Assembly (NCBI GenBank): GCA_035506195.1
Contig: DATJPV010000036.1
Span: 16,100-80,099, forward strand
Reading direction: 5' to 3'
DNA length: 64,000 bases
From: Patescibacteria group bacterium
Lineage (GTDB): Bacteria; Omnitrophota; Gorgyraeia; Gygaellales; Profunditerraquicolaceae
Part shown: piece by piece, positions 1 to 64,000 of the stretch
How the letters are laid out: the number at the start of each line of letters is the position of its first letter
Numbering within the stretch: the first letter of the stretch is position 1
The notes under the pieces: generated by a model
Seen by the model: the letters and a program-made list of their open reading frames with translations, nothing else
What the model was told of the DNA's origin: nothing
The model's database searches: none
Made by a program: the position numbers and the translations under genes

Positions 1-150
1 ATTCAGGAAGTGCTTGGCATAGAGGAACAGATCATCATCAAGATCCATATCGTCAAGATCATCTCCATAGAAGAACGTGACCGTAAGAAGCGGGATTTGC
101 TCGAAAAGGAAGAACCCAAGATTCCGTTCGGCGGTTTTGGCAGGGCCTAA
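1..150 (+). CDS. 3' end of an upstream CDS (partial; product unknown)
   Basis: Open frame from the window edge to TAA at 148-150; acidic/Lys-rich tail ending ...KIPFGGFGRA*. No family recognised. Confidence 0.3.
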   Translation: MQEVLGIEEQIIIKIHIVKIISIEERDRKKRDLLEKEEPKIPFGGFGRA

Positions 151-168
151 AAAAGAGGAGGATATGTC

Positions 169-1200
169 ATGGCAAGGATTGGCGTACTTACCGGAGGCGG
201 CGATTGCCCCGGTCTAAACCCGGTGATACGGGCAGTGGTGCGCAAGGGCATCATCGAAGGATACGAATTCGTCGGCATCAAGAATGGCTGGAAGGGGCTT
301 GTAGAGAACGACACCATCCCTTTGACCATCGAGGCCGTTTCCGGGATATTGCCTAAAGGCGGCACCATATTGGGTACCAGCCGTACCAATCCGTACAAGA
401 AAGAGGGCTGCGTAGCGAAGGTCCAGGAAAATTATGCGAAGCTGGGGCTCGACGCGCTGATCGCGATAGGCGGGGAGGATACCTTAGGGGTTGCCTCCAA
501 GCTGACCAAGGACGGCATACCGAACATCGTCGGCGTACCCAAGACCATCGATAATGACCTGTCGTGCACCGATTATACCTTCGGCTTTGATACCGCCATC
601 AACATTGCCATGGAATGCCTTGACCGGCTCCATACCACCGCCGAAAGCCACCATCGCATCATCGTGGCCGAGCTGATGGGGCGCCATGCCGGCTGGATCG
701 CTATCGAAGCGGGTATCGCAGGCGGGGCGGACGTAATCCTGATCCCGGAGATACCGATCGACATGGATGAGGTATGCGTGACGCTCAAAAAGAGGAAACA
801 AAGAGGCAAGACGTTCAGTATCGTAGTGGTTGCGGAGGGCGCTCAATTCAAAGCCGGCACCATGGTTACCCAGGAGCAGAAACTCGATGACTTTGGGCAC
901 GTCAGGTTGGGGGGTATCGGCGAGCTCCTGGCCGAAGAGATAGAGAAACGCACAGGCTTCGAGACGCGCGTCAGCGTCCTGGGCCACATTCAGAGAGGCG
1001 GTTCGCCTACCGCATTCGACCGTATCCTGGGGACCCGTTTCGGCGTCAAGGCGGTTGAATTGGTCAAGGCCAAGCGGTTTTCCCGGATGGCTGCTTTGGC
1101 AGGCAACAAGATCATCGACGTTCCCCTGGAGGATGCGGTCAAGGCCTTGAAGACCGTAGATTCCGAATGGTGCAGCATTGCCAAAGTATTCTCGGAGTAA
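169..1200 (+). CDS. pfkA: 6-phosphofructokinase (ATP- or PPi-dependent)
   Basis: N-terminal GVLTGGGDCPGLN motif and overall PFK-A family signature. GGAGG ribosome-binding site 8 nt upstream. Confidence 0.9.
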   Translation: MARIGVLTGGGDCPGLNPVIRAVVRKGIIEGYEFVGIKNGWKGLVENDTIPLTIEAVSGILPKGGTILGTSRTNPYKKEGCVAKVQENYAKLGLDALIAIGGEDTLGVASKLTKDGIPNIVGVPKTIDNDLSCTDYTFGFDTAINIAMECLDRLHTTAESHHRIIVAELMGRHAGWIAIEAGIAGGADVILIPEIPIDMDEVCVTLKKRKQRGKTFSIVVVAEGAQFKAGTMVTQEQKLDDFGHVRLGGIGELLAEEIEKRTGFETRVSVLGHIQRGGSPTAFDRILGTRFGVKAVELVKAKRFSRMAALAGNKIIDVPLEDAVKALKTVDSEWCSIAKVFSE

Positions 1201-1206
1201 ACGACC

Positions 1207-1785
1207 ATGAGAGACAGAATAAAAGACATATTCCTGGAAAGCATTCGAGTCAAAGAGGAGCTATTGCGTACGGGCCTTGGCCAGATAGTCGAGATCGCGG
1301 AACTGGCGATCAACTGCCTGGAAAAGGGCGGCAAGATGATCGTATTCGGTAACGGCGGTTCGGCCAGCGACAGCCAGCACATCGCGGCAGAATTAGTGGG
1401 CCGCTTCAAAAAGGACAGGGCGGGGCTTCCGGCAATTTCCTTGACTACGAACACCTCGATCCTGACCGCCGTGGCCAACGACTACGGGTACGAAGCGGTT
1501 TTCGCCAAACAGGTGGAAGCCCTGGCGCATAAGAACGACATCGCCATCGGGATATCCACCAGCGGCAAGGCCAAGAACGTCGCTGCCGCCATCAAGCAGG
1601 CAAAAAAGATGGGATTAAAGACCGTCGCGCTTACCGGCGGAGATGGCGGAGAATTGGCAAAATTAGCCGACGTCAGCCTGATCGTGCCTTCCACGGTCAC
1701 CGCCAGGATTCAGGAAGCGCATATCACCGTGGGGCATATCATATGCGAACTCGTAGAAGAGGAACTCTTTCAGGAACAAAAATAA
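1207..1785 (+). CDS. gmhA: D-sedoheptulose-7-phosphate isomerase (SIS domain)
   Basis: FGNGGSASDSQH...ISTSGKAKNV SIS/GmhA signature. Confidence 0.9.
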   Translation: MRDRIKDIFLESIRVKEELLRTGLGQIVEIAELAINCLEKGGKMIVFGNGGSASDSQHIAAELVGRFKKDRAGLPAISLTTNTSILTAVANDYGYEAVFAKQVEALAHKNDIAIGISTSGKAKNVAAAIKQAKKMGLKTVALTGGDGGELAKLADVSLIVPSTVTARIQEAHITVGHIICELVEEELFQEQK

Positions 1786-2261
1786 AATCCCTCGCGCAAT
1801 TGTCCGGGGTCATCAGCCGCCTGCGGGCCCGGGGCAGGCGTATCGTGTTTACCAACGGCTGTTTTGATATCGTGCATCACGGCCATACCCGTTATCTGGA
1901 AGCGGCAAAGGCCTGCGGCGACGTATTGGTTGTCGGCGTCAATAGCGACGCCTCAGTCAGGCGCATCAAAGGGCCCCGGCGGCCCCTCGTCTGCCAGAAG
2001 GACCGGGCGGCAGTTATCGCGGCTTTGGCCAGCGTCGATTACGTGGTGATTTTTAATGAAGATACGCCGCTTAAAACGATTCAACGCCTTAAGCCAGACG
2101 TGCTGGCGAAGGGGTCGGATTGGAGCAAGGGCGCGATCGTCGGCTCGGATGTCGTCTGCGCATCCGGCGGCAGCGTAGTAAGGCTCCCCCTGTTAGAGGG
2201 CCGTTCGACCACTAACTTGATCAAAAAAATTGCTAAAACCTACGTGTGCAAGCGCCGTTAA
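1743..2261 (+). CDS. hldE: D-glycero-beta-D-manno-heptose 1-phosphate adenylyltransferase (RfaE/HldE domain II, cytidylyltransferase fold)
   Basis: RIVFTNGCFDIVHHGHTRYL nucleotidyltransferase motif. The ORF start overlaps gmhA, so the true start is probably an internal TTG/GTG near 1798. Confidence 0.8.
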   Translation: MRTRRRGTLSGTKIKSLAQLSGVISRLRARGRRIVFTNGCFDIVHHGHTRYLEAAKACGDVLVVGVNSDASVRRIKGPRRPLVCQKDRAAVIAALASVDYVVIFNEDTPLKTIQRLKPDVLAKGSDWSKGAIVGSDVVCASGGSVVRLPLLEGRSTTNLIKKIAKTYVCKRR

Positions 2262-2673
2262 CCGCATCATCGATGCCAACCTTAACCGCCTCAAGGAAGG
2301 GTTGCGCGTATGCGAAGAGGTGGTCCGTTTTGCGCTGGACGACCGCCGGTTTACGTCCGAACTTAAGCTGATACGGCACCGTATCGGCAACGCCGTCGAA
2401 CGCTTCATACCGAGGCTTGAACTGCTTGCCTATCGCGACAGCCTCAGGGATGTCGGCAGGGATGTCTACGGTCAGGAGTTGCACAGGGAAAGCCTGCGGG
2501 ACGTTTTCTTTGCCAACATGCAGCGCGTCAAGGAATCCGTGCGCGTGCTGGAGGAATTGAGCAAGCTCAAGGATCCCAAGGCCGCGGTGCTTTTGAAACG
2601 GGAACGTTACCGTATCTATCAAATCGAAAAAAGGCTCGCGAAAAAGATGCACCTGTGCGCACAAGACCGATGA
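2230..2673 (+). CDS. Hypothetical protein, possibly a ThiC-associated/thiamine-related small protein
   Basis: 147-aa ORF whose TGA overlaps the thiC ATG (ATGA coupling). The IIDANLNRLKEGLRV motif is only vaguely familiar from thiamine-gene contexts. Its start overlaps hldE. Confidence 0.4.
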   Translation: MLKPTCASAVNRIIDANLNRLKEGLRVCEEVVRFALDDRRFTSELKLIRHRIGNAVERFIPRLELLAYRDSLRDVGRDVYGQELHRESLRDVFFANMQRVKESVRVLEELSKLKDPKAAVLLKRERYRIYQIEKRLAKKMHLCAQDR

Positions 2674-3953
2674 CCCAGCTTATCTACGCCCAGAAAAAGA
2701 TCATTACCTCCCTCATGAAAAGGATCAGCCGCGCAGAAGGGATAGACGCCGAAGACCTCTGCCGGCGCCTTGCGCAGGGGCAGGTTGTCATTCCGCACAA
2801 TAACCGGCGCCGGATCCAGAACCCCTGCGCCGTCGGGTGTGGCTTGGCCACTAAGATAAATGCGAACATCGGCACTTCCACCGATCGCTCGTCACTGGTG
2901 GAGGAACTGAAAAAGCTTAAGGTAGCCGTCAAATACGGCGCGGACACCGTGATGGATTTAAGCGTAGGCCCGGATATCCCTTTGGTGCGCCGGCAGATAC
3001 TCAAATACTCTCCGGTGCCGGTGGGGACCGTACCCATCTATGAAACGGCAGTAGCCGTCAAAAAACAAAAAGGGGATGCCTTGCGCTTTGACGCCTCCGA
3101 TATCCTGGAGGTCTTACGGGCCCAGGCTGAAGACGGAGTCGATTTCTTTACCATCCACGCGGGGGTTACCCGCAAGAGCCTGGCGGCTATAAAACGCAAT
3201 AAACGGGTCATGGGCATTGTTTCAAGGGGAGGGGCGATCCTGGCGGCCTGGATAGAGCTTCACGGAAAAGAAAATCCGTTTTTTGAATATTTCGACCAAA
3301 TCCTGGATATCGCCCGGCGCCATGACGTAACCTTAAGTTTAGGGGACGGCCTGAGGCCCGGTTCGATATTGGATGCGACGGATAAGGCGCAGATCGCAGA
3401 GCTAAGGATCCTGGGCGAGCTGGCGCAGAAGGCCAGGAGAGAGGGCGTGCAGGTCATGATCGAAGGCCCCGGCCATGTGCCTCTGAGCGACATCAAGAAG
3501 AATATTCTGCTGCAAAAAAAGATATGCCATCAGGCGCCGTTCTATGTATTAGGGCCGCTGGTTACCGATGTCGCCGCCGGTTACGATCACATTACCTCGG
3601 CTATCGGAGGCGCCCTTGCCGCAAGCTACGGGGCTGATTTCCTTTGCTATGTGACTCCCGCGGAGCACCTGCGCCATCCGACTGTCGACGATGTCCGCGA
3701 AGGCGTGGTGGCTGCCAAGATCGCTGCCCACGCCGCCGACATAAGCAAGGGCATCAAATCCGCGCTCCTTTGGGACAGACGCATGTCGGACGCCCGAAAG
3801 GCGCGCGACTGGAAGAAACAGGTTGCGCTTGCGCTGGACCCTGACCGCGCGCGCCAGTACCGGATGTCTTCGCGCCCGCAACTGTCCGACGTCTGCACCA
3901 TGTGCGGGGATTACTGTTCGATCCGGATGACGGAGAAGTGCCTTGGGATGTAA
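2670..3953 (+). CDS. thiC: Phosphomethylpyrimidine synthase ThiC (short anaerobic form)
   Basis: ThiC core with C-terminal CTMCGDYCS Fe-S motif. Likely start is MTQL at 2670 inside the longer ORF 2655..3953. Confidence 0.9.
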   Translation: MTQLIYAQKKIITSLMKRISRAEGIDAEDLCRRLAQGQVVIPHNNRRRIQNPCAVGCGLATKINANIGTSTDRSSLVEELKKLKVAVKYGADTVMDLSVGPDIPLVRRQILKYSPVPVGTVPIYETAVAVKKQKGDALRFDASDILEVLRAQAEDGVDFFTIHAGVTRKSLAAIKRNKRVMGIVSRGGAILAAWIELHGKENPFFEYFDQILDIARRHDVTLSLGDGLRPGSILDATDKAQIAELRILGELAQKARREGVQVMIEGPGHVPLSDIKKNILLQKKICHQAPFYVLGPLVTDVAAGYDHITSAIGGALAASYGADFLCYVTPAEHLRHPTVDDVREGVVAAKIAAHAADISKGIKSALLWDRRMSDARKARDWKKQVALALDPDRARQYRMSSRPQLSDVCTMCGDYCSIRMTEKCLGM

Positions 3954-3966
3954 CGATGTAGGATAT

Positions 3967-4037
3967 GCGAGAGTAGTTCAGTGGCAGAACACCAGCTTCC
4001 CAAGCTGGATATGGGGGTTCGATTCCCCTCTCTCGCT
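3967..4037 (+). tRNA. tRNA-Gly (anticodon CCC)
   Basis: Cloverleaf by eye: acceptor GCGAGAG/CTCTCGC, anticodon stem CCAGC/GCTGG, loop TTCCCAA, T-loop TTCGATT, discriminator U. No encoded CCA. Confidence 0.85.
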
Positions 4038-4047
4038 TTGACTGCGT

Positions 4048-4734
4048 ATGATGCCAGATAAAAGACCAGCCTTGCCTGTAAAAACGTATGCGATATCCGG
4101 CATCATGTGCATTTTGATGGTATCCGGCTGCGCCAGTACTCCGATGGTAGTTTCACCCAAGCCGGAAGGGGTCTCCGGGGTGTATCACCGGGTGGAAAAA
4201 GGGCAGACCTTGTGGATGATCTCCCGGATCTACAATATGGACGTGGAAGAGCTGGCCAGGGTCAACCGCATATCGGATACGGCCAAGGTCGAAGCCGGCC
4301 AACAGGTTTTTATCCCCTTTGCCCAGAAGCCCTGTCCGGTCCCGGAGAAGAACCTCGGCGGCGGTTTCATCTGGCCGCTGAAAGGCAGGGTCGTCGGCGA
4401 ATTCAGCCAGACCTACGCCAATATGATCAACAAGGGCGTCAATATTCAGCCGTATTCGGGCAACACCGAGGTAGTCGCCAGCCGCAGCGGCCGGGTAGTG
4501 TTCTATGCCCCCGACTTCGACGTCTATGGTAAAACCGTTATCCTTGACCACGGCGACGGCTTCATGACGGTATATGCCCGCAATGCCGAAGTGTACGTCA
4601 AACCGGGCGACCGGGTCGAGAAGGGCAATGTCATTGCCCGGGCTGGTTCTGCCGGAAGGGACAAAGCCGTGTACCTGCATTTCGAAATACGCAAGGGGCG
4701 CCTGCCCCAGAACCCTAATTTTTATCTGCCATGA
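4048..4734 (+). CDS. LysM + M23 peptidase lipoprotein (NlpD-like)
   Basis: Lipobox MVSGC, a LysM motif (GQTLWMISRIYNMDVEELARVN) and an M23 core (ILDHGDGFMTVY...YLHFEIR). Confidence 0.85.
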   Translation: MMPDKRPALPVKTYAISGIMCILMVSGCASTPMVVSPKPEGVSGVYHRVEKGQTLWMISRIYNMDVEELARVNRISDTAKVEAGQQVFIPFAQKPCPVPEKNLGGGFIWPLKGRVVGEFSQTYANMINKGVNIQPYSGNTEVVASRSGRVVFYAPDFDVYGKTVILDHGDGFMTVYARNAEVYVKPGDRVEKGNVIARAGSAGRDKAVYLHFEIRKGRLPQNPNFYLP

Positions 4735-6320
4735 AAAGCACGTTTGTCGGTAGGAAAGATTACCTGGGGATCCTGGAGAAGCGCATCCGCGACCTCAAGG
4801 ATGGGTACCGCCAGAATATCGCGATCATCGGCGACGAGATGGTGGGCAAGACTTCCATTATTTTCCGGTTCCTCAACAAATTCTGCGACAACCGGATCAT
4901 TACACTCTATTTTGAAACTAGGCCGGAATCGACGGTTTCCTTTGCGCGCAGGTTCATCTCGGTGCTGCTGTATAATTTCTTGAGCCACAGCGCTATCCCC
5001 CTGCAAGAGGACCTGGGCTTTCTTATGCGCGTATCTTCCAAATATATCCCCGTCACGATTGAGAGAATCAACCTGATCCTGGAGGGGCTGGACAAGAGAA
5101 AGAAAAATAACCTGTTCGGCGACCTGCTTTCGTTGTGCGAAAGTATCTACCAGGAAACTTCGAAATCCTGCGTGGTCATTTTTGATGAGTTCCTGAATCT
5201 CGAAAGCCTTGATGCCAAACACCTGTATAAAGAATGGTCCCGGCTCCTGATCTCCCAGAAACACACCATGTATATCATTATCAGCTCGATGAAATACCGG
5301 ACCAAGAACGTCCTGGCCAAAGACCTCTCCCTGTTGTTCGGCAATTTTGAGGTGATCACGATCGAGCCGTTCGATATCCCCGCTTCGGGGGAATATCTGG
5401 AGCAGAGGCTTGCGGGGGTAACGCTTGAGCCTGGGCTGAAAAATTTTATCATGCATCTCACCGGCGGCTACCCCTTTTACCTGGAAGTGGTTTCCGGGGC
5501 GCTGCTGAAATCATATCAGAACAACCTCTCGGATATACTGGAAGACCTGCTGTTCGAATCCTCAGGGATATTGCACCAGCGTTTTTCGGTCTACCTTAAG
5601 CGTTTTCTGGATGGTCCGCTTGGCCAGGGCAACGGCGCCATCTTGTCGTTGATCGCCAGCGGCCAGAACAGGCTCAACGATATCGCGCATATCCTGCGCC
5701 GGAGCAAAAAGGAACTGAACTTGCATATCGGCCAGCTCATGGAGCTCGACGCCATATCGCGCAGCGGAGATTTCCTGAAGGTAAATGACCGCGTGTTTGC
5801 TTTTTGGCTAAGGTTCGTGCACCAGAACAAGATCAGCTCTCTGGCCTTCGATGCCAAGAGCCAGAAAGCCGCCTTTAAGGAGCAGATCGAAAAAATGATC
5901 CAGGAATTCATGGCGGCGGCGCAGAAGCCGTTGATCGACCGGATGGCGGAACTGTTCCGTTCGTTCTCCGACGATACGCTTCAGCTTGAGCGCAAGCGCC
6001 TGAGGCTGGCGCATTTCCGGGAGATTAAACCCATGGAGCTCAACCGCGCCGGCCTGCGGGAAGGCCTGATCGGCCGTTCCCACGACAGCCTTTGGATCGT
6101 CGCGTTCAAAAAGGACTCTCTTACCGAAGAGGATGTGGCGGAATTCGCGAAAGAGTGCAAGAAATACCGGCACAAGCTGCAAACAAAAGTTATCGTGACC
6201 CTCAGGGATATCGATGCCAACGCACGGCTGCGGGCCCTGGAGGAAAAGATCTGGACCTGGGATATCAACCGGCTCAATCAGATCTTTGATCTGTTCTCTA
6301 AGCCCCGGGTGATCGCATAG
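4731..6320 (+). CDS. AAA+ ATPase (Arch_ATPase/PF01637-like, wHTH) with extra ~160-aa C-terminal domain
   Basis: FVGRKDYL...IAIIGDEMVGKTSI Walker A and VVIFDEF Walker B, then a winged-helix-like region and an unrecognised C-terminal domain. First gene of a tightly coupled five-gene operon. Confidence 0.6.
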   Translation: MKSTFVGRKDYLGILEKRIRDLKDGYRQNIAIIGDEMVGKTSIIFRFLNKFCDNRIITLYFETRPESTVSFARRFISVLLYNFLSHSAIPLQEDLGFLMRVSSKYIPVTIERINLILEGLDKRKKNNLFGDLLSLCESIYQETSKSCVVIFDEFLNLESLDAKHLYKEWSRLLISQKHTMYIIISSMKYRTKNVLAKDLSLLFGNFEVITIEPFDIPASGEYLEQRLAGVTLEPGLKNFIMHLTGGYPFYLEVVSGALLKSYQNNLSDILEDLLFESSGILHQRFSVYLKRFLDGPLGQGNGAILSLIASGQNRLNDIAHILRRSKKELNLHIGQLMELDAISRSGDFLKVNDRVFAFWLRFVHQNKISSLAFDAKSQKAAFKEQIEKMIQEFMAAAQKPLIDRMAELFRSFSDDTLQLERKRLRLAHFREIKPMELNRAGLREGLIGRSHDSLWIVAFKKDSLTEEDVAEFAKECKKYRHKLQTKVIVTLRDIDANARLRALEEKIWTWDINRLNQIFDLFSKPRVIA

Positions 6321-6321
6321 C

Positions 6322-6813
6322 ATGGTTAAGATCGGAGTGATCTCTGATACCCATATTCCTTTTAGCGCAAGGCAGATACCCCAGAAGGTTATCGATGATT
6401 TCAAAACCGTCGATATGGTGATGGTCGCAGGCGACCTGGCTGAGATGAGCGTGCTCAAACAGTTAAAGAGCGCCTGCCCCCGCGTGCATGCGGTCTGGGG
6501 GAATATGGACGGGCCGGAGGTCAGGGCCCATCTGCCGGAGAAAGAGGTCATTACCGTCGGTAGCCACAAGATCGGCCTCATGCACGGCTACGGCCATCCG
6601 GACGGATTGCTTGCTGTCATGCGCGCTGCATTTAAGGACGACGGGGTTGACATGATCATTTTCGGCCATTCGCACAAGCCCTACAACGAAAAAAAAGACG
6701 GCATCCTGTATTTTAATCCCGGCAGCCCTACGGATACGGCATTCGCTCCGTACAATTCATACGGCATGGTCGAGATAAACGATGCCATTAACGCCAGGAT
6801 AGTGAAGCTCTGA
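6322..6813 (+). CDS. Metallophosphoesterase (YfcE/MJ0936-type phosphodiesterase)
   Basis: GVISDTHIP...GDL...GNMDG...GHSH calcineurin-like motifs. Confidence 0.8.
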   Translation: MVKIGVISDTHIPFSARQIPQKVIDDFKTVDMVMVAGDLAEMSVLKQLKSACPRVHAVWGNMDGPEVRAHLPEKEVITVGSHKIGLMHGYGHPDGLLAVMRAAFKDDGVDMIIFGHSHKPYNEKKDGILYFNPGSPTDTAFAPYNSYGMVEINDAINARIVKL

Positions 6814-7283
6814 TGGATAAACTGTGGGCCCCCTGGAGGGTCAATTACGTACAGGCGAAGAAAACGAAGGGGTGCGTTTTTTGCAAGGCTCAGCGCCGCA
6901 AAGACGCAAAGCCGGTTGTATTCAGGACCCTCTATTCAGTCTGCTTGCTTAATATTTTTCCGTATAACAACGGCCACCTGATGGTTGCCCCCCGGGCGCA
7001 TAAGCCGCAGCTGGCTGACTTAACCGACCCCGAGGCGCTGGACCTGTTACGCAGCCTGGACAGGGCGAAAAGATTATTGCAAAAAACCCTGAAGCCCGAC
7101 GGTTTTAACATCGGCATCAACGTCTCCCGCAGCGCCGGCGCCGGCATTACCGGCCACCTGCATATCCATATTGTCCCGCGCTGGCAGGGGGATACGAACT
7201 TCATGCCCGTCCTACATAACACAAAAGTGATCTCTCAGTCTTTGGAACAACTTTGCCGCATACTAAAACATGCTGACGCCTAG
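6813..7283 (+). CDS. HIT-family nucleotide hydrolase/transferase
   Basis: Histidine triad HLHIHIVPRW plus N-terminal CVFC. Its ATG overlaps the stop of the preceding gene. Confidence 0.75.
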   Translation: MDKLWAPWRVNYVQAKKTKGCVFCKAQRRKDAKPVVFRTLYSVCLLNIFPYNNGHLMVAPRAHKPQLADLTDPEALDLLRSLDRAKRLLQKTLKPDGFNIGINVSRSAGAGITGHLHIHIVPRWQGDTNFMPVLHNTKVISQSLEQLCRILKHADA

Positions 7284-8424
7284 CCGGATCCGGGAATACG
7301 AAGATACGTTTTTGGCCCCCTATGCCATGAAGAGCTGCCTTAGCCGCGGCCGGGTGCACAAGGAGCCGGAGCATGCGTATCGGTCAGCCTATCAGCGGGA
7401 CCGGGACCGGATTATCCATTCTGCGGCATTCCGCAGGCTGGTGCATAAAACCCAGGTTTTTGTGACCCATGAAGGGGATTATTACCGCACCAGGCTTACG
7501 CATACCCTGGAGGCCGCGCAGATCGCCCGGACTATCGCGACAGCCTTGAGCTTGAATGTCGACCTGACCGAGGCGACGACCCTGGCGCACGACCTGGGGC
7601 ATACGCCGTTCGGCCACTCCGGAGAGGAAGCCTTGAATGAACTTATGGCCGGCTTCGGCGGATTCAATCACAATCTCCACGGCCTGCGCGTGGTCGATAT
7701 ACTGGAAGAGCGCTACCCCAGTTTCCCGGGCCTGAATTTGACCTGGGAGGTCAGGGAAGGGATCGTCAAGCATTCTTCGGCATTTGATAAGACGGATATC
7801 CCGCCGGAGTTCAGCCCCGAAGAAATGCCGCCCCTGGAAACGCAGGTGGTGGATATTGCCGACGAGATCGCCTACGACAACCATGACCTTGATGACGGCT
7901 TGACCTCGGGCTTGCTGAAGGAGTCGGACCTGGAAAAGTTGCCGATATGGGAAAAGATCCGGGCGGGCCTTTCCAGCCAATATTCGTCCCTTGAGCCGAA
8001 GATCCGCAAGCACCTGCTTATCCGTTCGTTGATCAACATGCAGGTCACCGACCTGATCCAGGAGACGGAAAAGAATATTCATGCCCTTCGCCTGGGGTCG
8101 TGCGATGACGTAAAGAAACTGGACCGGAAGGTGATCTCGTTCAGCCAGGAAGTTTCGCAGCTGCGCAAGCCCATGCGCGAGCTTCTCGTGCGCAAGCTCT
8201 ACCACCATTATCGCGTAGTCAGGATGAGCAACAAGGCCAAACGGTTCGTAAAGGACTTGTTCACCGTATATGTGGAAAAACCAGAAGCCCTGCCGGACGA
8301 TATCCAGGCAAGGGTGCCGCGCGACGGCGTGCGGCTGGCGGTGTGCGATTACATCGCCTCAATGACCGATAGGTATGCCCTCGATGAATACAAAAAACTA
8401 TTTGAGCCCTACGAAAAGGTATAA
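7270..8424 (+). CDS. dgt: dGTP triphosphohydrolase-like HD-domain protein
   Basis: dGTPase N-terminal motif (RDRDRIIHSAAFRRLVHKTQVF...RTRLTHTLEAAQIAR) and an HD motif (HDLGHTPFGH). Confidence 0.85.
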   Translation: MLTPSRIREYEDTFLAPYAMKSCLSRGRVHKEPEHAYRSAYQRDRDRIIHSAAFRRLVHKTQVFVTHEGDYYRTRLTHTLEAAQIARTIATALSLNVDLTEATTLAHDLGHTPFGHSGEEALNELMAGFGGFNHNLHGLRVVDILEERYPSFPGLNLTWEVREGIVKHSSAFDKTDIPPEFSPEEMPPLETQVVDIADEIAYDNHDLDDGLTSGLLKESDLEKLPIWEKIRAGLSSQYSSLEPKIRKHLLIRSLINMQVTDLIQETEKNIHALRLGSCDDVKKLDRKVISFSQEVSQLRKPMRELLVRKLYHHYRVVRMSNKAKRFVKDLFTVYVEKPEALPDDIQARVPRDGVRLAVCDYIASMTDRYALDEYKKLFEPYEKV

Positions 8425-9448
8425 ACTGCTGATCTCGGCAGTCCACAGCGTCTACCGGCTGATCAGTTCGACCTTTGAATTGAAGGACCTGTTTCCGCGC
8501 CTGGCCAGGCTTCTCTGCCAGATATTCAATGCCTGCGGCTGCGAGATCGTGCTCTTTGATTCCACCAGCCGGTATTCCGTCTTCAGGTGCGAGGTAGGAG
8601 AGAGGAAGAAATATATCAGCGATAAAAAGAAAAGGATCATCGACCGCCTGGAAAAGAATATCGCCAAGCGCCCCGCGGTTGTGCGTAACGCCGAACTGCT
8701 GGCGGTGCCGTTGATCTGCGAAGATTCGGGGGGCGTGATCATCGTAAAACGCAAGAACGAACCCGCCCCGTTCGAAAGCTTCGACCAGGAAGTGTTGATG
8801 ACCCTGGCGGAACAGGTGATCGTGGCTATCCGGAACCTTCAGCTGGTCGGGGAACAGCAAAAGATCATCCTGGGAAGCATAAAATCGCTGGTTACTTTGC
8901 TGGACATGCGCGTTCCCCAGGAGTACGCGCATTCTCCGTATTTCCGCCGCCTGGTCATGTCGATCGCCCAACAGATGCACCTCGATCCGAAACAGATCGA
9001 AAGCCTTAAATACGCCAGTCTCTTGCATGACGCCGGCAAGATCGATATCCCGCCGGAGATATTGTCCAAAACCAGCAAGCTTACTCCGCGCGAATACAAG
9101 ATTGTCAAGCGGCACCCGGCCAGGGGCGCCCAGATCCTGCGTTCCTTCCAGATATTGAAACCCGTTATCCCTATTATCATGCACCACCATGAGAAATACG
9201 ACGGTACGGGCTATCCTTCGCGCCTGAAGAAGGGGCAGATCCCCGAAGGGGCGCGGGTCATGGCGGTTGCCGACGCCTTCGAGGCCATGGTGTACGGGCG
9301 GCCTTACCGGGAAAGGAAGGATATCCTTTCGGCGGTCAGGGAGATCAAGAAGAAAAGCGGCACGCAATTCGACCCCAGGGTCGTCGAGGCGTTCTTGCGC
9401 GTAGTCAAAAAGATCGATACAAAAAAGTACTTGCAACGCAATGAATGA
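8375..9448 (+). CDS. GAF-like + HD-GYP c-di-GMP phosphodiesterase
   Basis: HD-GYP motifs LLHDAGKIDIP and HHEKYDGTGYP, with an N-terminal GAF-like region. Confidence 0.8.
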   Translation: MPSMNTKNYLSPTKRYKLLISAVHSVYRLISSTFELKDLFPRLARLLCQIFNACGCEIVLFDSTSRYSVFRCEVGERKKYISDKKKRIIDRLEKNIAKRPAVVRNAELLAVPLICEDSGGVIIVKRKNEPAPFESFDQEVLMTLAEQVIVAIRNLQLVGEQQKIILGSIKSLVTLLDMRVPQEYAHSPYFRRLVMSIAQQMHLDPKQIESLKYASLLHDAGKIDIPPEILSKTSKLTPREYKIVKRHPARGAQILRSFQILKPVIPIIMHHHEKYDGTGYPSRLKKGQIPEGARVMAVADAFEAMVYGRPYRERKDILSAVREIKKKSGTQFDPRVVEAFLRVVKKIDTKKYLQRNE

Positions 9449-9459
9449 AAGTTATATAA

Positions 9460-10119
9460 TTGGCGGTATTCGTCATGGAAAAAGATAACTCGCAATTAGA
9501 ACTTTTTTCGCAGGTCAAAGGCGGCGGTTCTTTCAACAACTCGGCTCCCGCATCTTTCCTGAGTTATATCCGTGCCTACGAAAAAACGCTGCTGGTAATT
9601 ATCGGGTTCATCATTACCGGCGTTGTGGCGTTTTCTTTCGGCGTCGAAAAGGGCAGGAACTCGCAGACCGCGCCGACAGGCCAGTTGCTCGCGCTTCGGC
9701 CGGTGTCGCGTCAAACGCAGGCGCATCAGGTGGTGATGTCTCGGCAGGTACCGTACCAAGCGCCCGTGCCGCAAGTAGCGACACCTCGCCAAGTACCGTA
9801 CCAAACAACCGTACCGCAAGTAGCCACGGCTCAACCAGCCGCACCTCGACAAGTGCTGCATCAAGCGCCCGTGCCGCAAGTAGCCACGAGCCAGGCAGCC
9901 GTCGGCACGTACACTATCCAGCTGGGAAGCTTTCAGTCGAAAGAATACGCGCAGCTGGAGGCAAACGCGTTACGCAAAAGGGGGCTTTCGCCCATATTGT
10001 TATCCCAGGGTTCATATACCGTGCTATGTGTGGGAAAATTTGTCAGCAAGGACGCAGCCCAGTCTTTGCTCTCTGAACTTACAAAGCAATACAGAGGTTG
10101 CTATATCAGGAGGTTATAA
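9460..10119 (+). CDS. SPOR-domain protein (septal peptidoglycan binding) with Pro/Gln-rich tandem repeats
   Basis: An N-terminal TM helix, then repeats RQVPYQAPVPQVAT x3, then a C-terminal SPOR motif (YTIQLGSFQSKEYAQLEANALRKRG). Confidence 0.75.
   Translation: MAVFVMEKDNSQLELFSQVKGGGSFNNSAPASFLSYIRAYEKTLLVIIGFIITGVVAFSFGVEKGRNSQTAPTGQLLALRPVSRQTQAHQVVMSRQVPYQAPVPQVATPRQVPYQTTVPQVATAQPAAPRQVLHQAPVPQVATSQAAVGTYTIQLGSFQSKEYAQLEANALRKRGLSPILLSQGSYTVLCVGKFVSKDAAQSLLSELTKQYRGCYIRRL
9740..9900 (+). repeat. Imperfect ~45-60 bp coding tandem repeats inside the SPOR gene
   Basis: Three DNA copies of ...caagtaccgtaccaa...ccgtgccgcaagtagc... visible directly in the sequence. Confidence 0.7.
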
Positions 10120-10124
10120 ACGAT

Positions 10125-10412
10125 ATGTCTATTCACCCATCTTTAAACTCTTCAGATGCCGACAAGAAGCAGCGGTCAGTATTAAAACGGGCGGAACGCC
10201 TGCGTATGATGATGGATAAGAACCAATGGAAAGAAGGCGACGACGTATACGGCCTGCCGAAGATCAAGACGGTTAGAATCAAGATCAAGAAGGAAAAAGC
10301 AGCCGAAAAACCGGAAGCTGCCGCCGCCGAAGGCGCCGCTCCTGCCGCCGCAGCAGAAACAAAAGATCAGGCTGCCGCCAAGACCGCCGGAAAAGGACAG
10401 GAGAAAAAATAA
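10125..10412 (+). CDS. Small hypothetical protein with Lys/Glu/Ala-rich low-complexity tail
   Basis: GGAGG 9 nt upstream of the ATG at 10125. C-terminal AAAEGAAPAAAAETKDQAAAKTAGKGQEKK. No recognisable domain. Confidence 0.4.
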   Translation: MSIHPSLNSSDADKKQRSVLKRAERLRMMMDKNQWKEGDDVYGLPKIKTVRIKIKKEKAAEKPEAAAAEGAAPAAAAETKDQAAAKTAGKGQEKK

Positions 10413-10414
10413 TT

Positions 10415-11209
10415 TTGATGTCCTTATTGCCTCGAATATCTCTTGCAGTGCTGGCCGTATCCCTGGGGATATGCGCCCATTACGGGGCGCTGTCCGCCCA
10501 AGAAACCAAGTTTCAATACGAAGTCAACACGGACGGCATCAATATCCGTTGCGACTCTACCGTTACTTCTGCGGTAGTGTGTAACCTCAAAAGAGGGGAA
10601 ACACTCGATGTGGTTTCCGAGGCTTACGGCTGGTATAAGGTACGCCTGCCGGCCCATGCCCCGGCCTTTATCCACAAAAGCATGGTTACCCTTGCGGCGG
10701 ATAATCAGTCCGCGACGGTCGTTAAAGACAACGTCAATATCCGCCTGGGGCCGGTCGCATCCTCGGCCGTCCTGGGTAAGGTCCACAGAGACAAGACGGT
10801 GGTCATTACCGCAGATCAGGGCGACTGGTATGGTATACAACCTCCGTCCACTGCGTACGGTTGGGTCAATAAAAAATTCGTCAGCAAGACGATCAAATTC
10901 GCTGCGCCTCCTGCCGCATCTGCCGTGCCTTCCGTAGCTGCCGTGCCGCCGCAAGCTCAAGCCCCCTCTACCGCGCAACCGGAGACCCTTCAGCAGGAGG
11001 GGGTCATCAAGCCATACGGATTCTTTTTCAAAGGGCCGTTTACGCACAAGTTGCTGACCGCCGATAACCGCGTTTTCCTGCTGAAGGCAGACGCTAAGGT
11101 CCTTGATTCCCTGAATAACCGCAAAGTAAAACTCACGGGCGTTATTGTCCGTTCGGAAAAGCAAAAATATCCGGTTTTAGAGATCCGCGGAATAGAGGAG
11201 CTTCAGTGA
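10415..11209 (+). CDS. Secreted protein with two bacterial SH3 (SH3b)-like domains
   Basis: Signal peptide, then two repeats of the SH3b pattern (NIRCDSTVTSAVVCNLKRGETLDVV...GWYKV and NIRLGPVASSAVLGKVHRDKTVVI...DWYGI). Confidence 0.6.
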   Translation: MMSLLPRISLAVLAVSLGICAHYGALSAQETKFQYEVNTDGINIRCDSTVTSAVVCNLKRGETLDVVSEAYGWYKVRLPAHAPAFIHKSMVTLAADNQSATVVKDNVNIRLGPVASSAVLGKVHRDKTVVITADQGDWYGIQPPSTAYGWVNKKFVSKTIKFAAPPAASAVPSVAAVPPQAQAPSTAQPETLQQEGVIKPYGFFFKGPFTHKLLTADNRVFLLKADAKVLDSLNNRKVKLTGVIVRSEKQKYPVLEIRGIEELQ

Positions 11210-11829
11210 GCATTGACATAGTCAGCCTCCTCATATCGTTTGGGCTGTTGCTGGTGGCCATGAGCGTGCATGAATGCGCTCACGGATGGGTGGCGTACAA
11301 GTTAGGAGATACGACTGCCAAGAATTCAGGCAGGCTTACCCTGAACCCCCTGGCGCACATCGACCCTGTCGGGACGGTTATCCTGCCGCTTATACTTTTC
11401 ATCACCACCCGGGGCCAGTTCGTGTTTGGAGCGGCAAAACCCGTCCCCATTAACTACATGGCTTTAAAGAACCCCAAGCGGGATATCATCTGGATTGGCT
11501 TAAGCGGCCCTTTGGCCAACCTGCTTTTTGCATTGGTCTTAAGCCTGCTCTGGCGCCTGGTGCCGGTGTATCCGATCACGGATTTTATCTTCGGGTACCT
11601 GATCTCGATCAATGCCATTTTAGGGGTTTTTAACCTGGTCCCTATACCTCCCCTGGATGGTTCGCGGATAGTCATGGGCGTATTGCCCGGGAAGCTGGCG
11701 TATCGCTATGCCTCCGTCGAGCCGTACGGCTTCATGATCGTTATTGTCCTTATTGCCCTAGGCATGTTCAACATTATGGTTGAGCCCATGGTCAGGTTCA
11801 TATTAAGCTGGCTGGTGCCGGCCGCATAA
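11206..11829 (+). CDS. Site-2 protease family zinc metalloprotease (M50)
   Basis: HECAHGWVAYKLGD (HExxH) within a multi-TM protein; an LDG motif later in the sequence. Confidence 0.8.
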   Translation: MSIDIVSLLISFGLLLVAMSVHECAHGWVAYKLGDTTAKNSGRLTLNPLAHIDPVGTVILPLILFITTRGQFVFGAAKPVPINYMALKNPKRDIIWIGLSGPLANLLFALVLSLLWRLVPVYPITDFIFGYLISINAILGVFNLVPIPPLDGSRIVMGVLPGKLAYRYASVEPYGFMIVIVLIALGMFNIMVEPMVRFILSWLVPAA

Positions 11830-11845
11830 CAGTTTCTTTTACCGC

Positions 11846-12931
11846 ATGAAAATCGTAAAAGTCGATTTAAAAGACAGATCGTACCAGGTCCTTATCGGCA
11901 GCCATGTCCTTGATCGCGCAGGCGCGCATATCCGCCGTCTGGGAGCGGGCAAGGATGCCTACGTGATTACGAATGCCCTTGTCTATAAGGCATATGGACG
12001 CCTTCTGCATAAGGCTCTCGTTTGCGAGGGGCTATCAGCAAAGTTCAAGTGCATCCCGGATACCGAAAAAAGCAAATCCTTGAAACTGGCTACTGCCTTG
12101 CTTGAAGATATCGCCCGCTACGATAAGAAGCGCCAGTTGTGTATCGTTGCATTTGGCGGCGGAGTGGTCGGTGACGTGGCGGGTTTCGTAGCTTCGATTT
12201 ACAAGCGCGGGGTCCCTTATGTGCAGGCCCCCACGACGCTCCTGGCGCAGGTCGATTCCGCCATCGGCGGAAAAACCGCAGTCGACCTTGCCTGCGGCAA
12301 GAATCTGGTAGGCGCGTTCTATCAGCCTCGCCTCGTCATCTGCGATGTCGCGCTCCTGGAAAGCCTGCCGGCGGTGCAGCTGGCAAGCGGAATGGCGGAG
12401 GTAATCAAGTATGCGGCCATTAAAGACAAAGGGTTGTTCGGCTATTTGGAAAAGAACCTCAGCCGCATTCTGGACCGCGATCCCGGTGCCTTGGCGCACG
12501 TCGTAACCCGCTGCGCCCTGATCAAGGCGCGTATTGTTTCCGTAGACGAAAGGGAGGAGAAAGGGCTGCGTACGATCTTGAATTTCGGGCACACTATCGG
12601 CCATGCCATCGAGACGGCCGGAGGCTATGCAGGCCACAACCACGGCCAGGCAGTGGCGCTGGGGATGCTTGTCGCCTGCGCGATCAGCCGGCAGTTGCGC
12701 CTGCTTGACGGATCCGCAGCGCGCAGGGTCGAAAGCCTTATCCGCAAGGCTGGGCTACCCGTTGGTATAGGTAAGATCCCCCTGGCCGGCATCATCAACG
12801 CGCATTATCATGACAAAAAATTTACGGGAGCCCGCAACAGGTTCGTGCTACTGAAAGCTATCGGGGCTGCCGTGGTCCGCCGGGACATTCCTCTGGGATT
12901 GATACGTCAGGCAGTTAAAGGCAGGTTGTAA
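11846..12931 (+). CDS. aroB: 3-dehydroquinate synthase
   Basis: GGGVVGDVAGFVAS glycine-rich NAD motif and the overall DHQ synthase signature. Confidence 0.9.
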   Translation: MKIVKVDLKDRSYQVLIGSHVLDRAGAHIRRLGAGKDAYVITNALVYKAYGRLLHKALVCEGLSAKFKCIPDTEKSKSLKLATALLEDIARYDKKRQLCIVAFGGGVVGDVAGFVASIYKRGVPYVQAPTTLLAQVDSAIGGKTAVDLACGKNLVGAFYQPRLVICDVALLESLPAVQLASGMAEVIKYAAIKDKGLFGYLEKNLSRILDRDPGALAHVVTRCALIKARIVSVDEREEKGLRTILNFGHTIGHAIETAGGYAGHNHGQAVALGMLVACAISRQLRLLDGSAARRVESLIRKAGLPVGIGKIPLAGIINAHYHDKKFTGARNRFVLLKAIGAAVVRRDIPLGLIRQAVKGRL

Positions 12932-12934
12932 CGG

Positions 12935-13399
12935 CTATTTCTTGAGCGTAAGCTTGAGGGGTTTTCCTTCCACTTCTAATTCCACTCCATCTTTTACCAC
13001 CGCAGTTACCTTTGCATTCTCGATCGTGTCGCCTTCTTTTACTATTTGATTATTGATCAAGGCGTAACCGTCCTGGTCGGAAAAGAAGACCCCGTTAAGG
13101 ACCAGGTTTGGCCTGGCGGCAGATGGCGCAGTCGCAGGCGCGGCCACAACCGCGGCTGCGGGCGCGGCTACAGCCGCGGGGGCCCGGTTATGCGCCGCGG
13201 CGGCAATGGCCGCGGTCTTCGGCGGCTTCAACCTTGCCAGGGCCTTGACGGAGAGCGTCGAGATCAGGCCGGCCAGAAAGAATCCGCATAGCGCCACGGA
13301 CGCAAACAGCATGTAGAGCCATATTTTGCGCCCGGCAGTTACGTGAGGGGGCACAACTTTTTTTTCGACCTTTCGCAAGGCGTCGTATATAATGCTCAT
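12935..13399 (-). CDS. gspB: GspB-like general secretion pathway protein (ExeB analog)
   Basis: Characteristic GspB N-terminus MSIIYDALRK, a TM helix, an Ala-rich linker, and a small C-terminal beta domain. Overlaps the stop of the gspA-like gene. Confidence 0.6.
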   Translation of the reverse strand: MSIIYDALRKVEKKVVPPHVTAGRKIWLYMLFASVALCGFFLAGLISTLSVKALARLKPPKTAAIAAAAHNRAPAAVAAPAAAVVAAPATAPSAARPNLVLNGVFFSDQDGYALINNQIVKEGDTIENAKVTAVVKDGVELEVEGKPLKLTLKK

Positions 13400-14196
13400 T
13401 GCAGCTCCTGGAGGGATTTCTTGACCAGCGCCTGGTCGATGGTGTTGGTTTCCGCATTGAAGCCGGCCAAAAGCGCCCGGTCGCAGATAATATTGATCAT
13501 ACGGGGGATGCCGGCCGAAGAATCCGAGATTAGGGTGATCGCCTCATCGGTGAAATGCACCCTGCCGTTGGCTCCCGCGGTCTTGAGCCGGTGCATGATG
13601 TATTCCTGGATCTCTTCCCGCGCAAGCTGTGTCACGTGGTACTTTACCGCGATCCTCTGCCGCAGCTGCCGCAAGCTGGGCAGCTCCAGTTTCGCGTTGA
13701 GTTCCGGCTGGCCTACCAGTATGATCTGGATCAGTTTGTCTTTTTCCGTCTCCAGGTTCGACAGGAGGCGGACCTGTTCCAGTTGGGCGGCTTCCAGGTT
13801 CTGCGCCTCATCGATGATCAAGACGACGTTATTACCGAATGCCGAGCGCCGGATCAAAAAACGGTTCAATTCCCAGATAAAAGAGAACCTGCTTTTTTGT
13901 TTTGGCCGGATCCCGAAGTCCCGGACGATGGCCTCCAGTAATTCGATGTCGGAAAAGTTAGGGTTCAGGATAAAAGCGGTCCTGACGTCATCCTGCAGAT
14001 GCTTCAGGAAGAACCGGCAGAGCGTAGTCTTGCCCGTGCCGATCTCTCCGGTAATAACGATGATTCCTTTTCTTTCTTTGACCCCGTATACCAGGTGCGA
14101 AAGGGCTTCTTGGTGCCTGCGGCTGAGGAAAAAGAAGGAAGGGTCGGCGGTGATACTGAACGGTCTTTCTTTTAATCCGTAAAACTGGCAATACAT
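13396..14196 (-). CDS. gspA: GspA/ExeA-like AAA ATPase
   Basis: MYCQFYGLKERPFSIT start typical of ExeA, P-loop GEIGTGKTTL, DEAQ Walker B. The ORF extends to 14253, but a start at 14196 fits the family N-terminus and leaves room for the divergent promoter. Confidence 0.8.
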   Translation of the reverse strand: MYCQFYGLKERPFSITADPSFFFLSRRHQEALSHLVYGVKERKGIIVITGEIGTGKTTLCRFFLKHLQDDVRTAFILNPNFSDIELLEAIVRDFGIRPKQKSRFSFIWELNRFLIRRSAFGNNVVLIIDEAQNLEAAQLEQVRLLSNLETEKDKLIQIILVGQPELNAKLELPSLRQLRQRIAVKYHVTQLAREEIQEYIMHRLKTAGANGRVHFTDEAITLISDSSAGIPRMINIICDRALLAGFNAETNTIDQALVKKSLQELQ

Positions 14197-14237
14197 GGCA
14201 TTTTTATTATAGCAAAAAAGGTTATTTTGTAAAGTAT

Positions 14238-14266
14238 TTGACATCCAGGTCAATATATGTTATAGT
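14238..14266 (+). promoter_or_regulatory. Putative sigma70 promoter for the PilZ operon
   Basis: TTGACA (14238-14243), 17-nt spacer, TATAGT (14261-14266). Confidence 0.5.
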
Positions 14267-14283
14267 TTGCAAGCAAGAGGTAA

Positions 14284-14661
14284 ATGCCACGGTGCCTCAT
14301 GATCAAAGAGGCCGGAATGGTGTTTATAATGGACGAAAAGCGGCGCTTCCCGCGAGTCAGGCTGCAGTCGCCCCTGCGCTACCAGATCCTGGGCAGGCCT
14401 GAAGCCAGAAGTGCAGTCACTAGCAATATCAGCCTCGGTGGCGTTGGTTTCACGGACTCTAGCTTTATCCCCCCATTAAGCACCCTGCAATTAGAGATAG
14501 GTTTCTTATCCTGTATGGTGTCTGCCCGTGGCAGGGTAGCCTGGGCCGCACCCTTACCGCACTCCGACCGCTACCGGCTGGGGATCGAATTTACGGGATT
14601 GGCCGAAAAAGATAAAGAGTGCCTTGCGGATTACATCGGCTTACAGATGGCAGAGGCCTAA
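14284..14661 (+). CDS. PilZ-domain protein (c-di-GMP receptor)
   Basis: RRFPRVRL...LGGVGF PilZ motifs. Confidence 0.7.
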   Translation: MPRCLMIKEAGMVFIMDEKRRFPRVRLQSPLRYQILGRPEARSAVTSNISLGGVGFTDSSFIPPLSTLQLEIGFLSCMVSARGRVAWAAPLPHSDRYRLGIEFTGLAEKDKECLADYIGLQMAEA

Positions 14662-14683
14662 AGTTAAAGAAAGGAAAAGATAA

Positions 14684-14862
14684 TGGTACCGGAAGCAACT
14701 CAAGCACCAGCGCAGGCGCCGGCAGAAAAACAGACCAATTGCCCGGCCTGCAATAAGCCGCTCAAAAGGATCAAACGGTATTATCGCAACGGGAAATTCT
14801 ACTGCACCAAGAAGTGCTGGAAACAGGCGCTCAAGCCCAAAGCGGAAGAGGCCCAGAAATGA
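14684..14862 (+). CDS. Small zinc-ribbon protein (59 aa), YacG-like CPxC...CxxxC
   Basis: Not in the ORF track (under 60 aa). Has a ribosome-binding site, an NCPACNKP...FYCTKKCW motif, and a stop that overlaps the next PilZ start (ATGA at 14859-14862). Confidence 0.5.
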
Positions 14863-15215
14863 AAAAGCACCCCAAGATCGAACGCAGGCTGCACCCCCGC
14901 GTTGAAAAAACATTGCCGTTGAATATCGTCGCCAACGGCTATGACCTGGAAACTACCACCAAAAACGTCTCTTGCGTGGGCGCGTATTGCCATATCAATA
15001 AGTACATTCCCCCTTTTACCAAGATCGCAGTACGGCTTATCTTGCCTATCACCCGCGGCCTGACCCGCAAGACCTATGATGTTGAGTGCAGGGGCGTGGT
15101 GGTAAGGACCGAAGATCAGACCGACGGCGGTTTTAACGTCGCCATATTCTTTAACGGCATCAAGGACGCCCAGCGTCAAAGAATATCCCAGTATATACAT
15201 CAGTTCTTGCCGTAG
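14859..15215 (+). CDS. PilZ-domain protein
   Basis: ERRLHPRVEK...NVSCVGAY PilZ-like motifs. A start at 14859 is favoured over 14814 because of the ATGA coupling. Confidence 0.7.
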   Translation: MKKHPKIERRLHPRVEKTLPLNIVANGYDLETTTKNVSCVGAYCHINKYIPPFTKIAVRLILPITRGLTRKTYDVECRGVVVRTEDQTDGGFNVAIFFNGIKDAQRQRISQYIHQFLP

Positions 15216-15229
15216 TCTTCCGCGCCTAG

Positions 15230-15763
15230 ATGGGAAAAATAGTACAGCGCCTACCGGTTAAACTCTTTACAGGCTTGATCTTCCAGGACAGCGCAATCTT
15301 CGAACAGGCCAAGGCTGTTTTAGCCAGGCATTTTGGCAGGATCGACCTTCAAAGCAGTATACTCCCCTTTATACACACCGACTATTACGAAAAAGAATTC
15401 GGTACCGGCCTTAAGAGGGCGTTTGTAAGTTTCGCCCGCCTTATCCCCGCCGAGGAGCTTAGCCGCATCAAGGTTAAAACCAACCAGATCGAACGCAAGT
15501 TCTGCCGCGCCGAGTCGCGCCGCATCAATATCGACCCCGGCTACCTGGACCTGGGCAAGCTTGTCCTTGCTTCTACCAAAGATCACGGGCACCGCATATA
15601 TCTTGGCCGCGGCATCTATGCGGAGGTAACCCTTTTTTTTCAGGATAAGACATTTCAGCCCTGGCCATGGACGTATCCGGACTATAAGACCGCCGGCTAC
15701 ATCGCCGTCTTAAACCAGATGCGCGCCTGCTATGCCGGTCAGATCAAAACGCGGAGCCGCTGA
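15230..15763 (+). CDS. Hypothetical protein (possibly DUF4416-like)
   Basis: Conserved-looking 177-aa ORF with no catalytic motif recognised. Confidence 0.45.
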   Translation: MGKIVQRLPVKLFTGLIFQDSAIFEQAKAVLARHFGRIDLQSSILPFIHTDYYEKEFGTGLKRAFVSFARLIPAEELSRIKVKTNQIERKFCRAESRRINIDPGYLDLGKLVLASTKDHGHRIYLGRGIYAEVTLFFQDKTFQPWPWTYPDYKTAGYIAVLNQMRACYAGQIKTRSR

Positions 15764-15769
15764 CCCCTT

Positions 15770-16738
15770 ATGTATCCTTCTTATCTGGATGCCCATCGGG
15801 ACGGGAGCTTAGCTAAAGTTGCCGAAGAGGCGCACAGGATACTGAAATCGTGCGCGCTTTGCCCCCGGCGCTGCGGGGTAAACCGCCTCAACAACGAGGT
15901 TGGTTTCTGCAAGACCGGCTCCAAGGCCAGGGTGTATAACTGTATCAGCCACCATGGCGAAGAGCCTCCCATATCGGGCACGCGCGGGTCAGGCGCTATA
16001 TTTTTTTCCGGCTGCACCATGGGCTGCGTGTACTGTCAGAATTACGAGTTCAGCCAGTTCGAGCGGGGAACAGAGATGACGGACCAAGAGCTTGCGGACA
16101 GCATGATCTGCCTGCAGGAAGCCGGCTGCCATAATATCAATTTGGTCACTCCTACGCACCTGCTCCCGCAGATCCTTGCGGCACTCTGCCTTGCTATACC
16201 CAAGGGGCTCAATATCCCCCTAGTATATAATACCTCCGGGTATGAATTGCCGGCAATGGTCAAGATGCTGGCAGGCATAGTGGATGTGTATCTGCCTGAT
16301 ATGCGCTACGCCGACGCCGAAAGCGCGGCCCGCTATTCCGCCTGCGACGATTATCCGGCTTATAACCAGGAGGCGGTACGCCAGATGCATCTACAGGTAG
16401 GAATCCCGGTGTTTGACGAGCCCGGGATCATCCGCCGAGGCCTGATTATTCGGCACCTTGTCTTGCCCAACGCCATCTCCGGGACCGAGAAGATTGCGCA
16501 GTTCATTTCCCGGGAGCTTTCCAGCGACACATACATCAGCTTAATGAGCCAGTATTTTCCCTGTTATAAGGCGCATGAGTTTACACAGATCTGCCGGCGC
16601 CTGAGCAGCCGGGAATACCGGCAGGCCAGAGATATCCTGGAAAAGTATGATTTACATAACGGCTGGTTTCAGGACGGCAGGGGGCTTCTTAGGTTCGTCG
16701 GGACCAGGATCAAACCCGCATGCAAGGATAAGCCATGA
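15770..16738 (+). CDS. Radical SAM protein, PflX-type (pyruvate formate-lyase activase homolog, COG1313-like)
   Basis: Radical SAM CxxxCxxC (GCTMGCVYCQN) plus an extra N-terminal Cys cluster (CPRRCGVN...C). Confidence 0.75.
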   Translation: MYPSYLDAHRDGSLAKVAEEAHRILKSCALCPRRCGVNRLNNEVGFCKTGSKARVYNCISHHGEEPPISGTRGSGAIFFSGCTMGCVYCQNYEFSQFERGTEMTDQELADSMICLQEAGCHNINLVTPTHLLPQILAALCLAIPKGLNIPLVYNTSGYELPAMVKMLAGIVDVYLPDMRYADAESAARYSACDDYPAYNQEAVRQMHLQVGIPVFDEPGIIRRGLIIRHLVLPNAISGTEKIAQFISRELSSDTYISLMSQYFPCYKAHEFTQICRRLSSREYRQARDILEKYDLHNGWFQDGRGLLRFVGTRIKPACKDKP

Positions 16739-18282
16739 CGGTGCACACGCTCCCCGAGATGCTGCGGCATAGCGCCGCGAAACATCCGAAACGGATCGCG
16801 GTCGTTTTCGGGCAAAAGCGGATCAGCTATCGACAGCTCGATGAGGCGACCGAAGCGCTTGCGCGGGGCCTCGTACATGAAGGCATACGCCCGCAGGATA
16901 AAGTCGCGCTCTTCCTGGATAATTGCCCGGAATTCGTTATCGGCTATTTTGCGGTCCTTAAAGCAGCTGCGGTGGTCGTTCCGATCAATTACATGTTCAA
17001 AATAGAAGAGAGCAGGTTTATCCTTGAAGACAGCCAGGCTTCCTGCCTGATTACGGCGCGACCTTATGTCGAGATGGCCGAAGAATTGCTGGTGCGGGTG
17101 CCTACCCTGAATAAAGTTATTACGACGACTGCCGTCCGGCACGATATCCCTGATTTCGAGCGGATCAGGCAGGAAGGCTCGGCTGCGGTGCGCTGGCCGT
17201 CGGTACATCCGCAGGAATTGGCGGTGATCCTGTATACCTCCGGCACTACGGGCCATCCTAAAGGGGCGATGCTGTCACACTACAACCTTATCTCCAACGC
17301 CCGCGACGCTTCCACGGCTATCCGCGTAAACCACCGGGATACCTTTATTTGTTTTCTGCCGTTGTTCCATTCTTTCGCTGCGACCGTCTGCATGAACCTG
17401 CCCTTTTTCATCGGCGCGCGCACGGTGGTGATGAAATCGGTCAGGCCCTTTAAGCGCCTCATCCGCAGCGTGCGCAGGAACAAGGTCACCATTTTTGTCG
17501 GTATCCCTTCGGTGTACACTATCCTGAAGGATACCAAGCTTCCCGGCTTCTTGCGGACCCCCCTGATCAAGCTGTTCAATCCGGTGCGGGTCTGCGTTTC
17601 CGGAGCTGCGGCCCTGCCTTCGGAGACGTTCCGCGGTTTCGAAAAAAAATTCCGTGTTCCTCTTATCGAAGGCTACGGCTTGACCGAGGCATCTCCCGTG
17701 GTCACGATCAACCCGGTACGCGGCCCCCGAAAACCCGGATCGATAGGCTTGAGCCTTTCCCGGTCCATCGAGGCGAAGGTAGTGGATGAGAAAGGCGGGG
17801 CATTGGGTCCGGAAGACATCGGAGAGCTCATCGTGCGCGGGCCTAACGTTATGAAAGGCTACTATCGCCATAGCGAGGCGACCGCAGAGACCGTCAAGGA
17901 GGGTTGGCTGTATACGGGGGATATGGCCAAGTTCGACCGGGACGGGTTCTTTTACATCGTGGGCAGGAAGAAAGAAATGATCAACGTGCGGGGCTTAAAT
18001 GTCTATCCGCGCGAAATAGAAGAAGTACTGTATCAGAATCAGAAGATAAAGGAGGCGGCGGTTATCGGCCTGCCGGACCCGCATAAAGGAGAGGTCCCCA
18101 AAGGGTTTGTGGTCCTTAAAGCCGAAGAAGCTGCATCCGAACAGGAGATCATCCATTATCTGCGCGAGCGGCTTGCCCCCTACAAGATACCCAGATATAT
18201 AGAATTCAGAAGTTCCCTTCCGAAAAACGCCGCCGGCAAGATCCTTAAGCGCCTACTCCTGGAAGAAGAGGCGCGGCGATGA
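16735..18282 (+). CDS. Long-chain fatty acid--CoA ligase (AMP-binding)
   Basis: AMP-binding motif ILYTSGTTGHPKGAMLSH and a C-terminal PKNAAGKILKR lysine motif. Confidence 0.85.
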   Translation: MTVHTLPEMLRHSAAKHPKRIAVVFGQKRISYRQLDEATEALARGLVHEGIRPQDKVALFLDNCPEFVIGYFAVLKAAAVVVPINYMFKIEESRFILEDSQASCLITARPYVEMAEELLVRVPTLNKVITTTAVRHDIPDFERIRQEGSAAVRWPSVHPQELAVILYTSGTTGHPKGAMLSHYNLISNARDASTAIRVNHRDTFICFLPLFHSFAATVCMNLPFFIGARTVVMKSVRPFKRLIRSVRRNKVTIFVGIPSVYTILKDTKLPGFLRTPLIKLFNPVRVCVSGAAALPSETFRGFEKKFRVPLIEGYGLTEASPVVTINPVRGPRKPGSIGLSLSRSIEAKVVDEKGGALGPEDIGELIVRGPNVMKGYYRHSEATAETVKEGWLYTGDMAKFDRDGFFYIVGRKKEMINVRGLNVYPREIEEVLYQNQKIKEAAVIGLPDPHKGEVPKGFVVLKAEEAASEQEIIHYLRERLAPYKIPRYIEFRSSLPKNAAGKILKRLLLEEEARR

Positions 18283-18758
18283 AGAAATTCCTGATAAAGG
18301 TGCGGCAAGAGTTCCTTAGTCTCTTTACGCTCAATGATTCGCCGCACCGGATAGCCTTGGGCGCCGGCATAGGCGTATTCCTGGGCATCCTTCCGGGGAC
18401 AGGGCCTCTGGCGGCATTGTGTGTGGCGCTCTTTGTGCCGGTGAACCGCGCCGCCTTGCTGGCAGGGGTATTTCTTACGAATACCTGGCTGACCGTGGCC
18501 ACTTTTTTCTTGTCAATCAAGGTAGGTTCGGCTATAATGAGCCTCAATTGGCAGGATGTCGCCAACAACTGGGTCGTATTCCTGCGGGATTTTCGGCTGG
18601 CGGACCTGCTTAAGATCTCCTGCCTGAAGATAGTTCTTCCGTTGGCGTTGGGTTTTTTGCTGGTAGGTTTAACGGCGGGATTTTTGGTGTACGTGCTGAT
18701 CTTGGCGGCTTTTTGGATGCGCAGTATGAGGCCGCGGGAAAAAAGGGAGCGTGCCTAA
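18279..18758 (+). CDS. DUF2062-like membrane protein
   Basis: Small polytopic membrane protein, coupled to the acyl-CoA ligase by overlapping stop/start. Confidence 0.55.
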   Translation: MKKFLIKVRQEFLSLFTLNDSPHRIALGAGIGVFLGILPGTGPLAALCVALFVPVNRAALLAGVFLTNTWLTVATFFLSIKVGSAIMSLNWQDVANNWVVFLRDFRLADLLKISCLKIVLPLALGFLLVGLTAGFLVYVLILAAFWMRSMRPREKRERA

Positions 18759-19187
18759 ATGGGTGACAGGTTTCGATCGCGCAACAAACCCCGGCGAGCC
18801 CTTACGTTGATAGAACTTATTATTGTTACTTCGATCATCGCGGTACTGGCTGCGCTGGTCGTCCCCGGGCTGCTGCGTACCCGCATGGTCAGCAACGAAG
18901 CCGTGGCCAAGGCGACGCTGCGCACGATCTCCAACGCCATTGAGATGTACATCGCCGCCAAAGGTACTTCTCCTACCGCAGAGGACCAGTTGTTGTCACC
19001 GGCTGCCAACCCTCCCTTCTTATCCCAGGCCTATGACGGCCAGACCGTCCGCGGATATGCGTATCAATACAATTTCGATAACGGCTATACCGTTACGGCG
19101 ACCCCGCAGGCCTGCAAGCGAACCGGCAGCAAAACATTTACCGTGACGAATAATCAGATAAGCGAGGCTGCGTGCGTAGAAGAGTAG
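18759..19187 (+). CDS. Prepilin-type N-terminal domain protein (type IV pilin/pseudopilin-like)
   Basis: LTLIELIIVTSIIAVLAALVVPGLL N-terminal helix, then an ...EAVAKATLRTISNAIEMY pilin-like segment. Position -1 is Ala, not the canonical Gly. Confidence 0.6.
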   Translation: MGDRFRSRNKPRRALTLIELIIVTSIIAVLAALVVPGLLRTRMVSNEAVAKATLRTISNAIEMYIAAKGTSPTAEDQLLSPAANPPFLSQAYDGQTVRGYAYQYNFDNGYTVTATPQACKRTGSKTFTVTNNQISEAACVEE

Positions 19188-19237
19188 GCGGATCCTGTAA
19201 CTAAGATAAGGCAAGAGGCGAATGCCTCTTTTTTATT

Positions 19238-19960
19238 ATGCGGCTTTACGGTAAAAGATCGGTCAGCGAACGGTTAAAGGCAGACCCCGCAAGCATCAAA
19301 AGGCTCTATATTGAAGAGGGGCTCCAGCGCCCCGAGATCGTATCCTTAGGGCGCAAGGCAGGCATTGCGGTCGAATGCCTGCGTTCCGGTCGCTTCGCGC
19401 AGTTGGCCCAAGGCAACCAGACGCAAGGAGTGATTGCCGAGGTCACCAAGTTTGTCTACCGTGATTTTGACGAGTTGATCAGCCAAGATCCCGCATCGGT
19501 GCTCATTTTTCTTGACCGCATCAATGACCCGCATAACCTGGGGGTTATTTTGAGGAGTTGCGCCTGCTTCGGGAATTTTTCCGTGGTTTTGCCGGGGCAT
19601 GAATCGGCGCAGGTAAACGAAACGGTCCTCAAGGTTGCCTGCGGCGCGGAAAACTATGTGCCGGTCTCCCTGATCACTAATCTTTCCGTCGCCATCCAGA
19701 AGGCGCAAAAGCAGGGGTACTGGATCGCCTCGACCGTGGTGGAAGGCGGGGATAACCCCCGGCAGGCGCGGCTTAACTTTCCGCTGGGCCTGGTATTTGG
19801 TTCGGAGGGGCAGGGGGTGCGGCCGGGCCTGTTGAAGCACATCGATTACCGGCTGACGCTGCCGATGACGGGCGCGGGGCTGTCTTTCAACGTGGCGATC
19901 GCAGTAAGTATTTTTTGTTACGAGATTTCCAGCCAAAGGCAGGCAGATGAAAAAAAATAA
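19238..19960 (+). CDS. rlmB: SpoU/TrmH-family 23S rRNA 2'-O-methyltransferase
   Basis: SPOUT motifs LDRINDPHNLGVILRSCACFG and LVFGSEGQGV. Confidence 0.8.
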   Translation: MRLYGKRSVSERLKADPASIKRLYIEEGLQRPEIVSLGRKAGIAVECLRSGRFAQLAQGNQTQGVIAEVTKFVYRDFDELISQDPASVLIFLDRINDPHNLGVILRSCACFGNFSVVLPGHESAQVNETVLKVACGAENYVPVSLITNLSVAIQKAQKQGYWIASTVVEGGDNPRQARLNFPLGLVFGSEGQGVRPGLLKHIDYRLTLPMTGAGLSFNVAIAVSIFCYEISSQRQADEKK

Positions 19961-20537
19961 ACAAACCGCCGGCAAGATCATCGATTTCTTGGCAGAGGCC
20001 GGCCAGCTCAAGCGCGTCAAACGCAGCGGCTGGTGGGTGGTAGGGATCAAGGACCCCGAAAGCGTAGCCGACCACTGTTTCCGTTGCGCGGTGATCGGTT
20101 ACATCCTGGCGAAAATGGAAAAGGCCGACGCCTGTAAGGTGCTCCTGATGGCCCTTTTCAACGATATCCACGAAGCCCGCATCAACGATCTGCATAAACT
20201 GGGGCATCGCTATATCGACTTCAAGCAGGCGGAGAAGCGCGTCTACAAAGAACAGGTGGAGCTTCTTCCGGCGCCGGTTCGCAAAGAGTTTTCCGGCGTG
20301 CGCGATGAATACGACCGCCAGGCCTCCCGGGAGGCAAAGATCGCCCGCGACGCAGACATCCTGGAATGCATCCTGCAGGCCAAAGAGTATTGCGAATTCG
20401 GCTATCCTCAGGCAAAGACTTTTATGGCGCCGGGCCGGACGTTCCTCTATAGTCCCAGCGCCAAACTCCTGTACCGGCAGCTTCGCAACTGGGATAGCCG
20501 GAAGTGGTGGCTGCATTTGACGAAGTTCGAAAGGTAA
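19947..20537 (+). CDS. HD-domain hydrolase (YfbR-like 5'-deoxynucleotidase family)
   Basis: KRSGWWVVGIKDPESVADHCFRCAVIG HD motif. Confidence 0.7.
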   Translation: MKKNKQTAGKIIDFLAEAGQLKRVKRSGWWVVGIKDPESVADHCFRCAVIGYILAKMEKADACKVLLMALFNDIHEARINDLHKLGHRYIDFKQAEKRVYKEQVELLPAPVRKEFSGVRDEYDRQASREAKIARDADILECILQAKEYCEFGYPQAKTFMAPGRTFLYSPSAKLLYRQLRNWDSRKWWLHLTKFER

Positions 20538-20543
20538 GCTATA

Positions 20544-21719
20544 ATGGGCCTGATGCGGATCGATTACAAAAAGGAATTAGAGACCGCGGCAAAGAGGATG
20601 ATCCTGGTGCATGACCCGGATGTCCTCATCAAGATGATCGTCAGGACCATCGTGCATAAGGTGCAGGTGACCCATGCCAGCATATTGCTGCACCGTCCGG
20701 ACGACGGCTCTTACCGTCTTACGGTTTCCCGCGGGTCCCTGGGGCTGAAGATCCCGATCGGGCTGGTGCGCGTCGAAAAAGAAAATCCCCTTATTTATTT
20801 TTTCAAACAGCGCAATGAACAGCTGCTTTTTAATGACCGCGTGATCATGTACGACCAGCTCCGCTCGCTCACCCGCCGGAAAAACACCGAACCGAAGCTG
20901 AAGGAACTGTTAGGGCAGGTGCTGCATCAGATGGAATTGTTCGATTCGGTCGTCTGCGTGCCTAGTATGTTCAGGGATGAGCTGTTCGGCATCCTGCTAT
21001 TGGGCCAAAAGAGCAACGGCAGGCTATTCTGCCGCGAGGAGCTTGACTTTTTCATTGCCCTTGCGTCGCATGTGACCATGGCCATACGCAACGCCCAGTT
21101 ATTCAAGGAGCTGGAGCGGCAGCTCGATAAGAAACACCAGCTTTTCATTCGCACCACCATCGCCTTTGCTGCGGCGATCGAGGCCAAGGATCATTATACC
21201 CACGGCCATACGACCAGGGTTACGAACCTGAGCCTGGAGCTTGCCAGAAGATTGAAGCGGCAGGACCGCCGGCTCTTTAACGATAAATTCTTGGAGGGCT
21301 TGCACGTGGCCAGCCTCTTGCACGATATCGGCAAGATCGGGATCTCCGAAGCCATCCTGAACAAGGAAGGGGTCCTTAGCGACGAGGAAAGGGCCCGTAT
21401 CAGAGAGCATCCTCTTATTGGGGTAGCTATCCTTAAGCCGATCAATGAGCTGGAGGACTCCATATTGGGCATTAAATATCACCATGAGAGGCATGACGGC
21501 TCCGGGTACCCCGAGGGCCTTAAGGGCGACGACATCCCGCTCATGGCTTCGATCATATCCGTCGCAGACTCCTTTGATGCCATGACCAGCACCAGGCCAT
21601 ACCGCCCCTGCCTTTACAAGGACCACGCCGTGGAAGAGATACGGCGTTTAAGCGGCCAGCAATTCAATCCTCTTGTCGCCGGCGCCCTGGTAGAACTCCA
21701 CCAGGAAGGCAGGCTTTAG
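20544..21719 (+). CDS. GAF + HD-GYP phosphodiesterase
   Basis: N-terminal GAF, then HGHTTRV...LLHDIGKIGI...HHERHDGSGYP. Confidence 0.8.
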   Translation: MGLMRIDYKKELETAAKRMILVHDPDVLIKMIVRTIVHKVQVTHASILLHRPDDGSYRLTVSRGSLGLKIPIGLVRVEKENPLIYFFKQRNEQLLFNDRVIMYDQLRSLTRRKNTEPKLKELLGQVLHQMELFDSVVCVPSMFRDELFGILLLGQKSNGRLFCREELDFFIALASHVTMAIRNAQLFKELERQLDKKHQLFIRTTIAFAAAIEAKDHYTHGHTTRVTNLSLELARRLKRQDRRLFNDKFLEGLHVASLLHDIGKIGISEAILNKEGVLSDEERARIREHPLIGVAILKPINELEDSILGIKYHHERHDGSGYPEGLKGDDIPLMASIISVADSFDAMTSTRPYRPCLYKDHAVEEIRRLSGQQFNPLVAGALVELHQEGRL

Positions 21720-21726
21720 CTCGCCC

Positions 21727-22854
21727 ATGTCCACCAGACGCATAATCCTGATGTACATATCCGAAGTCTCCGGCCATCACAGCGCGACCCTGGCGCTTGA
21801 GAATGCAATAAAGGCCCTGTGCCCCTCCGCGGAGATCCTGAATATCAACGCGTTCAACTATACCAATCCCATCTCCGAAAAGATCGTCAATCGTATATAT
21901 ATGGGTATTATCAAAAGGACCCCGCAGATATGGGATTACCTGTATGACAATCCGGCAGTGGCAAAACGTATCGCCAAGATTAAGGCCACGATCCATAAGT
22001 TCAATTCCGCGAAATTCAAAAAGCTTTTTGACAGGTTCCATCCCGATGTGGTAGCCTGCGCGCAGGCTTTTCCCTGCGGGATGGTGGCGGATTTTAAAAA
22101 ACTCTACCAGGCCGATATCCCCCTGGTGGCGGTGCTTACCGATTACATCCCCCATTCGTACTGGCTGTACGATACCATCGACTATTACGCGGTCCCCGCC
22201 GAGGAGATCTCCCGGAGCCTGGTTTTAAAAGGCGTGCCTCCGGAAAAAATAAAACCTTTAGGAATACCTTTTGACCACAAATTCAACGAGCCGGTTTCGC
22301 AGGAGAAGGTCTTACGTAAGCTCGGTCTTGCCCCCGATGTGCCGGCGGTCTTGATCATGGGGGGCGGGCAGGGCTTGGGGCCGATCAAAACGGTTATCCG
22401 CCGTCTCGAGTATGCAGAAGCCCAGTTCCAGCAGATCATCGTGACCGGTTCTAATAAAAAACTCTACCGTTCTCTCAAGCGGCGGATCAGGCACCACCGG
22501 AAAAAAACCCTGTTGTTCGGATACGTGCATAATGTCCATGAATTGATGTCTGTTTCCAGCCTTATCATTACCAAGCCGGGAGGGATCACTACCGCTGAGG
22601 CCATGTCCAAGGCGCTCCCTATGGTTATCATCAATCCCATACCCGGCCAGGAAGCCAGCAATACGGCTTTTTTAACTGCCCGGGGGGCAGCGGTCAAGAT
22701 CGACAACGCCAAAGATATCCATCTGGTAGTCGATGATCTATTGTTGCATCCGGAGAAACTGCAGAGCATGCGTCAAGCTGCCGGCTCGATCGGGAAACCG
22801 ACCGCCAGCCTTGATATCGCTCGGTTATTACTGGGGCTGTGTAAGAAAACATAA
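21727..22854 (+). CDS. MGDG-synthase-like / GT28-family glycosyltransferase (processive diacylglycerol glycosyltransferase)
   Basis: MGDG-synthase N-terminal pattern (ILMYISEVSGHHSATLALENA) and a GT28 C-terminal region (ITKPGGITTAEA). Confidence 0.7.
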   Translation: MSTRRIILMYISEVSGHHSATLALENAIKALCPSAEILNINAFNYTNPISEKIVNRIYMGIIKRTPQIWDYLYDNPAVAKRIAKIKATIHKFNSAKFKKLFDRFHPDVVACAQAFPCGMVADFKKLYQADIPLVAVLTDYIPHSYWLYDTIDYYAVPAEEISRSLVLKGVPPEKIKPLGIPFDHKFNEPVSQEKVLRKLGLAPDVPAVLIMGGGQGLGPIKTVIRRLEYAEAQFQQIIVTGSNKKLYRSLKRRIRHHRKKTLLFGYVHNVHELMSVSSLIITKPGGITTAEAMSKALPMVIINPIPGQEASNTAFLTARGAAVKIDNAKDIHLVVDDLLLHPEKLQSMRQAAGSIGKPTASLDIARLLLGLCKKT

Positions 22855-23711
22855 TGTGGGGGTACCTGCTTTATAGAGTCGGACAATTCCTGGCGTTAGC
22901 GCTGCCGCGGCATGTGGCATACGGGGTGGCGGTATTCTTTTCCGATGTGCGGTATTTGTTTGCGGACAAAGACCGCCGGGCGGTAAGGGAGAACCTGAGC
23001 GCGATCTTTCCCGACAAGACGCCTCGTCAGATCCGCCAGATCCGCAGGCGCATGTTCAGGAATTTCGCCAAGTACCTGGTTGATTTCTTCCGTCATTCCA
23101 AGATCGACCGGGAGTATGTGTTGCGGTGCGTCAAGATCGAGAACCTGCGGTATTTCGATGAGGCCCTTGCCGGCGGTAAAGGCGTGGTGGTGCTCACCGC
23201 GCACCTGGGCAACTGGGAACTGGGAGGGGTAGTGATGGGCCTGTTGGGGTATCCGACCTGGGTGGTGGCCTTGCCGCATAAATCAAAAAAGGTCAACGAT
23301 TTCTTCAACGCGCAGCGGGAAGTCTTCGGCACCAAGGTCATTCCGCTAGGCCGGGCGGTCAGGGCCTGCCTTAATTTACTGAAAGAGAATAACATGATTG
23401 CCCTGGTGGGGGACAGGGATTTTACCGAGAGGGGGGCGGTGGTGGATTTTTTCGGCAAACCCACCATATTCCCCGAGGGGCCGGCAGCACTTTCCTTAAA
23501 GACCGGCGCCCCCATCGTTGCGGGTTTTATGGTGCGTAATCCCGACGATACGTTTACCCTGCGCCTGGAGGCACCGATGGCCTATGCAGGCTCGGGAAAC
23601 CTCAAGCAGGATATCCCGGACTTGCTCAATTGCTATAAGGCGACCATCGAACGTTACATCCGGGAATACCCCGACCAGTGGTTTATGTTCAGGAGGTTCT
23701 GGGTTTCATGA
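22854..23711 (+). CDS. Lipid A biosynthesis acyltransferase family (LpxL/HtrB-like LPLAT)
   Basis: LTAHLGNWELGG motif typical of lauroyl/myristoyl acyltransferases. Confidence 0.75.
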   Translation: MWGYLLYRVGQFLALALPRHVAYGVAVFFSDVRYLFADKDRRAVRENLSAIFPDKTPRQIRQIRRRMFRNFAKYLVDFFRHSKIDREYVLRCVKIENLRYFDEALAGGKGVVVLTAHLGNWELGGVVMGLLGYPTWVVALPHKSKKVNDFFNAQREVFGTKVIPLGRAVRACLNLLKENNMIALVGDRDFTERGAVVDFFGKPTIFPEGPAALSLKTGAPIVAGFMVRNPDDTFTLRLEAPMAYAGSGNLKQDIPDLLNCYKATIERYIREYPDQWFMFRRFWVS

Positions 23712-24379
23712 AGACCTGTGTAGTCGTGCCGACGTACAATGAATCCGGGGCAATCGGCTCTGTGCTGGCGCAGATCAAAAAACAGGGATTGGACGTGGTC
23801 GTGGTCGATGACGGCTCGCAGGATAACACCGTCGCCATCGCCGAGCGCTGCGGTGCGGTTGTGCTGCGCAGCGACCGCAACGAAGGCAAGGGTGCATCTT
23901 TAGTCAAGGGGTTCCGTTACTGCCTGTCCAAGGATTTCGATGCGGTGATCACCATGGACGGCGACGGCCAGCATGTGCCGCAAGACATAGCGCAGTTCTT
24001 GCGTCAGGCCCGCGTTTCCGGGGCAGGTATCTTTATCGGCACCCGCATGTCGAAGACCAAGCATATGCCGCCCCTGCGTTTTTTGACCAACCGGTTCATG
24101 TCCTGGTTCATCTCGCAGGTTACCGGGCAGTACATACCGGATACCCAGTGCGGATTCCGGCTTATCCGGCGCCAGGTATTGGAGAAGTTCGTTCTGAAAA
24201 GCCGCAAATACGAAATAGAATCCGAGATGCTCATTCAAGCCGCGCGCTTGGGCGCCCAGATCGAATCCGTCCCCATAGAGACCGTCTACTCCGGGCAAAA
24301 AAGCCAGATCAACCCGTGTATCGACACCTGGAGATTTATCCGTTTTATTTTCCGGGAGCTATGGAATACGCAGCCCTGA
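23708..24379 (+). CDS. GT2-family glycosyltransferase (dolichyl-phosphate mannosyltransferase-like)
   Basis: VVVPTYNESG...VVVDDGSQDNT GT2 motifs. ATG overlaps the preceding stop (ATGA). Confidence 0.8.
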   Translation: MKTCVVVPTYNESGAIGSVLAQIKKQGLDVVVVDDGSQDNTVAIAERCGAVVLRSDRNEGKGASLVKGFRYCLSKDFDAVITMDGDGQHVPQDIAQFLRQARVSGAGIFIGTRMSKTKHMPPLRFLTNRFMSWFISQVTGQYIPDTQCGFRLIRRQVLEKFVLKSRKYEIESEMLIQAARLGAQIESVPIETVYSGQKSQINPCIDTWRFIRFIFRELWNTQP

Positions 24380-25008
24380 GAAAACGCATGGTCCGGGAGC
24401 AATTGCTCGCCCGGGGCATACAGGATGAGCGGGTAGAAGAGGCATTTCTGAAAGTCCCGCGGCACCTGTTTGTGCCTGAGAACAGCCGAAAAGATGCGTA
24501 TGCGGATTTTCCCGTTCCGATCGGAGAAGCTCAGACGATATCGCAGCCCTATATGGTAGCCTTGATGACCCAGCTCCTGGAGCTAAAAGGGCATGAGCGG
24601 GTTTTAGAGATCGGCACGGGTTCAGGGTATCAGGCGGCAATACTGGCAGAATTAGTAAAGCAGGTGTATAGTATCGAGCGGATCGCCGGTTTGGCGCAAA
24701 AGGCGGAGCTTCTTCTGCGCGAACTGGGCTATCGGAATATCAGCGTGGCGGCCGGCGACGGAACGCTGGGGATGCCGGAAGAGGCCCCGTTTGATGCCGT
24801 CATCATTACGGCAGCTGCCCCTCAGATCCCCGCGCCGCTGGTTGCGCAACTCAAAGATTCCGGCAGGCTGGTTGCGCCGCTGGGCCAGGAGCAGGCGAGC
24901 CAAGTATTGACCCTGTGCCGTAAGCAGGGAACGCGCCTGGAATCAAGAAGCATCTGCGGTTGCGTGTTCGTTCCCTTGCGCGGCGCATACGGGTGGAAAG
25001 ACGCCTAA
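24361..25008 (+). CDS. pcm: Protein-L-isoaspartate O-methyltransferase
   Basis: ISQPYMVALMTQLLEL and VLEIGTGSGYQAAILA SAM motif. Start taken at MEYAALRKRM inside the longer ORF. Confidence 0.85.
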   Translation: MEYAALRKRMVREQLLARGIQDERVEEAFLKVPRHLFVPENSRKDAYADFPVPIGEAQTISQPYMVALMTQLLELKGHERVLEIGTGSGYQAAILAELVKQVYSIERIAGLAQKAELLLRELGYRNISVAAGDGTLGMPEEAPFDAVIITAAAPQIPAPLVAQLKDSGRLVAPLGQEQASQVLTLCRKQGTRLESRSICGCVFVPLRGAYGWKDA

Positions 25009-25010
25009 AG

Positions 25011-25514
25011 ATGATACACGTCTATACGGGTAACGGAAAAGGCAAGACCACCGCAGCCCTGGGCCTTGCATTGAGGGCCGCAGGGGCAGGGCTAAAGGTT
25101 TTTATCGCCCAGTTTGCGAAAGGCAGGTCCTGCAGCGAGCTGACCGCCCTCAAGAAGATCGGCAATATCAGCTGCGTCCAGTTTGGCGCCGCCTCTTTCA
25201 TCCGGAAGGCGCCGACGCGCCGGGATAGAGAGCTGGCCGCCAAAGGGTTTGCCTGCGTCGTTGGCCTTGTCCGCAGGCGGCAGTATGACGTCGTGATCCT
25301 GGATGAGCTTAATGTTGTAGTCCGTCTGGGCCTGATCGATCCCGGCCAGCTTGCGTGTTTCTTGCGCAGCGCACCGTCGGCCGTAGAGATCGTCTTGACG
25401 GGCCGCGGGGCCCATCCGCAGGTCTTAAAGGCCGCCGACCTGATCAGCGAAATAAAAGAGGTCAGGCATTATTATCACCGGAACGTAAAAGCCCGTAAAG
25501 GGATCGAATTTTAA
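25011..25514 (+). CDS. cobO: Cob(I)yrinic acid a,c-diamide / corrinoid adenosyltransferase (CobO/BtuR type)
   Basis: MIHVYTGNGKGKTTAALGLALRAAGAG P-loop typical of BtuR/CobO. Confidence 0.8.
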   Translation: MIHVYTGNGKGKTTAALGLALRAAGAGLKVFIAQFAKGRSCSELTALKKIGNISCVQFGAASFIRKAPTRRDRELAAKGFACVVGLVRRRQYDVVILDELNVVVRLGLIDPGQLACFLRSAPSAVEIVLTGRGAHPQVLKAADLISEIKEVRHYYHRNVKARKGIEF

Positions 25515-25521
25515 GGACCGC

Positions 25522-26202
25522 ATGTTTTCCGACCGCATATTCAGGATCACTTTTTGCGTTTCTCTGGCTATCCACGCCTTTATCCTTATCAAGAACCCCA
25601 ACCTGATCTCTTTCATGTCCCACCGCAGGCCGCCAACGGTTGAAGTCAATTATCTCAAACAGGTCCCCCAGGAAAAACTGCAGGTCAGGCAGGAACAGGA
25701 CACCAGGCAGCAGCTTGCCAAGCTGCAGTCGCGGATGGGCCTTAATAAGATTCCTCCTCCGCCGTTTGCCGGCAGGGACGATCTCTTGCAGATCGACCGG
25801 GGAATGAGGCTGGATGAAGCTTCGCTTCCCAAGCCCGCATTGATCCGGCCGGACAGTGCCGCAGTGAAGAAAAAGATAACCCTGCCGCCCCTTGATGCGG
25901 ATAAGATCAGCAATCCTTCATACATCAGCTACTATCAGATCGTACGCGAGAAGATCAGGCGCTGCGCCTACCAGAATTATCTTTCCTCCGAGACCGGGGA
26001 GGTGTACCTGTCGTTCATCGTAGGCAGCGATGGCAGCCTCAGGGAGGTCCAATTAGTGGATAGTAAGTCGTCCCCGATTGAATTCCTGCGCCAGATCGCC
26101 CAAAGAAGCATCCATGAGGCAGCCCCTTTTCCGGCTTTCCCCCGGGAATTGGACTATCCGCAACTGTCCTTTAACGTCGTTATCTCCTTTGAAATAGAGT
26201 AG
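25522..26202 (+). CDS. TonB-like energy transducer (N-terminal TM anchor, Pro-rich spacer, TonB_C-like domain)
   Basis: TM helix, Pro-rich linker, and a C-terminal EVYLSFIVGSDGSLREVQLV...PFPAFP pattern. Confidence 0.6.
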   Translation: MFSDRIFRITFCVSLAIHAFILIKNPNLISFMSHRRPPTVEVNYLKQVPQEKLQVRQEQDTRQQLAKLQSRMGLNKIPPPPFAGRDDLLQIDRGMRLDEASLPKPALIRPDSAAVKKKITLPPLDADKISNPSYISYYQIVREKIRRCAYQNYLSSETGEVYLSFIVGSDGSLREVQLVDSKSSPIEFLRQIAQRSIHEAAPFPAFPRELDYPQLSFNVVISFEIE

Positions 26203-26224
26203 TTAAAAAAAGAAAGCGCTTTCC

Positions 26225-26253
26225 TTGACAGAACCCCGTGTGTGTGCTATACT
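26225..26253 (+). promoter_or_regulatory. Putative sigma70 promoter with extended -10 for cvpA
   Basis: TTGACA (26225-26230), 17 nt, TGcTATACT (-10 at 26248-26253). A 12-bp palindrome GAAAGCGCTTTC lies just upstream. Confidence 0.5.
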
Positions 26254-26290
26254 TTACTAAACTTTCCCCCTAAAATAAGGAGTAAGACCT

Positions 26291-26872
26291 ATGACATTAA
26301 ACGTCCTGAAGGAGTTTAATTGGGTGGATATTTTTGTCATAATCCTTTTATTAAGAATATGTTATGTATCCTTGAAGAACGGCTTTCTTCTTGAGTTCTT
26401 CAAGTTGTTGGGAACGGTAGCGGCAATTTATTGCGCGATGCATTATTACACCCGGGTCTCCGGTTCCATCGGGGCCCTCATGAAGCTGGGCAAGAACGGA
26501 CAGCTGGCCATCTTTGATTTTCTTTCGTTCATCGTTTTGGCGCTGTTAGGTTACGCGGTATTCTGGGTTATCCGGGAATTGATCGCGCGGCTCTTCAAGG
26601 CCGAGGCGGTACCGACCCTTGCGAAATGGGGCGGGCTCGTAGTGGGGGTGGCCAGGGCATTCCTCTTTTTGAGCTTTGTTTTATTTGCCCTGTACCTTTC
26701 TCCCGTAGACTATATGCACGACAGTATCCCCGCTTCTTACAGCGGTAAAAAGATCATCCAGGTAGCGCCTAATCTGTACGTAGGTTTATGGGAGTCGGTC
26801 TTTTCCAAATTCATGACCGGCGAAAAAATGAACGAGACGGTACGCCAGGTGCAGGGTAAGGCCAGCTTATGA
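26291..26872 (+). CDS. cvpA: CvpA-family membrane protein
   Basis: Four-TM CvpA-like topology and N-terminal pattern. Confidence 0.7.
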   Translation: MTLNVLKEFNWVDIFVIILLLRICYVSLKNGFLLEFFKLLGTVAAIYCAMHYYTRVSGSIGALMKLGKNGQLAIFDFLSFIVLALLGYAVFWVIRELIARLFKAEAVPTLAKWGGLVVGVARAFLFLSFVLFALYLSPVDYMHDSIPASYSGKKIIQVAPNLYVGLWESVFSKFMTGEKMNETVRQVQGKASL

Positions 26873-27738
26873 GACTGTCCCGTTTGTATGACAAAGTCGT
26901 GCGTTTCGGAAAAGACCGCGATCCGCGCAAGGGCAGCCGCATAAAGTCGTTTGAAGATACGGCCATCCTTTACGGCAGCCCCAACGCGCAGATAAAGAAG
27001 GTCCTGGTAGGCATCGATATCGAAATAGGAGAGCTCCTGCTTGCCGACCGGATCCGCCAGAAAACGGGGCTGGACCTGGTGCTTGCCCACCATCCCGAGG
27101 GAAAGGCCGCGGCAGGGCTCTGGCGGGTCATGCAGTTGCAGGTCGACCTTTTGATTAAATTGGGTCTGGGGCGCACGGTTGCCCAGGAACTCTTGGATGA
27201 GCGCAAACGGGAGATAGAGCGCAGGCTCCTGCCGCAAAACCATATGCGCTCTCCCGACGCAGCCAGGCTCCTGGATATGCCGTTTATGTGCGTGCATACC
27301 CCGGCGGATAACCATGTCGCTTCTTTCCTGCAATTACTGCTGGATAAGAAGAAGCCTCGGCGCGTAGAGGATATCATTGCGATCCTCATGGATCTGCCCG
27401 AGTATAAGACCGCAGCGGCTCAATTATCCGGGCCGCGGGTGGTCGTCGGTTCTCCCGCAAGGCCGGCAGGCAGGATATTCGTCGATATGACCGGGGGTAC
27501 CGAAGGGCCAAAGGAAGTATTCGATAAGATATACAAGACAGGCGTACGGACCCTGGTGTGCATGCACTTAAGCGAAGAGCATTTTAAAAAAGTCAAGGAT
27601 GCCGATTTGAACGTGGTGATCGCCGGCCACATTTCTTCGGACACCCTGGGTTTGAACCTCCTGTTGGACAGGATCGAGAAAGAAGAGAAATTCCAGATTT
27701 TTGAGTGTTCGGGTTTTCGGCGGTTCAGAAGAGGATAG
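26869..27738 (+). CDS. Nif3-family dinuclear metal-centre protein (GTP cyclohydrolase 1 type 2 homolog)
   Basis: LVLAHHPEG motif and paired Nif3 halves. Confidence 0.8.
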   Translation: MRLSRLYDKVVRFGKDRDPRKGSRIKSFEDTAILYGSPNAQIKKVLVGIDIEIGELLLADRIRQKTGLDLVLAHHPEGKAAAGLWRVMQLQVDLLIKLGLGRTVAQELLDERKREIERRLLPQNHMRSPDAARLLDMPFMCVHTPADNHVASFLQLLLDKKKPRRVEDIIAILMDLPEYKTAAAQLSGPRVVVGSPARPAGRIFVDMTGGTEGPKEVFDKIYKTGVRTLVCMHLSEEHFKKVKDADLNVVIAGHISSDTLGLNLLLDRIEKEEKFQIFECSGFRRFRRG

Positions 27739-27741
27739 CAG

Positions 27742-29511
27742 ATGCCGGGACGCATTTCCGAATCCATTTTGGAAGAAATATTAAGCCGGGTGGATATCGT
27801 AGAGCTTATTTCAGGGTATATCCCTCTTAAACGGGCAGGCAGGAATTTTAAGGCCCTCTGTCCCTTTCACCAGGAAAAGACTTCTTCGTTCATGGTTTCT
27901 CCCGACCGGCAGATCTACCACTGCTTCGGCTGCGGGGAATCCGGAAACGCCTTTAAATTCCTTATGCGTTATGAACGCCTGGAGTTCCTCGAAGCAGTAG
28001 AGGTCTTATCGAAAAAGGCCGGGGTGGCGCTGCCTGAGCCTTCCGTCAGGGACGAAAAAGCAGCGGGCCTGGTGACGCAGTTGTACAAGATAAACGAACA
28101 GGCCGTCTCCTTCTTTGCGAATGCCCTTAATTCTTCGGAGGGTTTTGCCGCCAGGGACTATTTGGCCAAGCGCGGCATAAGCCAGGATTCGGTCAAGTTG
28201 TTTAAGCTTGGTTACGCCCCGGAGCGCTGGGATGGCCTGATTACGCATCTGCGGGCCAAAAACAACAACTTGGGCCTATTGGAAAAAGCGGGCCTGGTTT
28301 TGCCCAAAAACGGCGGAGGCTACTATGACCGTTTCCGCGGCCGCATCATCTTCCCTATTTTTGATATCAAGGGCCGGCCGCTTGGTTTCGGCGGCAGGGT
28401 ATTATCCGAGGCCAAGACAGAGAACCTGGCAAAATACGTGAATTCTCCGGAAACGCCCATTTACACCAAGGGAAGGAATCTCTTCGGACTGCACCTGTCG
28501 AAGGAAGCGATACGGCAAAAAGATTACGCGGTGATCGTCGAGGGGTATCTCGATTTCCTCATGCCGTATCAATCCGGCCTGCAGAACATCGTTGCCTCCC
28601 TGGGCACGGCCCTGACCTCGGAGCAGGTCAGGCTCTTAAAGCGTTTTACGCAGAACGTGGTCATGGTGTATGACCCGGATACCGCCGGCCAGATGGCGAC
28701 GCTGCGCACGCTCGACATTTTTATCGAAGAGGGCATGAACGTGAAGATCTGCTCTCTTCCCGAAGGCCAGGACCCGGACCTGTTCGTGCGCAAGGCCGGG
28801 ATAGAAGCGCTGGAGGTCAGGATCGCCAACGCCGAGGGGCTTTTTGATTACAAGCTGCGCTGCCTCCAGGGGCGCCACGGCACAAAAGGCGCGGAAGGAA
28901 AGGCCGATATCTGCGGCGAGATGCTTGCGACCATCAATAAATTTCAGAACGCGGTTTTAAAATCGGAATATCTCAGGAAGCTCTCGGAAGAGATGCGCGT
29001 GGAGCACGAAGTATTGTTGCAGGAATTGAAAAAAGTCAAACCGGACCGGCCGTATGCGCAGCCTTCGGCGGCCACGGCAAAAAAAGCCGACCAAATGAAT
29101 CCGACCGAAAAGCTGTTAATCAAATTGATGCTGGAGGAATCGGACCTGATCGGCCGCCTGAGGGGGGCGATAGAGCCGGCCGACTTCCAGACGGAAAGCG
29201 CCTCGAGGATCGTCTCGATCATGTTCGATATGATCGAACAGGGCAAGGCGGTCGAGCCGAACGCGCTGGTCAATTACCTGGAAGACGAGAGCATCCTGCA
29301 GTGCGTCTGCGAATCGGCATTTTTACCCGAAGTTTCCACGGAGAAAAAGGAAGAGATCGTGCATGACTGCGTGCAGCGGCTCAAAAAAGACAAGGCCCGG
29401 CTCATGCGGCAACGCCTGCATGAACAGATCACGCATGCGCAGCGATCGGGGGATGAGGAGAGGCTTCATAGGCTTATGCAGGAGTTTCATCAGTTAATCA
29501 AAACGAGGTGA
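27742..29511 (+). CDS. dnaG: DNA primase
   Basis: Zinc ribbon [11 protein letters not shown]...[10 protein letters not shown], a TOPRIM domain, and a C-terminal helicase-interaction region. Confidence 0.9.
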
Positions 29512-31049
29512 AAGGGCAGATGAAAAAGAAAGAGTACACGCGCAAAGACGTCGAAAAAATTATTACCCTCGGCAGGCAAAAAGGCTACTTGACGTACGAC
29601 GAAGTCAACGACATGCTGCCGGAGGACGTGTCTTCCTCGGAAGATATCGATAAGATATTCGAATTGATAGGCGACGAAGACATACAGCTGGTCGAGCATG
29701 AGTCGGAAAGAGAGCCCGAGAAGCCCGACCGCGTCGTCCGGGAAGACGTCTTGCCGGAACAGCCAAAATCGGAAGAGCGCTTTCTGCCGCTCGATGACCC
29801 CGTGAAGATGTACCTGAAACAGATGGGGTCGATCTCGCTCCTTTCCCGCGAGAACGAAATTGAGCTGGCCAAGAAGATCGAAGAGGCGGAGGACAAATTC
29901 AAACGCGCAGCGCTGGTAACGAAATTCTCCCGCAATGCGATATTATCGGAAGTCGACTGTATCCTTGAGGGGACCGTCAACCTTGACGATGTGGTCAAAG
30001 AAGAGATCAAGACCAACAAGAGCCCCATCCTCAAAAGGATCAAGCGTATCGCCGACCGCCTCAGGCAGACCCGCAGCGAACAAAAAAGCCTTGAGTTCTT
30101 GCTGCAATTCAATTTTACCACGTCCGTCATCGAAGGCGTAGTCCAGAAACAGGCCGGCCTCCTGAGAGAATACGATTACCTGGTCCGCAAAGGCCGGGGC
30201 AACCGGCAGCGCAAACAGGCTATCCTACGGCTGCTGGGCGAATCATACGGCACGATCAAGGAGCAGACCAAGCTCATTAAATCCACGCACCTGAAGTTCA
30301 ACCGTACGAAGAAACGGCTTGTGGAGGCGAACCTGCGCCTGGTCGTCAGCATTGCCAAAAAATACACCAATCGGGGGCTTTCTTTCCTGGACCTGATCCA
30401 GGAAGGCAATATCGGCCTCATGCGCGCGGTAGAGAAGTTCGAATATAAGAGAGGGTACAAATTCTCCACCTACGCCACCTGGTGGATACGCCAGGCGATC
30501 ACCCGTTCCATTGCCGATCAGGCGCGGACCATCCGGATACCCGTGCATATGACCGAAACGATTAACAAGATCATCCGTTTTTCCCGCATCTTTGTCCAGG
30601 AGAACGGCCGGGAACCCGTTCCCGAAGAGATCGCCCAAAAGATGCGCCTTCCCCAGGATAAAGTGAAGGCAATATTGAAAATTGCGCAGGAACCCATTTC
30701 CCTGCAGACGCCCATCGGCGACGAAGGGGATACGCATTTCGGCGATTTCATCCAGGACAAAAAAGCGGTTTCTCCGGCCAATGCGACGGTCCGCGCCATG
30801 TTGAAGGACGAGATGAATTCTGCCTTGAGCACGCTCACCGAACGCGAAAAGAAGATCCTGGTGTTGCGGTTCGGCATTCATGACGGCTGCCAACGCACCC
30901 TGGAAGAAGTCGGCAATGTATTCAAAGTGACCAGGGAGCGGGTACGCCAGATCGAAGCAAAGGCGCTCAAAAAACTCAGGCATCCTACGCGTTCCCGGAG
31001 GCTGCGCACCTTTCTGGATATGACCATCGCGCATCAGCGGGAATATTAA
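29508..31049 (+). CDS. rpoD: RNA polymerase sigma factor RpoD (sigma70)
   Basis: [24 protein letters not shown] region 2.4 / 3 / 4.2 signatures. Confidence 0.95.
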
Positions 31050-31063
31050 ACGCTCCTGCCTAC

Positions 31064-31813
31064 ATGAATAAGTCCTGCCGGCTCTTTTCGGCCGTGCTTT
31101 TAACCGCCCTTATCTGCCTGCCTTTTGCGCCCCCTGCTTTTGGCCTGGGCGCAGATTCGATCATCGATACCATCCAGCGGTCTTTTTCCTGTTTTGTCAT
31201 GATCACCTCTGAGAACTTCGCACTCTATCAATCACAGGAGCAGCTCGTAGGAGATGCCCGGACAAAGAGCATTGTGTCGGTAAGGCCGCTGCATATCGCA
31301 AAGTATGCCCGGCAGGGGGCGGGGGTCCTCCTTGATGCAAAAGGCATCATTGTCACAAACGCGCATACGGTCGAAAACGCAGGCAAGGTCAAGGTTACGC
31401 TGCGCAACAAAACCGAGCTGCCCGCAGAGGTGGTCATGGTCATTCCGGAAGACGACCTGGCTTTTATCAAGGTCACCACTTCCCTGCCTTTAAGAGGCAT
31501 GGCGCTTGCCGAGCAGTCTAGCATTCAATTGGGCGCGACAGTCTATAACGTGGGCGCTTCCGAGATCTTGCGGGGGTCTATTACCGAGGGGAAAATTACC
31601 GGTATCGGCAGCAAGGAAAAAGATACGGTCGATCTGTTCAAGATTAATTTCGATGTGTATCGCGGCGACAGCGGAGGCCCGGTCATCAGCGGCGACGGAA
31701 AGATCGTAGGATTGATCGTGGCCGGTTCCACCACGGGGGGCCGTTTGAGTATCGCGATCCCCGCCAACAAGATAAAGAAGCGCTACCAGCAATACCTGGA
31801 AGCCAATCCTTAA
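31064..31813 (+). CDS. Secreted trypsin-like (S1/HtrA-like, no PDZ) serine protease
   Basis: Signal peptide, TNAHTV His motif and GDSGGPV Ser motif. Confidence 0.7.
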   Translation: MNKSCRLFSAVLLTALICLPFAPPAFGLGADSIIDTIQRSFSCFVMITSENFALYQSQEQLVGDARTKSIVSVRPLHIAKYARQGAGVLLDAKGIIVTNAHTVENAGKVKVTLRNKTELPAEVVMVIPEDDLAFIKVTTSLPLRGMALAEQSSIQLGATVYNVGASEILRGSITEGKITGIGSKEKDTVDLFKINFDVYRGDSGGPVISGDGKIVGLIVAGSTTGGRLSIAIPANKIKKRYQQYLEANP

Positions 31814-31847
31814 GGCTCGCGCGGCCCGCCAGCCAAAATATTTCCCC

Positions 31848-31876
31848 TTGCCAAAAACCGTAAAAACAAGTAAAAT
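31848..31876 (+). promoter_or_regulatory. Putative sigma70 promoter for the tRNA pair
   Basis: TTGCCA (31848-31853), 17 nt, TAAAAT (31871-31876), about 27 nt before the tRNA 5' end. Confidence 0.45.
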
Positions 31877-31902
31877 AAAGTTCTAACTTTTGCTGTAAAT
31901 GA

Positions 31903-31975
31903 GGGCCCATAGCTCAGTGGTTAGAGCAGGTGACTCATAATCACTTGGTCCGGGGTTCGAATCCCTGTGGGCCCA
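31903..31975 (+). tRNA. tRNA with CAU anticodon; by similarity to E. coli ileX most likely tRNA-Ile2 (lysidine), otherwise elongator tRNA-Met
   Basis: Acceptor GGGCCCA/TGGGCCC. D-arm and anticodon arm (GGTGA CTCATAA TCACT) differ from remembered ileX (GGCGA CTCATAA TCGCT) at one compensated base pair in the anticodon stem. Confidence 0.8.
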
Positions 31976-32006
31976 GGATCGTGTATATACGGGTGAAACG
32001 TTTTTG

Positions 32007-32083
32007 GGGCGCATGGCTCAGCTGGTTAGAGCGCCACACTCACATTGTGGAGATCGAGGGTCCGAATCCTTCTGCGCCCACCA
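32007..32083 (+). tRNA. tRNA-Val (anticodon CAC), CCA encoded
   Basis: Acceptor GGGCGCA/TGCGCCC, anticodon stem CCACA/TGTGG with loop CTCACAT, T-loop TCCGAAT, 3' ACCA. Confidence 0.8.
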
Positions 32084-32094
32084 TTTAATTATCC

Positions 32095-32826
32095 ATGGAC
32101 AGTATTGACTTAAAAACACAGATCGCTAACCTCAGCAAGCTTCAGGATATCGATACCGCTATTTATTCTTTGACCCACGAGAAGAACAATAAGCCTGAAG
32201 AGATCAAGGCGCTGGATGCTGCGTTTGAGGCCAAAAAGCAGCATATGGCGGAGCTGGAGAAGGCCGGGCTTGACCTGCACAAGCAGAAGAAAGACAAAGA
32301 GTTGGAGCTGGCTTCGAAGGAAGAGGCGGCAAAGAAGTTGCAGACCCAGCTGTATTCTTTGAAGACCAACAAAGAATACCACGCCATGATGCAGCAGATC
32401 GAAGACTCCAAGGCCGATGCCTCCGTGATCGAAGATAAGATCCTGGAGGTCTTGGACAAAAGCGATAAGCTCAAAGGCGAGATCGAGGCCGAGAAGCAGC
32501 GCCTCAAGGAAGAAGAGAAGCTTTTTGCGGAACAGAAAAAGAAGGTTCAGGACAGGGTCAAGGAAATAGACGACCGCCTGGCGCAATTGGGGGCGCAGCG
32601 CCAGCAAGCCGTGGAGGGGGTTGACCCCAAGATCCTGTCCCAGTACGACCGGATCCTGGCTAACCGGGACGGCCTGGCAATCGTCAAGGTAACGAATAAT
32701 TCCTGCGGAGGCTGTAACATGTATGTGCCTCCCCAGGTCATCAACCTCATCAAGATGTATGACCGCCTCATTACCTGTGAGGTGTGCAACCGGATCCTGG
32801 CGATAGATGACTCCGAAGAAGTGTGA
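32095..32826 (+). CDS. COG1579-type coiled-coil zinc-ribbon protein
   Basis: Long coiled coil followed by a C-terminal CGGCNM...CEVCNRIL zinc ribbon. Its usual genomic partner, RNase H, is the next gene. Confidence 0.7.
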   Translation: MDSIDLKTQIANLSKLQDIDTAIYSLTHEKNNKPEEIKALDAAFEAKKQHMAELEKAGLDLHKQKKDKELELASKEEAAKKLQTQLYSLKTNKEYHAMMQQIEDSKADASVIEDKILEVLDKSDKLKGEIEAEKQRLKEEEKLFAEQKKKVQDRVKEIDDRLAQLGAQRQQAVEGVDPKILSQYDRILANRDGLAIVKVTNNSCGGCNMYVPPQVINLIKMYDRLITCEVCNRILAIDDSEEV

Positions 32827-33214
32827 AATCTATATCGACGGCGCCTCCAAGGGGAACCCCGGCCCGGCCGGAGTAGGCGCGATCCTGACCCAGGGCGGTT
32901 GTGTCCTGAAAAACATATCCGAGCACATCGGGCATACCACGAATAACGTCGCGGAATACACCGCGTTGATATATGCGCTGCAGGAGGCGTTGATCCTGAA
33001 AGTCGAAAGTTTGGACATACGCACGGACAGCGAGCTTCTTTACCGGCAGATAAAAAAGGAATACAAAGTAAGGAATCCCAATATCGCAGGCTTATACCGC
33101 CAGGCGGTGCATCTGATGTCGGCCTTCAAAGAGGTCGCCATACGCCATATTCCCCGGGAAGAAAACAAGGGCGCGGATAAATTAGCGACCATGGGGGCGG
33201 CTAAGAAGCCTTAG
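32807..33214 (+). CDS. rnhA: Ribonuclease HI
   Basis: CEIYIDGASKGNPGPAGVGA...TNNVAEYTALI RNase H motifs. Confidence 0.85.
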   Translation: MTPKKCEIYIDGASKGNPGPAGVGAILTQGGCVLKNISEHIGHTTNNVAEYTALIYALQEALILKVESLDIRTDSELLYRQIKKEYKVRNPNIAGLYRQAVHLMSAFKEVAIRHIPREENKGADKLATMGAAKKP

Positions 33215-33237
33215 CCGGCGGATAGGATCTTTGACAA

Positions 33238-33602
33238 CCGGAGGGAGCGGAACGTGGCTACTCCCAGATTATACGGGAGAGGAAAGTCCGGGCTCCGCAG
33301 GGCAACGTAGTGGGTAACGCCCACATGGCCAACATAGGCCAATGATTAGAGCTACAGAGACGGATTACCCCGTTCACGATTTGCCTTTAGTTTGCGAAGC
33401 AAAGTAAAGGCAGTGGGGTATGTGAAACGAGCAATCTCTACGTGGAGCAAGGCCGAATAGGAGACCAGGGGTTGCCCATCCCGTTATGAGTCTCGGGTAG
33501 GCTGCTTAATCCCGGCGGTAACGCCGGGCTTTAGAGGAATGGCCACTTTAGGAAGCGGTATTCGCATCCCACACAGAACCCGGCTTATTCTGTTCCGTCC
33601 GG
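33238..33602 (+). ncRNA. rnpB: RNase P RNA (bacterial type A)
   Basis: Universally conserved GAGGAAAGTCCGGGCTCC (P4) plus ...GGGTAGGCTGCTT... and 3' ACAGAACCCGGCTTAT elements. P1 pairing CCGGAGGGAGCGGAAC / GTTCCGTCCGG. Ends are approximate. Confidence 0.85.
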
Positions 33603-33640
33603 TTGTCATAAAATGATAGCATTTCTGATGTTCAACTCTT

Positions 33641-33696
33641 GACCGCAAAACACTGGCAAAATTTCCAGCATAGCTGAAAATTTTGCCGTTGCGGTC
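33641..33696 (+). repeat. Long imperfect inverted repeat/hairpin downstream of rnpB and upstream of yebC
   Basis: GACCGCAAAACACTGGCAAAATTT ... AAAATTTTGCCGTTGCGGTC with an inner CAGC-ATA-GCTG palindrome. AT-rich, not followed by a T-run. Confidence 0.5.
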
Positions 33697-33742
33697 AGGA
33701 TTTCGCTAGACAAAAGCATAAGGTGCTCAAGGAGGGTAAAAA

Positions 33743-34498
33743 ATGTCAGGTCATTCGAAATGGAAGACGAACAAAGGCAAGAAAATGGCGGCGGATGCCG
33801 CAAAGGGCGCGACCTACACCAAGCTGATCAAGGAACTCGTTGTGGTTGCCCGCGAAGGGGGCGGTAATCCCGAAACCAATTACAAGTTGCGCGCGATCAT
33901 GGCCAAGGCCAAAGAGGCGAATATGCCTTCGGAAAACGTCAAGACCGCGATAAAACGCGGGACCGGCGAGCTGCCCGGCGTCATTTACGAGTCGGTCACC
34001 TATGAGGGCTACGGCCCGGGAGGCGTCGCATTGTTGATCGAGACGCTCACCGATAATAAAAACCGCGCCAGCGCAGAGATACGCAATATCATGTCTAAGA
34101 AAGGCGCCAATATGGCCGGCGCGGGTTCGGTCAGCTGGATGTTCGCCCGTAAAGGGTATATCGTGGTTGAAAAAACCCAGGCCAAGGAAGACGATATCAT
34201 GGGCATAGTCATCGACGCAGGGGCCGAAGATATGAAGTCGGAAGGCAAAAATTACGAGATCTTTACCGCTCCCCAGAACCTGGAGAACGTCAAAAACGCC
34301 CTGCAGGCCAAGGGTATCCAGTGGATTGAGGCGGAAGTTACCATGGTCCCTTCTTCGACGATCAAGGTGACCGGAGAGATCGCCAAGCAGTTGATTTCTC
34401 TGATCGAGACGCTCGAAGAGCATGATGATGTGCAGTCGGTAAGCGATAATTCCGAGATACCCGATGAGGTTATGGAGCAGTTATCCTCTGAATCATAG
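33743..34498 (+). CDS. yebC: YebC/PmpR-family transcriptional regulator
   Basis: MSGHSKWKTNKGKK N-terminus diagnostic of YebC. Confidence 0.9.
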   Translation: MSGHSKWKTNKGKKMAADAAKGATYTKLIKELVVVAREGGGNPETNYKLRAIMAKAKEANMPSENVKTAIKRGTGELPGVIYESVTYEGYGPGGVALLIETLTDNKNRASAEIRNIMSKKGANMAGAGSVSWMFARKGYIVVEKTQAKEDDIMGIVIDAGAEDMKSEGKNYEIFTAPQNLENVKNALQAKGIQWIEAEVTMVPSSTIKVTGEIAKQLISLIETLEEHDDVQSVSDNSEIPDEVMEQLSSES

Positions 34499-34501
34499 CG
34501 C

Positions 34502-34984
34502 ATGCGTATCGTAGGCATCGACCCTGCCTTGACTGTTACCGGTTACGGCGTTATCAATATTGAGCGCGACAAGATCGCGCTGATAGAAGCAGGCATCATT
34601 AAGACATCCCCCCGCCAGATGCTTGTGGAACGGCTCGGCAGCATCTATACCGCGGTACAGAAGTTGATTGCGGATACGCATCCGGACGTGCTGGTGGTTG
34701 AGAAGATTTACGCGCATTACCGGCATCCCACGACGGCGTACGTGTTAGGGCATGCCCGCGGGGTCATCTGCCTTGCCTGTGCGCTGCAGAAGGTCCCGTT
34801 GATCGAATACGCGGCAACGCGGGTCAAGAAAGCGATCGTCGGCAAGGGCCTGGCCTCGAAACAGCAGGTGCAGCGGGTGGTGGCCGGTATCCTTGGATTG
34901 TCGAGCCTCCCAAAATATGCGGACGTCACCGATGCCTTGGCATTAGCCATTGCGCATAGCTATATCTTACGGGCAAAAATATGA
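34502..34984 (+). CDS. ruvC: Holliday junction resolvase RuvC
   Basis: MRIVGIDPALTVTGYGV RuvC N-terminus. Confidence 0.9.
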   Translation: MRIVGIDPALTVTGYGVINIERDKIALIEAGIIKTSPRQMLVERLGSIYTAVQKLIADTHPDVLVVEKIYAHYRHPTTAYVLGHARGVICLACALQKVPLIEYAATRVKKAIVGKGLASKQQVQRVVAGILGLSSLPKYADVTDALALAIAHSYILRAKI

Positions 34985-35607
34985 TCGCCAAAATATGCGG
35001 CAAGATCACCGAAAAAGGCAACCACCACATCCTGCTTGATGTGGGGGGCATTTCGTATCAAGTATTGATCCCTCCCGCAGTCATGCAGCGCCTGGATGAG
35101 AGCGTTGCTGCCGACGGCCTGGTGCAGTTGATCACGTATCACTACCATCACCTGGAGCCTTCCCGCAGCACCCCGGTGCTCATCGGTTTCTTGAATGAAA
35201 TCGAAAAAGAATTCTTCGAGGTTTTTATCACCGTCTCCGGCATCGGCCCGCGCGCGGCGCTCAGGGCCCTCGATAAGCCCATTTCCGAGATTGCGCGGGC
35301 GATCGACGAAGCAGACATCGAATTCTTAAAGTCCCTTCCCGGCATAGGCCAGCAGAGGGCGCGGGAGATTGTGGCAAAGCTCCAGAACAAGGTCGGCAAA
35401 TTCGGTCTGATCAAGGATGATTCGCTGCGCGCCCGCCAGGCGCAGCATAAGGATATCGCAGAAGAAGCGGTCGCAGTCTTGATGCAGCTTGAATATAAAA
35501 GGCCCGAAGCAACGTCAATGATCAAGAAGGCGTTGGAACGTTGCGGCCAGGCCCTCACTACCGAAGAGCTTCTCAACGAAGTCTACCGTCAAAGGCGGGC
35601 ACGATAA
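34981..35607 (+). CDS. ruvA: Holliday junction branch-migration protein RuvA
   Basis: MIAKICGKI...LLDVGGISYQV OB-fold N-terminus and HhH motifs (LPGIGQQRAREIV). Confidence 0.9.
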   Translation: MIAKICGKITEKGNHHILLDVGGISYQVLIPPAVMQRLDESVAADGLVQLITYHYHHLEPSRSTPVLIGFLNEIEKEFFEVFITVSGIGPRAALRALDKPISEIARAIDEADIEFLKSLPGIGQQRAREIVAKLQNKVGKFGLIKDDSLRARQAQHKDIAEEAVAVLMQLEYKRPEATSMIKKALERCGQALTTEELLNEVYRQRRAR

Positions 35608-36237
35608 ATGGCAGAGGATACGGTAAAAGCAATTATCGAAGCGCTGATATTTACCAGCGAACGCCCCATCTCCATCGACCAGATCAAAAATATCCTGGAT
35701 AGCCTGGAGCCAAGCGAGATACGGGCGTTGATCGAGCAGATGAAGGCCGAGTATGAGCAGTCCAACCGCGGCATGCGCATCGTCGAAGTAGCCGGCGGTT
35801 TTCAGATGACCACTCCTGCGATGCTGGCGCCTTTTTTGCGCAAGCTGTATAAACAGCGCCGGGTAGAAAGGCTGTCCAAACCCGCCCTGGAGACATTAGC
35901 CATCATCGCATATAAGCAGCCGGTGAGCAAAATGGAGATCGAGACGCTGCGTAACGTCAATGTCGACGGCGTCATGGAGAGCCTTTTGGAAAAGAGCCTT
36001 ATCCGCATCACCGGCAGGAAAAAAGCCCCGGGCAGGCCTTTTGTGTTCGGCACTACCCGCCAATTTCTGGAATATTTCGGGCTCAAATCCCTTGAAGAAC
36101 TGCCGAAGCTCGAAGATTTTTCCAAACTATCGCCGAAGGCCGAGACAGAGGAAGAAGCCGCCCCGGCCGCGCAGGGAAGCGCGCAGGCAGAGCCGGCAGT
36201 AAAGGAGAGCGCAGATGAAGTTGAACCAATTGCGTAA
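35608..36237 (+). CDS. scpB: Segregation and condensation protein B
   Basis: IEALIFTSERPISIDQI wHTH and C-terminal RITGRKKAPGRPFVFGTT motif. Confidence 0.85.
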   Translation: MAEDTVKAIIEALIFTSERPISIDQIKNILDSLEPSEIRALIEQMKAEYEQSNRGMRIVEVAGGFQMTTPAMLAPFLRKLYKQRRVERLSKPALETLAIIAYKQPVSKMEIETLRNVNVDGVMESLLEKSLIRITGRKKAPGRPFVFGTTRQFLEYFGLKSLEELPKLEDFSKLSPKAETEEEAAPAAQGSAQAEPAVKESADEVEPIA

Positions 36238-37276
36238 ACAGATCGATACGCTGGATGATAAGATCGTTGGGCTGCTGAACAGGCGCGCGGGTTTTTCTCT
36301 GGCGGTCGCCCGGGTCAAGCGCAGATCCGGCAAGAGCGCCTATTCTCCGGACAGAGAGACCCAAGTGTTGCGCAGGGTCGCGCGCACCAATAAGGGCCCC
36401 TTGACGCCGCAGGCCGTCCAGGCGGTCTACCGCGAGATCATGTCTTCAAGTCTGGCCCTCGGCGCATCCCTTAAGATCGCCTATCTTGGGCCGGAGGCGA
36501 CCTTCACCCAGTTGTCGGCGCTCAAGAAATTCGGCTCTCAGGTCAGCTATATGCCCTGTAACAGCATCAGCGACGTGTTCCTGCAGGTGGAAAAAGGGAA
36601 TGCCGATTACGGCGTCATCCCCATCGAGAATTCGATCGAGGGGGCGGTTACGCACACCCTGGATATGCTGGTTGATTCCGACTTGAAGATTTGTTCGCAG
36701 ATCATGCTGGATGTCGCGCACAACCTTTTGGCCCGCTGTCCGAAGGGCCGCATTCGGCGGATATATTCCAACCCTCAGGTGTTCGGGCAGTGCCGGATCT
36801 GGCTGCAGGAGAACTTGCCCCTGGCGGAGAAGATCGAGGTCTCAAGCACGACCCGCGCCGCGCAGATCGCCGCAAAAGAAAAGTACAGCGCCGCCATCGC
36901 TTCGCAGCTGGCCGCCAAGGTATACGGCCTGAAGGTCATTGCAGCCGATATCGAAGATTCTCCTTATAATATCACGCGGTTTTTGGTTATCGGCAAAACC
37001 GACGTGCCGGCAACCGGCAAAGACCGGACCTCGATCGTGTTTTCCATCAAAGACAAGGTAGGCGCCCTGCACGACATGCTCGCACCCTTCGAGAAATACC
37101 GGATTAATCTGACCAAGATCGAATCGCGGCCCTCAAAGAGAAAGGCCTGGGATTATTATTTCTTTGTGGACTTAGAAGGGCACCGTGATGAACCCAGGGT
37201 AAAGAAGGCATTTCAGGAACTGGAAAGCAAATGTAAATTTTTGAAAGTGTTAGGCTCCTATCCCATAGGGGAATAG
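36215..37276 (+). CDS. pheA: Bifunctional chorismate mutase / prephenate dehydratase (ACT domain)
   Basis: Chorismate mutase N-terminus (LRKQIDTLDDKIVGLLNRRA), a prephenate dehydratase core, and a C-terminal ACT domain. Confidence 0.85.
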   Translation: MKLNQLRKQIDTLDDKIVGLLNRRAGFSLAVARVKRRSGKSAYSPDRETQVLRRVARTNKGPLTPQAVQAVYREIMSSSLALGASLKIAYLGPEATFTQLSALKKFGSQVSYMPCNSISDVFLQVEKGNADYGVIPIENSIEGAVTHTLDMLVDSDLKICSQIMLDVAHNLLARCPKGRIRRIYSNPQVFGQCRIWLQENLPLAEKIEVSSTTRAAQIAAKEKYSAAIASQLAAKVYGLKVIAADIEDSPYNITRFLVIGKTDVPATGKDRTSIVFSIKDKVGALHDMLAPFEKYRINLTKIESRPSKRKAWDYYFFVDLEGHRDEPRVKKAFQELESKCKFLKVLGSYPIGE

Positions 37277-37294
37277 CGGCCGCAAGGAGAACGC

Positions 37295-38374
37295 ATGGAC
37301 CTCGTCAGGAAAGATATTTCCTCGGTTACCGCGTATGTCGCCGGCAAGCCGATCGAAGAGACCAAACGCCAGCTCGGCCTTAAGGAAGTGATAAAGCTGG
37401 CTTCCAACGAAAACCCGCTGGGGGCCTCCTCCCGGGCGCTGGCGGCGATGAAGAAAAGCCTGTCTTCCATCCATCGGTACCCCGACAGCAACGGTTTCTA
37501 CTTGAAAAAGCGGCTCGCCAGGCACCTGGCCGTCGAGCCGGGCAATATCGTGCTCGGTAACGGTTCCGATGAACTTATCGACATCATTATCAAGACGTTC
37601 GTGGAGAATGATGAACGCATCCTTACTGCGGATGTGACGTTCCTGGAATACGAAATTATCGCCAAGGTCAACGGCCGCAGCGTGGATACGGTGCCCTTGA
37701 AATATTTCGCTTATGACCTGGAGGCAATGAAGAAAAAGATCGACAAAAAAACAAAACTGGTCTTCATCGCCAACCCCAATAATCCTACCGGCACCTACGT
37801 CACCAGGTATGCCTTGGAAGATTTCCTGGCGGATATCCCGCCGCAGGTGGTCGTCGTGCTGGATGAGGCATATGAGACATTCATTGACGTCGATGATTTT
37901 CCCGCCAGCATGTCCTACGTGCATAATAAGAACGTCATCCTGATGAAGACGTTCTCCAAGGCATACGGCCTGGCAGGCCTGCGTATCGGCTATGCGGTCG
38001 CCCGGACCGATTTTACGGGGTACATGGAAAGGGTCAGGCAGCCCTTTAACACCAACCTCCTGGCGCAGGCGGCTGCCCTGGCTGCCCTGGATGACCGGGC
38101 TTTCCTTAAAAAGACCCGCGCGGTGGTGCTGGAGGGCAAGAATTACCTGTATGCCGCCCTGAAGAAATCCGGCATACCCTTCGTGCCGTCCGTGGCCAAC
38201 TTCCTGCTTATCGATACCGGTAAGGACGGCTTAACCGTCTTTAAGGATATGCTCAAGTACGGCGTCATTGTCAGGGACATGAAGCAATACGGCCTGAAGA
38301 ATTTTATCCGGGTCACTATCGGCACCAAAAGAGAGAACGAACGGTTTGTGAAGGTCCTTAAAAAGGTGTTGTAA
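37295..38374 (+). CDS. hisC: Histidinol-phosphate / aromatic aminotransferase (class II PLP)
   Basis: LASNENPLG and KTFSKAYGLAGLRIGY PLP-lysine motif. Confidence 0.85.
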   Translation: MDLVRKDISSVTAYVAGKPIEETKRQLGLKEVIKLASNENPLGASSRALAAMKKSLSSIHRYPDSNGFYLKKRLARHLAVEPGNIVLGNGSDELIDIIIKTFVENDERILTADVTFLEYEIIAKVNGRSVDTVPLKYFAYDLEAMKKKIDKKTKLVFIANPNNPTGTYVTRYALEDFLADIPPQVVVVLDEAYETFIDVDDFPASMSYVHNKNVILMKTFSKAYGLAGLRIGYAVARTDFTGYMERVRQPFNTNLLAQAAALAALDDRAFLKKTRAVVLEGKNYLYAALKKSGIPFVPSVANFLLIDTGKDGLTVFKDMLKYGVIVRDMKQYGLKNFIRVTIGTKRENERFVKVLKKVL

Positions 38375-38389
38375 GGAGGTAGGCCAAAC

Positions 38390-39406
38390 ATGATCATCGT
38401 ATTAAGGGGAGACGCCACGGATGCGCAGGTAAAACATATTCTCGACCGGGCCGATAAGCTGGGGCTTAAACCGCATATTTCTAAAGGGACAGAACGTACG
38501 ATCATCGGGCTCATCGGGCCGGAAGATGCCCTCCGGGCCATTCCTTTGGAGGTTTTTCCGGGGGTTGAGCGGGTCATCCCGGTCCTGGCTCCTTACAAAC
38601 TGGTTTCCCGGGAATTCCGCCCCGAACCTTCGGTGATCGACGTGGGCAAGGGCGTCAAGATCGGCGGCAAGAAAGTAGTGGTTATGGCCGGGCCCTGCAC
38701 GATCGAAAACTACGATACCTTATACGAGATCGCCGTCGAAGTCAAAAAGGCGGGCGCCACGGTTTTACGCGGAGGGGCATTCAAACCCCGCACTTCCCCC
38801 TATAGTTTTCAGGGGTTGGGCGAAGAGGGGTTGAAATATTTGAGCCAGGCCTCCAAGGAGCTCGGCCTGGCAACGGTCAGCGAGGTCATGGATACCCGCG
38901 ATGTCGGCCTGCTTGAACGCTACGTGGATATCTTCCAGATCGGCGCGCGCAATATGCAGAATTTTAACCTGTTGAAAGAAGTGGGCATGACGAAAAAACC
39001 GGTGCTCTTGAAAAGGGGGATGTCCTCGACCGTCAAAGAACTGCTCATGTCTGCGGAATATATCCTTTCCGGCGGGAATTTCAATGTCATCCTCTGCGAA
39101 CGCGGTATCCGTACGTTCGAAGATTCGACCCGCAATACCATGGATATAAGCGCGGTCCCGGTCGTCAAGCAGCTTTCGCACCTGCCCATCATCATCGATC
39201 CCAGCCATGCCGCGGGGGCTTGGGGCCTGGTCCCGGCGCTTGCCAAAGCCGGGGTGGCTGCCGGAGCCGACGGGCTGATCATCGAAGTGCACAGCCATCC
39301 CGAGGAGGCGGTTTCGGACGGGGCCCAGTCGCTCATACCGCCGAACTTTTCCGCGTTAATGAAAGACATGCGCGCATTGGCCGGCTGCATCGGGAGAGAG
39401 ATGTGA
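38390..39406 (+). CDS. 3-deoxy-7-phosphoheptulonate (DAHP) synthase, Thermotoga/AroF-type with N-terminal regulatory domain
   Basis: KDO8PS/DAHPS-family TIM barrel (GPCTIEN...LKRGMSST...IIDPSHA) preceded by a ~70-aa ferredoxin-like domain. Confidence 0.8.
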
Positions 39407-40236
39407 TGAAATTATTTAACACCGTCGCGATCGTTGGCACCGGTTTGATCGGAGGCTCTATCGGTCTTGACCTGAAGGCAAAAAAGCTGGCGGCTCGGGT
39501 CATCGGCGTCAGCCGCCACCGCCGCACGATCGCCCTGGCGCGGCAAAGCGGGGCCATCGATTCGGGGTCGCAGGATATCCGCGCCGTCAAAGGCGCGGAC
39601 CTGGTCATTTTGGCTACACCGGTAGAGACGATCATGGAATTGGCGCCCAGGATCAGCCGCCTGATCGGGCCGGACTGTATCGTTACCGATGTCGGCAGCA
39701 CCAAGGCCGAGATCGTCGCGCGCCTGGAAAAGGTCTTTGTGCGCTTTGTAGGCAGCCATCCCCTCGCAGGTTCCGAGCGCAGGGGTATTCAGCATGCCTC
39801 TGCCGGCCTGTTGCGCAATTCCCTGTGCCTGGTCACTCCTACGAAACATACCGATCCGCAGGCCTTGGCGAAGGTCAAGCGGCTCTGGTTAAAGCTGGGT
39901 GCTAAGGTTATTACCATGACCCCCCGGATGCATGATGAGGCTTTGGCGTTTGTCAGCCATCTGCCCCACGCGGCAGCGTATTCCCTGATAAATACGGTTC
40001 CGCCTGAATATCTCAGGTTTTGCGCAGGCGGCTTAAAAGATACTACGCGCATCGCCTCTTCGGATCCTGCGATCTGGGTCGATATCTTTTTGAGCAACCG
40101 CGTAAACATCCTGCGTGCGATCGACAGGCTGCAGGGCAAGCTATCCGGTATGAGGTCCGCACTTTCGCGTAAGAAACGCAGCGCCCTCGTTTCGATCCTG
40201 CATTCGGGTCAGAAAAAAAGAGCATCTTTGAAATGA
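39406..40236 (+). CDS. tyrA: Prephenate dehydrogenase
   Basis: VAIVGTGLIGGSIGLDL Rossmann motif. ATG overlaps the aroF TGA (ATGTGATG). The ORF track extends 5' to 39220 in the same frame, but 39406 is the likely start. Confidence 0.85.
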   Translation: MKLFNTVAIVGTGLIGGSIGLDLKAKKLAARVIGVSRHRRTIALARQSGAIDSGSQDIRAVKGADLVILATPVETIMELAPRISRLIGPDCIVTDVGSTKAEIVARLEKVFVRFVGSHPLAGSERRGIQHASAGLLRNSLCLVTPTKHTDPQALAKVKRLWLKLGAKVITMTPRMHDEALAFVSHLPHAAAYSLINTVPPEYLRFCAGGLKDTTRIASSDPAIWVDIFLSNRVNILRAIDRLQGKLSGMRSALSRKKRSALVSILHSGQKKRASLK

Positions 40237-40892
40237 TCATCGCTATTGACGGTCCAGCCGGCGCAGGTAAAAGCACTGTCGCCAAATTGTTAGCCGGCAG
40301 GCTGGGGTTTTTGTATATCGATACCGGCGCCATGTACCGGGCATTGACCCTCAAGGCGCTGGATGAAGGGGTCGATGCCGGAGATGAGGCGGCGCTTGAG
40401 GCGTTGGCCGGGCGCACTACTATCGCCTTGGAGAATACTTCCGGCGGCGCGCTGCAGGTCCTCTTGGACGGCCGGGATGTAAGCGTTCAAATAAGAGAGC
40501 CCCGGATAACCAAATATGTTTCGCAGGTCGCCAAGGTCAAGGGGGTTAGAGAAGTTATGGTCGGCCTGCAGCGCAGCCTTGGCCGGAGGCATTCAAGCGT
40601 CATGGACGGCCGGGATATCGGCACGGTCGTCTTTCCCGCGGCAGAGAAGAAATTCTATCTTGACGCATCCGTGGAAGAGAGGGTAAACCGGCGCTATAAA
40701 GAATTGCAGCCGCTTAACAGGGGGCTCGCCAGGGAAGAGGTCGCCAGGGACCTGACGTGCCGCGATACCATCGATTCGACGCGCGAATGCGGCCCGCTCA
40801 AAAAGGCGGATGATGCCGTCTACGTCGATACTACGCGCATGACCATAACCGAGGTCGTTGATACCTTGTATACGCTGTCCACTCATGGATAA
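40233..40892 (+). CDS. cmk: Cytidylate kinase
   Basis: MIIAIDGPAGAGKSTVAK P-loop. Confidence 0.9.
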   Translation: MIIAIDGPAGAGKSTVAKLLAGRLGFLYIDTGAMYRALTLKALDEGVDAGDEAALEALAGRTTIALENTSGGALQVLLDGRDVSVQIREPRITKYVSQVAKVKGVREVMVGLQRSLGRRHSSVMDGRDIGTVVFPAAEKKFYLDASVEERVNRRYKELQPLNRGLAREEVARDLTCRDTIDSTRECGPLKKADDAVYVDTTRMTITEVVDTLYTLSTHG

Positions 40893-42684
40893 ATCGCTCA
40901 TACGCAATTTCAGCATCATCGCACACATAGACCACGGAAAATCCACGCTTGCCGACCGGATCCTGGAGATAACCGGCGCGGTTGACAAGCGGCATGCCCG
41001 TCAGCAGTTGCTTGACGACATGGACCTGGAGAGGGAAAGAGGCATTACCATCAAGGCCTCCATGGTCCGCCTGGCGTACCGCTCGCGGAAAACCGGCAAG
41101 GAGTACATCTTCAACCTGATCGATACTCCCGGCCACGTTGATTTTGCATACGAGGTTTCCAAATCCCTGGCTGCCTGCGAAGGCGCGATACTGGTGGTCG
41201 ATGTCGGCCAGGGCATCGAAGCGCAAACCATGGCCAATTACTACCTGGCCCGGGATAACAAATTACAGATCATTCCGGTCATCAATAAGATCGACCTGGC
41301 GCTGGCGGATGTGCCGCGGGTGCAACGCCAGATTATCAGCGTCCTGGGTTTTGAAGAAAAAGAGATCATCCTGGCTTCGGCCAAGGAAGGAACCGGCGTC
41401 GAAGATATCCTTGAGCGCGTGGTTGAAGTAGTGCCGCCTCCGGAGGGCGGGGAGGACAATCCCCTGAAGGCCCTGGTGTTTGACTGCCGTTTTGACACTT
41501 TCAAGGGCGTGGTGGTTTTTGTCAGGATCGTCGACGGCAGGCTTGACGCGCACGCCCAGATAAAGCTTATCAATTCCGGCAAGGCCTACAAGATCGAAGA
41601 GCTGGGGGTTTTTAAGGACCTGAAATATTCCGAAGTCGATTCGCTTACCTGCGGAGAGGTCGCATATTTGACCGCAAATATCCGCGATCCGAGGGAGATC
41701 ATCATCGGGGATACCCTGACCGATGTCAAGAAGCCCTGCGAAGAGGCGCTTCCCGGCTACCGGACCCTCAAGCCTTTGGTTTTTTGCGGCATCTATCCGA
41801 TCAACCCGGCGGACTTCCCGAATTTGCGCGACGCCATGGATAAGCTGAAACTATCCGACGCCTCGTTTGTCTTTGAGCCGGAGAATTCCCAGTCCTTTGG
41901 GTCGGGTTTCCGCTGCGGTTTCCTCGGCCTGTTGCATATGGAAATAGTCCAGGAGCGCCTGAAAAGGGAGTATGACTTAAACCTCATCCTGACCGTGCCC
42001 AATGTGGTCTATCAGGTCATCACCAAAGACGGAGAGAAGCTGGAGGTCGATACCCCCGCCAAGCTTCCGGATCCGACAACGATCCAGGAGGCCCGCGAAC
42101 CCTACGTATCGCTGCTGATGATCGTTCCGGTGGACACGATCGATGCGGTGTGCGAATTGACCAAGTCGCGCCGGGGCACCTTTCAAGCCAGCGATTATCT
42201 CGGCGAAGACCGCGTAAAGCTTATCTTCGATATCCCGCTTTCCGAGATCATCGTCGATTTTTACGACCGCATGAAATCCGTGACCCGCGGCTACGGATCG
42301 CTTGATTACGAATTCAAGGCTTATCTTGCGACCCGTCTCGTGAAGCTCGATATCCTTTTGAACAGCGTCGCCTGCGATGCGTTCTCTTCGTTGATCTTCA
42401 AGGATAAGGCGCCCTACCGCGCCAGGCTCTTGGTAGATAAACTTAAGGAATTGATCCCGCGGCAACTGTATGAGATCAGCATACAGGCAGCCGTTTCCAA
42501 TCAGATCCTCGCTTCAGAAAAGATACGTCCGATGGGCAAGCATACGACCAGTAAATGCTCAGGCGGCGATATTACGCGTAAACGCAAGTTATGGGAAACT
42601 CAAAAACAGGGGAAAAAACGCCTCAAGCAGTTCGGAAAAGTGGAGATCCCCCAGGAGGCCTTTTTGGAGGTTTTAAAACTATGA
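40885..42684 (+). CDS. lepA: Elongation factor 4
   Basis: IRNFSIIAHIDHGKSTLADR G-domain and LepA C-terminal domain. Start taken at MDKSLIRNF. Confidence 0.95.
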   Translation: MDKSLIRNFSIIAHIDHGKSTLADRILEITGAVDKRHARQQLLDDMDLERERGITIKASMVRLAYRSRKTGKEYIFNLIDTPGHVDFAYEVSKSLAACEGAILVVDVGQGIEAQTMANYYLARDNKLQIIPVINKIDLALADVPRVQRQIISVLGFEEKEIILASAKEGTGVEDILERVVEVVPPPEGGEDNPLKALVFDCRFDTFKGVVVFVRIVDGRLDAHAQIKLINSGKAYKIEELGVFKDLKYSEVDSLTCGEVAYLTANIRDPREIIIGDTLTDVKKPCEEALPGYRTLKPLVFCGIYPINPADFPNLRDAMDKLKLSDASFVFEPENSQSFGSGFRCGFLGLLHMEIVQERLKREYDLNLILTVPNVVYQVITKDGEKLEVDTPAKLPDPTTIQEAREPYVSLLMIVPVDTIDAVCELTKSRRGTFQASDYLGEDRVKLIFDIPLSEIIVDFYDRMKSVTRGYGSLDYEFKAYLATRLVKLDILLNSVACDAFSSLIFKDKAPYRARLLVDKLKELIPRQLYEISIQAAVSNQILASEKIRPMGKHTTSKCSGGDITRKRKLWETQKQGKKRLKQFGKVEIPQEAFLEVLKL

Positions 42685-43268
42685 AAGCTCAATTTGACGG
42701 CAAAAAGAAATCAGCGCTGCGGGAGTGGGTCGAGTCGATCGTCATTGCGTTTATGCTGGCAATGGTCATCCGCGCTTTTGTGGTGCAGGCGTTCAAGATC
42801 CCGACCGGCTCCATGCGCACGACCCTCATCGAAGGGGACATTATCCTGGTGAACAAATTCATTTATGGCGCCAAGGTCCCCTTTACGAACTGGAACCTGC
42901 CGGCGCTGCGCGACCCGAAAAGGGGCGATATCGTCGTCTTCATATATCCGGAAAACCCCAAGAAAGATTTTATCAAACGGCTTGTTGCCGTGGAGGGGGA
43001 GGCCGTAGAGATCAAGAACGGCACCATCTATATTAATGCCAAACCCCTGGATGAGCCGCTTTTTAGCAAACGCTATTATTATAATCGCGGCGGTTTTGCC
43101 AAGGAGGGCCAGAAGCTGGTGGTCCCCAAGGACAGCTTTTTCGTGCTGGGGGATAACTCCATCTCTTCGCAGGACAGCCGCTATTGGGGGTTTGTGCCGC
43201 GTAAAAACATTCTCGGCAAGGCCATGCTGATATACTGGCCGCCGCAGCGTATACGGCTTCTGCAATGA
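42681..43268 (+). CDS. lepB: Signal peptidase I
   Basis: PTGSMRTTL catalytic Ser box; ...DNSISSQDSRYWGFV box E. Start at MKAQF overlaps the lepA stop. Confidence 0.85.
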   Translation: MKAQFDGKKKSALREWVESIVIAFMLAMVIRAFVVQAFKIPTGSMRTTLIEGDIILVNKFIYGAKVPFTNWNLPALRDPKRGDIVVFIYPENPKKDFIKRLVAVEGEAVEIKNGTIYINAKPLDEPLFSKRYYYNRGGFAKEGQKLVVPKDSFFVLGDNSISSQDSRYWGFVPRKNILGKAMLIYWPPQRIRLLQ

Positions 43269-43828
43269 ACTTCGCCAATAAAATATCGACGTTCCGCATC
43301 TTGACCGTTCCTTTCTTCATTGCCAGCCTCGTGTATTATTCCCCCGAGCGCAGTTACCTTCGCTTCGTCGCCCTGGCGATATTTTTGCTCGGCGTGCTTT
43401 CGGATGCGATCGACGGTTATATCGCCCGCAAGGCCAAACAGTTTTCCAAGGCGGGCCTGGTCCTGGACCCCTTGGGAGACAAGCTCCTGTTGATGAGCGC
43501 GTTCATCTGCCTTTTTTTGACGGACCACCTGGCTATCCGCTTTCCTCTTTGGGTGGTCCTGGTGGTCATCAGCAGGGACGTGATCATCCTTTTGGGGGCG
43601 GTGGTACTATATATAGTGAAACAGAATATCGATATTCAACCGACCAGGTGGGGTAAATATACTACGACCTTTCAGATGAGCGCGGTGCTGGCGGTTCTCC
43701 TGCAGCTGGCTTTTGCGTATATTTTCTGGTGGCTGGCGGTAGCCTTTACCGTTATTTCAGGCATGGATTACGTCAGGAAGGGGTTCAAGCTTTTATATGC
43801 CGTGGATAATTCTCGGTCTGTGCATTAG
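43265..43828 (+). CDS. pgsA: CDP-diacylglycerol--glycerol-3-phosphate 3-phosphatidyltransferase
   Basis: CDP-alcohol phosphatidyltransferase motif DAIDGYIARK...G..LD..GD. Confidence 0.8.
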   Translation: MNFANKISTFRILTVPFFIASLVYYSPERSYLRFVALAIFLLGVLSDAIDGYIARKAKQFSKAGLVLDPLGDKLLLMSAFICLFLTDHLAIRFPLWVVLVVISRDVIILLGAVVLYIVKQNIDIQPTRWGKYTTTFQMSAVLAVLLQLAFAYIFWWLAVAFTVISGMDYVRKGFKLLYAVDNSRSVH

Positions 43829-44420
43829 CTATCTTATCGGTTCCATCCCGACCGCCTATATTTTTGTCCGGCTCCTCAAGGGGCAGGATATCCGCACGAT
43901 AGGCTCAGGCAATGTCGGGGCGACCAATGCCTTGCGCGTCCTGGGAAAGCCCCTGGGGGTGACGATCCTCATCCTGGACATCCTTAAGGGTTTTGCTGCG
44001 GTGGCCCTGGTGGGCGATTGGGTAGCTGCTCATGGCGCTGCCCTGTCCCCGGAGCCCCTGCGCATCCTTTTGGGTTTAGCCTGCGTCAGCGGCCACAACT
44101 GGACCGTATTCCTGCGTTTTAAGGGCGGCAAGGGCATCGCGACCAGCTTTGGCAGCCTCCTGGGCCTGGCATGCAAGATCCCCGGCCTTTGGCTGGTGTT
44201 GGGGCTGGTGGTACTGGTGTGGCTGGCAGCCTTTTTGGCCAGCAGGATAGTATCCCTGTCTTCGGTCCTGGCCGGCATAAGCCTGCCGGTTTTTGCGGCT
44301 CTCTTGCGGCAGTCGCAGGTCTTGACCGCCGCAAGCCTCGTTTTGGCGCTGTTTATCGTAGTCCGCCACCGCTCGAACCTGAAAAGAATTTTTCAAAAGC
44401 AAGAGCGCCCGCTTTTCTAG
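43797..44420 (+). CDS. plsY: Glycerol-3-phosphate acyltransferase PlsY
   Basis: GSGNVGATNALRVLGK signature. Confidence 0.85.
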   Translation: MPWIILGLCISYLIGSIPTAYIFVRLLKGQDIRTIGSGNVGATNALRVLGKPLGVTILILDILKGFAAVALVGDWVAAHGAALSPEPLRILLGLACVSGHNWTVFLRFKGGKGIATSFGSLLGLACKIPGLWLVLGLVVLVWLAAFLASRIVSLSSVLAGISLPVFAALLRQSQVLTAASLVLALFIVVRHRSNLKRIFQKQERPLF

Positions 44421-44515
44421 ATCTTCCCCAAAAAGCTGTTTTCTCGTCGATAAAAAATCGACCGCGGCCCCCGAGCATCGTGTGGAAAACGCTTTCTTCA
44501 AACGCCGTAAATGGG

Positions 44516-44545
44516 TTGAAAGCAGATAATAACGCATGTTATACT
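44516..44545 (+). promoter_or_regulatory. Putative sigma70 promoter (extended -10) for the third PilZ gene
   Basis: TTGAAA (44516-44521), 18 nt, TGtTATACT (-10 at 44540-44545). Confidence 0.4.
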
Positions 44546-44615
44546 TACGTTGGAATTTCATTTTTTTTGCCCTCTTTTTAAAAAGATTGCAAAAGATCTG
44601 AGATAGGGAGAAGGC

Positions 44616-44933
44616 ATGCTAGAGGACCGCAGGTGTTTTTTCCGTTTCCCCGCAACCGTGCCGTTGCGCTACCAGGATAACGACGGCGGTGTGCAGGGAT
44701 GGGGAGAAACGCACGATATCAGCGCCAAGGGGATCGGTTTTTTCACCGATCGAGAGATGCCGCCTGACACAAGCCTTGATATATGCCTGCAGGTCCCCGA
44801 TAGGGAAGATGGAATCTGCGTAAAAGGCAGTATCGTATGGTCGCGCCTGGTTGCTCCGCAGCGCTACCGGGTCGGCGTAAGCCTGGAAAAAGTGGATTTC
44901 ATCAGCATGTCGCACGTGTTGCGTTTGGCCTAA
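44616..44933 (+). CDS. PilZ-domain protein
   Basis: RRCFFRFPATVPLRYQ...DISAKGIGF PilZ motifs. Confidence 0.7.
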   Translation: MLEDRRCFFRFPATVPLRYQDNDGGVQGWGETHDISAKGIGFFTDREMPPDTSLDICLQVPDREDGICVKGSIVWSRLVAPQRYRVGVSLEKVDFISMSHVLRLA

Positions 44934-45079
44934 TTTTTCTCGAAAAAGCAACGCCTGTAAGTTCCCTGCCAGCCAGGAAGCTAAGGAAGGGATAGCCGGG
45001 TTGCCGAAGGACAGAGGAGGACTTTTAACTTATCGGGCAACCCGGCTTTTTATAAGCTCAGAGTGCAAAGGGGATCATT

Positions 45080-45412
45080 ATGCGAGATTTGGTATTCAAA
45101 AACCTGACTTCCAGCGACCACAAACGCAGGATCGTTGCCAGTTCCGAGGTAGCGGACCGGCAAGGCGTGCGCAGCACTATCCACAGGCATTTTGTGTGCA
45201 TGGTCAAAGAAGTCAAGGATGCCAACATCCCCAAGCCGAACCCGTATTTATATGTGCTCAAACAACGCAATACTAAAGAACAAACGGAAAAGTTTTTTTG
45301 CCGGATAAAAGGAAGCCTTTATGCGGTCAACAAAGGCAAGCTCTTCCTGATTATTTTTACCCACTCCTTAAAGATCTGCCTCAAGCCCGTTCCTCAGGAT
45401 TTAATGGCGTAA
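45080..45412 (+). CDS. Hypothetical small protein in AT-rich spacer (may be non-coding)
   Basis: 110-aa ORF in a low-GC region with a weak ribosome-binding site and no recognisable domain. Confidence 0.25.
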   Translation: MRDLVFKNLTSSDHKRRIVASSEVADRQGVRSTIHRHFVCMVKEVKDANIPKPNPYLYVLKQRNTKEQTEKFFCRIKGSLYAVNKGKLFLIIFTHSLKICLKPVPQDLMA

Positions 45413-45558
45413 AGCCGCCTTTCGGGGGCTCCTCCAAAGAAAGCGTTTTCAGGTTGACAAAAAGCCAAATATCTGTTATACTTCCTTCAGACTTTTAAAA
45501 AGTATATATTACCGGGTGCCCTGATTAGGAGGAAATCAGGACACATACAGAAAATGTA

Positions 45559-45602
45559 TCCCGGATTGACAAAAAAAGGGTCGATCCGGGATTTTGTTTT
45601 TT
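45559..45602 (+). terminator. Rho-independent terminator
   Basis: 12-bp stem TCCCGGATTGAC / GTCGATCCGGGA with a 9-nt loop, followed by TTTTGTTTTTT. Confidence 0.7.
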
Positions 45603-45615
45603 GTATTTAAAGTCT

Positions 45616-45644
45616 TGACAAATAGAAATTTATATACTAAAATA
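45616..45644 (+). promoter_or_regulatory. Near-consensus sigma70 promoter for the surface-structure locus
   Basis: TTGACA (45616-45621), 17 nt, TAAAAT (45639-45644). About 60 nt upstream of the ATG at 45707, which is preceded by AAGGAG. Confidence 0.6.
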
Positions 45645-45706
45645 CTACCGAAACTAGGGAAAGGGTGAGTTGGTAAAACAGGTAATCAGGCGAAAGGAGT
45701 AAGAAG

Positions 45707-46306
45707 ATGGGGAAGTTGAAACTGGCGCTGTGCGCGGCGATGGCATTTGTGCTTGTGACCGGCGGCATGGCGTTTGCAGGGGAAAAGGTGTTGTTTGGAT
45801 TTGAGAAGGATATGGGCGGTTGGGAAATCCCCGACTGGGCAATGGAAAAGGAAGACTACGTAGGCACTAAGATCGAGCTATCGACCGCAGTTTTCAAAGA
45901 GGGAAAGTCTTGCCTTAAGCTCGACACCAAGTTCCCCGGAGGGAAATGGACTGCGGCTTATGTTGAGATCCAGCAATACTTCGATTGGACCGCTTACAGC
46001 GCGGTTGCGGTTGATGTCTATTTGCCGGAAACAGCACCGGTCGGCCTGAAATCAAAAATGATTTTGACCGTCGGCGAATCCTGGGCATGGGTCGAAATGG
46101 CACGCAGCACCGCTTTGGAGCCGGGAAAATGGACGACCATCACCGCTAATATCATGCCGGCTAGCACCGATTTTCGCGCTACGGTTGATGACGCCTTCAG
46201 GAAGGATATCCGCAAGGTCGGCGTCAGGATCGAATCCAATATGAAGCCCGTATATGAAGGGCCGGTGTATATTGACAATTTCAGATTGATTGAAGTAACC
46301 AAATAA
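45707..46306 (+). CDS. Secreted hypothetical protein, beta-sandwich/CBM-like
   Basis: Signal peptide MGKLKLALCAAMAFVLVTGGMAFAG. Aromatic-rich beta pattern (WEIPDW, WTAAYVEIQQYFDW). No catalytic motif. Confidence 0.5.
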   Translation: MGKLKLALCAAMAFVLVTGGMAFAGEKVLFGFEKDMGGWEIPDWAMEKEDYVGTKIELSTAVFKEGKSCLKLDTKFPGGKWTAAYVEIQQYFDWTAYSAVAVDVYLPETAPVGLKSKMILTVGESWAWVEMARSTALEPGKWTTITANIMPASTDFRATVDDAFRKDIRKVGVRIESNMKPVYEGPVYIDNFRLIEVTK

Positions 46307-46317
46307 CGAAGAGGGAG

Positions 46318-46902
46318 GTGAAACACATGATCAAATATGTAAAGATAATGATGTTGATTGGCTTAGGGCTAACGCTTGCGTATGCGCAAGCTTTCGCAGG
46401 GACCTCAACTGCTACAGCTACTGTTACGGCAACCGTGCCTTCAGTAACCACGGTTTCTCTTGCCCGTGATACCGGTTCAGCTACGCGCGGTTCAGCTAGC
46501 ACGATTATCTTCGATAAGCTGGATAGCCAGGACACGCCCGGTGGTGATGCGGGGTTGATGTACGCACCGTATCGTACTACCGAAAACGGCAAGAACTGGC
46601 ATTTCGCCAAGGTTGCGGCTAATGGCTCAACGTTGACATTAGCGCTTACCGTAAGCGGGACCGTAGGAGGCCAGCCGCTGTCGAACCTTTTGAAGGTTTA
46701 TTGCGGCGGTTTCTACCTGACAGGTTCTACGACCTTTATTAGCGGAACCAATTCAGCGGACTGGGAATTTGCCAGCGGTTGGCAGAGGACCTTGACTCAG
46801 GCGTTCATCGGGACAGTGCCGTTTAACTACCAGTTGAACGTTTCTGCCGTTGGTGCCGGTTCTTACTCCGGGTCGGTAACGTTTACCTTGACGACAACGT
46901 AG
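46318..46902 (+). CDS. Secreted fimbrial-subunit-like protein (spore-coat-U / DUF4402-like), putative major subunit
   Basis: Signal peptide ending AFAG. Mature N-terminus has an alternating TSTATATVTATVPSVTTVSL donor-strand-like segment. C-terminal GSYSGSVTFTLTTT strand. Followed by a stem-loop. Confidence 0.5.
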   Translation: MKHMIKYVKIMMLIGLGLTLAYAQAFAGTSTATATVTATVPSVTTVSLARDTGSATRGSASTIIFDKLDSQDTPGGDAGLMYAPYRTTENGKNWHFAKVAANGSTLTLALTVSGTVGGQPLSNLLKVYCGGFYLTGSTTFISGTNSADWEFASGWQRTLTQAFIGTVPFNYQLNVSAVGAGSYSGSVTFTLTTT

Positions 46903-46929
46903 TTATTCCTGCGTTGATTGTATGCATTT

Positions 46930-46966
46930 AATAGCTTGGGGCGGGTTTATCCTGCCCCAAGCTATT
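46930..46966 (+). terminator. Perfect 13-bp-stem hairpin between subunit genes 1 and 2 (no T-tract; attenuator/RNA-stability element)
   Basis: AATAGCTTGGGGC-(11 nt)-GCCCCAAGCTATT, ending 1 nt before the ATG at 46967. Confidence 0.5.
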
Positions 46967-47527
46967 ATGGCATATAAAGAAGGGTCGCTATTGAAGAAAC
47001 TAACATATTTTGCAGGTGCGCTGCTGGTATGTTTCTTGTTATACGCCCAGGCAGAGGCATTGGATTACAAAACTGACGATATCTCCGCCTCGGTGGAAGT
47101 ACTGCCTACCTTTGGTATCTCTCTCGATAATCTCAACCTTTATTTCGGCCTTATTCAGCCAGGCTCCACAAAAATATTAGGCGAGGGCACATTTTTCAAC
47201 CAGATCCACTGCCGTTCTAACTCCGGCCGGCCATGGTTCCTGAAGGCGCAGGTTGTTTCCCTGTCCCTGATGGAAAAACCGTATAAGGTGCCCGCCGGAA
47301 ATCTTAAATGGAAGGTTACGCAATGCACCGGTTCTGCGCAGCCGGCAGGCGGCTACGATTTTCAGTCGCTTACCGAAGAGCCGCTCCTTATGTATGCAAG
47401 TCAGGGAGATGACGACTTTGGCAAAGACGTAGTGCTATCTATGCAATATAGCCTGCAGTCGCCGTCCGATGCGCCGGCAGGCACGTATTCCGGCCAGATC
47501 GTTTTCACCATGGCAGAAAGCCCTTAA
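46967..47527 (+). CDS. Secreted fimbrial-subunit-like paralog 2
   Basis: Start moved to MAYKEG because the upstream part of ORF 46922 is the hairpin. Signal peptide ...YAQAEA. Alternating SASVEVLPTFGISL N-terminal segment. C-terminal AGTYSGQIVFTMAE. Paralogous to subunits 1 and 3 (shared CRS.NG...W.LK block). Confidence 0.5.
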   Translation: MAYKEGSLLKKLTYFAGALLVCFLLYAQAEALDYKTDDISASVEVLPTFGISLDNLNLYFGLIQPGSTKILGEGTFFNQIHCRSNSGRPWFLKAQVVSLSLMEKPYKVPAGNLKWKVTQCTGSAQPAGGYDFQSLTEEPLLMYASQGDDDFGKDVVLSMQYSLQSPSDAPAGTYSGQIVFTMAESP

Positions 47528-47530
47528 AGA

Positions 47531-48013
47531 ATGCTCAAAAAAATCATTATCTGCGCGTATATGTTGGCTTTGCCGGCGTTGGGGTATGCATCGCTGGAAC
47601 TGACTACCGACCACCGTTCGCTTTTCTTCGGGGCGATGCGCCTGGGGGAAGAAAAGGAGCTTGCGGATTTCGGCGGTTATCATAATGAAATTACCTGTCG
47701 TTCCACCAACGGGGCCATCTGGTACCTGAAGGTCAATCTCTTGCAGCCTTTAAGCTCGGGGGCCGACACGATCCCCGCGGAAAATCTTTCCTGGCAACTG
47801 ACTTGGACTAACGGTAACGGCACCAAGCCCGGCGGGGCGTATACCTATAAAAGCTTCAGCCTCATGCCTGACCTGGTTTACATAAGCGGGCCGGGTGAGT
47901 CGGCCGGCAACGGCATTACCTTGCAGTTCAAGTATTCCTTGAAGATCCCCGAAATTCAGCACAGCGGAGTATATAATGCGACTATCCGCTTTACCCTAAC
48001 GGAGATGTTTTGA
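47531..48013 (+). CDS. Secreted fimbrial-subunit-like paralog 3
   Basis: Signal peptide ...ALGYA; ITCRSTNGAIWYLKV block shared with paralog 2; C-terminal SGVYNATIRFTLTE. Confidence 0.5.
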   Translation: MLKKIIICAYMLALPALGYASLELTTDHRSLFFGAMRLGEEKELADFGGYHNEITCRSTNGAIWYLKVNLLQPLSSGADTIPAENLSWQLTWTNGNGTKPGGAYTYKSFSLMPDLVYISGPGESAGNGITLQFKYSLKIPEIQHSGVYNATIRFTLTEMF

Positions 48014-48786
48014 TGACAAAATATTGCCGTGCCCTGACGTGTATCCTATTGTGGTGTGCTGCGCTTATTGCGGAAGCTTACGCGTTCAGCATCGAGCCGG
48101 GCCGGATCGAACTGGCTATCCCCGCGGGCCGGCAGAGAGGCAAGACCGTTACGATAGACAATCGGGATTCGGATGAGTCCCTGCACTTGAAGATATACGC
48201 TACCGACGTGATCTTCCTGCCCGATGGTACGAATGACTTTCCGCAGGCCGGCGCTACTGCCTGGTCTTGCGTAAAATGGGTGCGGGTAACCCCCGATGAG
48301 ATCGATGTCCCCGCAAAAAAGACACAGACCGTACGCGTCAACGTCACGGTCCCGCAAGGGGCCCAGGGCGGCTATTACGGGATGCTTTTCTTTGAATCCG
48401 GCATGCCCAGCCCCGCTAAGGGGCTCAATATCAACTTCCGCGTGGGCGGCCTTGTCGATGTGTCCGTCCCGGGCACCGAACAGTTCAGCGCCAAGGTCGC
48501 GCATATCAGCCTGTCTAGCCCCAAGAAGATCGAGGTCGGGATCTTTAATGAAGGCAATGTGTTGGTCAGGCCCAAGGGCAAAGTGAAGATCATGGATGCC
48601 CGCGGCAAAAGAATAAAACAAATTGATTTTAACCCCGCGGGATGGGGAGTGCTGCCTCGCAGCCTGCGCAAACTATACGTGGACCTGGACAAGCCTTTGA
48701 CGAGCGGGCAGTATACTATCCGGGTCGAGATCAACTACGGAACGAAGTACTTGTTGGTAGGAGAATCTCCGGTGCAGGTGCAATGA
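48010..48786 (+). CDS. Periplasmic PapD-like chaperone candidate (pattern-based)
   Basis: Signal peptide. The N-terminal FSIEPGRIELAIPAGRQRGKTVTIDNRDSDESLHLKIY matches the PapD-family A1/B1 strand pattern. Two beta-rich halves. TGA overlaps the next ATG. Confidence 0.4.
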   Translation: MMTKYCRALTCILLWCAALIAEAYAFSIEPGRIELAIPAGRQRGKTVTIDNRDSDESLHLKIYATDVIFLPDGTNDFPQAGATAWSCVKWVRVTPDEIDVPAKKTQTVRVNVTVPQGAQGGYYGMLFFESGMPSPAKGLNINFRVGGLVDVSVPGTEQFSAKVAHISLSSPKKIEVGIFNEGNVLVRPKGKVKIMDARGKRIKQIDFNPAGWGVLPRSLRKLYVDLDKPLTSGQYTIRVEINYGTKYLLVGESPVQVQ

Positions 48787-51700
48787 TGGGCGGCCAATGG
48801 CCTAAAATAAAAAAAGTAGCGGCATTGGCAGTGGCGGCGGTTTTTCTTGTCAGCCACTGCGGGTTCGCCGGCGTTGTACCCGGCGCAATGGCCGCTGACT
48901 ATTTGTTCGAGGTCGGTAAGCATTTTTATGACCAGGGCCGTTATGCGGATGCGCTGCATGAGTTCCACAAGGCCCTCATGCTTAACCCCGTCCATAAAGA
49001 GGTGCTGCGGTATATCGGCCTGATCACCGGCGCTGCGCAAGAAGTCTACATGGAAAAAGGCGTGGCGGTAGGCGCCGAGGCTCCTGGCGCGCCCAGGCCC
49101 AAAAGAGCAGTCTCTCCGGTAGGAACCCCTTTGATAACGATGCCCGGGCAGGCGCCTGCCGTGGCGCCTGCCGTGCTGCCAAAGCCGCAAAAGTCCCGGG
49201 AACAGTCTCTGGCCGAAGCCTTGAACGCCCAAGAGGCCGCAGTGCACCCAGGGCCGCAGGTTCCGGCTAAACCCGTGGCGCCTGTTGTTGTTCCCCGCGC
49301 TGCCGTTACTCCCGCACCTGCTGTCCCCGCAGCAAAAGAAGAGGCCGCGGAAACAGAAGGCCCCCGCTTGAACCTGTCCGCCATACAGCCTGCAGCCGTC
49401 AAGAAAGCCGGCGAGATCAGCCTTTTCATCAACGGCCAGGAAGTTTCCCTTGAGGAAGCCGTCCTCTTTAAAGACGGCCAGATCCTGGTGCCCCTGAAAG
49501 CAATAGCCCCTAAGTTATACTATAACCTTTTAGACCTCCAGGGCGGAAAATTTTCGCTCATCAACCCGGAAGGCAAAGCCCGCGATATCGCCGCCGTGCT
49601 TCAAGACGGCAAGCCGATGCTCGATGAAGGGCAGATCCGGGAGTATTTTTCTGCCCGTACCCGTTATGACGCCCAAGCCAAGGCCTTTTACATCGATACC
49701 CAGGCAAGCCAGGGCCTGAAATTGTATGTCCTGGAAAGGCCGCCGGAAGAAATACAGAAAGAAGCCCAGCAGCAAAAAGTCATTGCGCAGGCAACCGCCG
49801 TTCCGGAAAAACCCTCTGTTATCCCCGATGCAGCCCGGCCTTCGCTGGATGTCAGAGGCAACCTCAATTACACGTATTTCAAATATCATGTACTTCCGGT
49901 ATATCACGACCTTTCCTCCAGCCTTTACGGCCGGCTTTACGATTACAACCTGGCTTACCGCTCGGAATATAAAGATATAAACGGGCCGGTAAAGAACGAT
50001 TATACGACCATGTCTTTGTCTAAGCCGGGCATATACTACGGATTTTTCGACCAGTCGGCAGACCTGTATCCGCTGCGCCTGCAGTCAAGCGAGTTTACCG
50101 GCATCAAGGTGGTCCGCTCCCGGAATGAACTGACCAATACGACCCTCTGGGGCGGCCAGACCGAGAATACCATTGCCGGCACAAGCGGTTCGGTCAAGTA
50201 CCTCGGCAAGCTCTTTGGGGCAAGCCAGGATTTTTCGCCTATATACTGGTTGCACCTGAAGGGCGGGATGCTCTACACGGATAATACCGCAGACCAGCCT
50301 TCCCAGGTCGGCACCACTTCATACCCTCGCCAGAATTTCGTTACGTATTCCAACATAGCGCTGCAGCTGCCGCAGAGCACTACGCTTACCCTTTCCGGAG
50401 CCCACTGTTATTATTATCCCGATTATGCCCCCGATAGCGTGGCGATCCAGGATTGGGATTGGCGCATCGGCACGAATACGAATAAGCCGCGCTATAGCCT
50501 CGGTTTTGCGTATGAGAGGGTCGGCGAAAATTACGTCTCTATCGGGGACTCCGGCATTTACCAGGATTACCAGGGATGGGACCTTTACGGCGGCTGGAGG
50601 CCCACTGACCACTGGTCCATATTCACCAACGCCTCGCAGTACCATGATAACGTCTCGGATGACCCCCAGTCGGTTACTACCTATGCATCCAATTACGGCC
50701 TGTCTTCCGCTTACCGCATTACCGGGGACCAGACCGTTAACCTTATGTACAACCATTTTGTTTCGAATCCCGAAGGTCCGGCAGCCGGCCCCAGCGGCGT
50801 CAGCAACGTCTACCGGATAGACTATTTCCTGCCGCTTTTTTATCAGGTCCGCGGCTCGCTGAACTATGCGCTTACTCACTCCGATTCCGGCGGCTCCTTC
50901 GATTACGACGCCCCCAGCATAGGCGGGACCTTGTTCAGGTCGTTTGGCCAGGGCTCCAGCTGGTACCTGAGCCAGCAGGCAACCAATACCCTTTACCGGA
51001 ACCGGCCGGATAGCCACGACTACACCACGACCTTTAACCTGTATTATGCCATCAATCCGCTTTTGGCCGCGTATTTCAACGCCTCCTATGTCAGGAATGA
51101 CACCGATGGGGCGCACTCCACGAATCAGCTCTCCGGTGCTTTAGGGACCAGGTATAGCCTGTTCCCGGATACCACGTTAAGCTTCGAGTACAGCATCAAT
51201 TCGTATGACTTGCGCACGGAAAGAGACCGCTGGCCGAAAAGCTGGTCCATGCTTTTCTACGTAGCGCAAGGGTTCCAGATCAAGACCTCCCCGAATTTCG
51301 GTACGCTTGAAGGCCGGGTTTTCCAGGACCTCAACGATAACGGCAGGTGGGATTCCGGCGAACCCGGGGTGGAGGGAGCGCTTGTATACCTGGACGACAG
51401 GAGAGAGGCGACTACCGATGCGCGCGGGTATTTCAAGATCAACTATATGAATCCGATCCCGCAAAAAGTGTACCTGGACCTGGCGACGGTACCGCCGGAA
51501 TGGATGACCGCCCAGACGGAACAGTGGGTCCAGGTCAAGCCCAGGCGGGCATCGACGGTCGTCTTTGCCTTGCGCAAGGCCGCCGGCATCAAAGGGCGCG
51601 TCTTTGTCGACCAGAACGGCGACGGCATCTTCCAGGAAACGGAAGAGCCGCTGGAAAGCGTGGTCTTAAAACTCTCCCCGGGCGATCATATCACCCAGAC

Positions 51701-51881
51701 CAACGCCGACGGAGAGTTCAAGTTCGAATCCCTGGCGCCGGGGCACTATGCCCTGTCGATCTCCCCGGACGGGATCCCGACGGGTTATGAACTTACCTCC
51801 AAATCGGAAATAAAAATGGACCTGGCCGCAGGGGCACAGGTCCATGATACCAACTTTGCTCTCAAGCTTTCTACCCGCTAA
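48783..51881 (+). CDS. Large outer-membrane protein: TPR-like N-term, Pro/Ala linker, Cu-amine-oxidase-N1-like domain, beta-barrel-like region, two C-terminal CnaB/SdrD-B-like beta-sandwich domains (usher-like domain order)
   Basis: Signal peptide MMGGQWPKIKKVAALAVAAVFLVSHCGFAG. A TPR-like segment (GRYADALHEFHKALMLNP), ISLFINGQEVSLEEAVLFKDGQILVPLKAIAP, about 530 aa rich in alternating Y/S/T/N/G, then two copies of GRVF.D.N.NG..D..E.G. The ORF track also starts in-frame at 48642. Confidence 0.5.
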   Translation: MMGGQWPKIKKVAALAVAAVFLVSHCGFAGVVPGAMAADYLFEVGKHFYDQGRYADALHEFHKALMLNPVHKEVLRYIGLITGAAQEVYMEKGVAVGAEAPGAPRPKRAVSPVGTPLITMPGQAPAVAPAVLPKPQKSREQSLAEALNAQEAAVHPGPQVPAKPVAPVVVPRAAVTPAPAVPAAKEEAAETEGPRLNLSAIQPAAVKKAGEISLFINGQEVSLEEAVLFKDGQILVPLKAIAPKLYYNLLDLQGGKFSLINPEGKARDIAAVLQDGKPMLDEGQIREYFSARTRYDAQAKAFYIDTQASQGLKLYVLERPPEEIQKEAQQQKVIAQATAVPEKPSVIPDAARPSLDVRGNLNYTYFKYHVLPVYHDLSSSLYGRLYDYNLAYRSEYKDINGPVKNDYTTMSLSKPGIYYGFFDQSADLYPLRLQSSEFTGIKVVRSRNELTNTTLWGGQTENTIAGTSGSVKYLGKLFGASQDFSPIYWLHLKGGMLYTDNTADQPSQVGTTSYPRQNFVTYSNIALQLPQSTTLTLSGAHCYYYPDYAPDSVAIQDWDWRIGTNTNKPRYSLGFAYERVGENYVSIGDSGIYQDYQGWDLYGGWRPTDHWSIFTNASQYHDNVSDDPQSVTTYASNYGLSSAYRITGDQTVNLMYNHFVSNPEGPAAGPSGVSNVYRIDYFLPLFYQVRGSLNYALTHSDSGGSFDYDAPSIGGTLFRSFGQGSSWYLSQQATNTLYRNRPDSHDYTTTFNLYYAINPLLAAYFNASYVRNDTDGAHSTNQLSGALGTRYSLFPDTTLSFEYSINSYDLRTERDRWPKSWSMLFYVAQGFQIKTSPNFGTLEGRVFQDLNDNGRWDSGEPGVEGALVYLDDRREATTDARGYFKINYMNPIPQKVYLDLATVPPEWMTAQTEQWVQVKPRRASTVVFALRKAAGIKGRVFVDQNGDGIFQETEEPLESVVLKLSPGDHITQTNADGEFKFESLAPGHYALSISPDGIPTGYELTSKSEIKMDLAAGAQVHDTNFALKLSTR

Positions 51882-51884
51882 CCT

Positions 51885-52106
51885 CTAGTTCTTCGCATAC
51901 GCGACCTGCGTATCCTCCTGTTGGTTCTGTTGCTCGGTTTTTTCCTCCTGCACAATCTGGGTTTGCGTTGCCGTCTCCCGCGCAGGGATGATGATGATGA
52001 CGGTGGCAGTAGCGCTTGCCTGTCCGGCATACACACAGTGGACCGGGATGCACAAAGATGCGAGCGTTGCGAATACGAGTATAAAGACTGTCAGTGTCTT
52101 TTTCAT
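51885..52106 (-). CDS. Small secreted peptide (73 aa) with donor-strand-like ATATVIIII motif and Gln/Glu/Thr-rich tail
   Basis: Strong ribosome-binding site AAGGAGG. Signal peptide ending VYAG. Mature N-terminus QASATATVIIIIPA resembles subunit 1 (TSTATATVTATV). Convergent with the outer-membrane-protein gene. Confidence 0.55.
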   Translation of the reverse strand: MKKTLTVFILVFATLASLCIPVHCVYAGQASATATVIIIIPARETATQTQIVQEEKTEQQNQQEDTQVAYAKN

Positions 52107-52207
52107 CTGTTGCCTCCTTTGAAAGTTTACGCCTTCAGGCCGTAAACTTTCAGGCGCTGGCGAAAGTCGGACGCCCGCCGGGTGTGGGCGTCCGGCTTAC
52201 AACCAGT

Positions 52208-52471
52208 TCACCTTCCGTGGCCGGTGGTGGTACGTTGTCCCAAAACCTCCAGGACCCGACTTTCAAAATCCCTTTCAGACTTTATATTTTCTCCGGTGAT
52301 CCCCAGGTCTTTGACGAAATCGATCACCCAGGCGATCAATTTTGCCCGGGAGACCTTCAGGCCGGTAGAAAAGAGGGCGTCTTTTCCCATCTTGTCCAGG
52401 AAATCCACTTCTTCCCGGTTCAGGAAGGTCACAACGCGCTGATTTTTTTCTTCGGCAAGCACTGCGTCCAT
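52208..52471 (-). CDS. Small cytoplasmic protein, possible ribbon-helix-helix (CopG/Arc-like) regulator
   Basis: GGAG ribosome-binding site. The QRVVTFLNREEVDFLDKMGKD segment fits an RHH beta-strand plus helix. Preferred over the overlapping + ORF 52094..52534. Confidence 0.45.
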   Translation of the reverse strand: MDAVLAEEKNQRVVTFLNREEVDFLDKMGKDALFSTGLKVSRAKLIAWVIDFVKDLGITGENIKSERDFESRVLEVLGQRTTTGHGR

Positions 52472-52726
52472 TTGAATCTCCTATATAATGAAAACGGCCC
52501 CGTTACATTTCTGGGGCCGCATAAAAAACCCTAAAGAGGTCTTTAGGGTTTTTCTCCTCTTTGGCAGCTCAGCCTCCCGCTTGCGCGGGACTGTAGCTTT
52601 GCGCCCCAGCATTACTGCTAGTTAGCCTTTATCAGTAGGTCTTCCTAATTGTCAATTCAAGTATAGCACATTGTGGTAAGATTTCAAGGTTGCCAAAAGA
52701 TTTTTTTTACATTTTACAAATTGCGC

Positions 52727-52781
52727 AAAAAACCCAGACCGTTTCTGGTTTTTTTAAAAACCAGAAACGGTCTGGGTTTTT
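52727..52781. repeat. Perfect 55-bp palindrome = two back-to-back hairpin+T-tract units (bidirectional terminator-like)
   Basis: AAAAAACCCAGACCGTTTCTGGTTTTTTT | AAAAACCAGAAACGGTCTGGGTTTTT; each half contains a CCAGA-CCGTT-TCTGG hairpin. Confidence 0.7.
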
Positions 52782-52785
52782 GGGG

Positions 52786-52814
52786 TTGACTTTTTGCGGA
52801 AAGGGTGTTATGAT
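52786..52814 (+). promoter_or_regulatory. Putative sigma70 promoter (extended -10) for gatCAB
   Basis: TTGACT (52786-52791), 17 nt, TGtTATGAT (-10 at 52809-52814). AAGGAG ribosome-binding site before the gatC ATG. Confidence 0.55.
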
Positions 52815-52845
52815 TAGCTTAACTTATTGGCAGTAAAGGAGTAAA

Positions 52846-53133
52846 ATGGCGATCACCAAACAGAGCATCGAGTATGTTGCGCACCTTTCGCGTATCGATT
52901 TGAGCCCCGAAGAGCTGGAAAAGTTTTCCGGGCAGCTGGCGCAGATCGTCGCTTTTATCGACAAGTTAAAACAACTGGACGTGGAACACGTAAGCCCCAC
53001 GAGTCATATCCTGCCTATACAGAACGTGTTGAGACAGGATGTTCCCGGTCAATCCCTGCCCGTCGCGCAGGTCCTTGCGGACGCACCGAAACAGCAAGAT
53101 AACCTATTCGCCGTCCCCAAGATCATCGACTAA
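52846..53133 (+). CDS. gatC: Glutamyl/aspartyl-tRNA amidotransferase subunit C
   Basis: [34 protein letters not shown] GatC signature. Confidence 0.9.
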
Positions 53134-53134
53134 T

Positions 53135-54583
53135 ATGGAGTTTCACACACTCACCGCACACGAACTTCTGCCACTTATTAAAGACGGTAAAGCCGAACCG
53201 CTTCAGGTGCTGCGATCCCTGGAAAAACGGATCCGAGGCGTAGATCCCCGCGTAAAGGCTTACGTGCGCTTCCATGAATCCCTGGAACATACCGAAGCCA
53301 AGGCCGGGGAGGGTGTGTTGGCCGGCATCCCGGTTACGGTCAAAGATATCATTTGCACGCGCGATTTCAATACCGAATGTTGTTCGCGCATACTGGAAGG
53401 ATTTAGACCGCCGTACGATGCGACGGTAATCAGAAAATTAAAAGAAGCCGGGGCGATCATCCTGGGTACCAAGGTCAACATGGATGAGTTTGCGTTCGGC
53501 TCTTCGACCGAGAACTCCCGTTTCGGCCCGACGCATAACCCTTGGGACCTGGCGCGCGTGCCCGGCGGCTCCTCCGGCGGCTCCAGCGCTGCGGTTGCCG
53601 CGGATGAGGCGATCATTTCCCTGGGGACGGATACCGGCGGCTCGATCCGCCAGCCTGCTTCTTTCTGCGGGGTGGTCGGCCTGAAGCCCACCTATGGCCG
53701 GGTTTCCCGTTACGGCCTGATCGCCTTTGCCTCCAGCCTTGACCAGATCGGCCCGATCACCAAAGATGTCCGGGATTGCGCCTTGCTTATGAATACGATC
53801 TCCGGATACGACCCTCATGATTCTACCTCCGTTGACGAGCCGGTCCCGGATTATACCGCCGCGCTTACCGGAGACATCAAGGGTTTGAAGATCGGCATTC
53901 CCGACGAATATTTCGTCGAGGGCATGGACCCCGAGGTCAAGGCGATCGTAGGGGAGGCGATCCAGCAGCTTAAAAAATTAGGGGCAACGCATACGCCGGT
54001 ATCCCTGCCGCATACCGAATACGCGGTCCCGGTGTACTACATTATCGCTACCGCCGAAGCCAGCTCCAATCTGGCCAGGTTCGACGGCGTCCAGTACGGC
54101 TGGCGCGCAGAGGCGGTTAAGGCCCGGGGCCAGAACCTCATTGAAATGTATTCACAAACCAGAGGCCAGGCTTTCGGGGATGAGGTAAAGCGCAGGATCA
54201 TCCTGGGGACTTTCGCGCTTTCCCATGGCTATTACGATGCGTATTACCTGCGCGCCCTCAAAGTGCGCACCTTGATCAAAAACGATTTTGACGCGGTATT
54301 CAAGCAATTTGATTGTATTGTGACGCCGACCTCTCCCACGCCGGCATTCCGGATCGGAGAGAAGGCCGCAGACCCTCTGCAGATGTACCTGTCGGATATC
54401 TACACCATTTCGGTCAACCTTGCCGGGATACCGGCGATATCCGTGCCCTGCGGGTTTACCCGCAACGGGCTTCCGGTAGGGCTGCAGATCCTGGCCAAGC
54501 CCTTTGCCGAAGAGACGCTTTTGCGGGTGGCTCATGCCTACGAGCAGAGCACGGCCTGGCACACAATGAAACCGAAATTATAA
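53135..54583 (+). CDS. gatA: Glutamyl/aspartyl-tRNA amidotransferase subunit A
   Basis: Amidase signature [13 protein letters not shown] and GatA N-terminus [12 protein letters not shown]. Start at 53135 within the longer ORF. Confidence 0.9.
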
Positions 54584-54587
54584 TACC

Positions 54588-56015
54588 ATGGCATACGAAA
54601 CGGTTATCGGGCTGGAAGTCCACGTACACTTAAAGACCAAAACCAAGGCCTTCTGCGGCTGTTCGACGGAATTCGGCAATCCCCCCAATACGCAGGTCTG
54701 CCCCGTCTGCCTGGGGTTTCCGGGTTCGCTGCCGGTACTCAATACCGCCGCGCTTGACCATGCGATCAAGGTGGGCATTGCCTTGAACTGCACGGTGCAG
54801 GAGTATACGAAGTTCGACCGCAAGCATTACTACTATCCCGACCTGCCCAAAAACTACCAGATATCCCAATATGACCTGCCGGTATCCAAGGATGGGTTCC
54901 TGGATGTCGGCACAAGGCGCATCCGCATCAAGCGCGCCCATCTGGAGGAAGACGCAGGCAAGCTGATGCATGCTTCCCAGATAAGCCTGGTTGATTTCAA
55001 CCGCAGCGGCGTCCCCCTGCTTGAGATCGTCAGCGAACCGGACATCCGCTCTCCCCAGGAGGCGTATGAATACCTGGCGGCGTTAAAGAGTATCCTTGAA
55101 TACCTGGAGGTCTCGGACTGCGATATGGAGAAAGGGTCTTTGCGCTGCGACGCCAATGTTTCAATAAGGCCGCAAGGCAGCCGGGAACTGGGGACCAAGA
55201 CGGAGCTGAAGAACATGAATTCGTTTAAAGCCGTCAAAGACGCGCTCGCCTTCGAGATAACCCGGCAGACAGAGCTCGTCGAGCAGGGCGGCCAAGTCGT
55301 TCAGGACACCCGGTTATGGGACCCCAGAGAATCCAAGACCGTTTCCATGCGCACTAAAGAAGAAGCCAAAGATTACCGTTATTTTCCGGAACCGGACCTG
55401 CCGCCGTTTATCATCAGCAAGGAAAAGGTCGAAGCGGTCTGCAAGACCATATCCGAGTTGCCGAAAGAAAAATTGCAGCGTTTTGTGCGGGAGTACGGGC
55501 TGCTTGAGTCTGATGCCAGGATCCTCGTTGCCAATAAAAAAGACGCCGATTACGCCGAAGGCCTGATGCGGGCCTGGCCGGATAAAAATAAAAAGCCGGT
55601 CGTCAACTGGCTCATCGGCCCGCTTGCGGCAGCTGCCTCCGACCATAACACGAGCATCTCGGGGCTGAACATCCCCGGAGGCAACAGCGAGCTTATTAAG
55701 CTGGTGGCGTTCGTAGAGGAAGGTAAGGTCTCCAACCTTACGGCAAAAGAGGTTTTCAGCGACTCGCTTGCAAGCGGTACCCCTGCCTCCGGCATCATCC
55801 AGCAAAAAAACCTGTTTCAGGTGTCCGATACCGGGACTCTTGATACCTATGTCCAGGAAGCGATACGCGATAACGCGCCATCCGTCCTTGCGTACCGCTC
55901 CGGAAAGGCCAATGCGCTTATGTTCCTCGTAGGCCAGGTTATGAAAAAGACAGGCGGCAAAGCCAATCCCAAAGTAGTCCAGGAGATACTCAAGCGGAGG
56001 TTAGATAATGCGTAA
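54588..56015 (+). CDS. gatB: Glutamyl/aspartyl-tRNA amidotransferase subunit B
   Basis: MAYETVIGLEVHVHLKTKTKAFCGC GatB N-terminus. Confidence 0.9.
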   Translation: MAYETVIGLEVHVHLKTKTKAFCGCSTEFGNPPNTQVCPVCLGFPGSLPVLNTAALDHAIKVGIALNCTVQEYTKFDRKHYYYPDLPKNYQISQYDLPVSKDGFLDVGTRRIRIKRAHLEEDAGKLMHASQISLVDFNRSGVPLLEIVSEPDIRSPQEAYEYLAALKSILEYLEVSDCDMEKGSLRCDANVSIRPQGSRELGTKTELKNMNSFKAVKDALAFEITRQTELVEQGGQVVQDTRLWDPRESKTVSMRTKEEAKDYRYFPEPDLPPFIISKEKVEAVCKTISELPKEKLQRFVREYGLLESDARILVANKKDADYAEGLMRAWPDKNKKPVVNWLIGPLAAAASDHNTSISGLNIPGGNSELIKLVAFVEEGKVSNLTAKEVFSDSLASGTPASGIIQQKNLFQVSDTGTLDTYVQEAIRDNAPSVLAYRSGKANALMFLVGQVMKKTGGKANPKVVQEILKRRLDNA

Positions 56016-57288
56016 AAAATTAATTATCCCGGTACTGTTGTGCGCGGCGGTATTATGCATCAGCGCCGTCGTGATGTCCGAGGCGGAAAAAAGCAAGACT
56101 AAAGACGACTGGTACCGCCAGGTGGAGCTGTTCTCCGACGTGCTGGCGCTCATCCGCCAGAATTACGTCACCGAAGTCAACCCCAAAGACCTCATTTACG
56201 GGGCGCTCCGGGGGATGCTTTCCAGCCTTGACGCGCACAGCCAGTTCATGGACCCGGAAACCTACAGCGAGCTCAAAGTTGATACGGAAGGCAAATTCGG
56301 AGGCCTGGGGATAGAGATCACCCTGAAGGACGGGCTCTTGACGGTGGTCACGCCCATCGAAGATACCCCGGCCTGGAAGGCAGGCCTGAAGGCGAATGAC
56401 CGCATCGTCAAGATCGATAACGAGCTTACCCGCGACCTGACGCTTACCGACGCGGTAAAAAAATTGCGGGGCAGGCCCGGGGCGGCGGTAGAGCTTACCA
56501 TCCTGCGGGAATCGGAGAACAAGATCCTGGAGTTCAAGGTGGTCCGGGATATCATCAGGATAAAAGACATAAAAGTTGCCAAGATCCTCGAAGACGGTAT
56601 CGGCTATGTCCGGCTGGTGGAATTCCGGGAGAACACATCCACGGATATGGAGGCAGTGTTAAAGAGGCTTAAGTCAGAGGGGATGCGGGCGCTGGTGCTG
56701 GACCTGCGCAATAACCCCGGGGGCCTCTTGGATGTGGCGGTCGGCGTAGCGGAACGGTTCATCCCCAAAGGAAAGATGATCGTCTATACGCAAGGGCGCC
56801 AGGGCTCTCAGGATTTTAAATTCATCAGCCGCGCCGCTAACCCCATCCTGGACCTGCCCATGGTGGTCCTGGTCAACGAAGGTTCTGCCTCCGGCAGCGA
56901 GATTGTCGCCGGCTGCCTGCAGGACCACAAGAGGGCGATTATCCTGGGGACCAAATCCTTCGGCAAGGGCTCTGTCCAGACGGTGATCCCTCTTTCGGAC
57001 GGCTCGGCGCTGCGGCTGACCACCAGCAAATATTTTACTCCCGCCGGAAGGCAGATCCACGGTAAAGGCGTCATGCCCGATATCGTGGTCGAGAATGCCC
57101 GCGTGGAACCGGTGGATATGACGGCGCTGAGGCCCGATAAGTCGAAAGAGGTTTTTGAGGAGCTTGAGAGCAAAGAACCGAAGAAGCCCGCCGCGCAAGG
57201 CGCAGATTACGATTATCACCTTGATAACCAGCTTATGCACGCCCTGGATGTGCTCAAGGCGGTCATTATCTATAAACCCGCTGCGTAA
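56008..57288 (+). CDS. ctpA: Carboxyl-terminal processing protease (S41, PDZ domain)
   Basis: PDZ (GLGIEI...DGLLTVVTPIEDTPAWKAGL), S41 catalytic region (LVNEGSASGSEIVAG...KSFGKGSVQ). Confidence 0.85.
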   Translation: MRKKLIIPVLLCAAVLCISAVVMSEAEKSKTKDDWYRQVELFSDVLALIRQNYVTEVNPKDLIYGALRGMLSSLDAHSQFMDPETYSELKVDTEGKFGGLGIEITLKDGLLTVVTPIEDTPAWKAGLKANDRIVKIDNELTRDLTLTDAVKKLRGRPGAAVELTILRESENKILEFKVVRDIIRIKDIKVAKILEDGIGYVRLVEFRENTSTDMEAVLKRLKSEGMRALVLDLRNNPGGLLDVAVGVAERFIPKGKMIVYTQGRQGSQDFKFISRAANPILDLPMVVLVNEGSASGSEIVAGCLQDHKRAIILGTKSFGKGSVQTVIPLSDGSALRLTTSKYFTPAGRQIHGKGVMPDIVVENARVEPVDMTALRPDKSKEVFEELESKEPKKPAAQGADYDYHLDNQLMHALDVLKAVIIYKPAA

Positions 57289-57301
57289 CGATTGAACCCA
57301 T

Positions 57302-58105
57302 ATGCATAAAGATTCCGCTTACCGGCTGTCCATTTTCTTTCTGTTGATACTGGTCGTCGTAGAAGGCTTTTTCCTTTTGCGGCTCCTGAAGCCTCCTGCG
57401 GCCAGGGCCGTCAAGCCAAAGCCCAGGCCTGCTGCTGCGGTTGCCAAAGGCAAGATCGCCATAGTCCTTGATGACTGGGGCTATAATCTCAATAATGAGG
57501 CGGTATTGGCGAGGATCAAGTATCCCTTGACGCTTTCGGTGCTGCCGAACCTGCCCTATTCGGTAGCCATCAGCGAGAAGGCGCGCCGCCTGGGCTTTGA
57601 AACCATCCTTCATTTGCCGATGGAGCCGCATGAGAAATACCGCCTGGAACACAATACGATCCTGACCACCATGGATGAAGCGGCTATTACCGGCATCATG
57701 GCGCAGGACCTGAGGGAATTCCCGGGCATCAAGGGCATTTCCAATCATCAGGGTTCCAAGGCTACCGAGGACCCCCGGACGATGAAGATCATCTTTGCGG
57801 AATTGAAGAACCGCGGGCTTTATTTCCTGGACAGCGTCGTATCCGCGCACTCGGTGTGCTCAGGCCTTGCCCGAAGCATGAAAATAGGCTTTGCCCGCAG
57901 GGATGTCTTTCTGGATAATAGCGACAACCCGGAGTATATCAAGGCTCAGCTTCAGAAATTGAAAGCCAAGGCCAGAAGCGCAGGCTACGCCATCGGCATC
58001 GGCCACGACCGCAAGAACACCCTGCAGGTTTTGGAAGAGATGATGCCTCTTTTTGCGCAAGAAGGCTACACATTCGTATTCGTATCGGAGCTTGCCTGGC
58101 AATGA
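57302..58105 (+). CDS. Divergent polysaccharide deacetylase family protein (YibQ-like)
   Basis: IAIVLDDWGYN...LPMEPHE...SNHQGSKAT pattern of PF04748. N-terminal TM helix. Confidence 0.7.
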   Translation: MHKDSAYRLSIFFLLILVVVEGFFLLRLLKPPAARAVKPKPRPAAAVAKGKIAIVLDDWGYNLNNEAVLARIKYPLTLSVLPNLPYSVAISEKARRLGFETILHLPMEPHEKYRLEHNTILTTMDEAAITGIMAQDLREFPGIKGISNHQGSKATEDPRTMKIIFAELKNRGLYFLDSVVSAHSVCSGLARSMKIGFARRDVFLDNSDNPEYIKAQLQKLKAKARSAGYAIGIGHDRKNTLQVLEEMMPLFAQEGYTFVFVSELAWQ

Positions 58106-59085
58106 TAGTCCTTGGCATCGAAACTTCCTGCGATGAGACTTCCGCGGCCCTGGTGAAAAACGGCCGGGATGTGCTTTCCAATGTGGTTAGTTCCAGCCTT
58201 GCGTTCCACAGCAAATACGGAGGGGTGGTCCCGGAGATCGCCTCGCGCATGCAGCTGGAGGCGATCGTCAAGGTAACAGATACGGCCTTGCGCCAGGCAG
58301 GCATCAAGCGCCAAAATATCGGCCTGGTCTGCGTGACCCACGCTCCGGGGCTCCTGGGTTCTTTGGTCGTGGGGCTTTCTTTTGCCAAGGCGCTGAGCGT
58401 AAGCCTCCGGGTGCCGGTGTTGGGCGTCAACCATCTCTGCAGCCACATCTATGCCAATTTTCTCGATGCCCGGCCGATACGCTTGCCGTTCGTTGCCCTC
58501 ATTATTTCCGGAGGGCATACGAGCCTGTTCTTTGTACGGGACTTCAACGCCATCCGCAGCATCGGCGCTACGCTTGACGATGCCTGCGGGGAGGCCTTTG
58601 ACAAAGTAGCAAAGATCCTCGGGCTGGGGTATCCCGGCGGGCCGCCTATCGAGCGGCTGGCCCTGCGCGGCGATCCGCACAAGTTCAGGTTTAAATGTTC
58701 CGAAACTCGCCGGCCCCTGGATTTCAGTTTCAGCGGGATAAAGACCGCGGTCCTGTATCAGGCCAAAGGCGCGAATGTGCGCGCTCCGGAAAAAGCAGAT
58801 ATTGCCGCTTCTTTTCAGGAGGCGGTGGTTGAGACGGTGGCCAGAAAAGCAATGGCTGCCTGCCGCAGGTACAAAGTCCCCCGGCTGGTAGTAGGAGGAG
58901 GGGTAGCGGCCAACAGCCGGCTGCGCCAAGTTTTCCGGCAGCAAGCCCCGGCAGCAGGCGTAGAGGTGTATTTCCCTCCCAAGCCGCTGTGTATGGATAA
59001 TGCGGCAATGGTTGCCGGGTTAGGTTATCGCCTGTATATGAAGGGCGCGCGTTCGGATTTAAGCCTCGGGGTAGAGCTGAACTAG
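58102..59085 (+). CDS. tsaD: tRNA N6-adenosine threonylcarbamoyltransferase
   Basis: MIVLGIETSCDETSAAL and Kae1/TsaD metal-binding motifs. Confidence 0.9.
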   Translation: MIVLGIETSCDETSAALVKNGRDVLSNVVSSSLAFHSKYGGVVPEIASRMQLEAIVKVTDTALRQAGIKRQNIGLVCVTHAPGLLGSLVVGLSFAKALSVSLRVPVLGVNHLCSHIYANFLDARPIRLPFVALIISGGHTSLFFVRDFNAIRSIGATLDDACGEAFDKVAKILGLGYPGGPPIERLALRGDPHKFRFKCSETRRPLDFSFSGIKTAVLYQAKGANVRAPEKADIAASFQEAVVETVARKAMAACRRYKVPRLVVGGGVAANSRLRQVFRQQAPAAGVEVYFPPKPLCMDNAAMVAGLGYRLYMKGARSDLSLGVELN

Positions 59086-59108
59086 GGTTTCGTAAAAGGA
59101 GGGACATA

Positions 59109-59549
59109 ATGCTCACGGATCTGCAGATCATCGCACGGCTTACTTTATCCCTGGTATTGAGCGGCCTCATCGGCTTGGAGCGCCAGGTCCATCGCCGCAC
59201 CGCGGGTATGCGTACGCATATCCTGGTATGCCTGGGTTCCTGCCTTATCATGTTGACATCGCTGTATGTTTTTGATATATATAAACAGATAGCGCACCTG
59301 GACCCGACGCGCATCGCTGCCGGCATTACTACCGGCATCGGCTTTTTAGGGGCGGGAGCGATCATCCGCCAGAGAGAGACCGTTGATTCGGTCGTGGGCC
59401 TGACTACCGCGGCCAGCCTCTGGGTGGTCGCGGGTATCGGCATGGCAATAGGGTGCGGGTTTTACATCGCCGGGATATATACGACTGTCCTGGCGCTGGT
59501 CGTGCTTTTCTTTTTCCGGACCTTCGAAGCTAAAATATCGGTGAAGTAG
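59109..59549 (+). CDS. mgtC: MgtC/SapB-family membrane protein
   Basis: LTLSLVLSGLIGLERQ...RTHILVCLGS MgtC N-terminal signature. Confidence 0.8.
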   Translation: MLTDLQIIARLTLSLVLSGLIGLERQVHRRTAGMRTHILVCLGSCLIMLTSLYVFDIYKQIAHLDPTRIAAGITTGIGFLGAGAIIRQRETVDSVVGLTTAASLWVVAGIGMAIGCGFYIAGIYTTVLALVVLFFFRTFEAKISVK

Positions 59550-59560
59550 GACAAAAGGAG

Positions 59561-60073
59561 GTGGTTGCCGTGGCTTTTAAAAAGAAGATTGAAGAAAAAA
59601 TCCTTGATGTGGATGCGTCCATGCAGGGGACCCTGTCGTTCAAGGATCCCGTGAACCTGAGGGTAAACGGCAAATTTGAGGGGAACCTGGAGACCCGCGG
59701 GAACCTGACGATCGGCCCGACCGCCACGGTCATTGCCGATATCATCGGCGACAACATCATCATCGGCGGCAGGATCAAAGGCAAGGTCGTCGCCAAGGAA
59801 AGGCTGACGCTTTTGCCCAGCGCGGTCGTCGAGGGGGAGATCTACCCCGTGAAATTGAATGTTGCCGAAGGGGCGATCTTCGAAGGCAAATGCACCATGC
59901 TCCATGATTTTATGAACGCCGAAGAGCTGGCGCGTTACCTGGAAGTCGATCTCAACGCCATCCTTGACTGGGCCAATAACGGCAAGGTCCCGGGCGCTAA
60001 GGAAGGCAACAACTGGAAGTTCGAGCGCAAGGCGATCGACTCCTGGGTTGCCGCCGGCAAGGTCGGCAAGTAA
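59561..60073 (+). CDS. Bactofilin-domain protein fused to C-terminal excisionase-type HTH (HTH_17)
   Basis: Bactofilin beta-helix repeats (GNLTIGPTATVIADIIGDNIIIGGRIKGKVVAKERLTLLPSAVVEGEIY) followed by EELARYLEVDLNAILDWANNGKVPGAKEGNNWKFERKAIDSWV. Confidence 0.65.
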   Translation: MVAVAFKKKIEEKILDVDASMQGTLSFKDPVNLRVNGKFEGNLETRGNLTIGPTATVIADIIGDNIIIGGRIKGKVVAKERLTLLPSAVVEGEIYPVKLNVAEGAIFEGKCTMLHDFMNAEELARYLEVDLNAILDWANNGKVPGAKEGNNWKFERKAIDSWVAAGKVGK

Positions 60074-60074
60074 A

Positions 60075-60386
60075 ATGACGGAAGAAAAACTTTTGACGAT
60101 CAGGGATGTTTCCATCGCCCTGGGGGTCTCTGAAAAAGAGGTCATGGACCTGGCAGAGGCAGGGCAGCTGCCCGCATACAAGATCGGCGGAATGTATCTG
60201 CGCTTTAAGGCGCACCAGATCGAGGAGTACAAACGCAAAATGCGCGCCGCCGCGTCTTATCAGCCCACGCAGGAAACGTATTCGCTGGGCGAGAGGATCC
60301 GCGATTTTTTCTATTTCAATGATTTTTACATCCTCTCGGCGCTGCTTATCATGATCATGCTCGTAGTCATATTGCGGGGATATTAA
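60075..60386 (+). CDS. Excisionase-type HTH (HTH_17) protein with C-terminal TM anchor
   Basis: LTIRDVSIALGVSEKEVMDLAEAGQLPAYKIGGMYLRFKAHQIEEY plus a C-terminal hydrophobic helix. Start at MTEEKLL within ORF 59964. Confidence 0.55.
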   Translation: MTEEKLLTIRDVSIALGVSEKEVMDLAEAGQLPAYKIGGMYLRFKAHQIEEYKRKMRAAASYQPTQETYSLGERIRDFFYFNDFYILSALLIMIMLVVILRGY

Positions 60387-60392
60387 GATATA

Positions 60393-61061
60393 ATGGCTTC
60401 TACTCGAGGGTTTTGCGACCTGGGTTTTGCAAAATTGGATGTCGACAGGCAAAAGCGGCGCGGTTTTTCGGAAGCGATCTACTGCCCCGGCAAGAGCCGG
60501 GAGCATCTCAAGAAAATCTCCCTTCGGCTGTTGGCTGCCAAGCAGGACCTGCTCCTGACGAAACTGGACCAGCCCACCTACGCGTACTTGAAACGCTCGA
60601 TCCGTTCCCTGCGCTACAATCCTCTGGCAAAGATCGGGTTTTGCGTCCGTACGCGCACGCACGCCCAAAAGGCGGATGTCATAGTCATCTCTGCCGGGAC
60701 TGCGGATGTGCCGGTAGCGGAGGAGGCGGCAGTGACCCTGGAGGTCATGGGCAGCCCGGTGGTCAGGCTTTACGATGTAGGGGTCGCCGGCGTGCACCGG
60801 CTGATGAGCAATCTTGATACCATACGCAAGGCCAAAGTAGTCATCGTCGTTGCCGGGATGGAAGGGGCCCTGGCAAGCCTGGTGAGCGGCCTGGTAAGCG
60901 CTCCGGTCATTGCCGTGCCTACCAGCTGCGGCTACGGAGCCAGTTTCGGCGGCTTGTCGGCACTTCTGACGATGCTCAATAGTTGTTCTCCGGGCGTAGC
61001 AACGGTTAATATCGATAACGGCTTCGGCGCGGGGTATTTCGCGCATTTGATCAATCAATAG
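60393..61061 (+). CDS. larB: LarB-like PurE/AIR-carboxylase-family protein (nickel-pincer cofactor biosynthesis carboxylase/hydrolase)
   Basis: PurE-fold motifs VIVISAGTADVPVAEEA...VIVVAGMEGALASLV with a LarB-type N-terminal extension. Confidence 0.7.
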   Translation: MASTRGFCDLGFAKLDVDRQKRRGFSEAIYCPGKSREHLKKISLRLLAAKQDLLLTKLDQPTYAYLKRSIRSLRYNPLAKIGFCVRTRTHAQKADVIVISAGTADVPVAEEAAVTLEVMGSPVVRLYDVGVAGVHRLMSNLDTIRKAKVVIVVAGMEGALASLVSGLVSAPVIAVPTSCGYGASFGGLSALLTMLNSCSPGVATVNIDNGFGAGYFAHLINQ

Positions 61062-61077
61062 GAGGTAGTACACGCAC

Positions 61078-62409
61078 ATGGCACTTTCCGGCTTAGATAT
61101 TTATAAACTTTTACCGAAGACCAACTGCAAGGAATGCGGGTTTGCGACCTGCCTTGCGTTTGCGATGCAGCTTGCCAAGAAGGCGGTCAGTATCGAGAAA
61201 TGCCCCTTCTTAAGCGAAGATGCCAAAAAAATGCTGGAGGCTTCGAGCCTGCCGCCCATCAAGCTGGTCACCATAGGACAGCCTGACAGGAAGCTTGAGG
61301 TCGGCAATGAAACGGTGCTCTTCCGCCACGAAGAGAAGTTCCATCATCCTGCCGGTATCGGCTTTATCCTTCAAGACAGCCTCAGCGACGAGCAATTGGC
61401 CAAAAAGGCCCAGGCGATCGACCGCCTGCAATTTGAACGCGTCGGCCAGAAGATAAGCGTTGACCTGGTGGCGCTTGCGCAGACCGGTTCGGCAGAGCGT
61501 TTCCTGAAGGCGGTGCAGCTGGTTTCGCGCACGACCACGCTTAGCATGGCCTTAGTCAGCAATGACCCCGCAGCTCTGCAGCCGGCATTGGAGTTCCTCA
61601 AGGGCAAAAAACCGCTGATATATCCGGACGCAGCCGGAGAGAACATTAGCCGGATAGGCGGCCTGGCGGCAAGCTTCAAGGTTCCCATGGTAGCGGTGGC
61701 GCCCGATCTGGACAAACTGTCGCAGCTGACCAGGGAATTGAACAGCCTCGGCGTCCAGGAACTCCTTCTGGATACGGGCAAAAAACCGCTGGCGGAAAAG
61801 ATATGGGACCTTACCCAGCTGCGCCGGCAGGCGCTTAAAAAATCAAACCGCAGCCTGGGGTATCCGGCGCTGGCCGTGGTGGATTGCGCCGATCCGTACG
61901 AAGAGGTCATGGAAGCAGCGACCTATATCTCAAAGTACGCCGGCATCGTGCTCTTGAAGGGCGATGCGCCGTGGCAGGCGCTGGCATTGTTGACCCTGCG
62001 CCAGAACATTTACACCGACCCCCAGAAACCCCTGCAGATCGAGCCGAAACTCTATCCCATCGGCAATGCCGGGGCTGCCTCACCGGTCCTGGTAACGACG
62101 AATTTTTCGCTTTCATACTATACGGTCCTAGGAGAGGTCGAGGCAAGCAGGGTGCCGTCTTACATCATGAGCGTCGATACCGAGGGCATGTCGGTGCTGA
62201 CGGCCTGGGCAGCAGAGAAGTTCACCCCGGAAAAGATCACCGCATCCCTGAAAAAATTCAACGTCGCCGATACCGTTTCTCACCGGAACCTGGTGATCCC
62301 CGGTTATGTCGCCGTCATGAGCGGCCAACTGGAGGAGGACTCCGGCTGGAAGGTGGTCGTCGGTCCGAAAGAGGCAGCCGGGATACCGTCGTTTTTGAAA
62401 AACCTGTAG
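61078..62409 (+). CDS. acsC: Corrinoid iron-sulfur protein large subunit (CODH/ACS gamma subunit)
   Basis: N-terminal 4Fe-4S motif LPKTNCKECGFATCLAFAMQLA...KCPFLSE followed by a TIM-barrel corrinoid-binding domain. Length 443 aa is typical. Confidence 0.75.
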   Translation: MALSGLDIYKLLPKTNCKECGFATCLAFAMQLAKKAVSIEKCPFLSEDAKKMLEASSLPPIKLVTIGQPDRKLEVGNETVLFRHEEKFHHPAGIGFILQDSLSDEQLAKKAQAIDRLQFERVGQKISVDLVALAQTGSAERFLKAVQLVSRTTTLSMALVSNDPAALQPALEFLKGKKPLIYPDAAGENISRIGGLAASFKVPMVAVAPDLDKLSQLTRELNSLGVQELLLDTGKKPLAEKIWDLTQLRRQALKKSNRSLGYPALAVVDCADPYEEVMEAATYISKYAGIVLLKGDAPWQALALLTLRQNIYTDPQKPLQIEPKLYPIGNAGAASPVLVTTNFSLSYYTVLGEVEASRVPSYIMSVDTEGMSVLTAWAAEKFTPEKITASLKKFNVADTVSHRNLVIPGYVAVMSGQLEEDSGWKVVVGPKEAAGIPSFLKNL

Positions 62410-62410
62410 A

Positions 62411-64000
62411 ATGGAAAAAATAAAAGTTACATTTTATCCCGACCGCACATCCGTAGAGGTAGCAAAAGGCGAGCCTATCCTTTCTGCGCTGTCTGCCGCC
62501 GGCATTCACATTCATTCTGCCTGCGGCGGTAATGGCGGCTGCGGGCGCTGTAAGGTAAAAGTAAAAAGCGGCAAGGTCTGCATGCGGCCTACCGGGCTGA
62601 TCAGCCCGGAAGAGCGCAGCAAAGGGATCTTCCTGGCCTGCCTGACCTCTGCCGAAAGCGACCTGGAGGTCGAAGTACCGCAGGAATCACGCCAGGAATA
62701 CGGCGTCTTGAGCCCTGAGGAGATCGATACCCGCCTGAAGGGCATCTATGCGGCGGCCGAAGACGTGGAGGCTGCCTCCGCCCAGGCCCCGGCGGCCGGC
62801 TTTACCTATGGGCCGCTGGCAACCAAGGTGTATATGGAGCTTTTGCCTCCTGACTTGAATGATAAGACCAGCGACCTGGAAAGGCTGGAACGCCAGATAC
62901 GTTTTGTCGTCAAGAACGCGGACAACATCGCGGTCTCCAACCCCAGCGCAAACCTGACCTTCATCCGCGAACTGGGCAAGCAGCTGCGCAGCGCCAACTG
63001 GAAGGTGACGGTTACCCTCGGCAAGCGCGCCAACGACGCCCTGGAGATGCTTTTGATCGAGCCGCAGGATACCACGGGCCTGAATTACGGCATCTGTTTT
63101 GATATCGGGACAACGACCCTGTCTGCGCAGTTGATCGACTTGAATAACGGCACGGTTCTGGGCACCCGGGGCACCTACAACAAACAAGCCACCTTCGGCA
63201 GCGACGTGATCAGCCGGATCGTATACGCGCATCAGGCAAACGGCCTGGAGAAGCTCCATCAGGCGGTCATCGAAGAATTGAACCGCATGGCGTATGAACT
63301 GATCCTGTCGGAGCATATCCCGACCAACAGCGTCAATTATTTTGTCTGCGCGGGCAATACGACCATGACCCAGCTTCTTTTGCGGGTCGACCCTACGTAT
63401 ATTCGCAAAGAGCCGTATGTGCCGACCGCCAATTTTTTTCCTGTCGTCAACGCCCACGACGAAGGCTTTAAGCTCAATCAGCATGCGCTCCTGGCCTGCG
63501 TCCCCGGGGTATCCAGTTATGTCGGCGGGGATGTGACTGCGGGCGTCTTATCCAGCGGCCTGGACACCCAGGAGCACTTGTGCATGCTTATCGATATCGG
63601 CACTAACGGCGAGATCGTGGTGGGGAACAAGGAATTTCTGATCTCTGCCGCTGCTTCGGCAGGGCCGGCGTTCGAAGGCTCCGGGGTAGCCTGCGGGATG
63701 CGGGCATCGCCGGGGGCGATACAGAAAGTCAAGATCAGCCCGCGTACTTTCGAGGTATCCTGCGAAGTGATCGGCAAGATCCTTCCGCAGGGCATCTGCG
63801 GCTCGGGGTATATCGACGCCATATCCGGCATGCTGCAGGCGGGCCTATTGGATAAGAACGGCAAGATAAGGGCGCGTTCCCATCCCCGTATCCGGCAGAC
63901 AGATTCCGGCAAAGAATTCGTGCTGGTGCACAAAGAAGACTGCGATACGGCTTACGATATTGTTATTACCGAAGCGGACATCGAGAACATAAAACGGGCA
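62411..64000 (+). CDS. RACo-like corrinoid activation/regeneration protein (2Fe-2S ferredoxin + ASKHA ATPase), 3'-truncated by window end
   Basis: Not in the ORF track (no stop before the window end). Plant-type ferredoxin motif HSACGGNGGCGRCKVKV, then a DUF4445/ASKHA-like domain (GICFDIGTTT...LIDIGTNGEIV). 530 in-frame codons. Confidence 0.7.
   Translation, partial: MEKIKVTFYPDRTSVEVAKGEPILSALSAAGIHIHSACGGNGGCGRCKVKVKSGKVCMRPTGLISPEERSKGIFLACLTSAESDLEVEVPQESRQEYGVLSPEEIDTRLKGIYAAAEDVEAASAQAPAAGFTYGPLATKVYMELLPPDLNDKTSDLERLERQIRFVVKNADNIAVSNPSANLTFIRELGKQLRSANWKVTVTLGKRANDALEMLLIEPQDTTGLNYGICFDIGTTTLSAQLIDLNNGTVLGTRGTYNKQATFGSDVISRIVYAHQANGLEKLHQAVIEELNRMAYELILSEHIPTNSVNYFVCAGNTTMTQLLLRVDPTYIRKEPYVPTANFFPVVNAHDEGFKLNQHALLACVPGVSSYVGGDVTAGVLSSGLDTQEHLCMLIDIGTNGEIVVGNKEFLISAAASAGPAFEGSGVACGMRASPGAIQKVKISPRTFEVSCEVIGKILPQGICGSGYIDAISGMLQAGLLDKNGKIRARSHPRIRQTDSGKEFVLVHKEDCDTAYDIVITEADIENIKRA

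What the first reader, a model, noticed from the sequence alone, without database searches (positions are those of the whole stretch)
4731..9448. Tightly coupled operon: Arch_ATPase / YfcE phosphodiesterase / HIT / dGTPase / GAF-HD-GYP
Five genes are joined by overlapping or adjacent stop/start codons (6320/6322, ATGA at 6813, 14-nt overlap at 7270, overlap at 8375). Four are nucleotide hydrolases with different substrate classes (phosphodiester, dinucleoside polyphosphate/NMP-adduct, dNTP, c-di-GMP). The leading gene is a wHTH-containing ATPase that is usually a solitary gene. dGTPase/dNTPase homologs are established anti-phage effectors (dNTP depletion). The arrangement could be either a nucleotide-pool or second-messenger housekeeping operon or a nucleotide-depletion or signal-degrading module. 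I cannot distinguish these from sequence alone.
Basis: partly seen in the sequence, partly recalled or inferred. Interest (0 to 1): 0.55.

Follow-up and report, generated by a model that had tools for sequence, protein, structure and literature searches.

The report
Conserved Omnitrophota ATPase and nucleotide-hydrolase operon
The five tightly packed genes are real, but they form a vertically inherited housekeeping gene string found across the candidate phylum Omnitrophota (an uncharacterised ATPase followed by enzymes that break down Ap4A-type dinucleotides, dNTPs and cyclic-di-GMP), not a mobile anti-phage module.

Summary
All five ORFs and their overlaps exist as described, and the four hydrolases have intact active-site motifs. 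Tight spacing is not distinctive here: the median same-strand gap in the window is 3 nt. The upstream LysM-M23 peptidase gene also overlaps the ATPase start (ATGA).

The window comes from an Omnitrophota MAG. The 529-aa ATPase belongs to a family found in at least 578 species genomes, always about 540 aa long.

In close relatives, a collinear block of at least 16 genes (PFK to AroB) surrounds the five genes. In distant clades (ATPase 24-35% identical) the flanks differ, with OmpA and the mur/dcw genes downstream, yet ATPase→HIT→(dGTPase)→GAF-HD-GYP stays contiguous. I therefore read this core as a real, probably co-transcribed unit. YfcE occurs only in one arrangement, and HIT and dGTPase are lost in some lineages.

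The dGTPase passes the housekeeping NCBIfam equivalog model and fails the anti-phage model. Its best solved relative is Thermus TT1383. No relatives turned up in viral contigs, no mobile or defence genes lie nearby, and sequence conservation matches that of core enzymes.

The ATPase is a PF01637-type AAA+/STAND-like fold with a winged helix and a C-terminal restriction-endonuclease-like domain that lacks a conserved catalytic motif.

Verdict: an ordinary housekeeping nucleotide and second-messenger turnover operon. The ATPase family is uncharacterised and modestly interesting.

The parts
3967..4037 (+). tRNA-Gly(CCC), the conserved 5' neighbour of the unit, 10 nt upstream of the M23 gene
   Evidence: ARAGORN and Rfam tRNA at 71 bits. 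The same tRNA sits at the same place in 32/32 close-clade loci and in distant loci L105, L147 and L156.
4048..4734 (+). LysM + Peptidase_M23 (NlpD-like) gene. Its stop overlaps the ATPase start (ATGA).
   Evidence: Pfam and the junction sequence. Present upstream of the ATPase in 89/90 close-clade loci but only 12/48 distant loci.
4731..6320 (+). 529-aa P-loop ATPase of an Omnitrophota-wide family: a PF01637-type AAA+/STAND-like core with a winged helix (about residues 1-370) and a C-terminal domain
5844..6317 (+). C-terminal domain of the ATPase (residues 372-529): PD-(D/E)xK restriction-endonuclease-like fold without a conserved catalytic motif
6322..6813 (+). YfcE/MJ0936-type metallophosphoesterase (163 aa)
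   Evidence: Metallophos_2 at 124 bits and TIGR00040 at 121.5 bits against a cut-off of 56.25. Metal-binding motifs intact. Present in 65/65 close loci and 4/29 distant loci.
6813..7283 (+). HIT protein of the Ap4A-phosphorylase-like branch (156 aa)
   Evidence: HIT at 57.8 bits. Best PDB hits are the Ap4A phosphorylases 3ano and 3wo5 at about 1e-31. HLHIHIV motif present. Present in 55/65 close and 26/29 distant loci.
7270..8424 (+). TT1383-type dNTP/dGTP triphosphohydrolase (384 aa)
   Evidence: NF002326 equivalog at 496 bits against a cut-off of 390, and the anti-phage model NF041026 at 240 against 400. Matches 2dqb at 1e-103 over the full length. Present in 65/65 close and 19/29 distant loci.
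8375..9448 (+). GAF + HD-GYP cyclic-dinucleotide phosphodiesterase (357 aa; probable start at 8384)
   Evidence: HD_5 at 149.9 bits. GAF at 22.5 bits against a cut-off of 22.4. HD and HHEKYDGTGYP motifs present. PDB matches are 4mcw, 5z7c and 4r8z. Present in 65/65 close and 28/29 distant loci.
9460..10119 (+). SPOR-domain gene: the downstream neighbour in this arrangement and the probable 3' boundary of the unit
   Evidence: Pfam SPOR. A promoter-like site lies at 9431-9460, with 10 of 12 consensus positions matched, a consensus match only. This gene is replaced by OmpA and the mur genes in distant clades.

Best explanation
This is a vertically inherited core-genome gene string of Omnitrophota: tRNA-Gly(CCC), LysM-M23 peptidase, ATPase, YfcE phosphodiesterase, Ap4A-phosphorylase-like HIT, TT1383-type dNTPase, GAF-HD-GYP.

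What is shown:
- The enzymes belong to these families and have intact catalytic motifs.
- The string lies inside a large collinear block of central-metabolism and cell-envelope genes.
- The ATPase→HIT→(dGTPase)→HD-GYP core remains contiguous in distant clades whose flanks differ.
- The organism uses c-di-GMP. The window contains PilZ genes, a c-di-GMP-I riboswitch and a second HD-GYP gene.

What is inferred:
- The core is one transcription unit whose products clear nucleotide-derived molecules. HIT would remove Ap4A-type dinucleoside polyphosphates, the dGTPase would trim dNTPs, and HD-GYP (perhaps with YfcE) would degrade c-di-GMP. Together they would trim nucleotide pools and reset nucleotide signals in step with growth and the cell cycle.
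- The ATPase is an ATP-dependent switch with a winged helix and a degenerate nuclease-fold domain. It most likely acts as a DNA-binding regulator or an assembly factor for this unit, and not as an enzyme acting on the same substrates.

It is not a phage-defence island.
For: Five lines of evidence support this.

1. Family assignments and motifs hold up.

2. The taxonomic range is wide. At least 578 GTDB species genomes encode a relative. Of the 80 loci kept, 62 are titled Omnitrophota or Omnitrophica, 17 'uncultured Planctomycetales' and one 'bacterium', and all 80 share the Omnitrophota gene order. There are 230 clusters at 50% identity with E<1e-30, nearly all about 540 aa and aligned end to end. 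Distant members that carry a taxon name are also Omnitrophota.

3. Close-clade synteny is extensive. Among 65 loci with at least 5 kb downstream, YfcE, dGTPase and HD-GYP are each present in 65/65 and HIT in 55/65. DHQS is present in 57/57, ThiC in 52/52 and PFK in 52/52.

4. In distant clades (ATPase 35% identical or less), HIT is present in 26/29, dGTPase in 19/29 and HD-GYP in 28/29. By contrast DHQS is present in 0/24, ThiC in 3/25 and PFK in 5/25. After dereplication at 60% identity (18 clusters), HD-GYP is present in 17, dGTPase in 14 and HIT in at least 13. In these clades the downstream genes are OmpA, MurE, MurF, MraY, MurD and FtsW, and the upstream genes encode an OmpR-type regulator, a histidine kinase and PTS-EIIA. 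ThyA is inserted inside the string in L167 and L170, which fits a deoxynucleotide theme.

5. The features are those of a core region. The identity of ATPase, HIT, dGTPase and HD-GYP to their close-clade orthologues (medians 59, 60, 69 and 65%) is like that of ThiC (66%) and AroB (56%). No relatives occur in viral contigs. The rest of the window encodes DnaG, RpoD, RNase P RNA, LepA, GatA and aromatic amino-acid biosynthesis genes. GC content is uniform.

c-di-GMP signalling is present: two PilZ genes and a c-di-GMP-I riboswitch at 64 bits. Published work supports a housekeeping role for this kind of enzyme. TT1383 is a broad dNTPase, and Caulobacter Dgt/FssC promotes G1-to-S progression without affecting phage ΦCbK (PMC11071499).
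Against: - No transcript data exist. Promoter-like and terminator-like sites occur at chance frequency, so co-transcription is inferred only.
- The 'core persists while flanks differ' argument may rest on only one or two ancestral rearrangements. The big block is itself very old, because L168, with an ATPase only 30% identical, keeps all of it.
- Individual members are dispensable. HIT is absent in about 10/65 close loci, YfcE in most distant loci, dGTPase in about a third of distant loci, and L169 keeps only ATPase plus dGTPase.
- Substrates of all four hydrolases are inferred from family membership.
- The role of the ATPase is inference from its fold alone.
Confidence: 0.7

Rival explanations
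1. Passive synteny only. The five genes are neighbours because this streamlined genome packs unrelated housekeeping genes head to tail and Omnitrophota gene order is very stable. There would be no functional coupling among them or with the ATPase.
For: Tight spacing occurs across the whole window, with a median gap of 3 nt. In close relatives the collinearity extends equally to 16 or more unrelated genes, from PFK to AroB, and persists even at 30% ATPase identity (L168). HIT, YfcE and dGTPase are each lost in some lineages.
Against: In the alternative arrangement both flanks are replaced, yet ATPase-HIT-(dGTPase)-HD-GYP stays contiguous and in the same order in 17/18 dereplicated distant clusters. 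The breakpoints fall at the ends of this segment. ThyA, another deoxynucleotide enzyme, is inserted within the string in two lineages.
Confidence: 0.2
2. Anti-phage or nucleotide-depletion module. A STAND-like ATPase would sense infection and release or activate the dNTPase and the other hydrolases, which would deplete dNTPs or destroy phage-related or immune nucleotide signals.
Against: The dGTPase fails NCBIfam's anti-phage model (240 bits against 400) and passes the housekeeping equivalog. The string has a fixed location in a core syntenic block in every relative examined, not a patchy distribution. Sequence conservation is like that of core enzymes. No mobile-element or other defence genes lie nearby, and no relatives occur in viral contigs. 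The ATPase lacks the repeat-type sensor domain of Avs and NLR proteins, and its nuclease-fold domain lacks a conserved D...(D/E)xK motif.
Confidence: 0.05
3. Cell-cycle and envelope coupling device. The Orc1/Cdc6-like ATPase would bind DNA and couple deoxynucleotide and second-messenger levels to division and peptidoglycan remodelling.
Against: Adjacency to envelope genes could be coincidental in a densely packed genome. M23 is absent upstream in most distant loci (12/48). There is no direct evidence of DNA binding or of a division phenotype.
Confidence: 0.12

Closest known systems
Archaeal PF01637 (ATPase_2 / 'Arch_ATPase') proteins: P. abyssi PABY2304 (PDB 2qen) and S. solfataricus SSO1545 (PDB 2fna)
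   Different: Only 17-19% identical, and below the Pfam gathering score (28.6 against 33.2). This protein carries an extra 158-residue PD-(D/E)xK-like domain without a conserved catalytic motif. As far as taxon labels go, the family is bacterial and confined to Omnitrophota. It has a fixed gene neighbourhood. The function of the archaeal proteins is itself unknown.
Thermus thermophilus TT1383 dNTP triphosphohydrolase (PDB 2dqb) and housekeeping Dgt enzymes such as Caulobacter FssC
   Same: Full-length match (residues 7-377 against 8-374, E 1e-103). Passes the NCBIfam equivalog NF002326. HD motif intact.
   Different: Activity, substrate range and allosteric activation are untested here. It is embedded in a conserved string with HIT and HD-GYP genes.
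Anti-phage dGTPases (single-gene dNTP-depletion defence; NCBIfam NF041026, PADLOC dGTPase)
   Same: Same HD-domain dGTPase superfamily, with a strong match to the PADLOC family-level model.
   Different: Scores 240 bits against the cut-off of 400 for the anti-phage model, in two partial stretches. It lies in a core syntenic position, not in a variable island.
Mycobacterium tuberculosis Rv2613c Ap4A phosphorylase (PDB 3ano, 3wo5), a HIT-family enzyme
   Same: Best solved relatives (about 1e-31, residues 2-151). Histidine-triad motif present.
   Different: Below the NCBIfam equivalog cut-off (129 against 290). It lacks the roughly 40-residue N-terminal extension of the mycobacterial enzyme. Whether it acts as a phosphorylase or a hydrolase is unknown.
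HD-GYP phosphodiesterases PmGH (PDB 4mcw), PA4781 (4r8z) and V-cGAP3 (5z7c)
   Same: HD_5 domain with HD and HHExxDGxGYP motifs. An N-terminal sensor domain is present.
   Different: The sensor is a marginal GAF domain instead of REC. Specificity for c-di-GMP versus 3'3'-cGAMP cannot be told from sequence.
STAND defence ATPases (Avs, NLR-like)
   Different: No C-terminal repeat sensor and no recognisable active effector. The protein is 529 aa against well over 1000 aa for typical Avs proteins. It is conserved, single-copy and at a fixed locus.

Membership tests
PF01637 ATPase_2 (archaeal-type AAA+ ATPase) | Sequence score at or above the Pfam gathering threshold | tested here: not met
   28.6 bits against a cut-off of 33.2 for the window protein. 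Some orthologues do carry a precomputed PF01637 hit.
PF01637 ATPase_2 (archaeal-type AAA+ ATPase) | P-loop core with Walker A and Walker B followed by a winged helix, with a fold matching solved members | tested here: met
STAND / Avs-type defence NTPase | C-terminal repeat sensor (TPR/WD40/LRR) plus an effector domain; patchy distribution in defence islands | tested here: not met
   The C-terminus is a single 158-residue nuclease-fold domain. The locus is fixed and syntenic in all relatives.
PD-(D/E)xK nuclease (C-terminal domain of the ATPase) | Restriction-endonuclease-like fold | tested here: met
PD-(D/E)xK nuclease (C-terminal domain of the ATPase) | Conserved catalytic D...(D/E)xK residues | tested here: not met
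   D452 in 7/31 sequences, position 458 is A/Q/G, and K460 in 18/31. The conserved E466 and D468 lie at non-canonical positions.
Housekeeping dGTP/dNTP triphosphohydrolase (NCBIfam NF002326, TT1383 type) | Score above the equivalog cut-off, HD motif, and a full-length match to a characterised member | tested here: met
   496 bits against 390. Matches 2dqb at 1e-103 over the full length. HD motif present.
Anti-phage dGTPase (NCBIfam NF041026) | Score above the model cut-off | tested here: not met
   240 bits against 400, in two partial stretches.
Anti-phage dGTPase (NCBIfam NF041026) | Protection against phage | not testable with these tools
   Needs a phage challenge experiment.
HD-GYP cyclic-dinucleotide phosphodiesterase | HD_5 domain with HD and HHExxDGxGYP motifs | tested here: met
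   149.9 bits against 27.2. LLHDAGK and HHHEKYDGTGYP are present.
HD-GYP cyclic-dinucleotide phosphodiesterase | Hydrolysis of c-di-GMP (or cGAMP) | not testable with these tools
   Indirect support only: PilZ genes and a c-di-GMP-I riboswitch in the window.
GAF domain | Pfam GAF at or above the gathering score | tested here: inconclusive
   22.5 bits against 22.4 for the window protein. The match is clearer in a distant orthologue, with GAF_2 at 34.9 bits against 28.6.
HIT family, Ap4A-phosphorylase branch | Histidine triad HxHxHxx, and closest similarity to Ap4A phosphorylases | tested here: met
   GHLHIHIV is present. The top PDB hits are 3ano and 3wo5.
HIT family, Ap4A-phosphorylase branch | NCBIfam equivalog NF052622 cut-off | tested here: not met
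   129 bits against 290.
YfcE/MJ0936 phosphodiesterase subfamily (TIGR00040) | Score above the cut-off and metal-binding motifs present | tested here: met
   121.5 bits against 56.25. Motifs intact. The E. coli YfcE equivalog NF006988 is not met (48.9 against 117).

The most novel reading that the evidence does not exclude
The phylum-specific ATPase, which combines an Orc1/Cdc6- and STAND-like core, a winged helix and an inactivated nuclease fold, is a nucleotide-responsive DNA-binding switch. It would coordinate the turnover of dNTPs, Ap4A-type alarmones and c-di-GMP with cell division and envelope growth in Omnitrophota. That would explain why it is always placed immediately upstream of HIT, dGTPase and HD-GYP, and next to NlpD/SPOR or dcw genes.
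Probability: 0.12. Interest if true: 0.55.

Novelty: new member of a known kind. Interest (0 to 1): 0.27.

Why it matters
The main value is as a caution. A family-level defence model (the PADLOC dGTPase HMM, E 3e-99) matches this gene strongly, yet comparative genomics shows it is a fixed core gene. Automated 'dGTPase defence' calls in uncultivated phyla should be checked against synteny and against the housekeeping and anti-phage NCBIfam models.

There is a second point. Omnitrophota are uncultivated and poorly understood. The analysis picks out a phylum-wide, well-conserved and completely uncharacterised 540-aa ATPase family that is consistently linked to nucleotide and second-messenger hydrolases. 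That link gives a concrete, testable handle on its function, but it does not open a major question.

Tried and rejected
- The 40-sequence alignment A1 was too diverse for the search for related loci. A narrower alignment, A2, worked.
- A first greedy longest-ORF gene caller picked antisense ORFs over the dGTPase and HD-GYP genes. I replaced it with a codon-usage-scored caller for the spacing background.
- The viral-contig scan found no relatives.
- The promoter and terminator scan gave counts at chance level and cannot define the transcription unit.
- I looked for a conserved operator or leader upstream of the ATPase in loci with an intergenic gap. One narrow clade shares a leader of about 110 nt. 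It has no Rfam match and only a weak stem (-9 kcal/mol, little covariation). The window has no equivalent, because M23 overlaps the ATPase start.
- The afdb50 fold library was unavailable.
- I considered and rejected an active nuclease effector (catalytic residues are not conserved) and an Avs-like sensor (no repeat domain).
- I considered horizontal acquisition. GC content is uniform and there are no mobile-element genes.
Full report
**The observation**

I read the junctions from the sequence.
- ATPase to YfcE: a 1-nt gap (TAG, C, ATG).
- HIT to dGTPase: a 14-nt overlap.
- dGTPase to HD-GYP: a 50-nt overlap from the ATG at 8375, or 41 nt from the ATG at 8384. The 41-nt figure is the overlap seen in gene calls of homologous loci.

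**Family assignments**

| Gene | Best family evidence |
|---|---|
| ATPase | ATPase_2 28.6 bits, below the 33.2 cut-off; no NCBIfam hit |
| YfcE | Metallophos_2 124 bits; TIGR00040 121.5 against 56.25 |
| HIT | HIT 57.8 bits |
| dGTPase | HD plus HD_assoc |
| HD-GYP | HD_5 149.9 bits; N-terminal 166 residues just reach the GAF threshold (22.5 against 22.4) |

A distant orthologue of the HD-GYP protein has a clearer GAF_2 match (34.9 bits against 28.6). All four hydrolases keep their catalytic motifs.

**Is the spacing more than chance would give?**

It is not. I made a codon-usage-scored gene call of the whole window. It gave 72 genes, 63 of them on the + strand, and 58 same-strand junctions. 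The median gap is 3 nt, 43% of gaps are 0 or less, and 76% are 20 nt or less. Because the longest ORF was always taken, overlaps are somewhat overestimated.

Runs of near-zero gaps occur elsewhere in the window. The unit boundaries also cannot be seen from the window alone.
- The upstream LysM-M23 peptidase gene (4048-4734) overlaps the ATPase start by ATGA.
- A tRNA-Gly(CCC) gene lies 10 nt upstream of the M23 gene.
- A SPOR-domain gene starts 12-26 nt after the HD-GYP stop.
- Promoter-like and terminator-like matches occur at chance frequency. The only notable one is a promoter-like match (10 of 12 positions) at 9431-9460, just before the SPOR gene.

**The organism and the ATPase family**

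An identical ATPase is on record from a 109-kb MAG contig that NCBI labels 'Patescibacteria group bacterium'. Every other relative with a taxon label is Omnitrophota. The best 120 homologues are 62-84% identical and 528-537 aa long.

A scan of one genome per GTDB species found at least 578 genomes with a relative. Of the 80 loci kept, 62 are titled Omnitrophota or Omnitrophica, 17 'uncultured Planctomycetales' and one 'bacterium'.

An exhaustive search of 50%-identity representatives found 230 clusters at E<1e-30. Nearly all are about 540 aa long and align end to end, down to about 26% identity. Distant representatives that carry a name are Omnitrophota. No relative occurs in IMG/VR viral contigs.

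**Gene neighbourhood in close relatives**

Stored gene calls and tblastn of 16 window proteins against 83 loci show one collinear block: PFK, SIS, cytidylyltransferase, ThiD2, ThiC, tRNA-Gly, LysM-M23, ATPase, YfcE, HIT, dGTPase, HD-GYP, SPOR, a small ORF, SH3, M50 and AroB. Further upstream lie EF-P, AccB, AccC and Asp23. Further downstream lie PilZ, DUF4416 and a radical-SAM gene.

The counts below are for loci whose ATPase is at least 50% identical to the window's and that have enough flanking sequence.

| Gene | Present |
|---|---|
| YfcE | 65/65 |
| dGTPase | 65/65 |
| HD-GYP | 65/65 |
| HIT | 55/65 |
| AroB | 57/57 |
| ThiC | 52/52 |
| PFK | 52/52 |
| M23 | 89/90 |

The tRNA-Gly(CCC) gene is at the same position in 32/32 loci checked. 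Linkage in close relatives is therefore real, but it is no more specific to the five genes than to a dozen unrelated housekeeping genes.

**Gene neighbourhood in distant relatives**

This is the informative part. I seeded a metagenome scan with a distant subfamily and made targeted look-ups. Together they gave 58 loci whose ATPase is 24-35% identical to the window's. The counts below are for loci with enough flanking sequence.

| Gene | Present |
|---|---|
| HD-GYP | 28/29 |
| HIT | 26/29 |
| dGTPase | 19/29 |
| YfcE | 4/29 |
| AroB | 0/24 |
| ThiC | 3/25 |
| PFK | 5/25 |
| M23 | 12/48 |

I dereplicated these loci at 60% ATPase identity, which left 18 clusters. HD-GYP is present in 17, dGTPase in 14 and HIT in at least 13.

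In these clades the string is ATPase, HIT, (dGTPase), then a longer GAF-HD-GYP of about 520 aa. It is followed by OmpA, a 162-aa ORF, and MurE, MurF, MraY, MurD and FtsW. It is preceded by an OmpR-type regulator, a histidine kinase and a PTS-EIIA-like gene. Both flanks have therefore been exchanged while the ATPase-to-HD-GYP segment stayed intact, which is what one expects of a functional unit.

Two cautions apply.
- The large block is itself ancient. L168, at 30% ATPase identity, keeps all of it. The contrast may therefore rest on only one or two rearrangement events.
- Members are individually dispensable. HIT is lost in about 10 close loci, and L169 keeps only ATPase plus dGTPase.

One extra hint comes from L167 and L170. 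There, thymidylate synthase is inserted between YfcE and HIT, which fits a deoxynucleotide theme.

**Defence or housekeeping?**

- The dGTPase passes the NCBIfam equivalog NF002326 (496 bits against 390). It fails the anti-phage model NF041026 (240 against 400, two partial stretches).
- Its best solved relative is T. thermophilus TT1383, matched over the full length (1e-103). All other solved dGTPases score far lower. TT1383 is a broad, allosterically activated dNTPase.
- Caulobacter Dgt/FssC promotes G1-to-S progression and does not affect ΦCbK infection (PMC11071499).
- The PADLOC dGTPase HMM does match strongly (E 3e-99). An automated run might therefore call a single-gene defence system. 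I read this as a family-level cross-hit.
- The other PADLOC hits are weak: HIT against ThsC at 39.7 bits, and the rest at E above 1e-4.
- Orthologue identity in the close clade is like that of core enzymes. Medians are ATPase 59%, HIT 60%, dGTPase 69% and HD-GYP 65%, against ThiC 66% and AroB 56%.
- GC content is uniform.
- The rest of the window is core genome: DnaG, RpoD, RNase P RNA, YebC, PheA, DAHP synthase, LepA and GatA.
- Nothing suggests a mobile or variable island.

**The ATPase**

An AlphaFold2 model built from a 40-sequence alignment is confident (pLDDT 90.9, pTM 0.87).

The canonical catalytic positions are not conserved. D452 occurs in 7/31 sequences, there is no acidic residue at position 458, and K460 occurs in 18/31. 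In contrast W455 is invariant, E466 occurs in 28/31 and D468 in 25/31.

I infer an ATP-driven switch with a DNA-binding winged helix and a degenerate nuclease-fold module. It is more likely a regulator or an assembly factor than an enzyme acting on the neighbours' substrates.

**The other enzymes and the signalling context**

- The HIT protein's best solved relatives are the mycobacterial Ap4A phosphorylases 3ano and 3wo5 (about 1e-31).
- The HD-GYP protein matches PmGH (4mcw), V-cGAP3 (5z7c) and PA4781 (4r8z).
- The organism clearly uses c-di-GMP. Two PilZ genes lie 5 kb downstream. A c-di-GMP-I riboswitch is at 52560-52637 on the minus strand (64.2 bits against a gathering score of 35).
- A second GAF-HD-GYP paralogue lies at 20544-21719, preceded by a YfbR-like 5'-deoxynucleotidase.

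**Conclusion**

The best-supported reading is a vertically inherited housekeeping unit for turnover of nucleotide-derived molecules, headed by an uncharacterised ATPase specific to Omnitrophota. The defence reading is not supported.

The enzyme families, the synteny and the fold assignments are shown. Co-transcription, the substrates and the ATPase's regulatory role are inferred.

Noticed in passing
window 52560-52637 (- strand), with ORFs 52471-52208 and 52106-51885: A c-di-GMP-I riboswitch (64.2 bits, gathering score 35) is followed by a terminator-like hairpin with a T-run. Two small ORFs of 87 and 73 aa follow, with no significant Pfam match. The second looks like a secreted or lipoprotein-like peptide.
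   Followed up: partly
window 19947-20537 and 20544-21719 (+): A second pairing of an HD nucleotidase with a GAF-HD-GYP gene. A YfbR-like 5'-deoxynucleotidase (HD_3, 99 bits) is followed 6 nt later by a 391-aa GAF-HD-GYP paralogue (HD_5 114 bits, GAF 27.9 bits).
   Followed up: no
window 3967-4037 (+): A tRNA-Gly(CCC) gene lies between thiC and the M23 gene. It is conserved at the same position in 32/32 close-clade loci and in three distant loci. In L105 it directly precedes the ATPase.
   Followed up: yes
window 14284-14661 and 14814-15215 (+): Two adjacent PilZ-domain genes (c-di-GMP receptors) lie about 5 kb downstream of the HD-GYP gene. The pair is also present in relatives L002, L003 and L168.
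   Followed up: partly
window 4731-6320; protein P0001: The identical protein is deposited at NCBI as 'Patescibacteria group bacterium' (VMD52_06350). Gene order and 55-85% protein identities across 16 genes place the contig in Omnitrophota, so the taxonomic label is probably wrong.
   Followed up: partly
window 10098-10412 (+): A 104-aa Lys/Ala-rich ORF with no Pfam match lies between the SPOR and SH3 genes. It is nevertheless conserved at 52-86% identity across Omnitrophota loci.
   Followed up: no
L167 10127-10951; L170 10122-10961: In two distant lineages thymidylate synthase (ThyA) is inserted between YfcE and HIT inside the string. L167 also has a UvrD/PDDEXK_1 helicase-nuclease gene between HD-GYP and SPOR.
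   Followed up: partly
L119, L100 and L101 about 9880-10012; L096 9877-10009; L097 1385-1517; L103 1498-1630: One distant clade shares a conserved leader of about 110 nt upstream of the ATPase. It has no Rfam match and only a weak predicted stem with little covariation. It could be a regulatory element, or simply shared ancestry.
   Followed up: partly
window 12935-14253 (- strand): An ExeA-like AAA_22 ATPase gene and a T2SS-C-like gene form one of the few minus-strand interruptions in the window. The same pair is present in some relatives (L002, L169) and absent in others (L001).
   Followed up: no
window 33244-33600 (+) and 48642-51881 (+): An RNase P RNA of class A (176 bits) is present. 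Separately, a 1079-aa ORF has its only Pfam match in a C-terminal SdrD_B/CarboxypepD_reg-like domain, leaving about 980 residues unannotated.
   Followed up: no
L009, L018, L021, L024, L029, L036, L039, L046, L057, L061, L068, L073: The HIT gene is cleanly absent from the string in about a sixth of close-clade loci, where YfcE is followed directly by the dGTPase. HIT is therefore dispensable there, or it is encoded elsewhere in those genomes.
   Followed up: partly

Follow-up and report, generated by a model that had tools for sequence, protein, structure and literature searches.

A conserved treble-clef zinc-finger protein of the Omnitrophota encoded with stand-alone PilZ proteins and its putative partnership with them

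Stand-alone PilZ proteins are the commonest receptors of c-di-GMP, but for most of them an output partner is, to our knowledge, not known. Adaptors that consist of a single PilZ domain, MapZ among them, exert their effect by binding to another protein. The CdbA/CdbS system of Myxococcus xanthus pairs a small DNA-binding protein with a stand-alone PilZ protein whose gene is adjacent; the DNA-binding member, CdbA, is of the ribbon-helix-helix type and also binds c-di-GMP itself. Here, we describe a locus from the Omnitrophota, a phylum without cultivated members that is noted for the very small size of its cells, in which a small Cys4 zinc-finger protein (denoted ZR) is encoded between two PilZ proteins (denoted PilZ1 and PilZ2). 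A literature search on PilZ with a zinc ribbon, on DUF4416, on PilZ in Omnitrophota, and on PEP-CTERM with PilZ returned nothing relevant.

The whole stretch of DNA that was analyzed, referred to as the window, comprises 64,000 nucleotides, and the features of the locus are collected in Table 1. In 68 of 78 related loci the module has ahead of its first gene a promoter of the form TTGACA-16/17-TATAxT (at least 10 of 12 matches); the consensus is TTGACAt.....taAATaTaTGtTATatT. The first-pass annotation was correct in reporting a good sigma70 promoter in the window. The same annotation had suggested that PilZ1, ZR, and PilZ2 form a small c-di-GMP effector module. A self-contained module of these three genes does not hold: a terminator-like site was not found between PilZ2 and the DUF4416 gene, and the operon continues through genes for DUF4416, a radical SAM protein, and an acyl-CoA ligase at successive gaps of 14, 6, and -4 nt, the start of the ligase gene overlapping the stop of the radical SAM gene. 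The DUF4416 gene follows PilZ2 in 76 of the 77 loci with enough sequence, and the block of three genes is syntenic in nearly all loci. The N-terminus of the radical SAM protein (CxxRCxVNR) is one that we take to be PflX-like.

Table 1. Features of the ZR locus, in positions of the window.
Feature	Position	Strand	Remarks
Sigma-70-type promoter, TTGACA-17-TATAGT, with TG extended -10 (TG 14258-14259)	14238..14266	+	Score 11/12
5' leader element, possible hairpin: GAGGTA, loop with GCCACGG (14286-14292), TGCCTC	14277..14298	+	
PilZ1, stand-alone PilZ, predicted c-di-GMP receptor	14317..14661	+	Pfam PilZ 1.8e-11
Shine-Dalgarno AAGGA of ZR	14671..14675	+	7 nt before ATG, read from sequence
ZR, basic Cys4 treble-clef zinc-finger protein, 59 aa	14683..14862	+	C20, C23, C41, C45
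Shine-Dalgarno GAGG of PilZ2	14848..14851	+	Within the Glu codons at the C-terminus of ZR; ATG 14859 follows after 7 nt
PilZ2, stand-alone canonical PilZ, 118 aa, predicted receptor	14859..15215	+	Pfam PilZ 2e-10
DUF4416 gene	15230..15763	+	14 nt after PilZ2; Pfam DUF4416 4e-62
Radical SAM gene	15770..16738	+	Pfam Radical_SAM and Fer4_12; syntenic in related loci
Acyl-CoA ligase gene	16735..18282	+	NCBIfam long-chain-fatty-acid--CoA ligase, 498.8 bits; syntenic in related loci

Both genes that flank ZR encode PilZ domains, as had been proposed, and both exceed the gathering score of the Pfam PilZ profile (PF07238; 44.7 bits for PilZ1 and 41.4 bits for PilZ2, cutoff 22.5). The c-di-GMP-binding motifs RxxxR and NxSxxG are present in each, as RRFPR and NISLGG in PilZ1 (both kept in 53 of 57 orthologues) and as RLHPR and NVSCVG in PilZ2, among whose 77 orthologues RxxxR and [DN]xSxxG are kept without exception. 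An invariant patch particular to PilZ2 comprises Y43-C44 and K48-Y49-x-P51-P52-F53-T54. The longest open reading frame (ORF) of PilZ1 begins at 14284, and its likely start is the ATG at 14317, which lies behind a GAGG at 14308-14311. An AF2 model of PilZ2 (pLDDT 82) comprises strands between residues 20 and 97 and a helix at 103-114, corresponding to the six-stranded beta barrel and C-terminal helix that define a PilZ domain. Foldseek matched this model to the c-di-GMP-bound PilZ structures of MotI (5vx6; E = 1.6e-5), Alg44 (4rt0; E = 5e-5 to its PilZ domain), and MapZ (5xly), with probability 1.00 for the first two.

The sequence of the ZR protein is MVPEATQAPAQAPAEKQTNCPACNKPLKRIKRYYRNGKFYCTKKCWKQALKPKAEEAQK. 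The first-pass annotation had placed a 59-amino-acid ORF with a ribosome-binding site at 14684..14862; both the ORF and the site were confirmed, with the ORF beginning one base further upstream than reported. The ORF had also been considered unannotated, which requires correction, given that an identical protein is already present in NCBI (hypothetical protein VMD52_06415) and that gene callers call the ORF on other assemblies. A minus-strand ORF of 90 amino acids (14641..14913) was considered as an alternative gene and rejected on the grounds that it is in the plus-strand frame of ZR that variation falls at third positions.

PilZ2 lies directly after ZR in all 79 related loci, and the stop of ZR (TGA, 14860-14862) overlaps the start of PilZ2 (ATG, 14859-14861) to form ATGA. 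A stop/start overlap is present in 65 of 77 loci (84%), either as ATGA (44/77) or as an overlap of 1 nt (21/77), and the arrangement GAGG/GAGA...AAATGA recurs at this junction across related loci. The overlap has been kept despite a protein divergence of PilZ2 of ~42%, consistent with the earlier proposal of translational coupling. That ZR is wedged between two PilZ genes is true of about three quarters of the close relatives; PilZ1 is missing in the remainder (19 of 78 loci), and where it has been lost ZR stays with PilZ2. In more distant relatives the neighborhood of ZR has been rearranged, with flavin reductase and HIT genes inserted before PilZ2, and in most of these loci ZR lies directly downstream of another PilZ gene at gaps of -4 to ~30 nt, usually within clusters of three to five PilZ genes. 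A directly adjacent PilZ gene was identified in 32, and a PilZ gene within 3 kb in 41, of the 49 distant loci for which both flanks were available. The background density of PilZ genes is ~1 per 20 kb, with three in the 64-kb window. Fusions of ZR to PilZ were detected neither among the best 120 of 395 PilZ2 homologues, all of which are 116-143 amino acids long, nor among homologues of ZR, where longer matches were low-complexity extensions or unrelated multi-finger repeat proteins.

As the likeliest role of ZR we tentatively propose that it serves a stand-alone PilZ receptor as its stoichiometric partner or output subunit, a proposal whose chance of being correct we place slightly below even. 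Transcription of ZR starts from the strong and conserved promoter with its extended -10, together with that of one or two canonical PilZ receptors of the stand-alone type, and in the clade of the window the stop/start overlap couples its translation to that of PilZ2. ZR would be made in fixed proportion with PilZ2 and would bind PilZ2, and possibly PilZ1, serving the receptor as an adaptor or output subunit. Binding of c-di-GMP to the PilZ barrel may change the contacts that the basic finger makes with nucleic acid or with an acidic protein surface, by analogy with single-domain PilZ adaptors, for example MapZ acting on CheR1. A physical partnership between the zinc finger and the PilZ protein is plausible. 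Counting against it are the lack of fusions among the homologues listed above and the basic character of both proteins (pI ~9.7), which leaves no charge complementarity between them. We consider unlikely the more specific possibility of a two-component c-di-GMP effector, particular to the phylum Omnitrophota, in which the PilZ receptor gates a nucleic-acid-binding finger of 59 amino acids that belongs to a new bacterial zinc-finger family and acts possibly on its own leader or promoter.

A first alternative is that ZR is an autonomous small protein that binds nucleic acid or is associated with the nucleoid or the ribosome, and that its adjacency to PilZ reflects inherited gene order within one conserved genomic island rather than a functional partnership. 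ZR is strongly basic (pI 9.8), with a net charge of +10 in 59 residues and a Lys-rich helix, and some of its relatives carry long N-terminal extensions of low complexity that are rich in Pro, Glu, and Lys. Relatives of ZR can also occur on their own amid unrelated genes, with opposite-strand genes often at their flanks, and a PilZ gene was not found within 3 kb in 8 of the 49 distant loci. Moreover, all PilZ-linked loci share a single macro-synteny (ExeA-like ATPase ... DUF4416), and the PilZ adjacencies are therefore not independent events. A mirror-tree comparison of ZR and PilZ2, controlled for the radical SAM protein, was uninformative and revealed no specific signal of co-evolution, the correlation being no higher than between other members of the operon (partial r of 0.25 versus 0.26 for PilZ2 and DUF4416). 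Inherited gene order does not, however, readily account for the persistence of the overlap with a diverging PilZ2, or for the retention of ZR beside PilZ2 upon loss of PilZ1 and within 30 nt of an upstream PilZ gene upon insertion of other genes. On balance, we regard an autonomous ZR as somewhat unlikely.

A third possibility is that ZR binds RNA or DNA to regulate its own operon through the GCCACGG leader or the promoter, with modulation by PilZ and c-di-GMP. The finger is basic, and a conserved 7-mer is located between the promoter and PilZ1 within what may be a hairpin, GCC[AG]CGG with purine-rich and pyrimidine-rich flanks being present in 36 of 57 PilZ1-containing loci (GCCGCAG in one locus). 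The 3' arm of the element is anti-Shine-Dalgarno-like, and the two arms, being Shine-Dalgarno-like and anti-Shine-Dalgarno-like, could alternatively sequester the true Shine-Dalgarno sequence. The hairpin is only tentatively assigned: the folding energies of own and swapped arms were -5.97 versus -5.56 kcal/mol, and covariation was not significant (permutation p ~0.07); with the register fixed, pairing was seen in 61% of cells as compared to 58.8% in shuffles; and an Rfam scan of positions 13800-15800 yielded no match at E <= 1. The distribution of the motif is also narrower than that of ZR, which is present in all of the loci, whereas the motif is missing from 21 of 57 PilZ1 loci, is found upstream of ZR in only one locus without PilZ1, and is absent from all 80 distant loci. 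Autoregulation of this type is accordingly improbable.

The ZR protein is laid out as a short disordered N-terminal tail, a single Cys4 treble-clef zinc finger, and the Lys-rich helix at the C-terminus. The cysteines are spaced CxxC-x17-CxxxC, and the consensus of the finger is NC-x2-C-[NK]K-x8-10-YYR[ND]G-x-[FY][FY]C-x-[KR]-x-C-[WF]. In an AF2 model (core pLDDT ~84) a beta hairpin spans residues 33-40 and a helix spans residues 43-57, and the best structural matches were to LIM halves, the ClpX zinc-binding domain, and MYND fingers. The model is that of a generic treble-clef zinc finger that is weakly LIM-half or MYM-like. ZR shares with treble-clef fingers of eukaryotes (LIM in its second half, MYM-type/FCS, and MYND), which gave the best matches in sequence as well as in structure, a fold in which a zinc knuckle leads through a hairpin to a second knuckle and a helix, and every match to these fingers falls below family thresholds. 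LIM (PF00412) was matched weakly in 28 of 30 ZR members (best E = 4e-4); for ZR of the window the match covers only profile positions 28-56 and scores 18.1 bits against a cutoff of 22.9. A LIM assignment was rejected given this score and the presence of only four cysteines, a LIM domain having two zinc sites with eight ligands and ZR one site with four. The MYM-type/FCS/TRASH-like pattern CxxC-x(17-22)-[FY]C[ST]xxC fits ZR with marginal profile scores, including that to the MYM finger of ZMYM5 (2das; E = 0.045 in a PDB sequence-profile search), and zf-FLZ (FCS type) marginally matches 4 of 30 members (best E = 0.007). These sub-threshold matches provide no evidence for common descent of ZR with LIM, MYM, or MYND fingers.

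The first-pass annotation had likened ZR to YacG (DUF329, PF03884), an endogenous inhibitor of DNA gyrase in Proteobacteria, and the resemblance is limited to the four-Cys scaffold: each is a small stand-alone protein whose one Cys4 zinc site reads CPxCxK...[FY]C[ST]x[KR]C. That ZR inhibits DNA gyrase in the manner of YacG is suggested by this shared scaffold (NCPxCxK...[FY]C[ST]K[KR]C in ZR), by an hhalign comparison to E. coli YacG (probability 52% over 27 columns, knuckles only), and by one JGI record that names a ZR homologue YacG/DUF329. Comparison at the level of family, tail, and structure does not bear this out. The Pfam YacG profile does not report ZR of the window at E <= 1 and matches 1 of 30 members (E = 0.035), a PDB sequence-profile search returned no YacG at E <= 10, an NCBIfam search of ZR yielded no match, and a structural match to solved YacG (1lv3, 4tma) was not found. 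The second knuckle of ZR is [FY]YC[TSN]K[KR]C with a spacing of x17 and the insertion of an invariant beta hairpin, YYR[ND]G, whereas YacG is CxxC-x15-CxxxC with FCSxRC. The last cysteine of ZR is followed by W-K/R-x and a variable Lys-rich tail rather than by the acidic/Trp tail that binds GyrB, and a DLGxW-type GyrB-binding motif is absent from the 30 or 78 aligned members. YacG is encoded in the neighborhood of coaE/zapD, unlike ZR, whose genomic context is PilZ genes. Membership of ZR in YacG is disfavored, and we consider a gyrase inhibitor of this type very improbable.

In total, 309 homologues of ZR of ~50-70 amino acids were identified, comprising 99 clusters at 50% identity, and a relative is encoded in 169 species genomes, almost all of which are affiliated with the Omnitrophota. 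A Pfam or NCBIfam model for the family was not found, and ZR defines an undescribed family that is found almost only in this phylum. The cysteine spacing, on whose conservation in homologous loci the first-pass annotation had rested its proposal, is conserved together with the peptide: all four cysteines and YYR are invariant, although the related loci were retrieved with ZR-derived patterns and part of the apparent invariance (e.g., EKQTNC) is therefore ascertainment. Codon-position identities in the core are 0.87, 0.87, and 0.51, with variation at the third position only, and no other protein of the operon is as conserved as the core of ZR (mean p-distance of 0.28 versus 0.38-0.44 for the others). 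ZR is a genuine gene under purifying selection, and the notion of a chance open frame within a long intergenic or leader sequence, which the length of the ORF (under a cutoff of 60 amino acids) might invite, is refuted with near certainty by hundreds of homologues, invariant cysteines, coding-type substitutions, and independent gene calls.

Collectively, these observations point to a candidate PilZ partner that is co-operonic and translationally coupled, with a core more conserved than the neighboring enzymes. If the partnership is real, then the two small soluble proteins would represent a minimal c-di-GMP output module, and ZR would extend the catalogue of bacterial microproteins by a new family; otherwise, ZR is still an undescribed, widespread, and highly conserved family of small zinc-finger proteins in the Omnitrophota. 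With respect to known systems, homology of ZR to CdbA was not found, and the similarity to CdbA/CdbS is one of arrangement, in that each operon encodes a stand-alone PilZ protein together with a protein that is small and basic. CdbA/CdbS links c-di-GMP to a nucleic-acid-binding partner, while the corresponding protein here is a Cys4 zinc finger for which a role in binding nucleic acid is hypothetical. MapZ (PA4608), a single-domain PilZ adaptor whose partner is CheR1 (PDB 5xly, 5y4r), is matched by the model of PilZ2, which is a stand-alone canonical PilZ protein. Whereas the partner of MapZ is an unlinked enzyme, the candidate partner of PilZ2 is a zinc finger of 59 amino acids from its own operon, with translational coupling between the two.

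The 59-residue open reading frame ZR, which encodes a four-cysteine zinc-finger protein between two stand-alone genes for PilZ (c-di-GMP receptor) proteins, PilZ1 upstream and PilZ2 downstream, is on the evidence of its conservation a gene. The first-pass annotation was right that the frame is present and follows a ribosome-binding site (AAGGA), although it set the start one base too high. It had also described the frame as unannotated, but an identical protein is on deposit as ‘hypothetical protein VMD52_06415’, and gene calls in independent assemblies include it. A word-indexed protein search returned 309 homologs of ZR, almost all of 50–73 residues and, where named, nearly all from Candidatus Omnitrophota. 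All four cysteines, Y33, Y34, and R35 are invariant in the alignments, a conservation of peptide and cysteines on which the first-pass reading had been staked. With ZR as query, representatives of all clusters at 50% identity were searched exhaustively and 99 clusters matched at E ≤ 1e-3; contigs from one genome per species yielded a relative in 169 species. The cysteines of ZR are arranged as C20-x2-C23-x17-C41-x3-C45, the wider family has the signature NC-x2-C-[NK]K-x8-10-[RWQ]YYR[ND]G-x-[FY][FY]C-x-[KR]-x-C-[WFY], and the protein is strongly basic (pI 9.8, net charge +10).

Mean pairwise nucleotide identity over a 32-codon core of ZR was 0.87 at the first and at the second codon position and 0.51 at the third, which indicates purifying selection on the plus-strand frame. 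A minus-strand ORF of 90 residues that overlaps ZR was excluded by these identities, which favor the plus-strand frame. The ZR core is also the most conserved protein of the operon (mean p-distance 0.28 versus 0.38–0.44 for the others). Because close-relative loci were retrieved with patterns derived from the ZR peptide, the invariance of EKQTNC among them is partly ascertainment; distant members have E[KR]P[TAS]NC at this point. We conclude that ZR represents a real, widespread, and undescribed microprotein family. The record holding identical proteins (database matches P0001 and P0325) is labeled ‘Patescibacteria group bacterium’ at NCBI; named homologs and syntenic loci are essentially all Candidatus Omnitrophota, and the label of the bin looks doubtful.

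Positions of the ZR gene, its signals, and adjoining operon genes in the window
Feature	Position	Strand	Basis or remark
Promoter TTGACA-17-TATAGT, TG extended -10	14238-14266	+	sequence scan
Leader element: purine-rich arm, GCCACGG loop, pyrimidine-rich (anti-SD-like) arm	14277-14298; GCCACGG 14286-14292		
PilZ1	likely ATG 14317	+	Pfam PilZ 1.8e-11; GAGG 14308-14311 ahead; longest ORF from 14284
ZR Shine-Dalgarno, AAGGA	14671-14675	+	7 nt ahead of ATG
ZR ORF, 59 aa	14683-14862	+	sequence reading
Shine-Dalgarno-like GAGG	14848-14851	+	7 nt before PilZ2 ATG, within last Glu codons of ZR
PilZ2	ATG 14859	+	Pfam PilZ 2e-10; start overlaps ZR stop
DUF4416 gene	15230-15763	+	
Radical SAM gene, PflX-like	15770-16738	+	
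Acyl-CoA ligase gene	16735-18282	+	

The context of ZR was compared across 80 close-relative loci by tblastn with the proteins of the window. The gene order common to these loci is AroB, a GspB-like protein and an ExeA-like ATPase (both on the opposite strand), PilZ1, ZR, PilZ2, DUF4416, radical SAM, and acyl-CoA ligase, save that PilZ1 is missing from 19 of the 78 loci with sufficient upstream sequence; the PilZ-ZR-PilZ ‘sandwich’ is therefore found in about three-quarters of them. ZR is followed by PilZ2 in all 79 loci that extend far enough, and PilZ2 by DUF4416 in 76 of 77. Both PilZ proteins that flank ZR in the window exceed the Pfam gathering score and carry the c-di-GMP motifs RxxxR and NxSxxG, and both motifs are retained in related loci (PilZ2, 77/77; PilZ1, 53/57).

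ZR, PilZ1, and PilZ2 are co-oriented behind a single conserved promoter. In 68 of 78 close loci the module's first gene has such a promoter ahead of it, scoring at least 10 of 12 consensus matches; in most of these TTGACA is perfect and the -10 is of the TGn extended type, and where PilZ1 is missing the promoter lies immediately ahead of ZR. This bears out the good sigma70 promoter first proposed. The consensus in these loci is TTGACA, a 16/17-nt spacer ending aAATaTaTGt, and TATAtT; for a strong promoter it is unusually uniform across species. ZR and PilZ2 are translationally coupled, as had been read from the window, where the ZR stop (TGA, 14860–14862) overlaps the PilZ2 start (ATG, 14859–14861) as ATGA (14859–14862). 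This overlap recurs in 44 of 77 close loci, another 21 have a one-base overlap (TAATG or TGATG), and in the other 12 the junction lies within 29 nt.

The suggestion of a self-contained PilZ/ribbon/PilZ module did not hold. The three genes are the head of a longer operon, since the gaps that follow, from PilZ2 to the DUF4416 gene and on to the radical SAM and acyl-CoA ligase genes, are only 14, 6, and −4 nt; no terminator-like site was found in the window between PilZ2 and these genes. The latter form a tightly packed block (15230–18282) that keeps its synteny with ZR-PilZ2 in almost every one of the 80 close loci; DUF4416 does so in the distant loci as well. Further operon genes at 18279–19187 encode a membrane protein of the DUF2062 type and a small protein whose N-terminus has a prepilin-type methylation motif.

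Upstream lies a divergent pair that encodes a GspB/GspC-like protein (12935–13399, minus strand) and an ExeA-like AAA ATPase (13396–14253, minus strand). With 308.6 bits, the ATPase falls just short of the 324.5-bit cutoff of TIGR03015 (‘XrtA/PEP-CTERM system-associated ATPase’), and the PilZ island may be part of an exosortase or secretion-related neighborhood. The ORF listed for the ATPase begins at a TTG (14253) within the promoter region; orthologs start MY(R/C)xF(F/Y)GL, matching a start at ATG 14196 on the minus strand, some 10 nt past a minus-strand -10 box (TTTACA-16-TATAAT, end 14206), and the transcript may have little or no leader. A third stand-alone PilZ gene (44616–44933, plus strand; 105 residues; Pfam 1.2e-12), distant from the module, is overlapped by a minus-strand ORF of 110 residues.

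The leader arrangement between promoter and PilZ1 recurs in 36 of 57 PilZ1-bearing loci and in a single one of the loci that lack PilZ1; it is absent from the distant loci. Its conserved GCCACGG 7-mer is non-coding, since all three reading frames across it vary between loci. A hairpin is predicted in most loci, covariation in its arms was not significant, and no Rfam family matched in the region. The CCUC arm could pair alternatively with the true Shine-Dalgarno sequence, and the motif is possibly a leader element peculiar to this lineage.

ZR matched nothing in Pfam or NCBIfam at threshold. When 30 members were scanned one by one, the second half of the LIM profile was matched by 28 (best E = 4e-4, below gathering score), a membrane-protein zinc ribbon by 16, a MYND-like finger by 10, Ros/MucR by six, the FCS type by four, and YacG by one (E = 0.035). 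Against all PDB sequences, the top match of the family profile was the MYM-type finger of ZMYM5 (E = 0.045), and YacG was absent at E ≤ 10. Alignment by hhalign with E. coli YacG reached a probability of 52% across 27 columns, a span limited to the two Cys knuckles. After the last cysteine ZR has a Trp and a variable, Lys-rich helix, whereas YacG has a conserved tail, which binds GyrB. The YacG-like label stands as a resemblance of motif and fails as family membership. The AlphaFold2 model of ZR (mean pLDDT 72.5; ~84 over residues 20–50) runs from a zinc knuckle through a beta hairpin (33–40) and a second knuckle to a helix (43–57), a predicted treble clef with disordered ends. Three longer proteins that match ZR weakly, P0152 (522 residues), P0215 (299), and P0217 (363), carry 4–8 tandem related CxxC...[YW]C..C fingers (e.g., CPDCxGxLKYVEKYDRHWCxxCKKY) with acidic or Pro-rich linkers and may represent a repeat family of their own.

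Distant relatives were drawn from 80 metagenome loci (L082–L161) and one further locus (L081). The majority belong to the same island, with the ExeA-like ATPase 50–57% and DUF4416 40–54% identical to those of the window, and the gene order differs from that of close loci. Here ZR sits directly 3′ of a PilZ gene that is not of the PilZ2 type (gaps of −4 to ~30 nt), the PilZ2 ortholog lies 5 to 2500 nt further 3′, and flavin reductase and HIT genes often intervene. One or two more PilZ genes occur, one with a hydrophobic N-terminal segment before the PilZ domain, and a TIGR04073 exosortase-associated protein is encoded between two PilZ genes. Forty-nine loci have 400 nt or more on each side of ZR; a PilZ gene directly adjoins ZR in 32 of them and lies within 3 kb in 41, as compared to three PilZ genes in total across the 64-kb window. 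Distant ZR proteins usually bear long Pro/Glu/Lys/Ala-rich N-terminal extensions, such as the repetitive 60–170 residues before the finger at loci L123, L126–L128, L135, L136, and L148; some extended homologs have no PilZ in their vicinity and are either solitary or preceded by a small EF-Tu-domain-2-like protein.

In the main rival explanation, ZR would be a small protein that binds nucleic acid on its own account, with its PilZ neighbors a matter of inherited synteny. In favor of this rival, ZR stands without a nearby PilZ in 8 of the 49 loci, as where purine-biosynthesis-like or dapA genes flank it, and the PilZ-linked loci all derive from one ancestral island; the link is thus not universal. 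Against it, tight adjacency to some PilZ gene persists through gene loss and insertion, so that by gene order the link is strong and survives rearrangement. We consider the genetic link of the ZR family to c-di-GMP receptors robust.

ZR and PilZ2 are both strongly conserved. The PilZ2 model is confident (pLDDT 82) and shows the canonical PilZ barrel followed by a C-terminal helix; it matches c-di-GMP-bound PilZ structures (MotI/DgrA, Alg44, and MapZ complexed with CheR1). Apart from the ligand motifs, PilZ2 has a family-specific invariant patch (Y43-C44, K48-Y49-x-P51-P52-F53-T54) that we infer to be a candidate partner surface. In the proposed mechanism, the two proteins would be produced in fixed proportion and act together, with the PilZ protein as c-di-GMP sensor and the basic finger as an adaptor or output element touching nucleic acid or an acidic protein. 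No natural ZR-PilZ fusion was found among ZR homologs or the best 120 of 395 PilZ2 homologs, and a mirror-tree test of ZR against PilZ2 gave no specific signal.

A literature search returned no paper on a zinc-finger partner of PilZ, the ZR family, or DUF4416. With the ZR family, the known theme of a stand-alone PilZ protein plus a partner would gain a variant.

Follow-up and report, generated by a model that had tools for sequence, protein, structure and literature searches.

Introduction

Chaperone-usher pili (Fim, Pap, Csu, Ecp, CFA/I) are a textbook system and are thought to be well catalogued through ushers and chaperones that are recognizable with Pfam. The Pam pili of CPR bacteria, described in a preprint (bioRxiv 10.64898/2026.03.03.709456, June 2026), comprise the pilins PamA, PamB, PamE and PamT, the chaperones PamC/D and the terminator PamR; the pili were imaged experimentally, their pilins polymerise by donor-strand exchange, and they were reported to be exclusive to CPR. 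The WxL/WxLIP (DUF916-DUF3324) clusters of Firmicutes (PMC10599100) encode small secreted β-rich proteins beside a two-Ig-domain protein, for which insertion of a hairpin strand into its partners is predicted. Finally, the fibrils TLP-1a/b recovered from pond water by CryoSeek (PDB 9IKJ/9IKK) are built through an N-terminal donor strand, and neither their producer nor their assembly machinery is known (PMC11494351). The bacteria of the candidate phylum Omnitrophota are ultrasmall and possibly dependent on hosts, and type IV and Tad pili were the only ones previously listed for them (PMC10066038).

Here we analyze a locus within a 64,000-nucleotide stretch of DNA from an uncultivated member of the Omnitrophota (the window). 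The locus likely encodes a surface pilus whose subunits are joined by donor-strand exchange in a strongly divergent pathway of the chaperone-usher type. All evidence for this reading is computational, and the diderm nature of the host is inferred from its phylum, not from the window.

Organization and conservation of the locus

The features of the locus are listed in Table 1. The D/E and E/F junctions each consist of a 4-nt overlap, and the order B-C-D-E-F together with the overlapping stop and start codons is kept in loci L001-L010 and L028-L030. The same five genes followed by a convergent G were found in every related Omnitrophota locus of sufficient length; in the more divergent L011-L013 the order subunits-E-F is retained, and the two of these that reach beyond F (L011 and L012) carry a small minus-strand ORF after it. 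For gene C, position 46967 is probably the true start rather than the upstream one given in the table.

Table 1. Coordinates of the genes and sequence signals of the locus within the window
Feature	Position	Strand	Description
PilZ gene	44616-44933		upstream of operon; PilZ domain (Pfam, E 1.2e-12)
Gene X	45080-45412	+	conserved protein of unknown function, 110 aa; upstream of operon, adjoins PilZ gene
P1	45454-45482	+	promoter-like site, TTGACA-17-TATACT, extended TG; 11/12 sigma-70-like consensus match
Small RNA	45489-45603	+	conserved small structured RNA or leader, ~115 nt; AGGAGG-loop hairpin, then intrinsic terminator
P2	45615-45643	+	promoter-like site, TTGACA-17-TAAAAT; 11/12 sigma-70-like consensus match
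Gene A	45707-46306	+	secreted, 199 aa, carbohydrate-binding-module-like domain; optional first operon gene
Gene B	46318-46902	+	pilin-like subunit, 194 aa; candidate major subunit
Gene C	46922-47527	+	pilin-like subunit; candidate adaptor subunit
Gene D	47531-48013	+	pilin-like subunit, 160 aa; candidate tip subunit
Gene E	48010-48786	+	chaperone-like periplasmic protein, 258 aa; signal peptide, no membrane anchor
Gene F	48783-51881	+	usher-like outer-membrane protein, 1032 aa
Gene G	51885-52106	-	secreted mini-protein, 73 aa, convergent to F
Gene H	52208-52471	-	conserved cytoplasmic protein, 87 aa, adjoins G
Hairpin	52733-52776		bidirectional terminator-like, 20-bp stem; closes block before gatC

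A preliminary description, made from the sequence alone, had given gene coordinates and sequence features that are all present as stated, and had proposed a divergent or novel assembly system of chaperone-usher-like character. Its chaperone-usher-like reading is supported and the divergence held; no database names the components. It had also called the block accessory-looking. This label failed, no accessory trait being measurable, because the GC content of the block is ordinary and its site, lepA-lepB-pgsA-plsY-PilZ ... gatCAB, is the same in distant relatives. Two parts of the locus had been missed, namely the convergent mini-protein G and the upstream small RNA. On either side of the operon, orthologs of X with 65-66% identity occur in L002 and L013, and H has orthologs (52-69% identity) next to the locus in L001, L002, L004 and L011; in L028-L030 the called genes match H in size and position. 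Neither protein matches a Pfam family, and the suggestion that H might be a regulator of the ribbon-helix-helix type was made by eye only.

The subunits B, C and D

C and D are 33% identical, and the B family aligns with the C/D family with an hhalign probability of 98% (E 1.8e-13). B, C and D are thus true paralogs with one common fold, as had been proposed for three secreted subunit-like proteins, and orthologs of B occupy the equivalent position in L002, L005-L008 and L010. The C-terminal strand motif, which the preliminary description had compared to that of fimbrial subunits, was confirmed as well: AG.Y....FT(L/M)TE is conserved over 165 representatives of the family, and the last two strands align with type-1 pilins (hhalign 79.8%, E 1.5e-5). 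Chaperone-usher subunits likewise carry a C-terminal strand motif with a glycine and an aromatic residue.

The paralogs differ at their N-termini. Mature C, of about 157 aa, starts with an extension of about 19 residues (EALDYKTDDISASVEVLPT) and B carries the extension AGTSTATATVTATVPS, whereas mature D begins at the first core strand without any extension. In the alignment A3 about 18 N-terminal residues are found in all orthologs of C and are missing in all orthologs of D; the extension is also found in all orthologs of B, and both classes, with and without it, are common among the 165 representatives. A tip subunit without N-terminal extension is known from chaperone-usher pili, and PamT, a single-domain pilin without donor strand, is the proposed tip of Pam pili; D resembles both in this respect. 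B, C and D, of 160-200 aa each, contain one domain only and their donor segment is N-terminal, in contrast to the two-domain Pam pilins with their internal linker strand; among the relatives of the subunits, tandem proteins with two or three domains also occur.

The AlphaFold2 model of C (pLDDT 96) resembles mainly donor-strand-exchange subunits, including the TLP-1b pond fibril, CsuA/B, Fim and Pap pilins, archaeal threads and TasA, such fibre subunits making up about half of the 30 closest structural neighbours and seven of the first ten. In this monomer model the N-terminal extension is not assigned as a strand by DSSP. The preliminary description would have been refuted by subunits that are not incomplete Ig folds; as far as can be checked from the model of C and its neighbours, this is not the case. 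Incomplete Ig-like subunits, an N-terminal extension and a tip-type subunit devoid of it are together what is expected of a chaperone-usher system, and all three are met. On the other hand, the suggested affinity to archaic or sigma-type subunits (Csu, SCPU, DUF4402) failed: DUF4402 was matched weakly by only 5 of 77 subunits and no specific affinity was found. TLP-1 shares the N-terminal donor strand but only 14% identity, and no similarity is detectable with sequence profiles; moreover, with 237 aa its protomer is the larger one, the strand is donated by protomer n+4 within a tubular helix, and the best AFDB match reported in PMC11494351 is from Flavobacteriales. Polymerisation of B, C and D by donor-strand exchange remains an inference without multimer prediction or experiment.

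The chaperone-like protein E

E consists of a signal peptide and two Ig-like domains and ends directly after the second of these, without a hydrophobic tail; its close relatives form 37 clusters. It aligns with the two-domain, TM-anchored proteins of CPR bacteria from loci of the Levybacteria type (L014-L022; hhalign 99.5%, E 7.5e-23) and is homologous to these membrane-anchored chaperone-like proteins. The alignment with the E. coli chaperones FimC, YadV, SfmC, EcpB and EcpE is weak (hhalign 55%, E 1.2e-4), spanning 149 columns that reach from domain 1 into the beginning of domain 2, and that of the CPR homologs with E. coli PapD-family chaperones reaches 77.7%; mismatched controls gave 15.6% and 2.2%. 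E and its CPR homologs align weakly yet specifically with the PapD family. None of 35 E-family members matches PapD_N or PapD_C in Pfam. The earlier assignment of this protein to the PapD pattern finds indirect support in the homology to the CPR chaperone-like proteins and in the weak alignment, E itself not having been modelled.

The closest relatives by sequence are thus Pam-like CPR systems and not sigma-fimbriae, which corrects the preliminary description. Pam chaperones are of the PapD/FimC type with two Ig-like domains, to which E may be compared, but are anchored by a C-terminal TM helix that E lacks. The Levybacteria-type loci with their anchored E homologs fit the Pam layout, and the subunit HMM matches the C-terminal domain of neighbouring pilin-like proteins in them; M. 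amalyticus sequences were not directly compared. Monoderm CPR genomes encode subunits together with a membrane-anchored E but no F, an arrangement that matches the imaged Pam pili (10.64898/2026.03.03.709456).

Below the Pfam thresholds, E-family members match Cep192, OCRL-ASH, fn3_5, FlgD_ig and WxLIP_PGBD, the last in 24 of 35 members (best E 0.0024). In the CPR homologs the WxLIP_PGBD similarity reaches E 7e-6, and L017, at 26.5 bits, stays below the cut-off (27.3). E shows no match to DUF3324, and EfmWxLIP1 was among the best, non-significant matches in a profile search of PDB sequences. These similarities raise the alternative of a non-polymerising surface complex of the WxL/WxLIP kind, in which E presents one or a few subunits and perhaps A, F is only an export pore or anchor, and no long fibre is made. 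The layout, small β-rich secreted proteins beside a two-Ig-domain protein, is similar, and for WxLIP the proposal is that a hairpin strand enters its WxL partners, no polymerisation having been reported (PMC10599100). We consider this alternative unlikely. Subunits with an extension and subunits without one exist side by side, as a head-to-tail polymer requires; about half of the 30 closest structural neighbours of C are fibre subunits, and not WxL-type proteins; none of the 77 subunits contains a Pfam WxL domain, and Trp-x-Leu motifs are missing; and filament formation has been demonstrated by cryo-EM for the system to which the Pam-like CPR relatives belong. For WxL proteins, binding to peptidoglycan is assumed and no polymerisation is known, their clusters lack an outer-membrane component, and E differs from the two-Ig-domain protein of these clusters in having no TM helix.

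The usher-like protein F

Along the sequence of F follow a signal peptide, a TPR region, a disordered Pro/Ala linker, a β/α domain, a barrel and two sandwiches of the SdrD_B type. In the AlphaFold2 model, which is of medium confidence, a domain is formed by residues 210-306, about 24-26 strands by residues 355-848 and two sandwiches by residues ~850-1032. The proposed domain order (N-domain, large barrel, two C-terminal sandwiches) thus held, the barrel whose absence would have refuted it being present in the model and supported by Foldseek, and the usher architecture of N-domain, ~24-strand barrel and two sandwiches is met at this level of confidence. When the model was compared to the whole PDB with Foldseek, the best nine matches were full-length FimD/PapC (E 4.6e-18 to 1.7e-13), ahead of other outer-membrane barrels by 5-10 orders of magnitude, TonB-dependent receptors giving E 1e-8 or worse.

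Sequence similarity is much lower. The hhalign comparison with four E. coli ushers yielded only 22% (E 9e-4), in an alignment that is colinear over the latter half of the barrel and the first of the two C-terminal domains, at about 10% identity, and a profile of 10 F homologs found no usher among PDB sequences. In Pfam and NCBIfam only SdrD_B, CarboxypepD_reg and TPR were matched, not Usher PF00577, PapC_N or PapC_C. Indeed, no component of the locus reaches any usher, PapD (PapD_N, PapD_C), fimbrial or SCPU model of these databases, a clear difference from described chaperone-usher pili; the earlier statement that nothing strongly matches canonical FimD/PapC or FimC is thus valid for sequence models, whereas the modelled structure of F does match FimD/PapC. 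Further differences from chaperone-usher pili lie in the N-terminal part of F, which consists of TPR, a disordered linker of ~125 residues and a Cu_amine_oxidN1-like domain instead of PapC_N, in the SdrD_B/CnaB type of its C-terminal domains, and, as far as the model shows, in the plug. Ushers need a plug domain. In the F model no globular domain is inserted between barrel strands, where only low-confidence loops are seen (415-436 and 581-611); another gate, such as the N-terminal domain or the helix 323-337, cannot be excluded.

The TPR and CarboxypepD_reg-like domains of F would also be compatible with an apparatus for glycan capture, uptake or export, in which F is a TPR barrel (PgaA, BcsC, PelB) or a barrel of the Oar/SusC kind, A binds the glycan and B-E are accessory. 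A is indeed CBM-like, as had been proposed: Mann_GBD_bact was matched with 32.2 bits (cut-off 27, E 1.4e-7) and CBM27 above the Pfam cut-off (E 7e-5). Furthermore, L028 and L009 adjoin genes for GH94, GT2 and sugar-binding proteins. This explanation is nevertheless very unlikely. A occurs in the window, in L009 (with three copies), in L028 and in L030 but is absent from many loci, e.g. L002; neither a synthase or glycosyltransferase nor a TonB-box/plug feature is part of the conserved core; the TPR is missing from two F homologs (P0047 and P0048); and Foldseek places TonB-dependent receptors as well as polysaccharide exporters far below ushers.

It could also be argued that a donor-strand fibre is formed without F, either driven by the chaperone alone, as proposed for Pam, or chaperone-free as for TasA and archaeal cannulae, F being unrelated or having an anchoring role. 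The homologous CPR systems have no F-like protein, the Pam preprint concludes that a trans-envelope machine is unnecessary, and no plug is recognizable in F. We regard this as improbable, since E and F are translationally coupled by their overlap, E is followed by F in every Omnitrophota locus that is long enough, a diderm needs an outer-membrane conduit in order to surface periplasmically folded subunits, and ushers are the best structural matches of F. Passage of the fibre through F, which the divergent chaperone-usher reading implies, is inferred.

Proposed assembly and relation to known pili

G comprises a signal peptide, a single hydrophobic strand (ATATVIIIIPAR) and an acidic tail. A homolog lies convergent and directly after F in 12 of 12 aligned loci, conservation being limited to about 15 residues of the mature N-terminus, and we propose G as a candidate strand-donating terminator or anchor, a role that is inferred. 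PamR similarly gives an N-terminal strand, so that a comparison is possible as a hypothesis, but PamR is membrane-anchored with two FnIII domains whereas the mature G is a peptide of ~45 residues. Such an extra strand-only mini-protein distinguishes the locus from chaperone-usher pili, with which it shares the order subunits-chaperone-usher (as in csuA/B-A-B-C-D), the subunit fold and the domain order of the usher.

In the model that we favor, B, C and D would leave the cytoplasm via Sec, each with an Ig-like fold that is one strand short of being complete. The soluble two-domain E would donate the missing strand in the periplasm and keep the subunits assembly-competent, complementation by E being inferred, and the barrel F at the outer membrane would take E-subunit complexes and thread the fibre outwards. 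As D has no donor strand, it is proposed to enter first and to end at the tip, followed by C and then by many copies of B, each N-terminal extension being inserted into the preceding subunit. G may fill the last groove and so stop or anchor the fibre, and A, in those loci that have it, may add glycan binding to the fibre or the cell. Export, the order of subunits and the roles of G and A are all inferred.

In this model the locus shares with Pam pili Sec-exported Ig-like pilins joined through donor-strand exchange, and differs from them in its host, a diderm outside CPR, and in the additional usher-like barrel of about 1000 aa. A bolder reading, which is no more than possible, sees in it a deep unrecognized branch of strand-exchange pilus machinery that joins diderm chaperone-usher pili with usher-less, anchored-chaperone systems of monoderms (CPR Pam and, more distantly, WxL/WxLIP), with a plug-less usher, a bare donor strand of ~45 residues (G) as terminator or anchor, and control by a dedicated small RNA whose AGGAGG loop is exposed. 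If so, Pam-type pili would not be exclusive to CPR, and the usher would have been gained or lost together with the outer membrane. The locus would revise the exclusivity claim, the link to Pam resting on the homology of E. One ancient strand-exchange module may thus be hypothesized, to which an outer-membrane pore was added in diderms and a membrane anchor in monoderms; since E is homologous to the anchored chaperone-like proteins of CPR, this hypothesis is testable. Already in the model that we favor, the Omnitrophota as a whole phylum possess a version of chaperone-usher pili that Pfam-type models do not detect. This provides candidate attachment organelles for the phylum, and candidate gene clusters to which orphan environmental fibrils, TLP-1 among them, might be assigned.

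Upstream signals and the small RNA

The spacer 45413-45706 has a GC content of ~0.46 as compared to ~0.55 in its flanks. Together with the folding of the terminator and the match to sigma-70-like sites, this bears out the AT-rich spacer, strong terminator and near-consensus promoter that had been described. When aligned with L002 and L013, the P1 hexamers (-35 and -10) show no variation, and P1 would drive the small RNA, an inference from sequence only. P2 is likely the operon promoter; in L002 and L013 the terminator is likewise followed by an equivalent site, TTGACA-17-TATAAT. The terminator hairpin of the small RNA (45558-45603) pairs CCGGATTGAC with GTCGATCCGG over 13 bp, followed by a U-run, and folds with -23.3 kcal/mol (z = -4.6), a value that none of 200 shuffled sequences attained. 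The small RNA matches no Rfam family. RNAalifold predicts 27 pairs, 6 of which are compensatory, and the covariance model R1 identified a fourth copy of the RNA in L030 (59.7 bits, E 1.4e-10), in which the sequence of the stem differs and that of the loop is identical.

Organization of the operon

Analysis of the window reveals six co-directional open reading frames (45707-51881), encoding a CBM-like protein (A), three pilin-like subunits (B, C and D), a chaperone candidate (E) and an usher candidate (F). The 4-nt overlaps at both D/E and E/F, together with a gap of only 3 nt between C and D, form the arrangement expected of an operon with translational coupling. Protein A scores above the Pfam cut-offs for Mann_GBD_bact and CBM27 and F above that for SdrD_B (E 5.9e-17); no Pfam or NCBIfam family was found above cut-off for B, C, D or E. 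The spacer 5' of the operon has a GC content of ~0.46, compared to ~0.55 in its surroundings, and contains two sigma-70-like promoters, P1 and P2, separated by a 13-bp hairpin followed by a U-run (-23.3 kcal/mol, z = -4.6; none of 200 shuffled sequences was as stable). The genes, spacer, terminator and promoter listed in the preliminary description thus proved accurate when the sequence was re-checked.

Coordinates of the features discussed in the text (L numbers designate related loci compared with the window; the regions of F are those of its AlphaFold2 model)
Feature	Location	Strand	Remarks
X	45080-45412	+	110 aa, function unknown, no signal peptide, no Pfam family
Promoter P1, sigma-70-like	45454-45482	+	11/12 consensus match
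Small RNA	~45489-45603	+	hairpin with exposed AGGAGG loop, then intrinsic terminator
Promoter P2, sigma-70-like	45615-45643	+	11/12 consensus match
A	45707-46306	+	199 aa
B	46318-46902	+	194 aa
C	46922-47527	+	true start probably 46967
D	47531-48013	+	160 aa
E	48010-48786	+	258 aa
F	48783-51881	+	1032 aa
H	52208-52471	-	87-aa cytoplasmic protein, function unknown
F, TPR-like helices	residues 37-82		after signal peptide
F, disordered Pro/Ala linker	residues 84-209
F, beta/alpha domain	residues 210-306
F, helix	residues 323-337
F, ~24-26 long antiparallel strands	residues 355-848		pLDDT ~70-88
F, two SdrD_B/CnaB-like sandwiches	C-terminal to strands
X counterparts	L002 7743-8096; L013 5169-5504; L030 3638-3988
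Small RNA module copies	L002 8159-8274; L013 5581-5683; L030 4388-4503

Pilin-like subunits

Subunits C and D share 33% identity, and hhalign also establishes homology between the B and C/D families (98%, E 1.8e-13). Searched exhaustively with HMMER, 1.84 billion representatives yielded 165 subunit relatives, the majority of which are 155-200 residues in length, carry a signal peptide and terminate in AG.Y....(F/Y)T(M/L)TE, a few containing two or three tandem copies of the subunit. None of the 77 members scanned matches a Pfam family (5 show a weak DUF4402 hit), and a profile search against PDB sequences gave no significant relative. The AlphaFold2 model of mature C, built with an alignment of library representatives, is very confident (pLDDT 96.4, pTM 0.85) and consists of residues 1-19 without strand assignment followed by eight strands. 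Its best structural neighbour is PDB entry 9IKK, the TLP-1b protomer of the Tsinghua Lotus Pond fibril. TLP-1 is an orphan environmental fibre built by donor-strand exchange, and neither its producer nor its assembly genes are known (PMC11494351); loci of the kind described here are candidate makers of TLP-1-like fibrils. The fibre subunits that neighbour the C model almost all polymerise by donor-strand complementation. Similarity between the subunit profile and E. coli type-1 pilins covers the two final strands (hhalign 79.8%, E 1.5e-5).

Comparison of the ortholog alignments shows that all C proteins possess ~18 additional residues at the mature N-terminus, with the consensus EALE....LSASVEVAPVF, and that all D proteins start exactly at the first core strand; ATSTATATVSATVPS is found at the corresponding N-terminal place in the B proteins. 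In the simplest reading, D would be the tip, able to accept a strand and unable to donate one, and B and C would be donors. This assignment is made by analogy to FimH/PapG and to PamT, the tip pilin of the Pam pilus, and both the subunit order and polymerisation itself remain inferred. Membership of the type V pili of Bacteroidota can be excluded, as the B, C and D signal peptides all lack a lipobox Cys. In two divergent loci, tandem-domain chains occur instead of individual genes for B, C and D (L011 2-769; L013 5630-7117), and chains of this type, ~330 and ~460 residues in length, also occur among the homologs collected (P0083, P0139, P0143 and others). They may represent 'pre-joined' subunits.

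Chaperone candidate

Protein E has a signal peptide and lacks a hydrophobic tail. None of the 35 E-family members matches PapD_N or PapD_C; below threshold, Cep192_D6 appears in 30 of them and OCRL ASH is recurrent (Ig domains of the PapD-like/ASH kind), and WxLIP_PGBD appears in 24. Distant relatives of E were found in CPR (Levybacteria), Methylomirabilota and MAGs labelled 'Gammaproteobacteria', where the loci encode two E-like proteins of ~310-330 residues with a C-terminal transmembrane helix, alternating with secreted proteins of ~370-400 residues whose C-terminal domain is matched by the subunit HMM (E 2e-8 to 5e-4). Alignment of the Omnitrophota E family with the membrane-anchored CPR-type proteins extends over 220 columns (hhalign 99.5%, E 7.5e-23). 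An hhalign comparison with five chaperones of E. coli (FimC, YadV, SfmC, EcpB and EcpE) gave 55% (E 1.2e-4) for the E family and 77.7% (E 1.9e-5) for the CPR E-like family, whereas mismatched controls scored far lower (15.6% for E against pilins, 2.2% for subunits against chaperones). On the basis of these scores, E is a soluble member of a family that is membrane-anchored in CPR, and a remote relationship of the family to PapD is plausible; both conclusions rest on sequence comparisons, without a structure model of E. Profile searches of PDB sequences with E and with the CPR pilin-like proteins returned no significant relatives.

Usher candidate

With full-length F as query only three matches were obtained, the search being dominated by SdrD-like words; the barrel region was used instead and provided the ten homologs aligned for modelling. 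The resulting AlphaFold2 model is of medium quality (mean pLDDT 64.8). When it was compared with the whole PDB using Foldseek, ranks 1-9 were all occupied by full-length FimD/PapC chains (E 4.6e-18 to 1.7e-13), followed by TonB-dependent receptors (E 1e-8 or worse). Usher fragments comprising only the barrel reached ~2e-6, and the much better scores of the full-length ushers suggest that the domains flanking the barrel of F add to the match. At the sequence level, similarity to four E. coli ushers is weak (hhalign 22%, E 9e-4), yet the alignment is colinear, covering the barrel's second half plus the first C-terminal domain, and the F profile matched only TPR and SdrD sequences in the PDB. No plug domain inserted in the barrel was seen in this medium-quality model, the coordinates of which were not inspected. 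Export of subunits through F is inferred.

Conservation and host

Searching for relatives of E yielded 37 close clusters (47-100% identity). The order B-C-D-E-F is preserved in L001-L010 and L028-L030, and in the more divergent Omnitrophota loci L011-L013 one or more subunits are followed by an E-like and then an F-like protein. In L002 and L003 the block is flanked, as in the window, by lepA-lepB-pgsA-plsY-PilZ-X and gatCAB; L030 has the same flanks with X and PilZ swapped, and L013 lies at the equivalent plsY-X position. Relatives with 58-63% identity in E retain synteny with lepA...PilZ and gatCAB. The exception is L028, where the block adjoins genes for GH94, GT2 and a sugar-binding protein. 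Gene A occurs only in some loci (the window, L009 with three copies, L028 and L030), and its role is inferred. The preliminary description had called the block accessory-looking, and this part did not hold: the ordinary GC content and the synteny in relatives rule out an accessory or horizontally acquired island, and conserved gene order and position therefore indicate a lineage-typical operon.

Protein F is identical to an NCBI entry named 'SdrD B-like domain-containing protein [Patescibacteria group bacterium]' and that of E is annotated as hypothetical (identical proteins HTY45648.1 and HTY45647.1). Loci with clear relatives of E (27-54% identity) belong mostly to MAGs that bear the title Candidatus Omnitrophota/Omnitrophica, and two to MAGs labelled uncultured Planctomycetia. 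Since all close relatives of the locus and its synteny are found in Candidatus Omnitrophota MAGs, the NCBI label of the source MAG is probably a misclassification and the host, as inferred from these titles, is likely a member of Omnitrophota. Outer-membrane secretins have been described for this phylum (PMC10066038); no paper linking it with chaperone-usher systems was found in the literature searched. Elsewhere in the window (1207-2261, + strand), two open reading frames resemble by eye GmhA (phosphoheptose isomerase) and the RfaE adenylyltransferase domain; they might serve LPS-core or S-layer heptose synthesis, consistent with a diderm envelope.

Relationship to Pam and other assembly systems

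A June 2026 preprint describes the Pam pili of the CPR bacterium Ca. Mycosynbacter amalyticus, in which cryo-EM shows PamA and PamB linked by donor-strand exchange; PamT is a single-domain tip pilin without donor strand, PamC and PamD are membrane-anchored FimC/PapD-like chaperones, no trans-envelope machine is present, and the N-terminal strand of the terminator PamR is predicted to insert into the last pilin (10.64898/2026.03.03.709456). Pam is reported as 'exclusive to CPR', with the highest occurrence in Saccharimonadia and Microgenomatia (10.64898/2026.03.03.709456). The Levybacteria-type loci fit this description, and their components are homologous to E and the subunits of Omnitrophota; the most suitable placement of the window locus is therefore as a diderm relative of the Pam system, although Pam sequences of M. 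amalyticus were not directly compared. It differs in that defining features of Pam are missing: E has no anchor, either lost or never present, and the usher-like barrel F is added, no F-like protein being found in the CPR loci compared. Several Pam-like loci belong to MAGs labelled 'uncultured Gammaproteobacteria'. In its overall logic, the locus is a chaperone-usher pathway. By sequence criteria it belongs neither to the classical chaperone-usher families nor to WxL/WxLIP. All of this evidence is computational and no complex was predicted.

Neighbouring genes and a conserved small RNA

In all 12 aligned loci, which comprise every locus reaching beyond F except the more divergent L011 and L012, a protein of 70-120 residues (G) is encoded on the opposite strand immediately 3' of F, and L011 and L012 also have a small minus-strand open reading frame there. 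G comprises a signal peptide, a mature N-terminus A.A(T/Y)A(S/Q)(V/I)(L/I)IIIPxR and a variable acidic tail, conservation being limited to the N-terminal strand; in the window this strand (ATATVIIIIP) is similar to the B extension (ATATVTATVP). By analogy to PamR, G may cap or anchor the fibre, which is a hypothesis only. The adjacent gene H is conserved beside G in L001, L002, L004 and L011, and L028-L030 have predicted genes that correspond to it in size and position. Judged by eye, the N-terminal pattern 'QRVVTFLNREEVDFLDK' of H and the two helices after it are reminiscent of ribbon-helix-helix regulators.

On the other side of the operon, the X orthologs of L002 and L013 are 65-66% identical and adjoin plsY/PilZ and the fibre operon in each; the L030 counterpart is a gene of matching size at the equivalent place. 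Between X (or PilZ) and the operon, the spacer 45454-45643 forms a conserved module of P1, a ~115-nt RNA and P2, with a nearly identical layout in L002 and L013. The RNA hairpin shows compensatory changes in its stem and a conserved loop, and a covariance model retrieved the L030 copy (59.7 bits, E 1.4e-10) with a fully compensated stem. No Rfam family matches this RNA, which could be an sRNA (CsrA-type sponge or anti-SD mimic) or an attenuator. A candidate c-di-GMP riboswitch (c-di-GMP-I-GGC model) at 44939-45009 (+), directly after the PilZ gene and 5' of a small terminator-like hairpin (45033-45045), scored 19.7 bits (E 0.06), the gathering score being 59, and is probably a chance match, because it is absent at the equivalent place in L002 and L013.

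Carbohydrate-related genes lie 5' of the fibre operon in two loci: a GH94 phosphorylase, a GT2 and a sugar-binding protein in L028 (1-4469), and three CBM-like A paralogs, a regulator that appears ROK-like by eye and a lipoprotein sugar-binding protein in L009 (1-5736). They hint at a possible link between the fibre and glycan binding.
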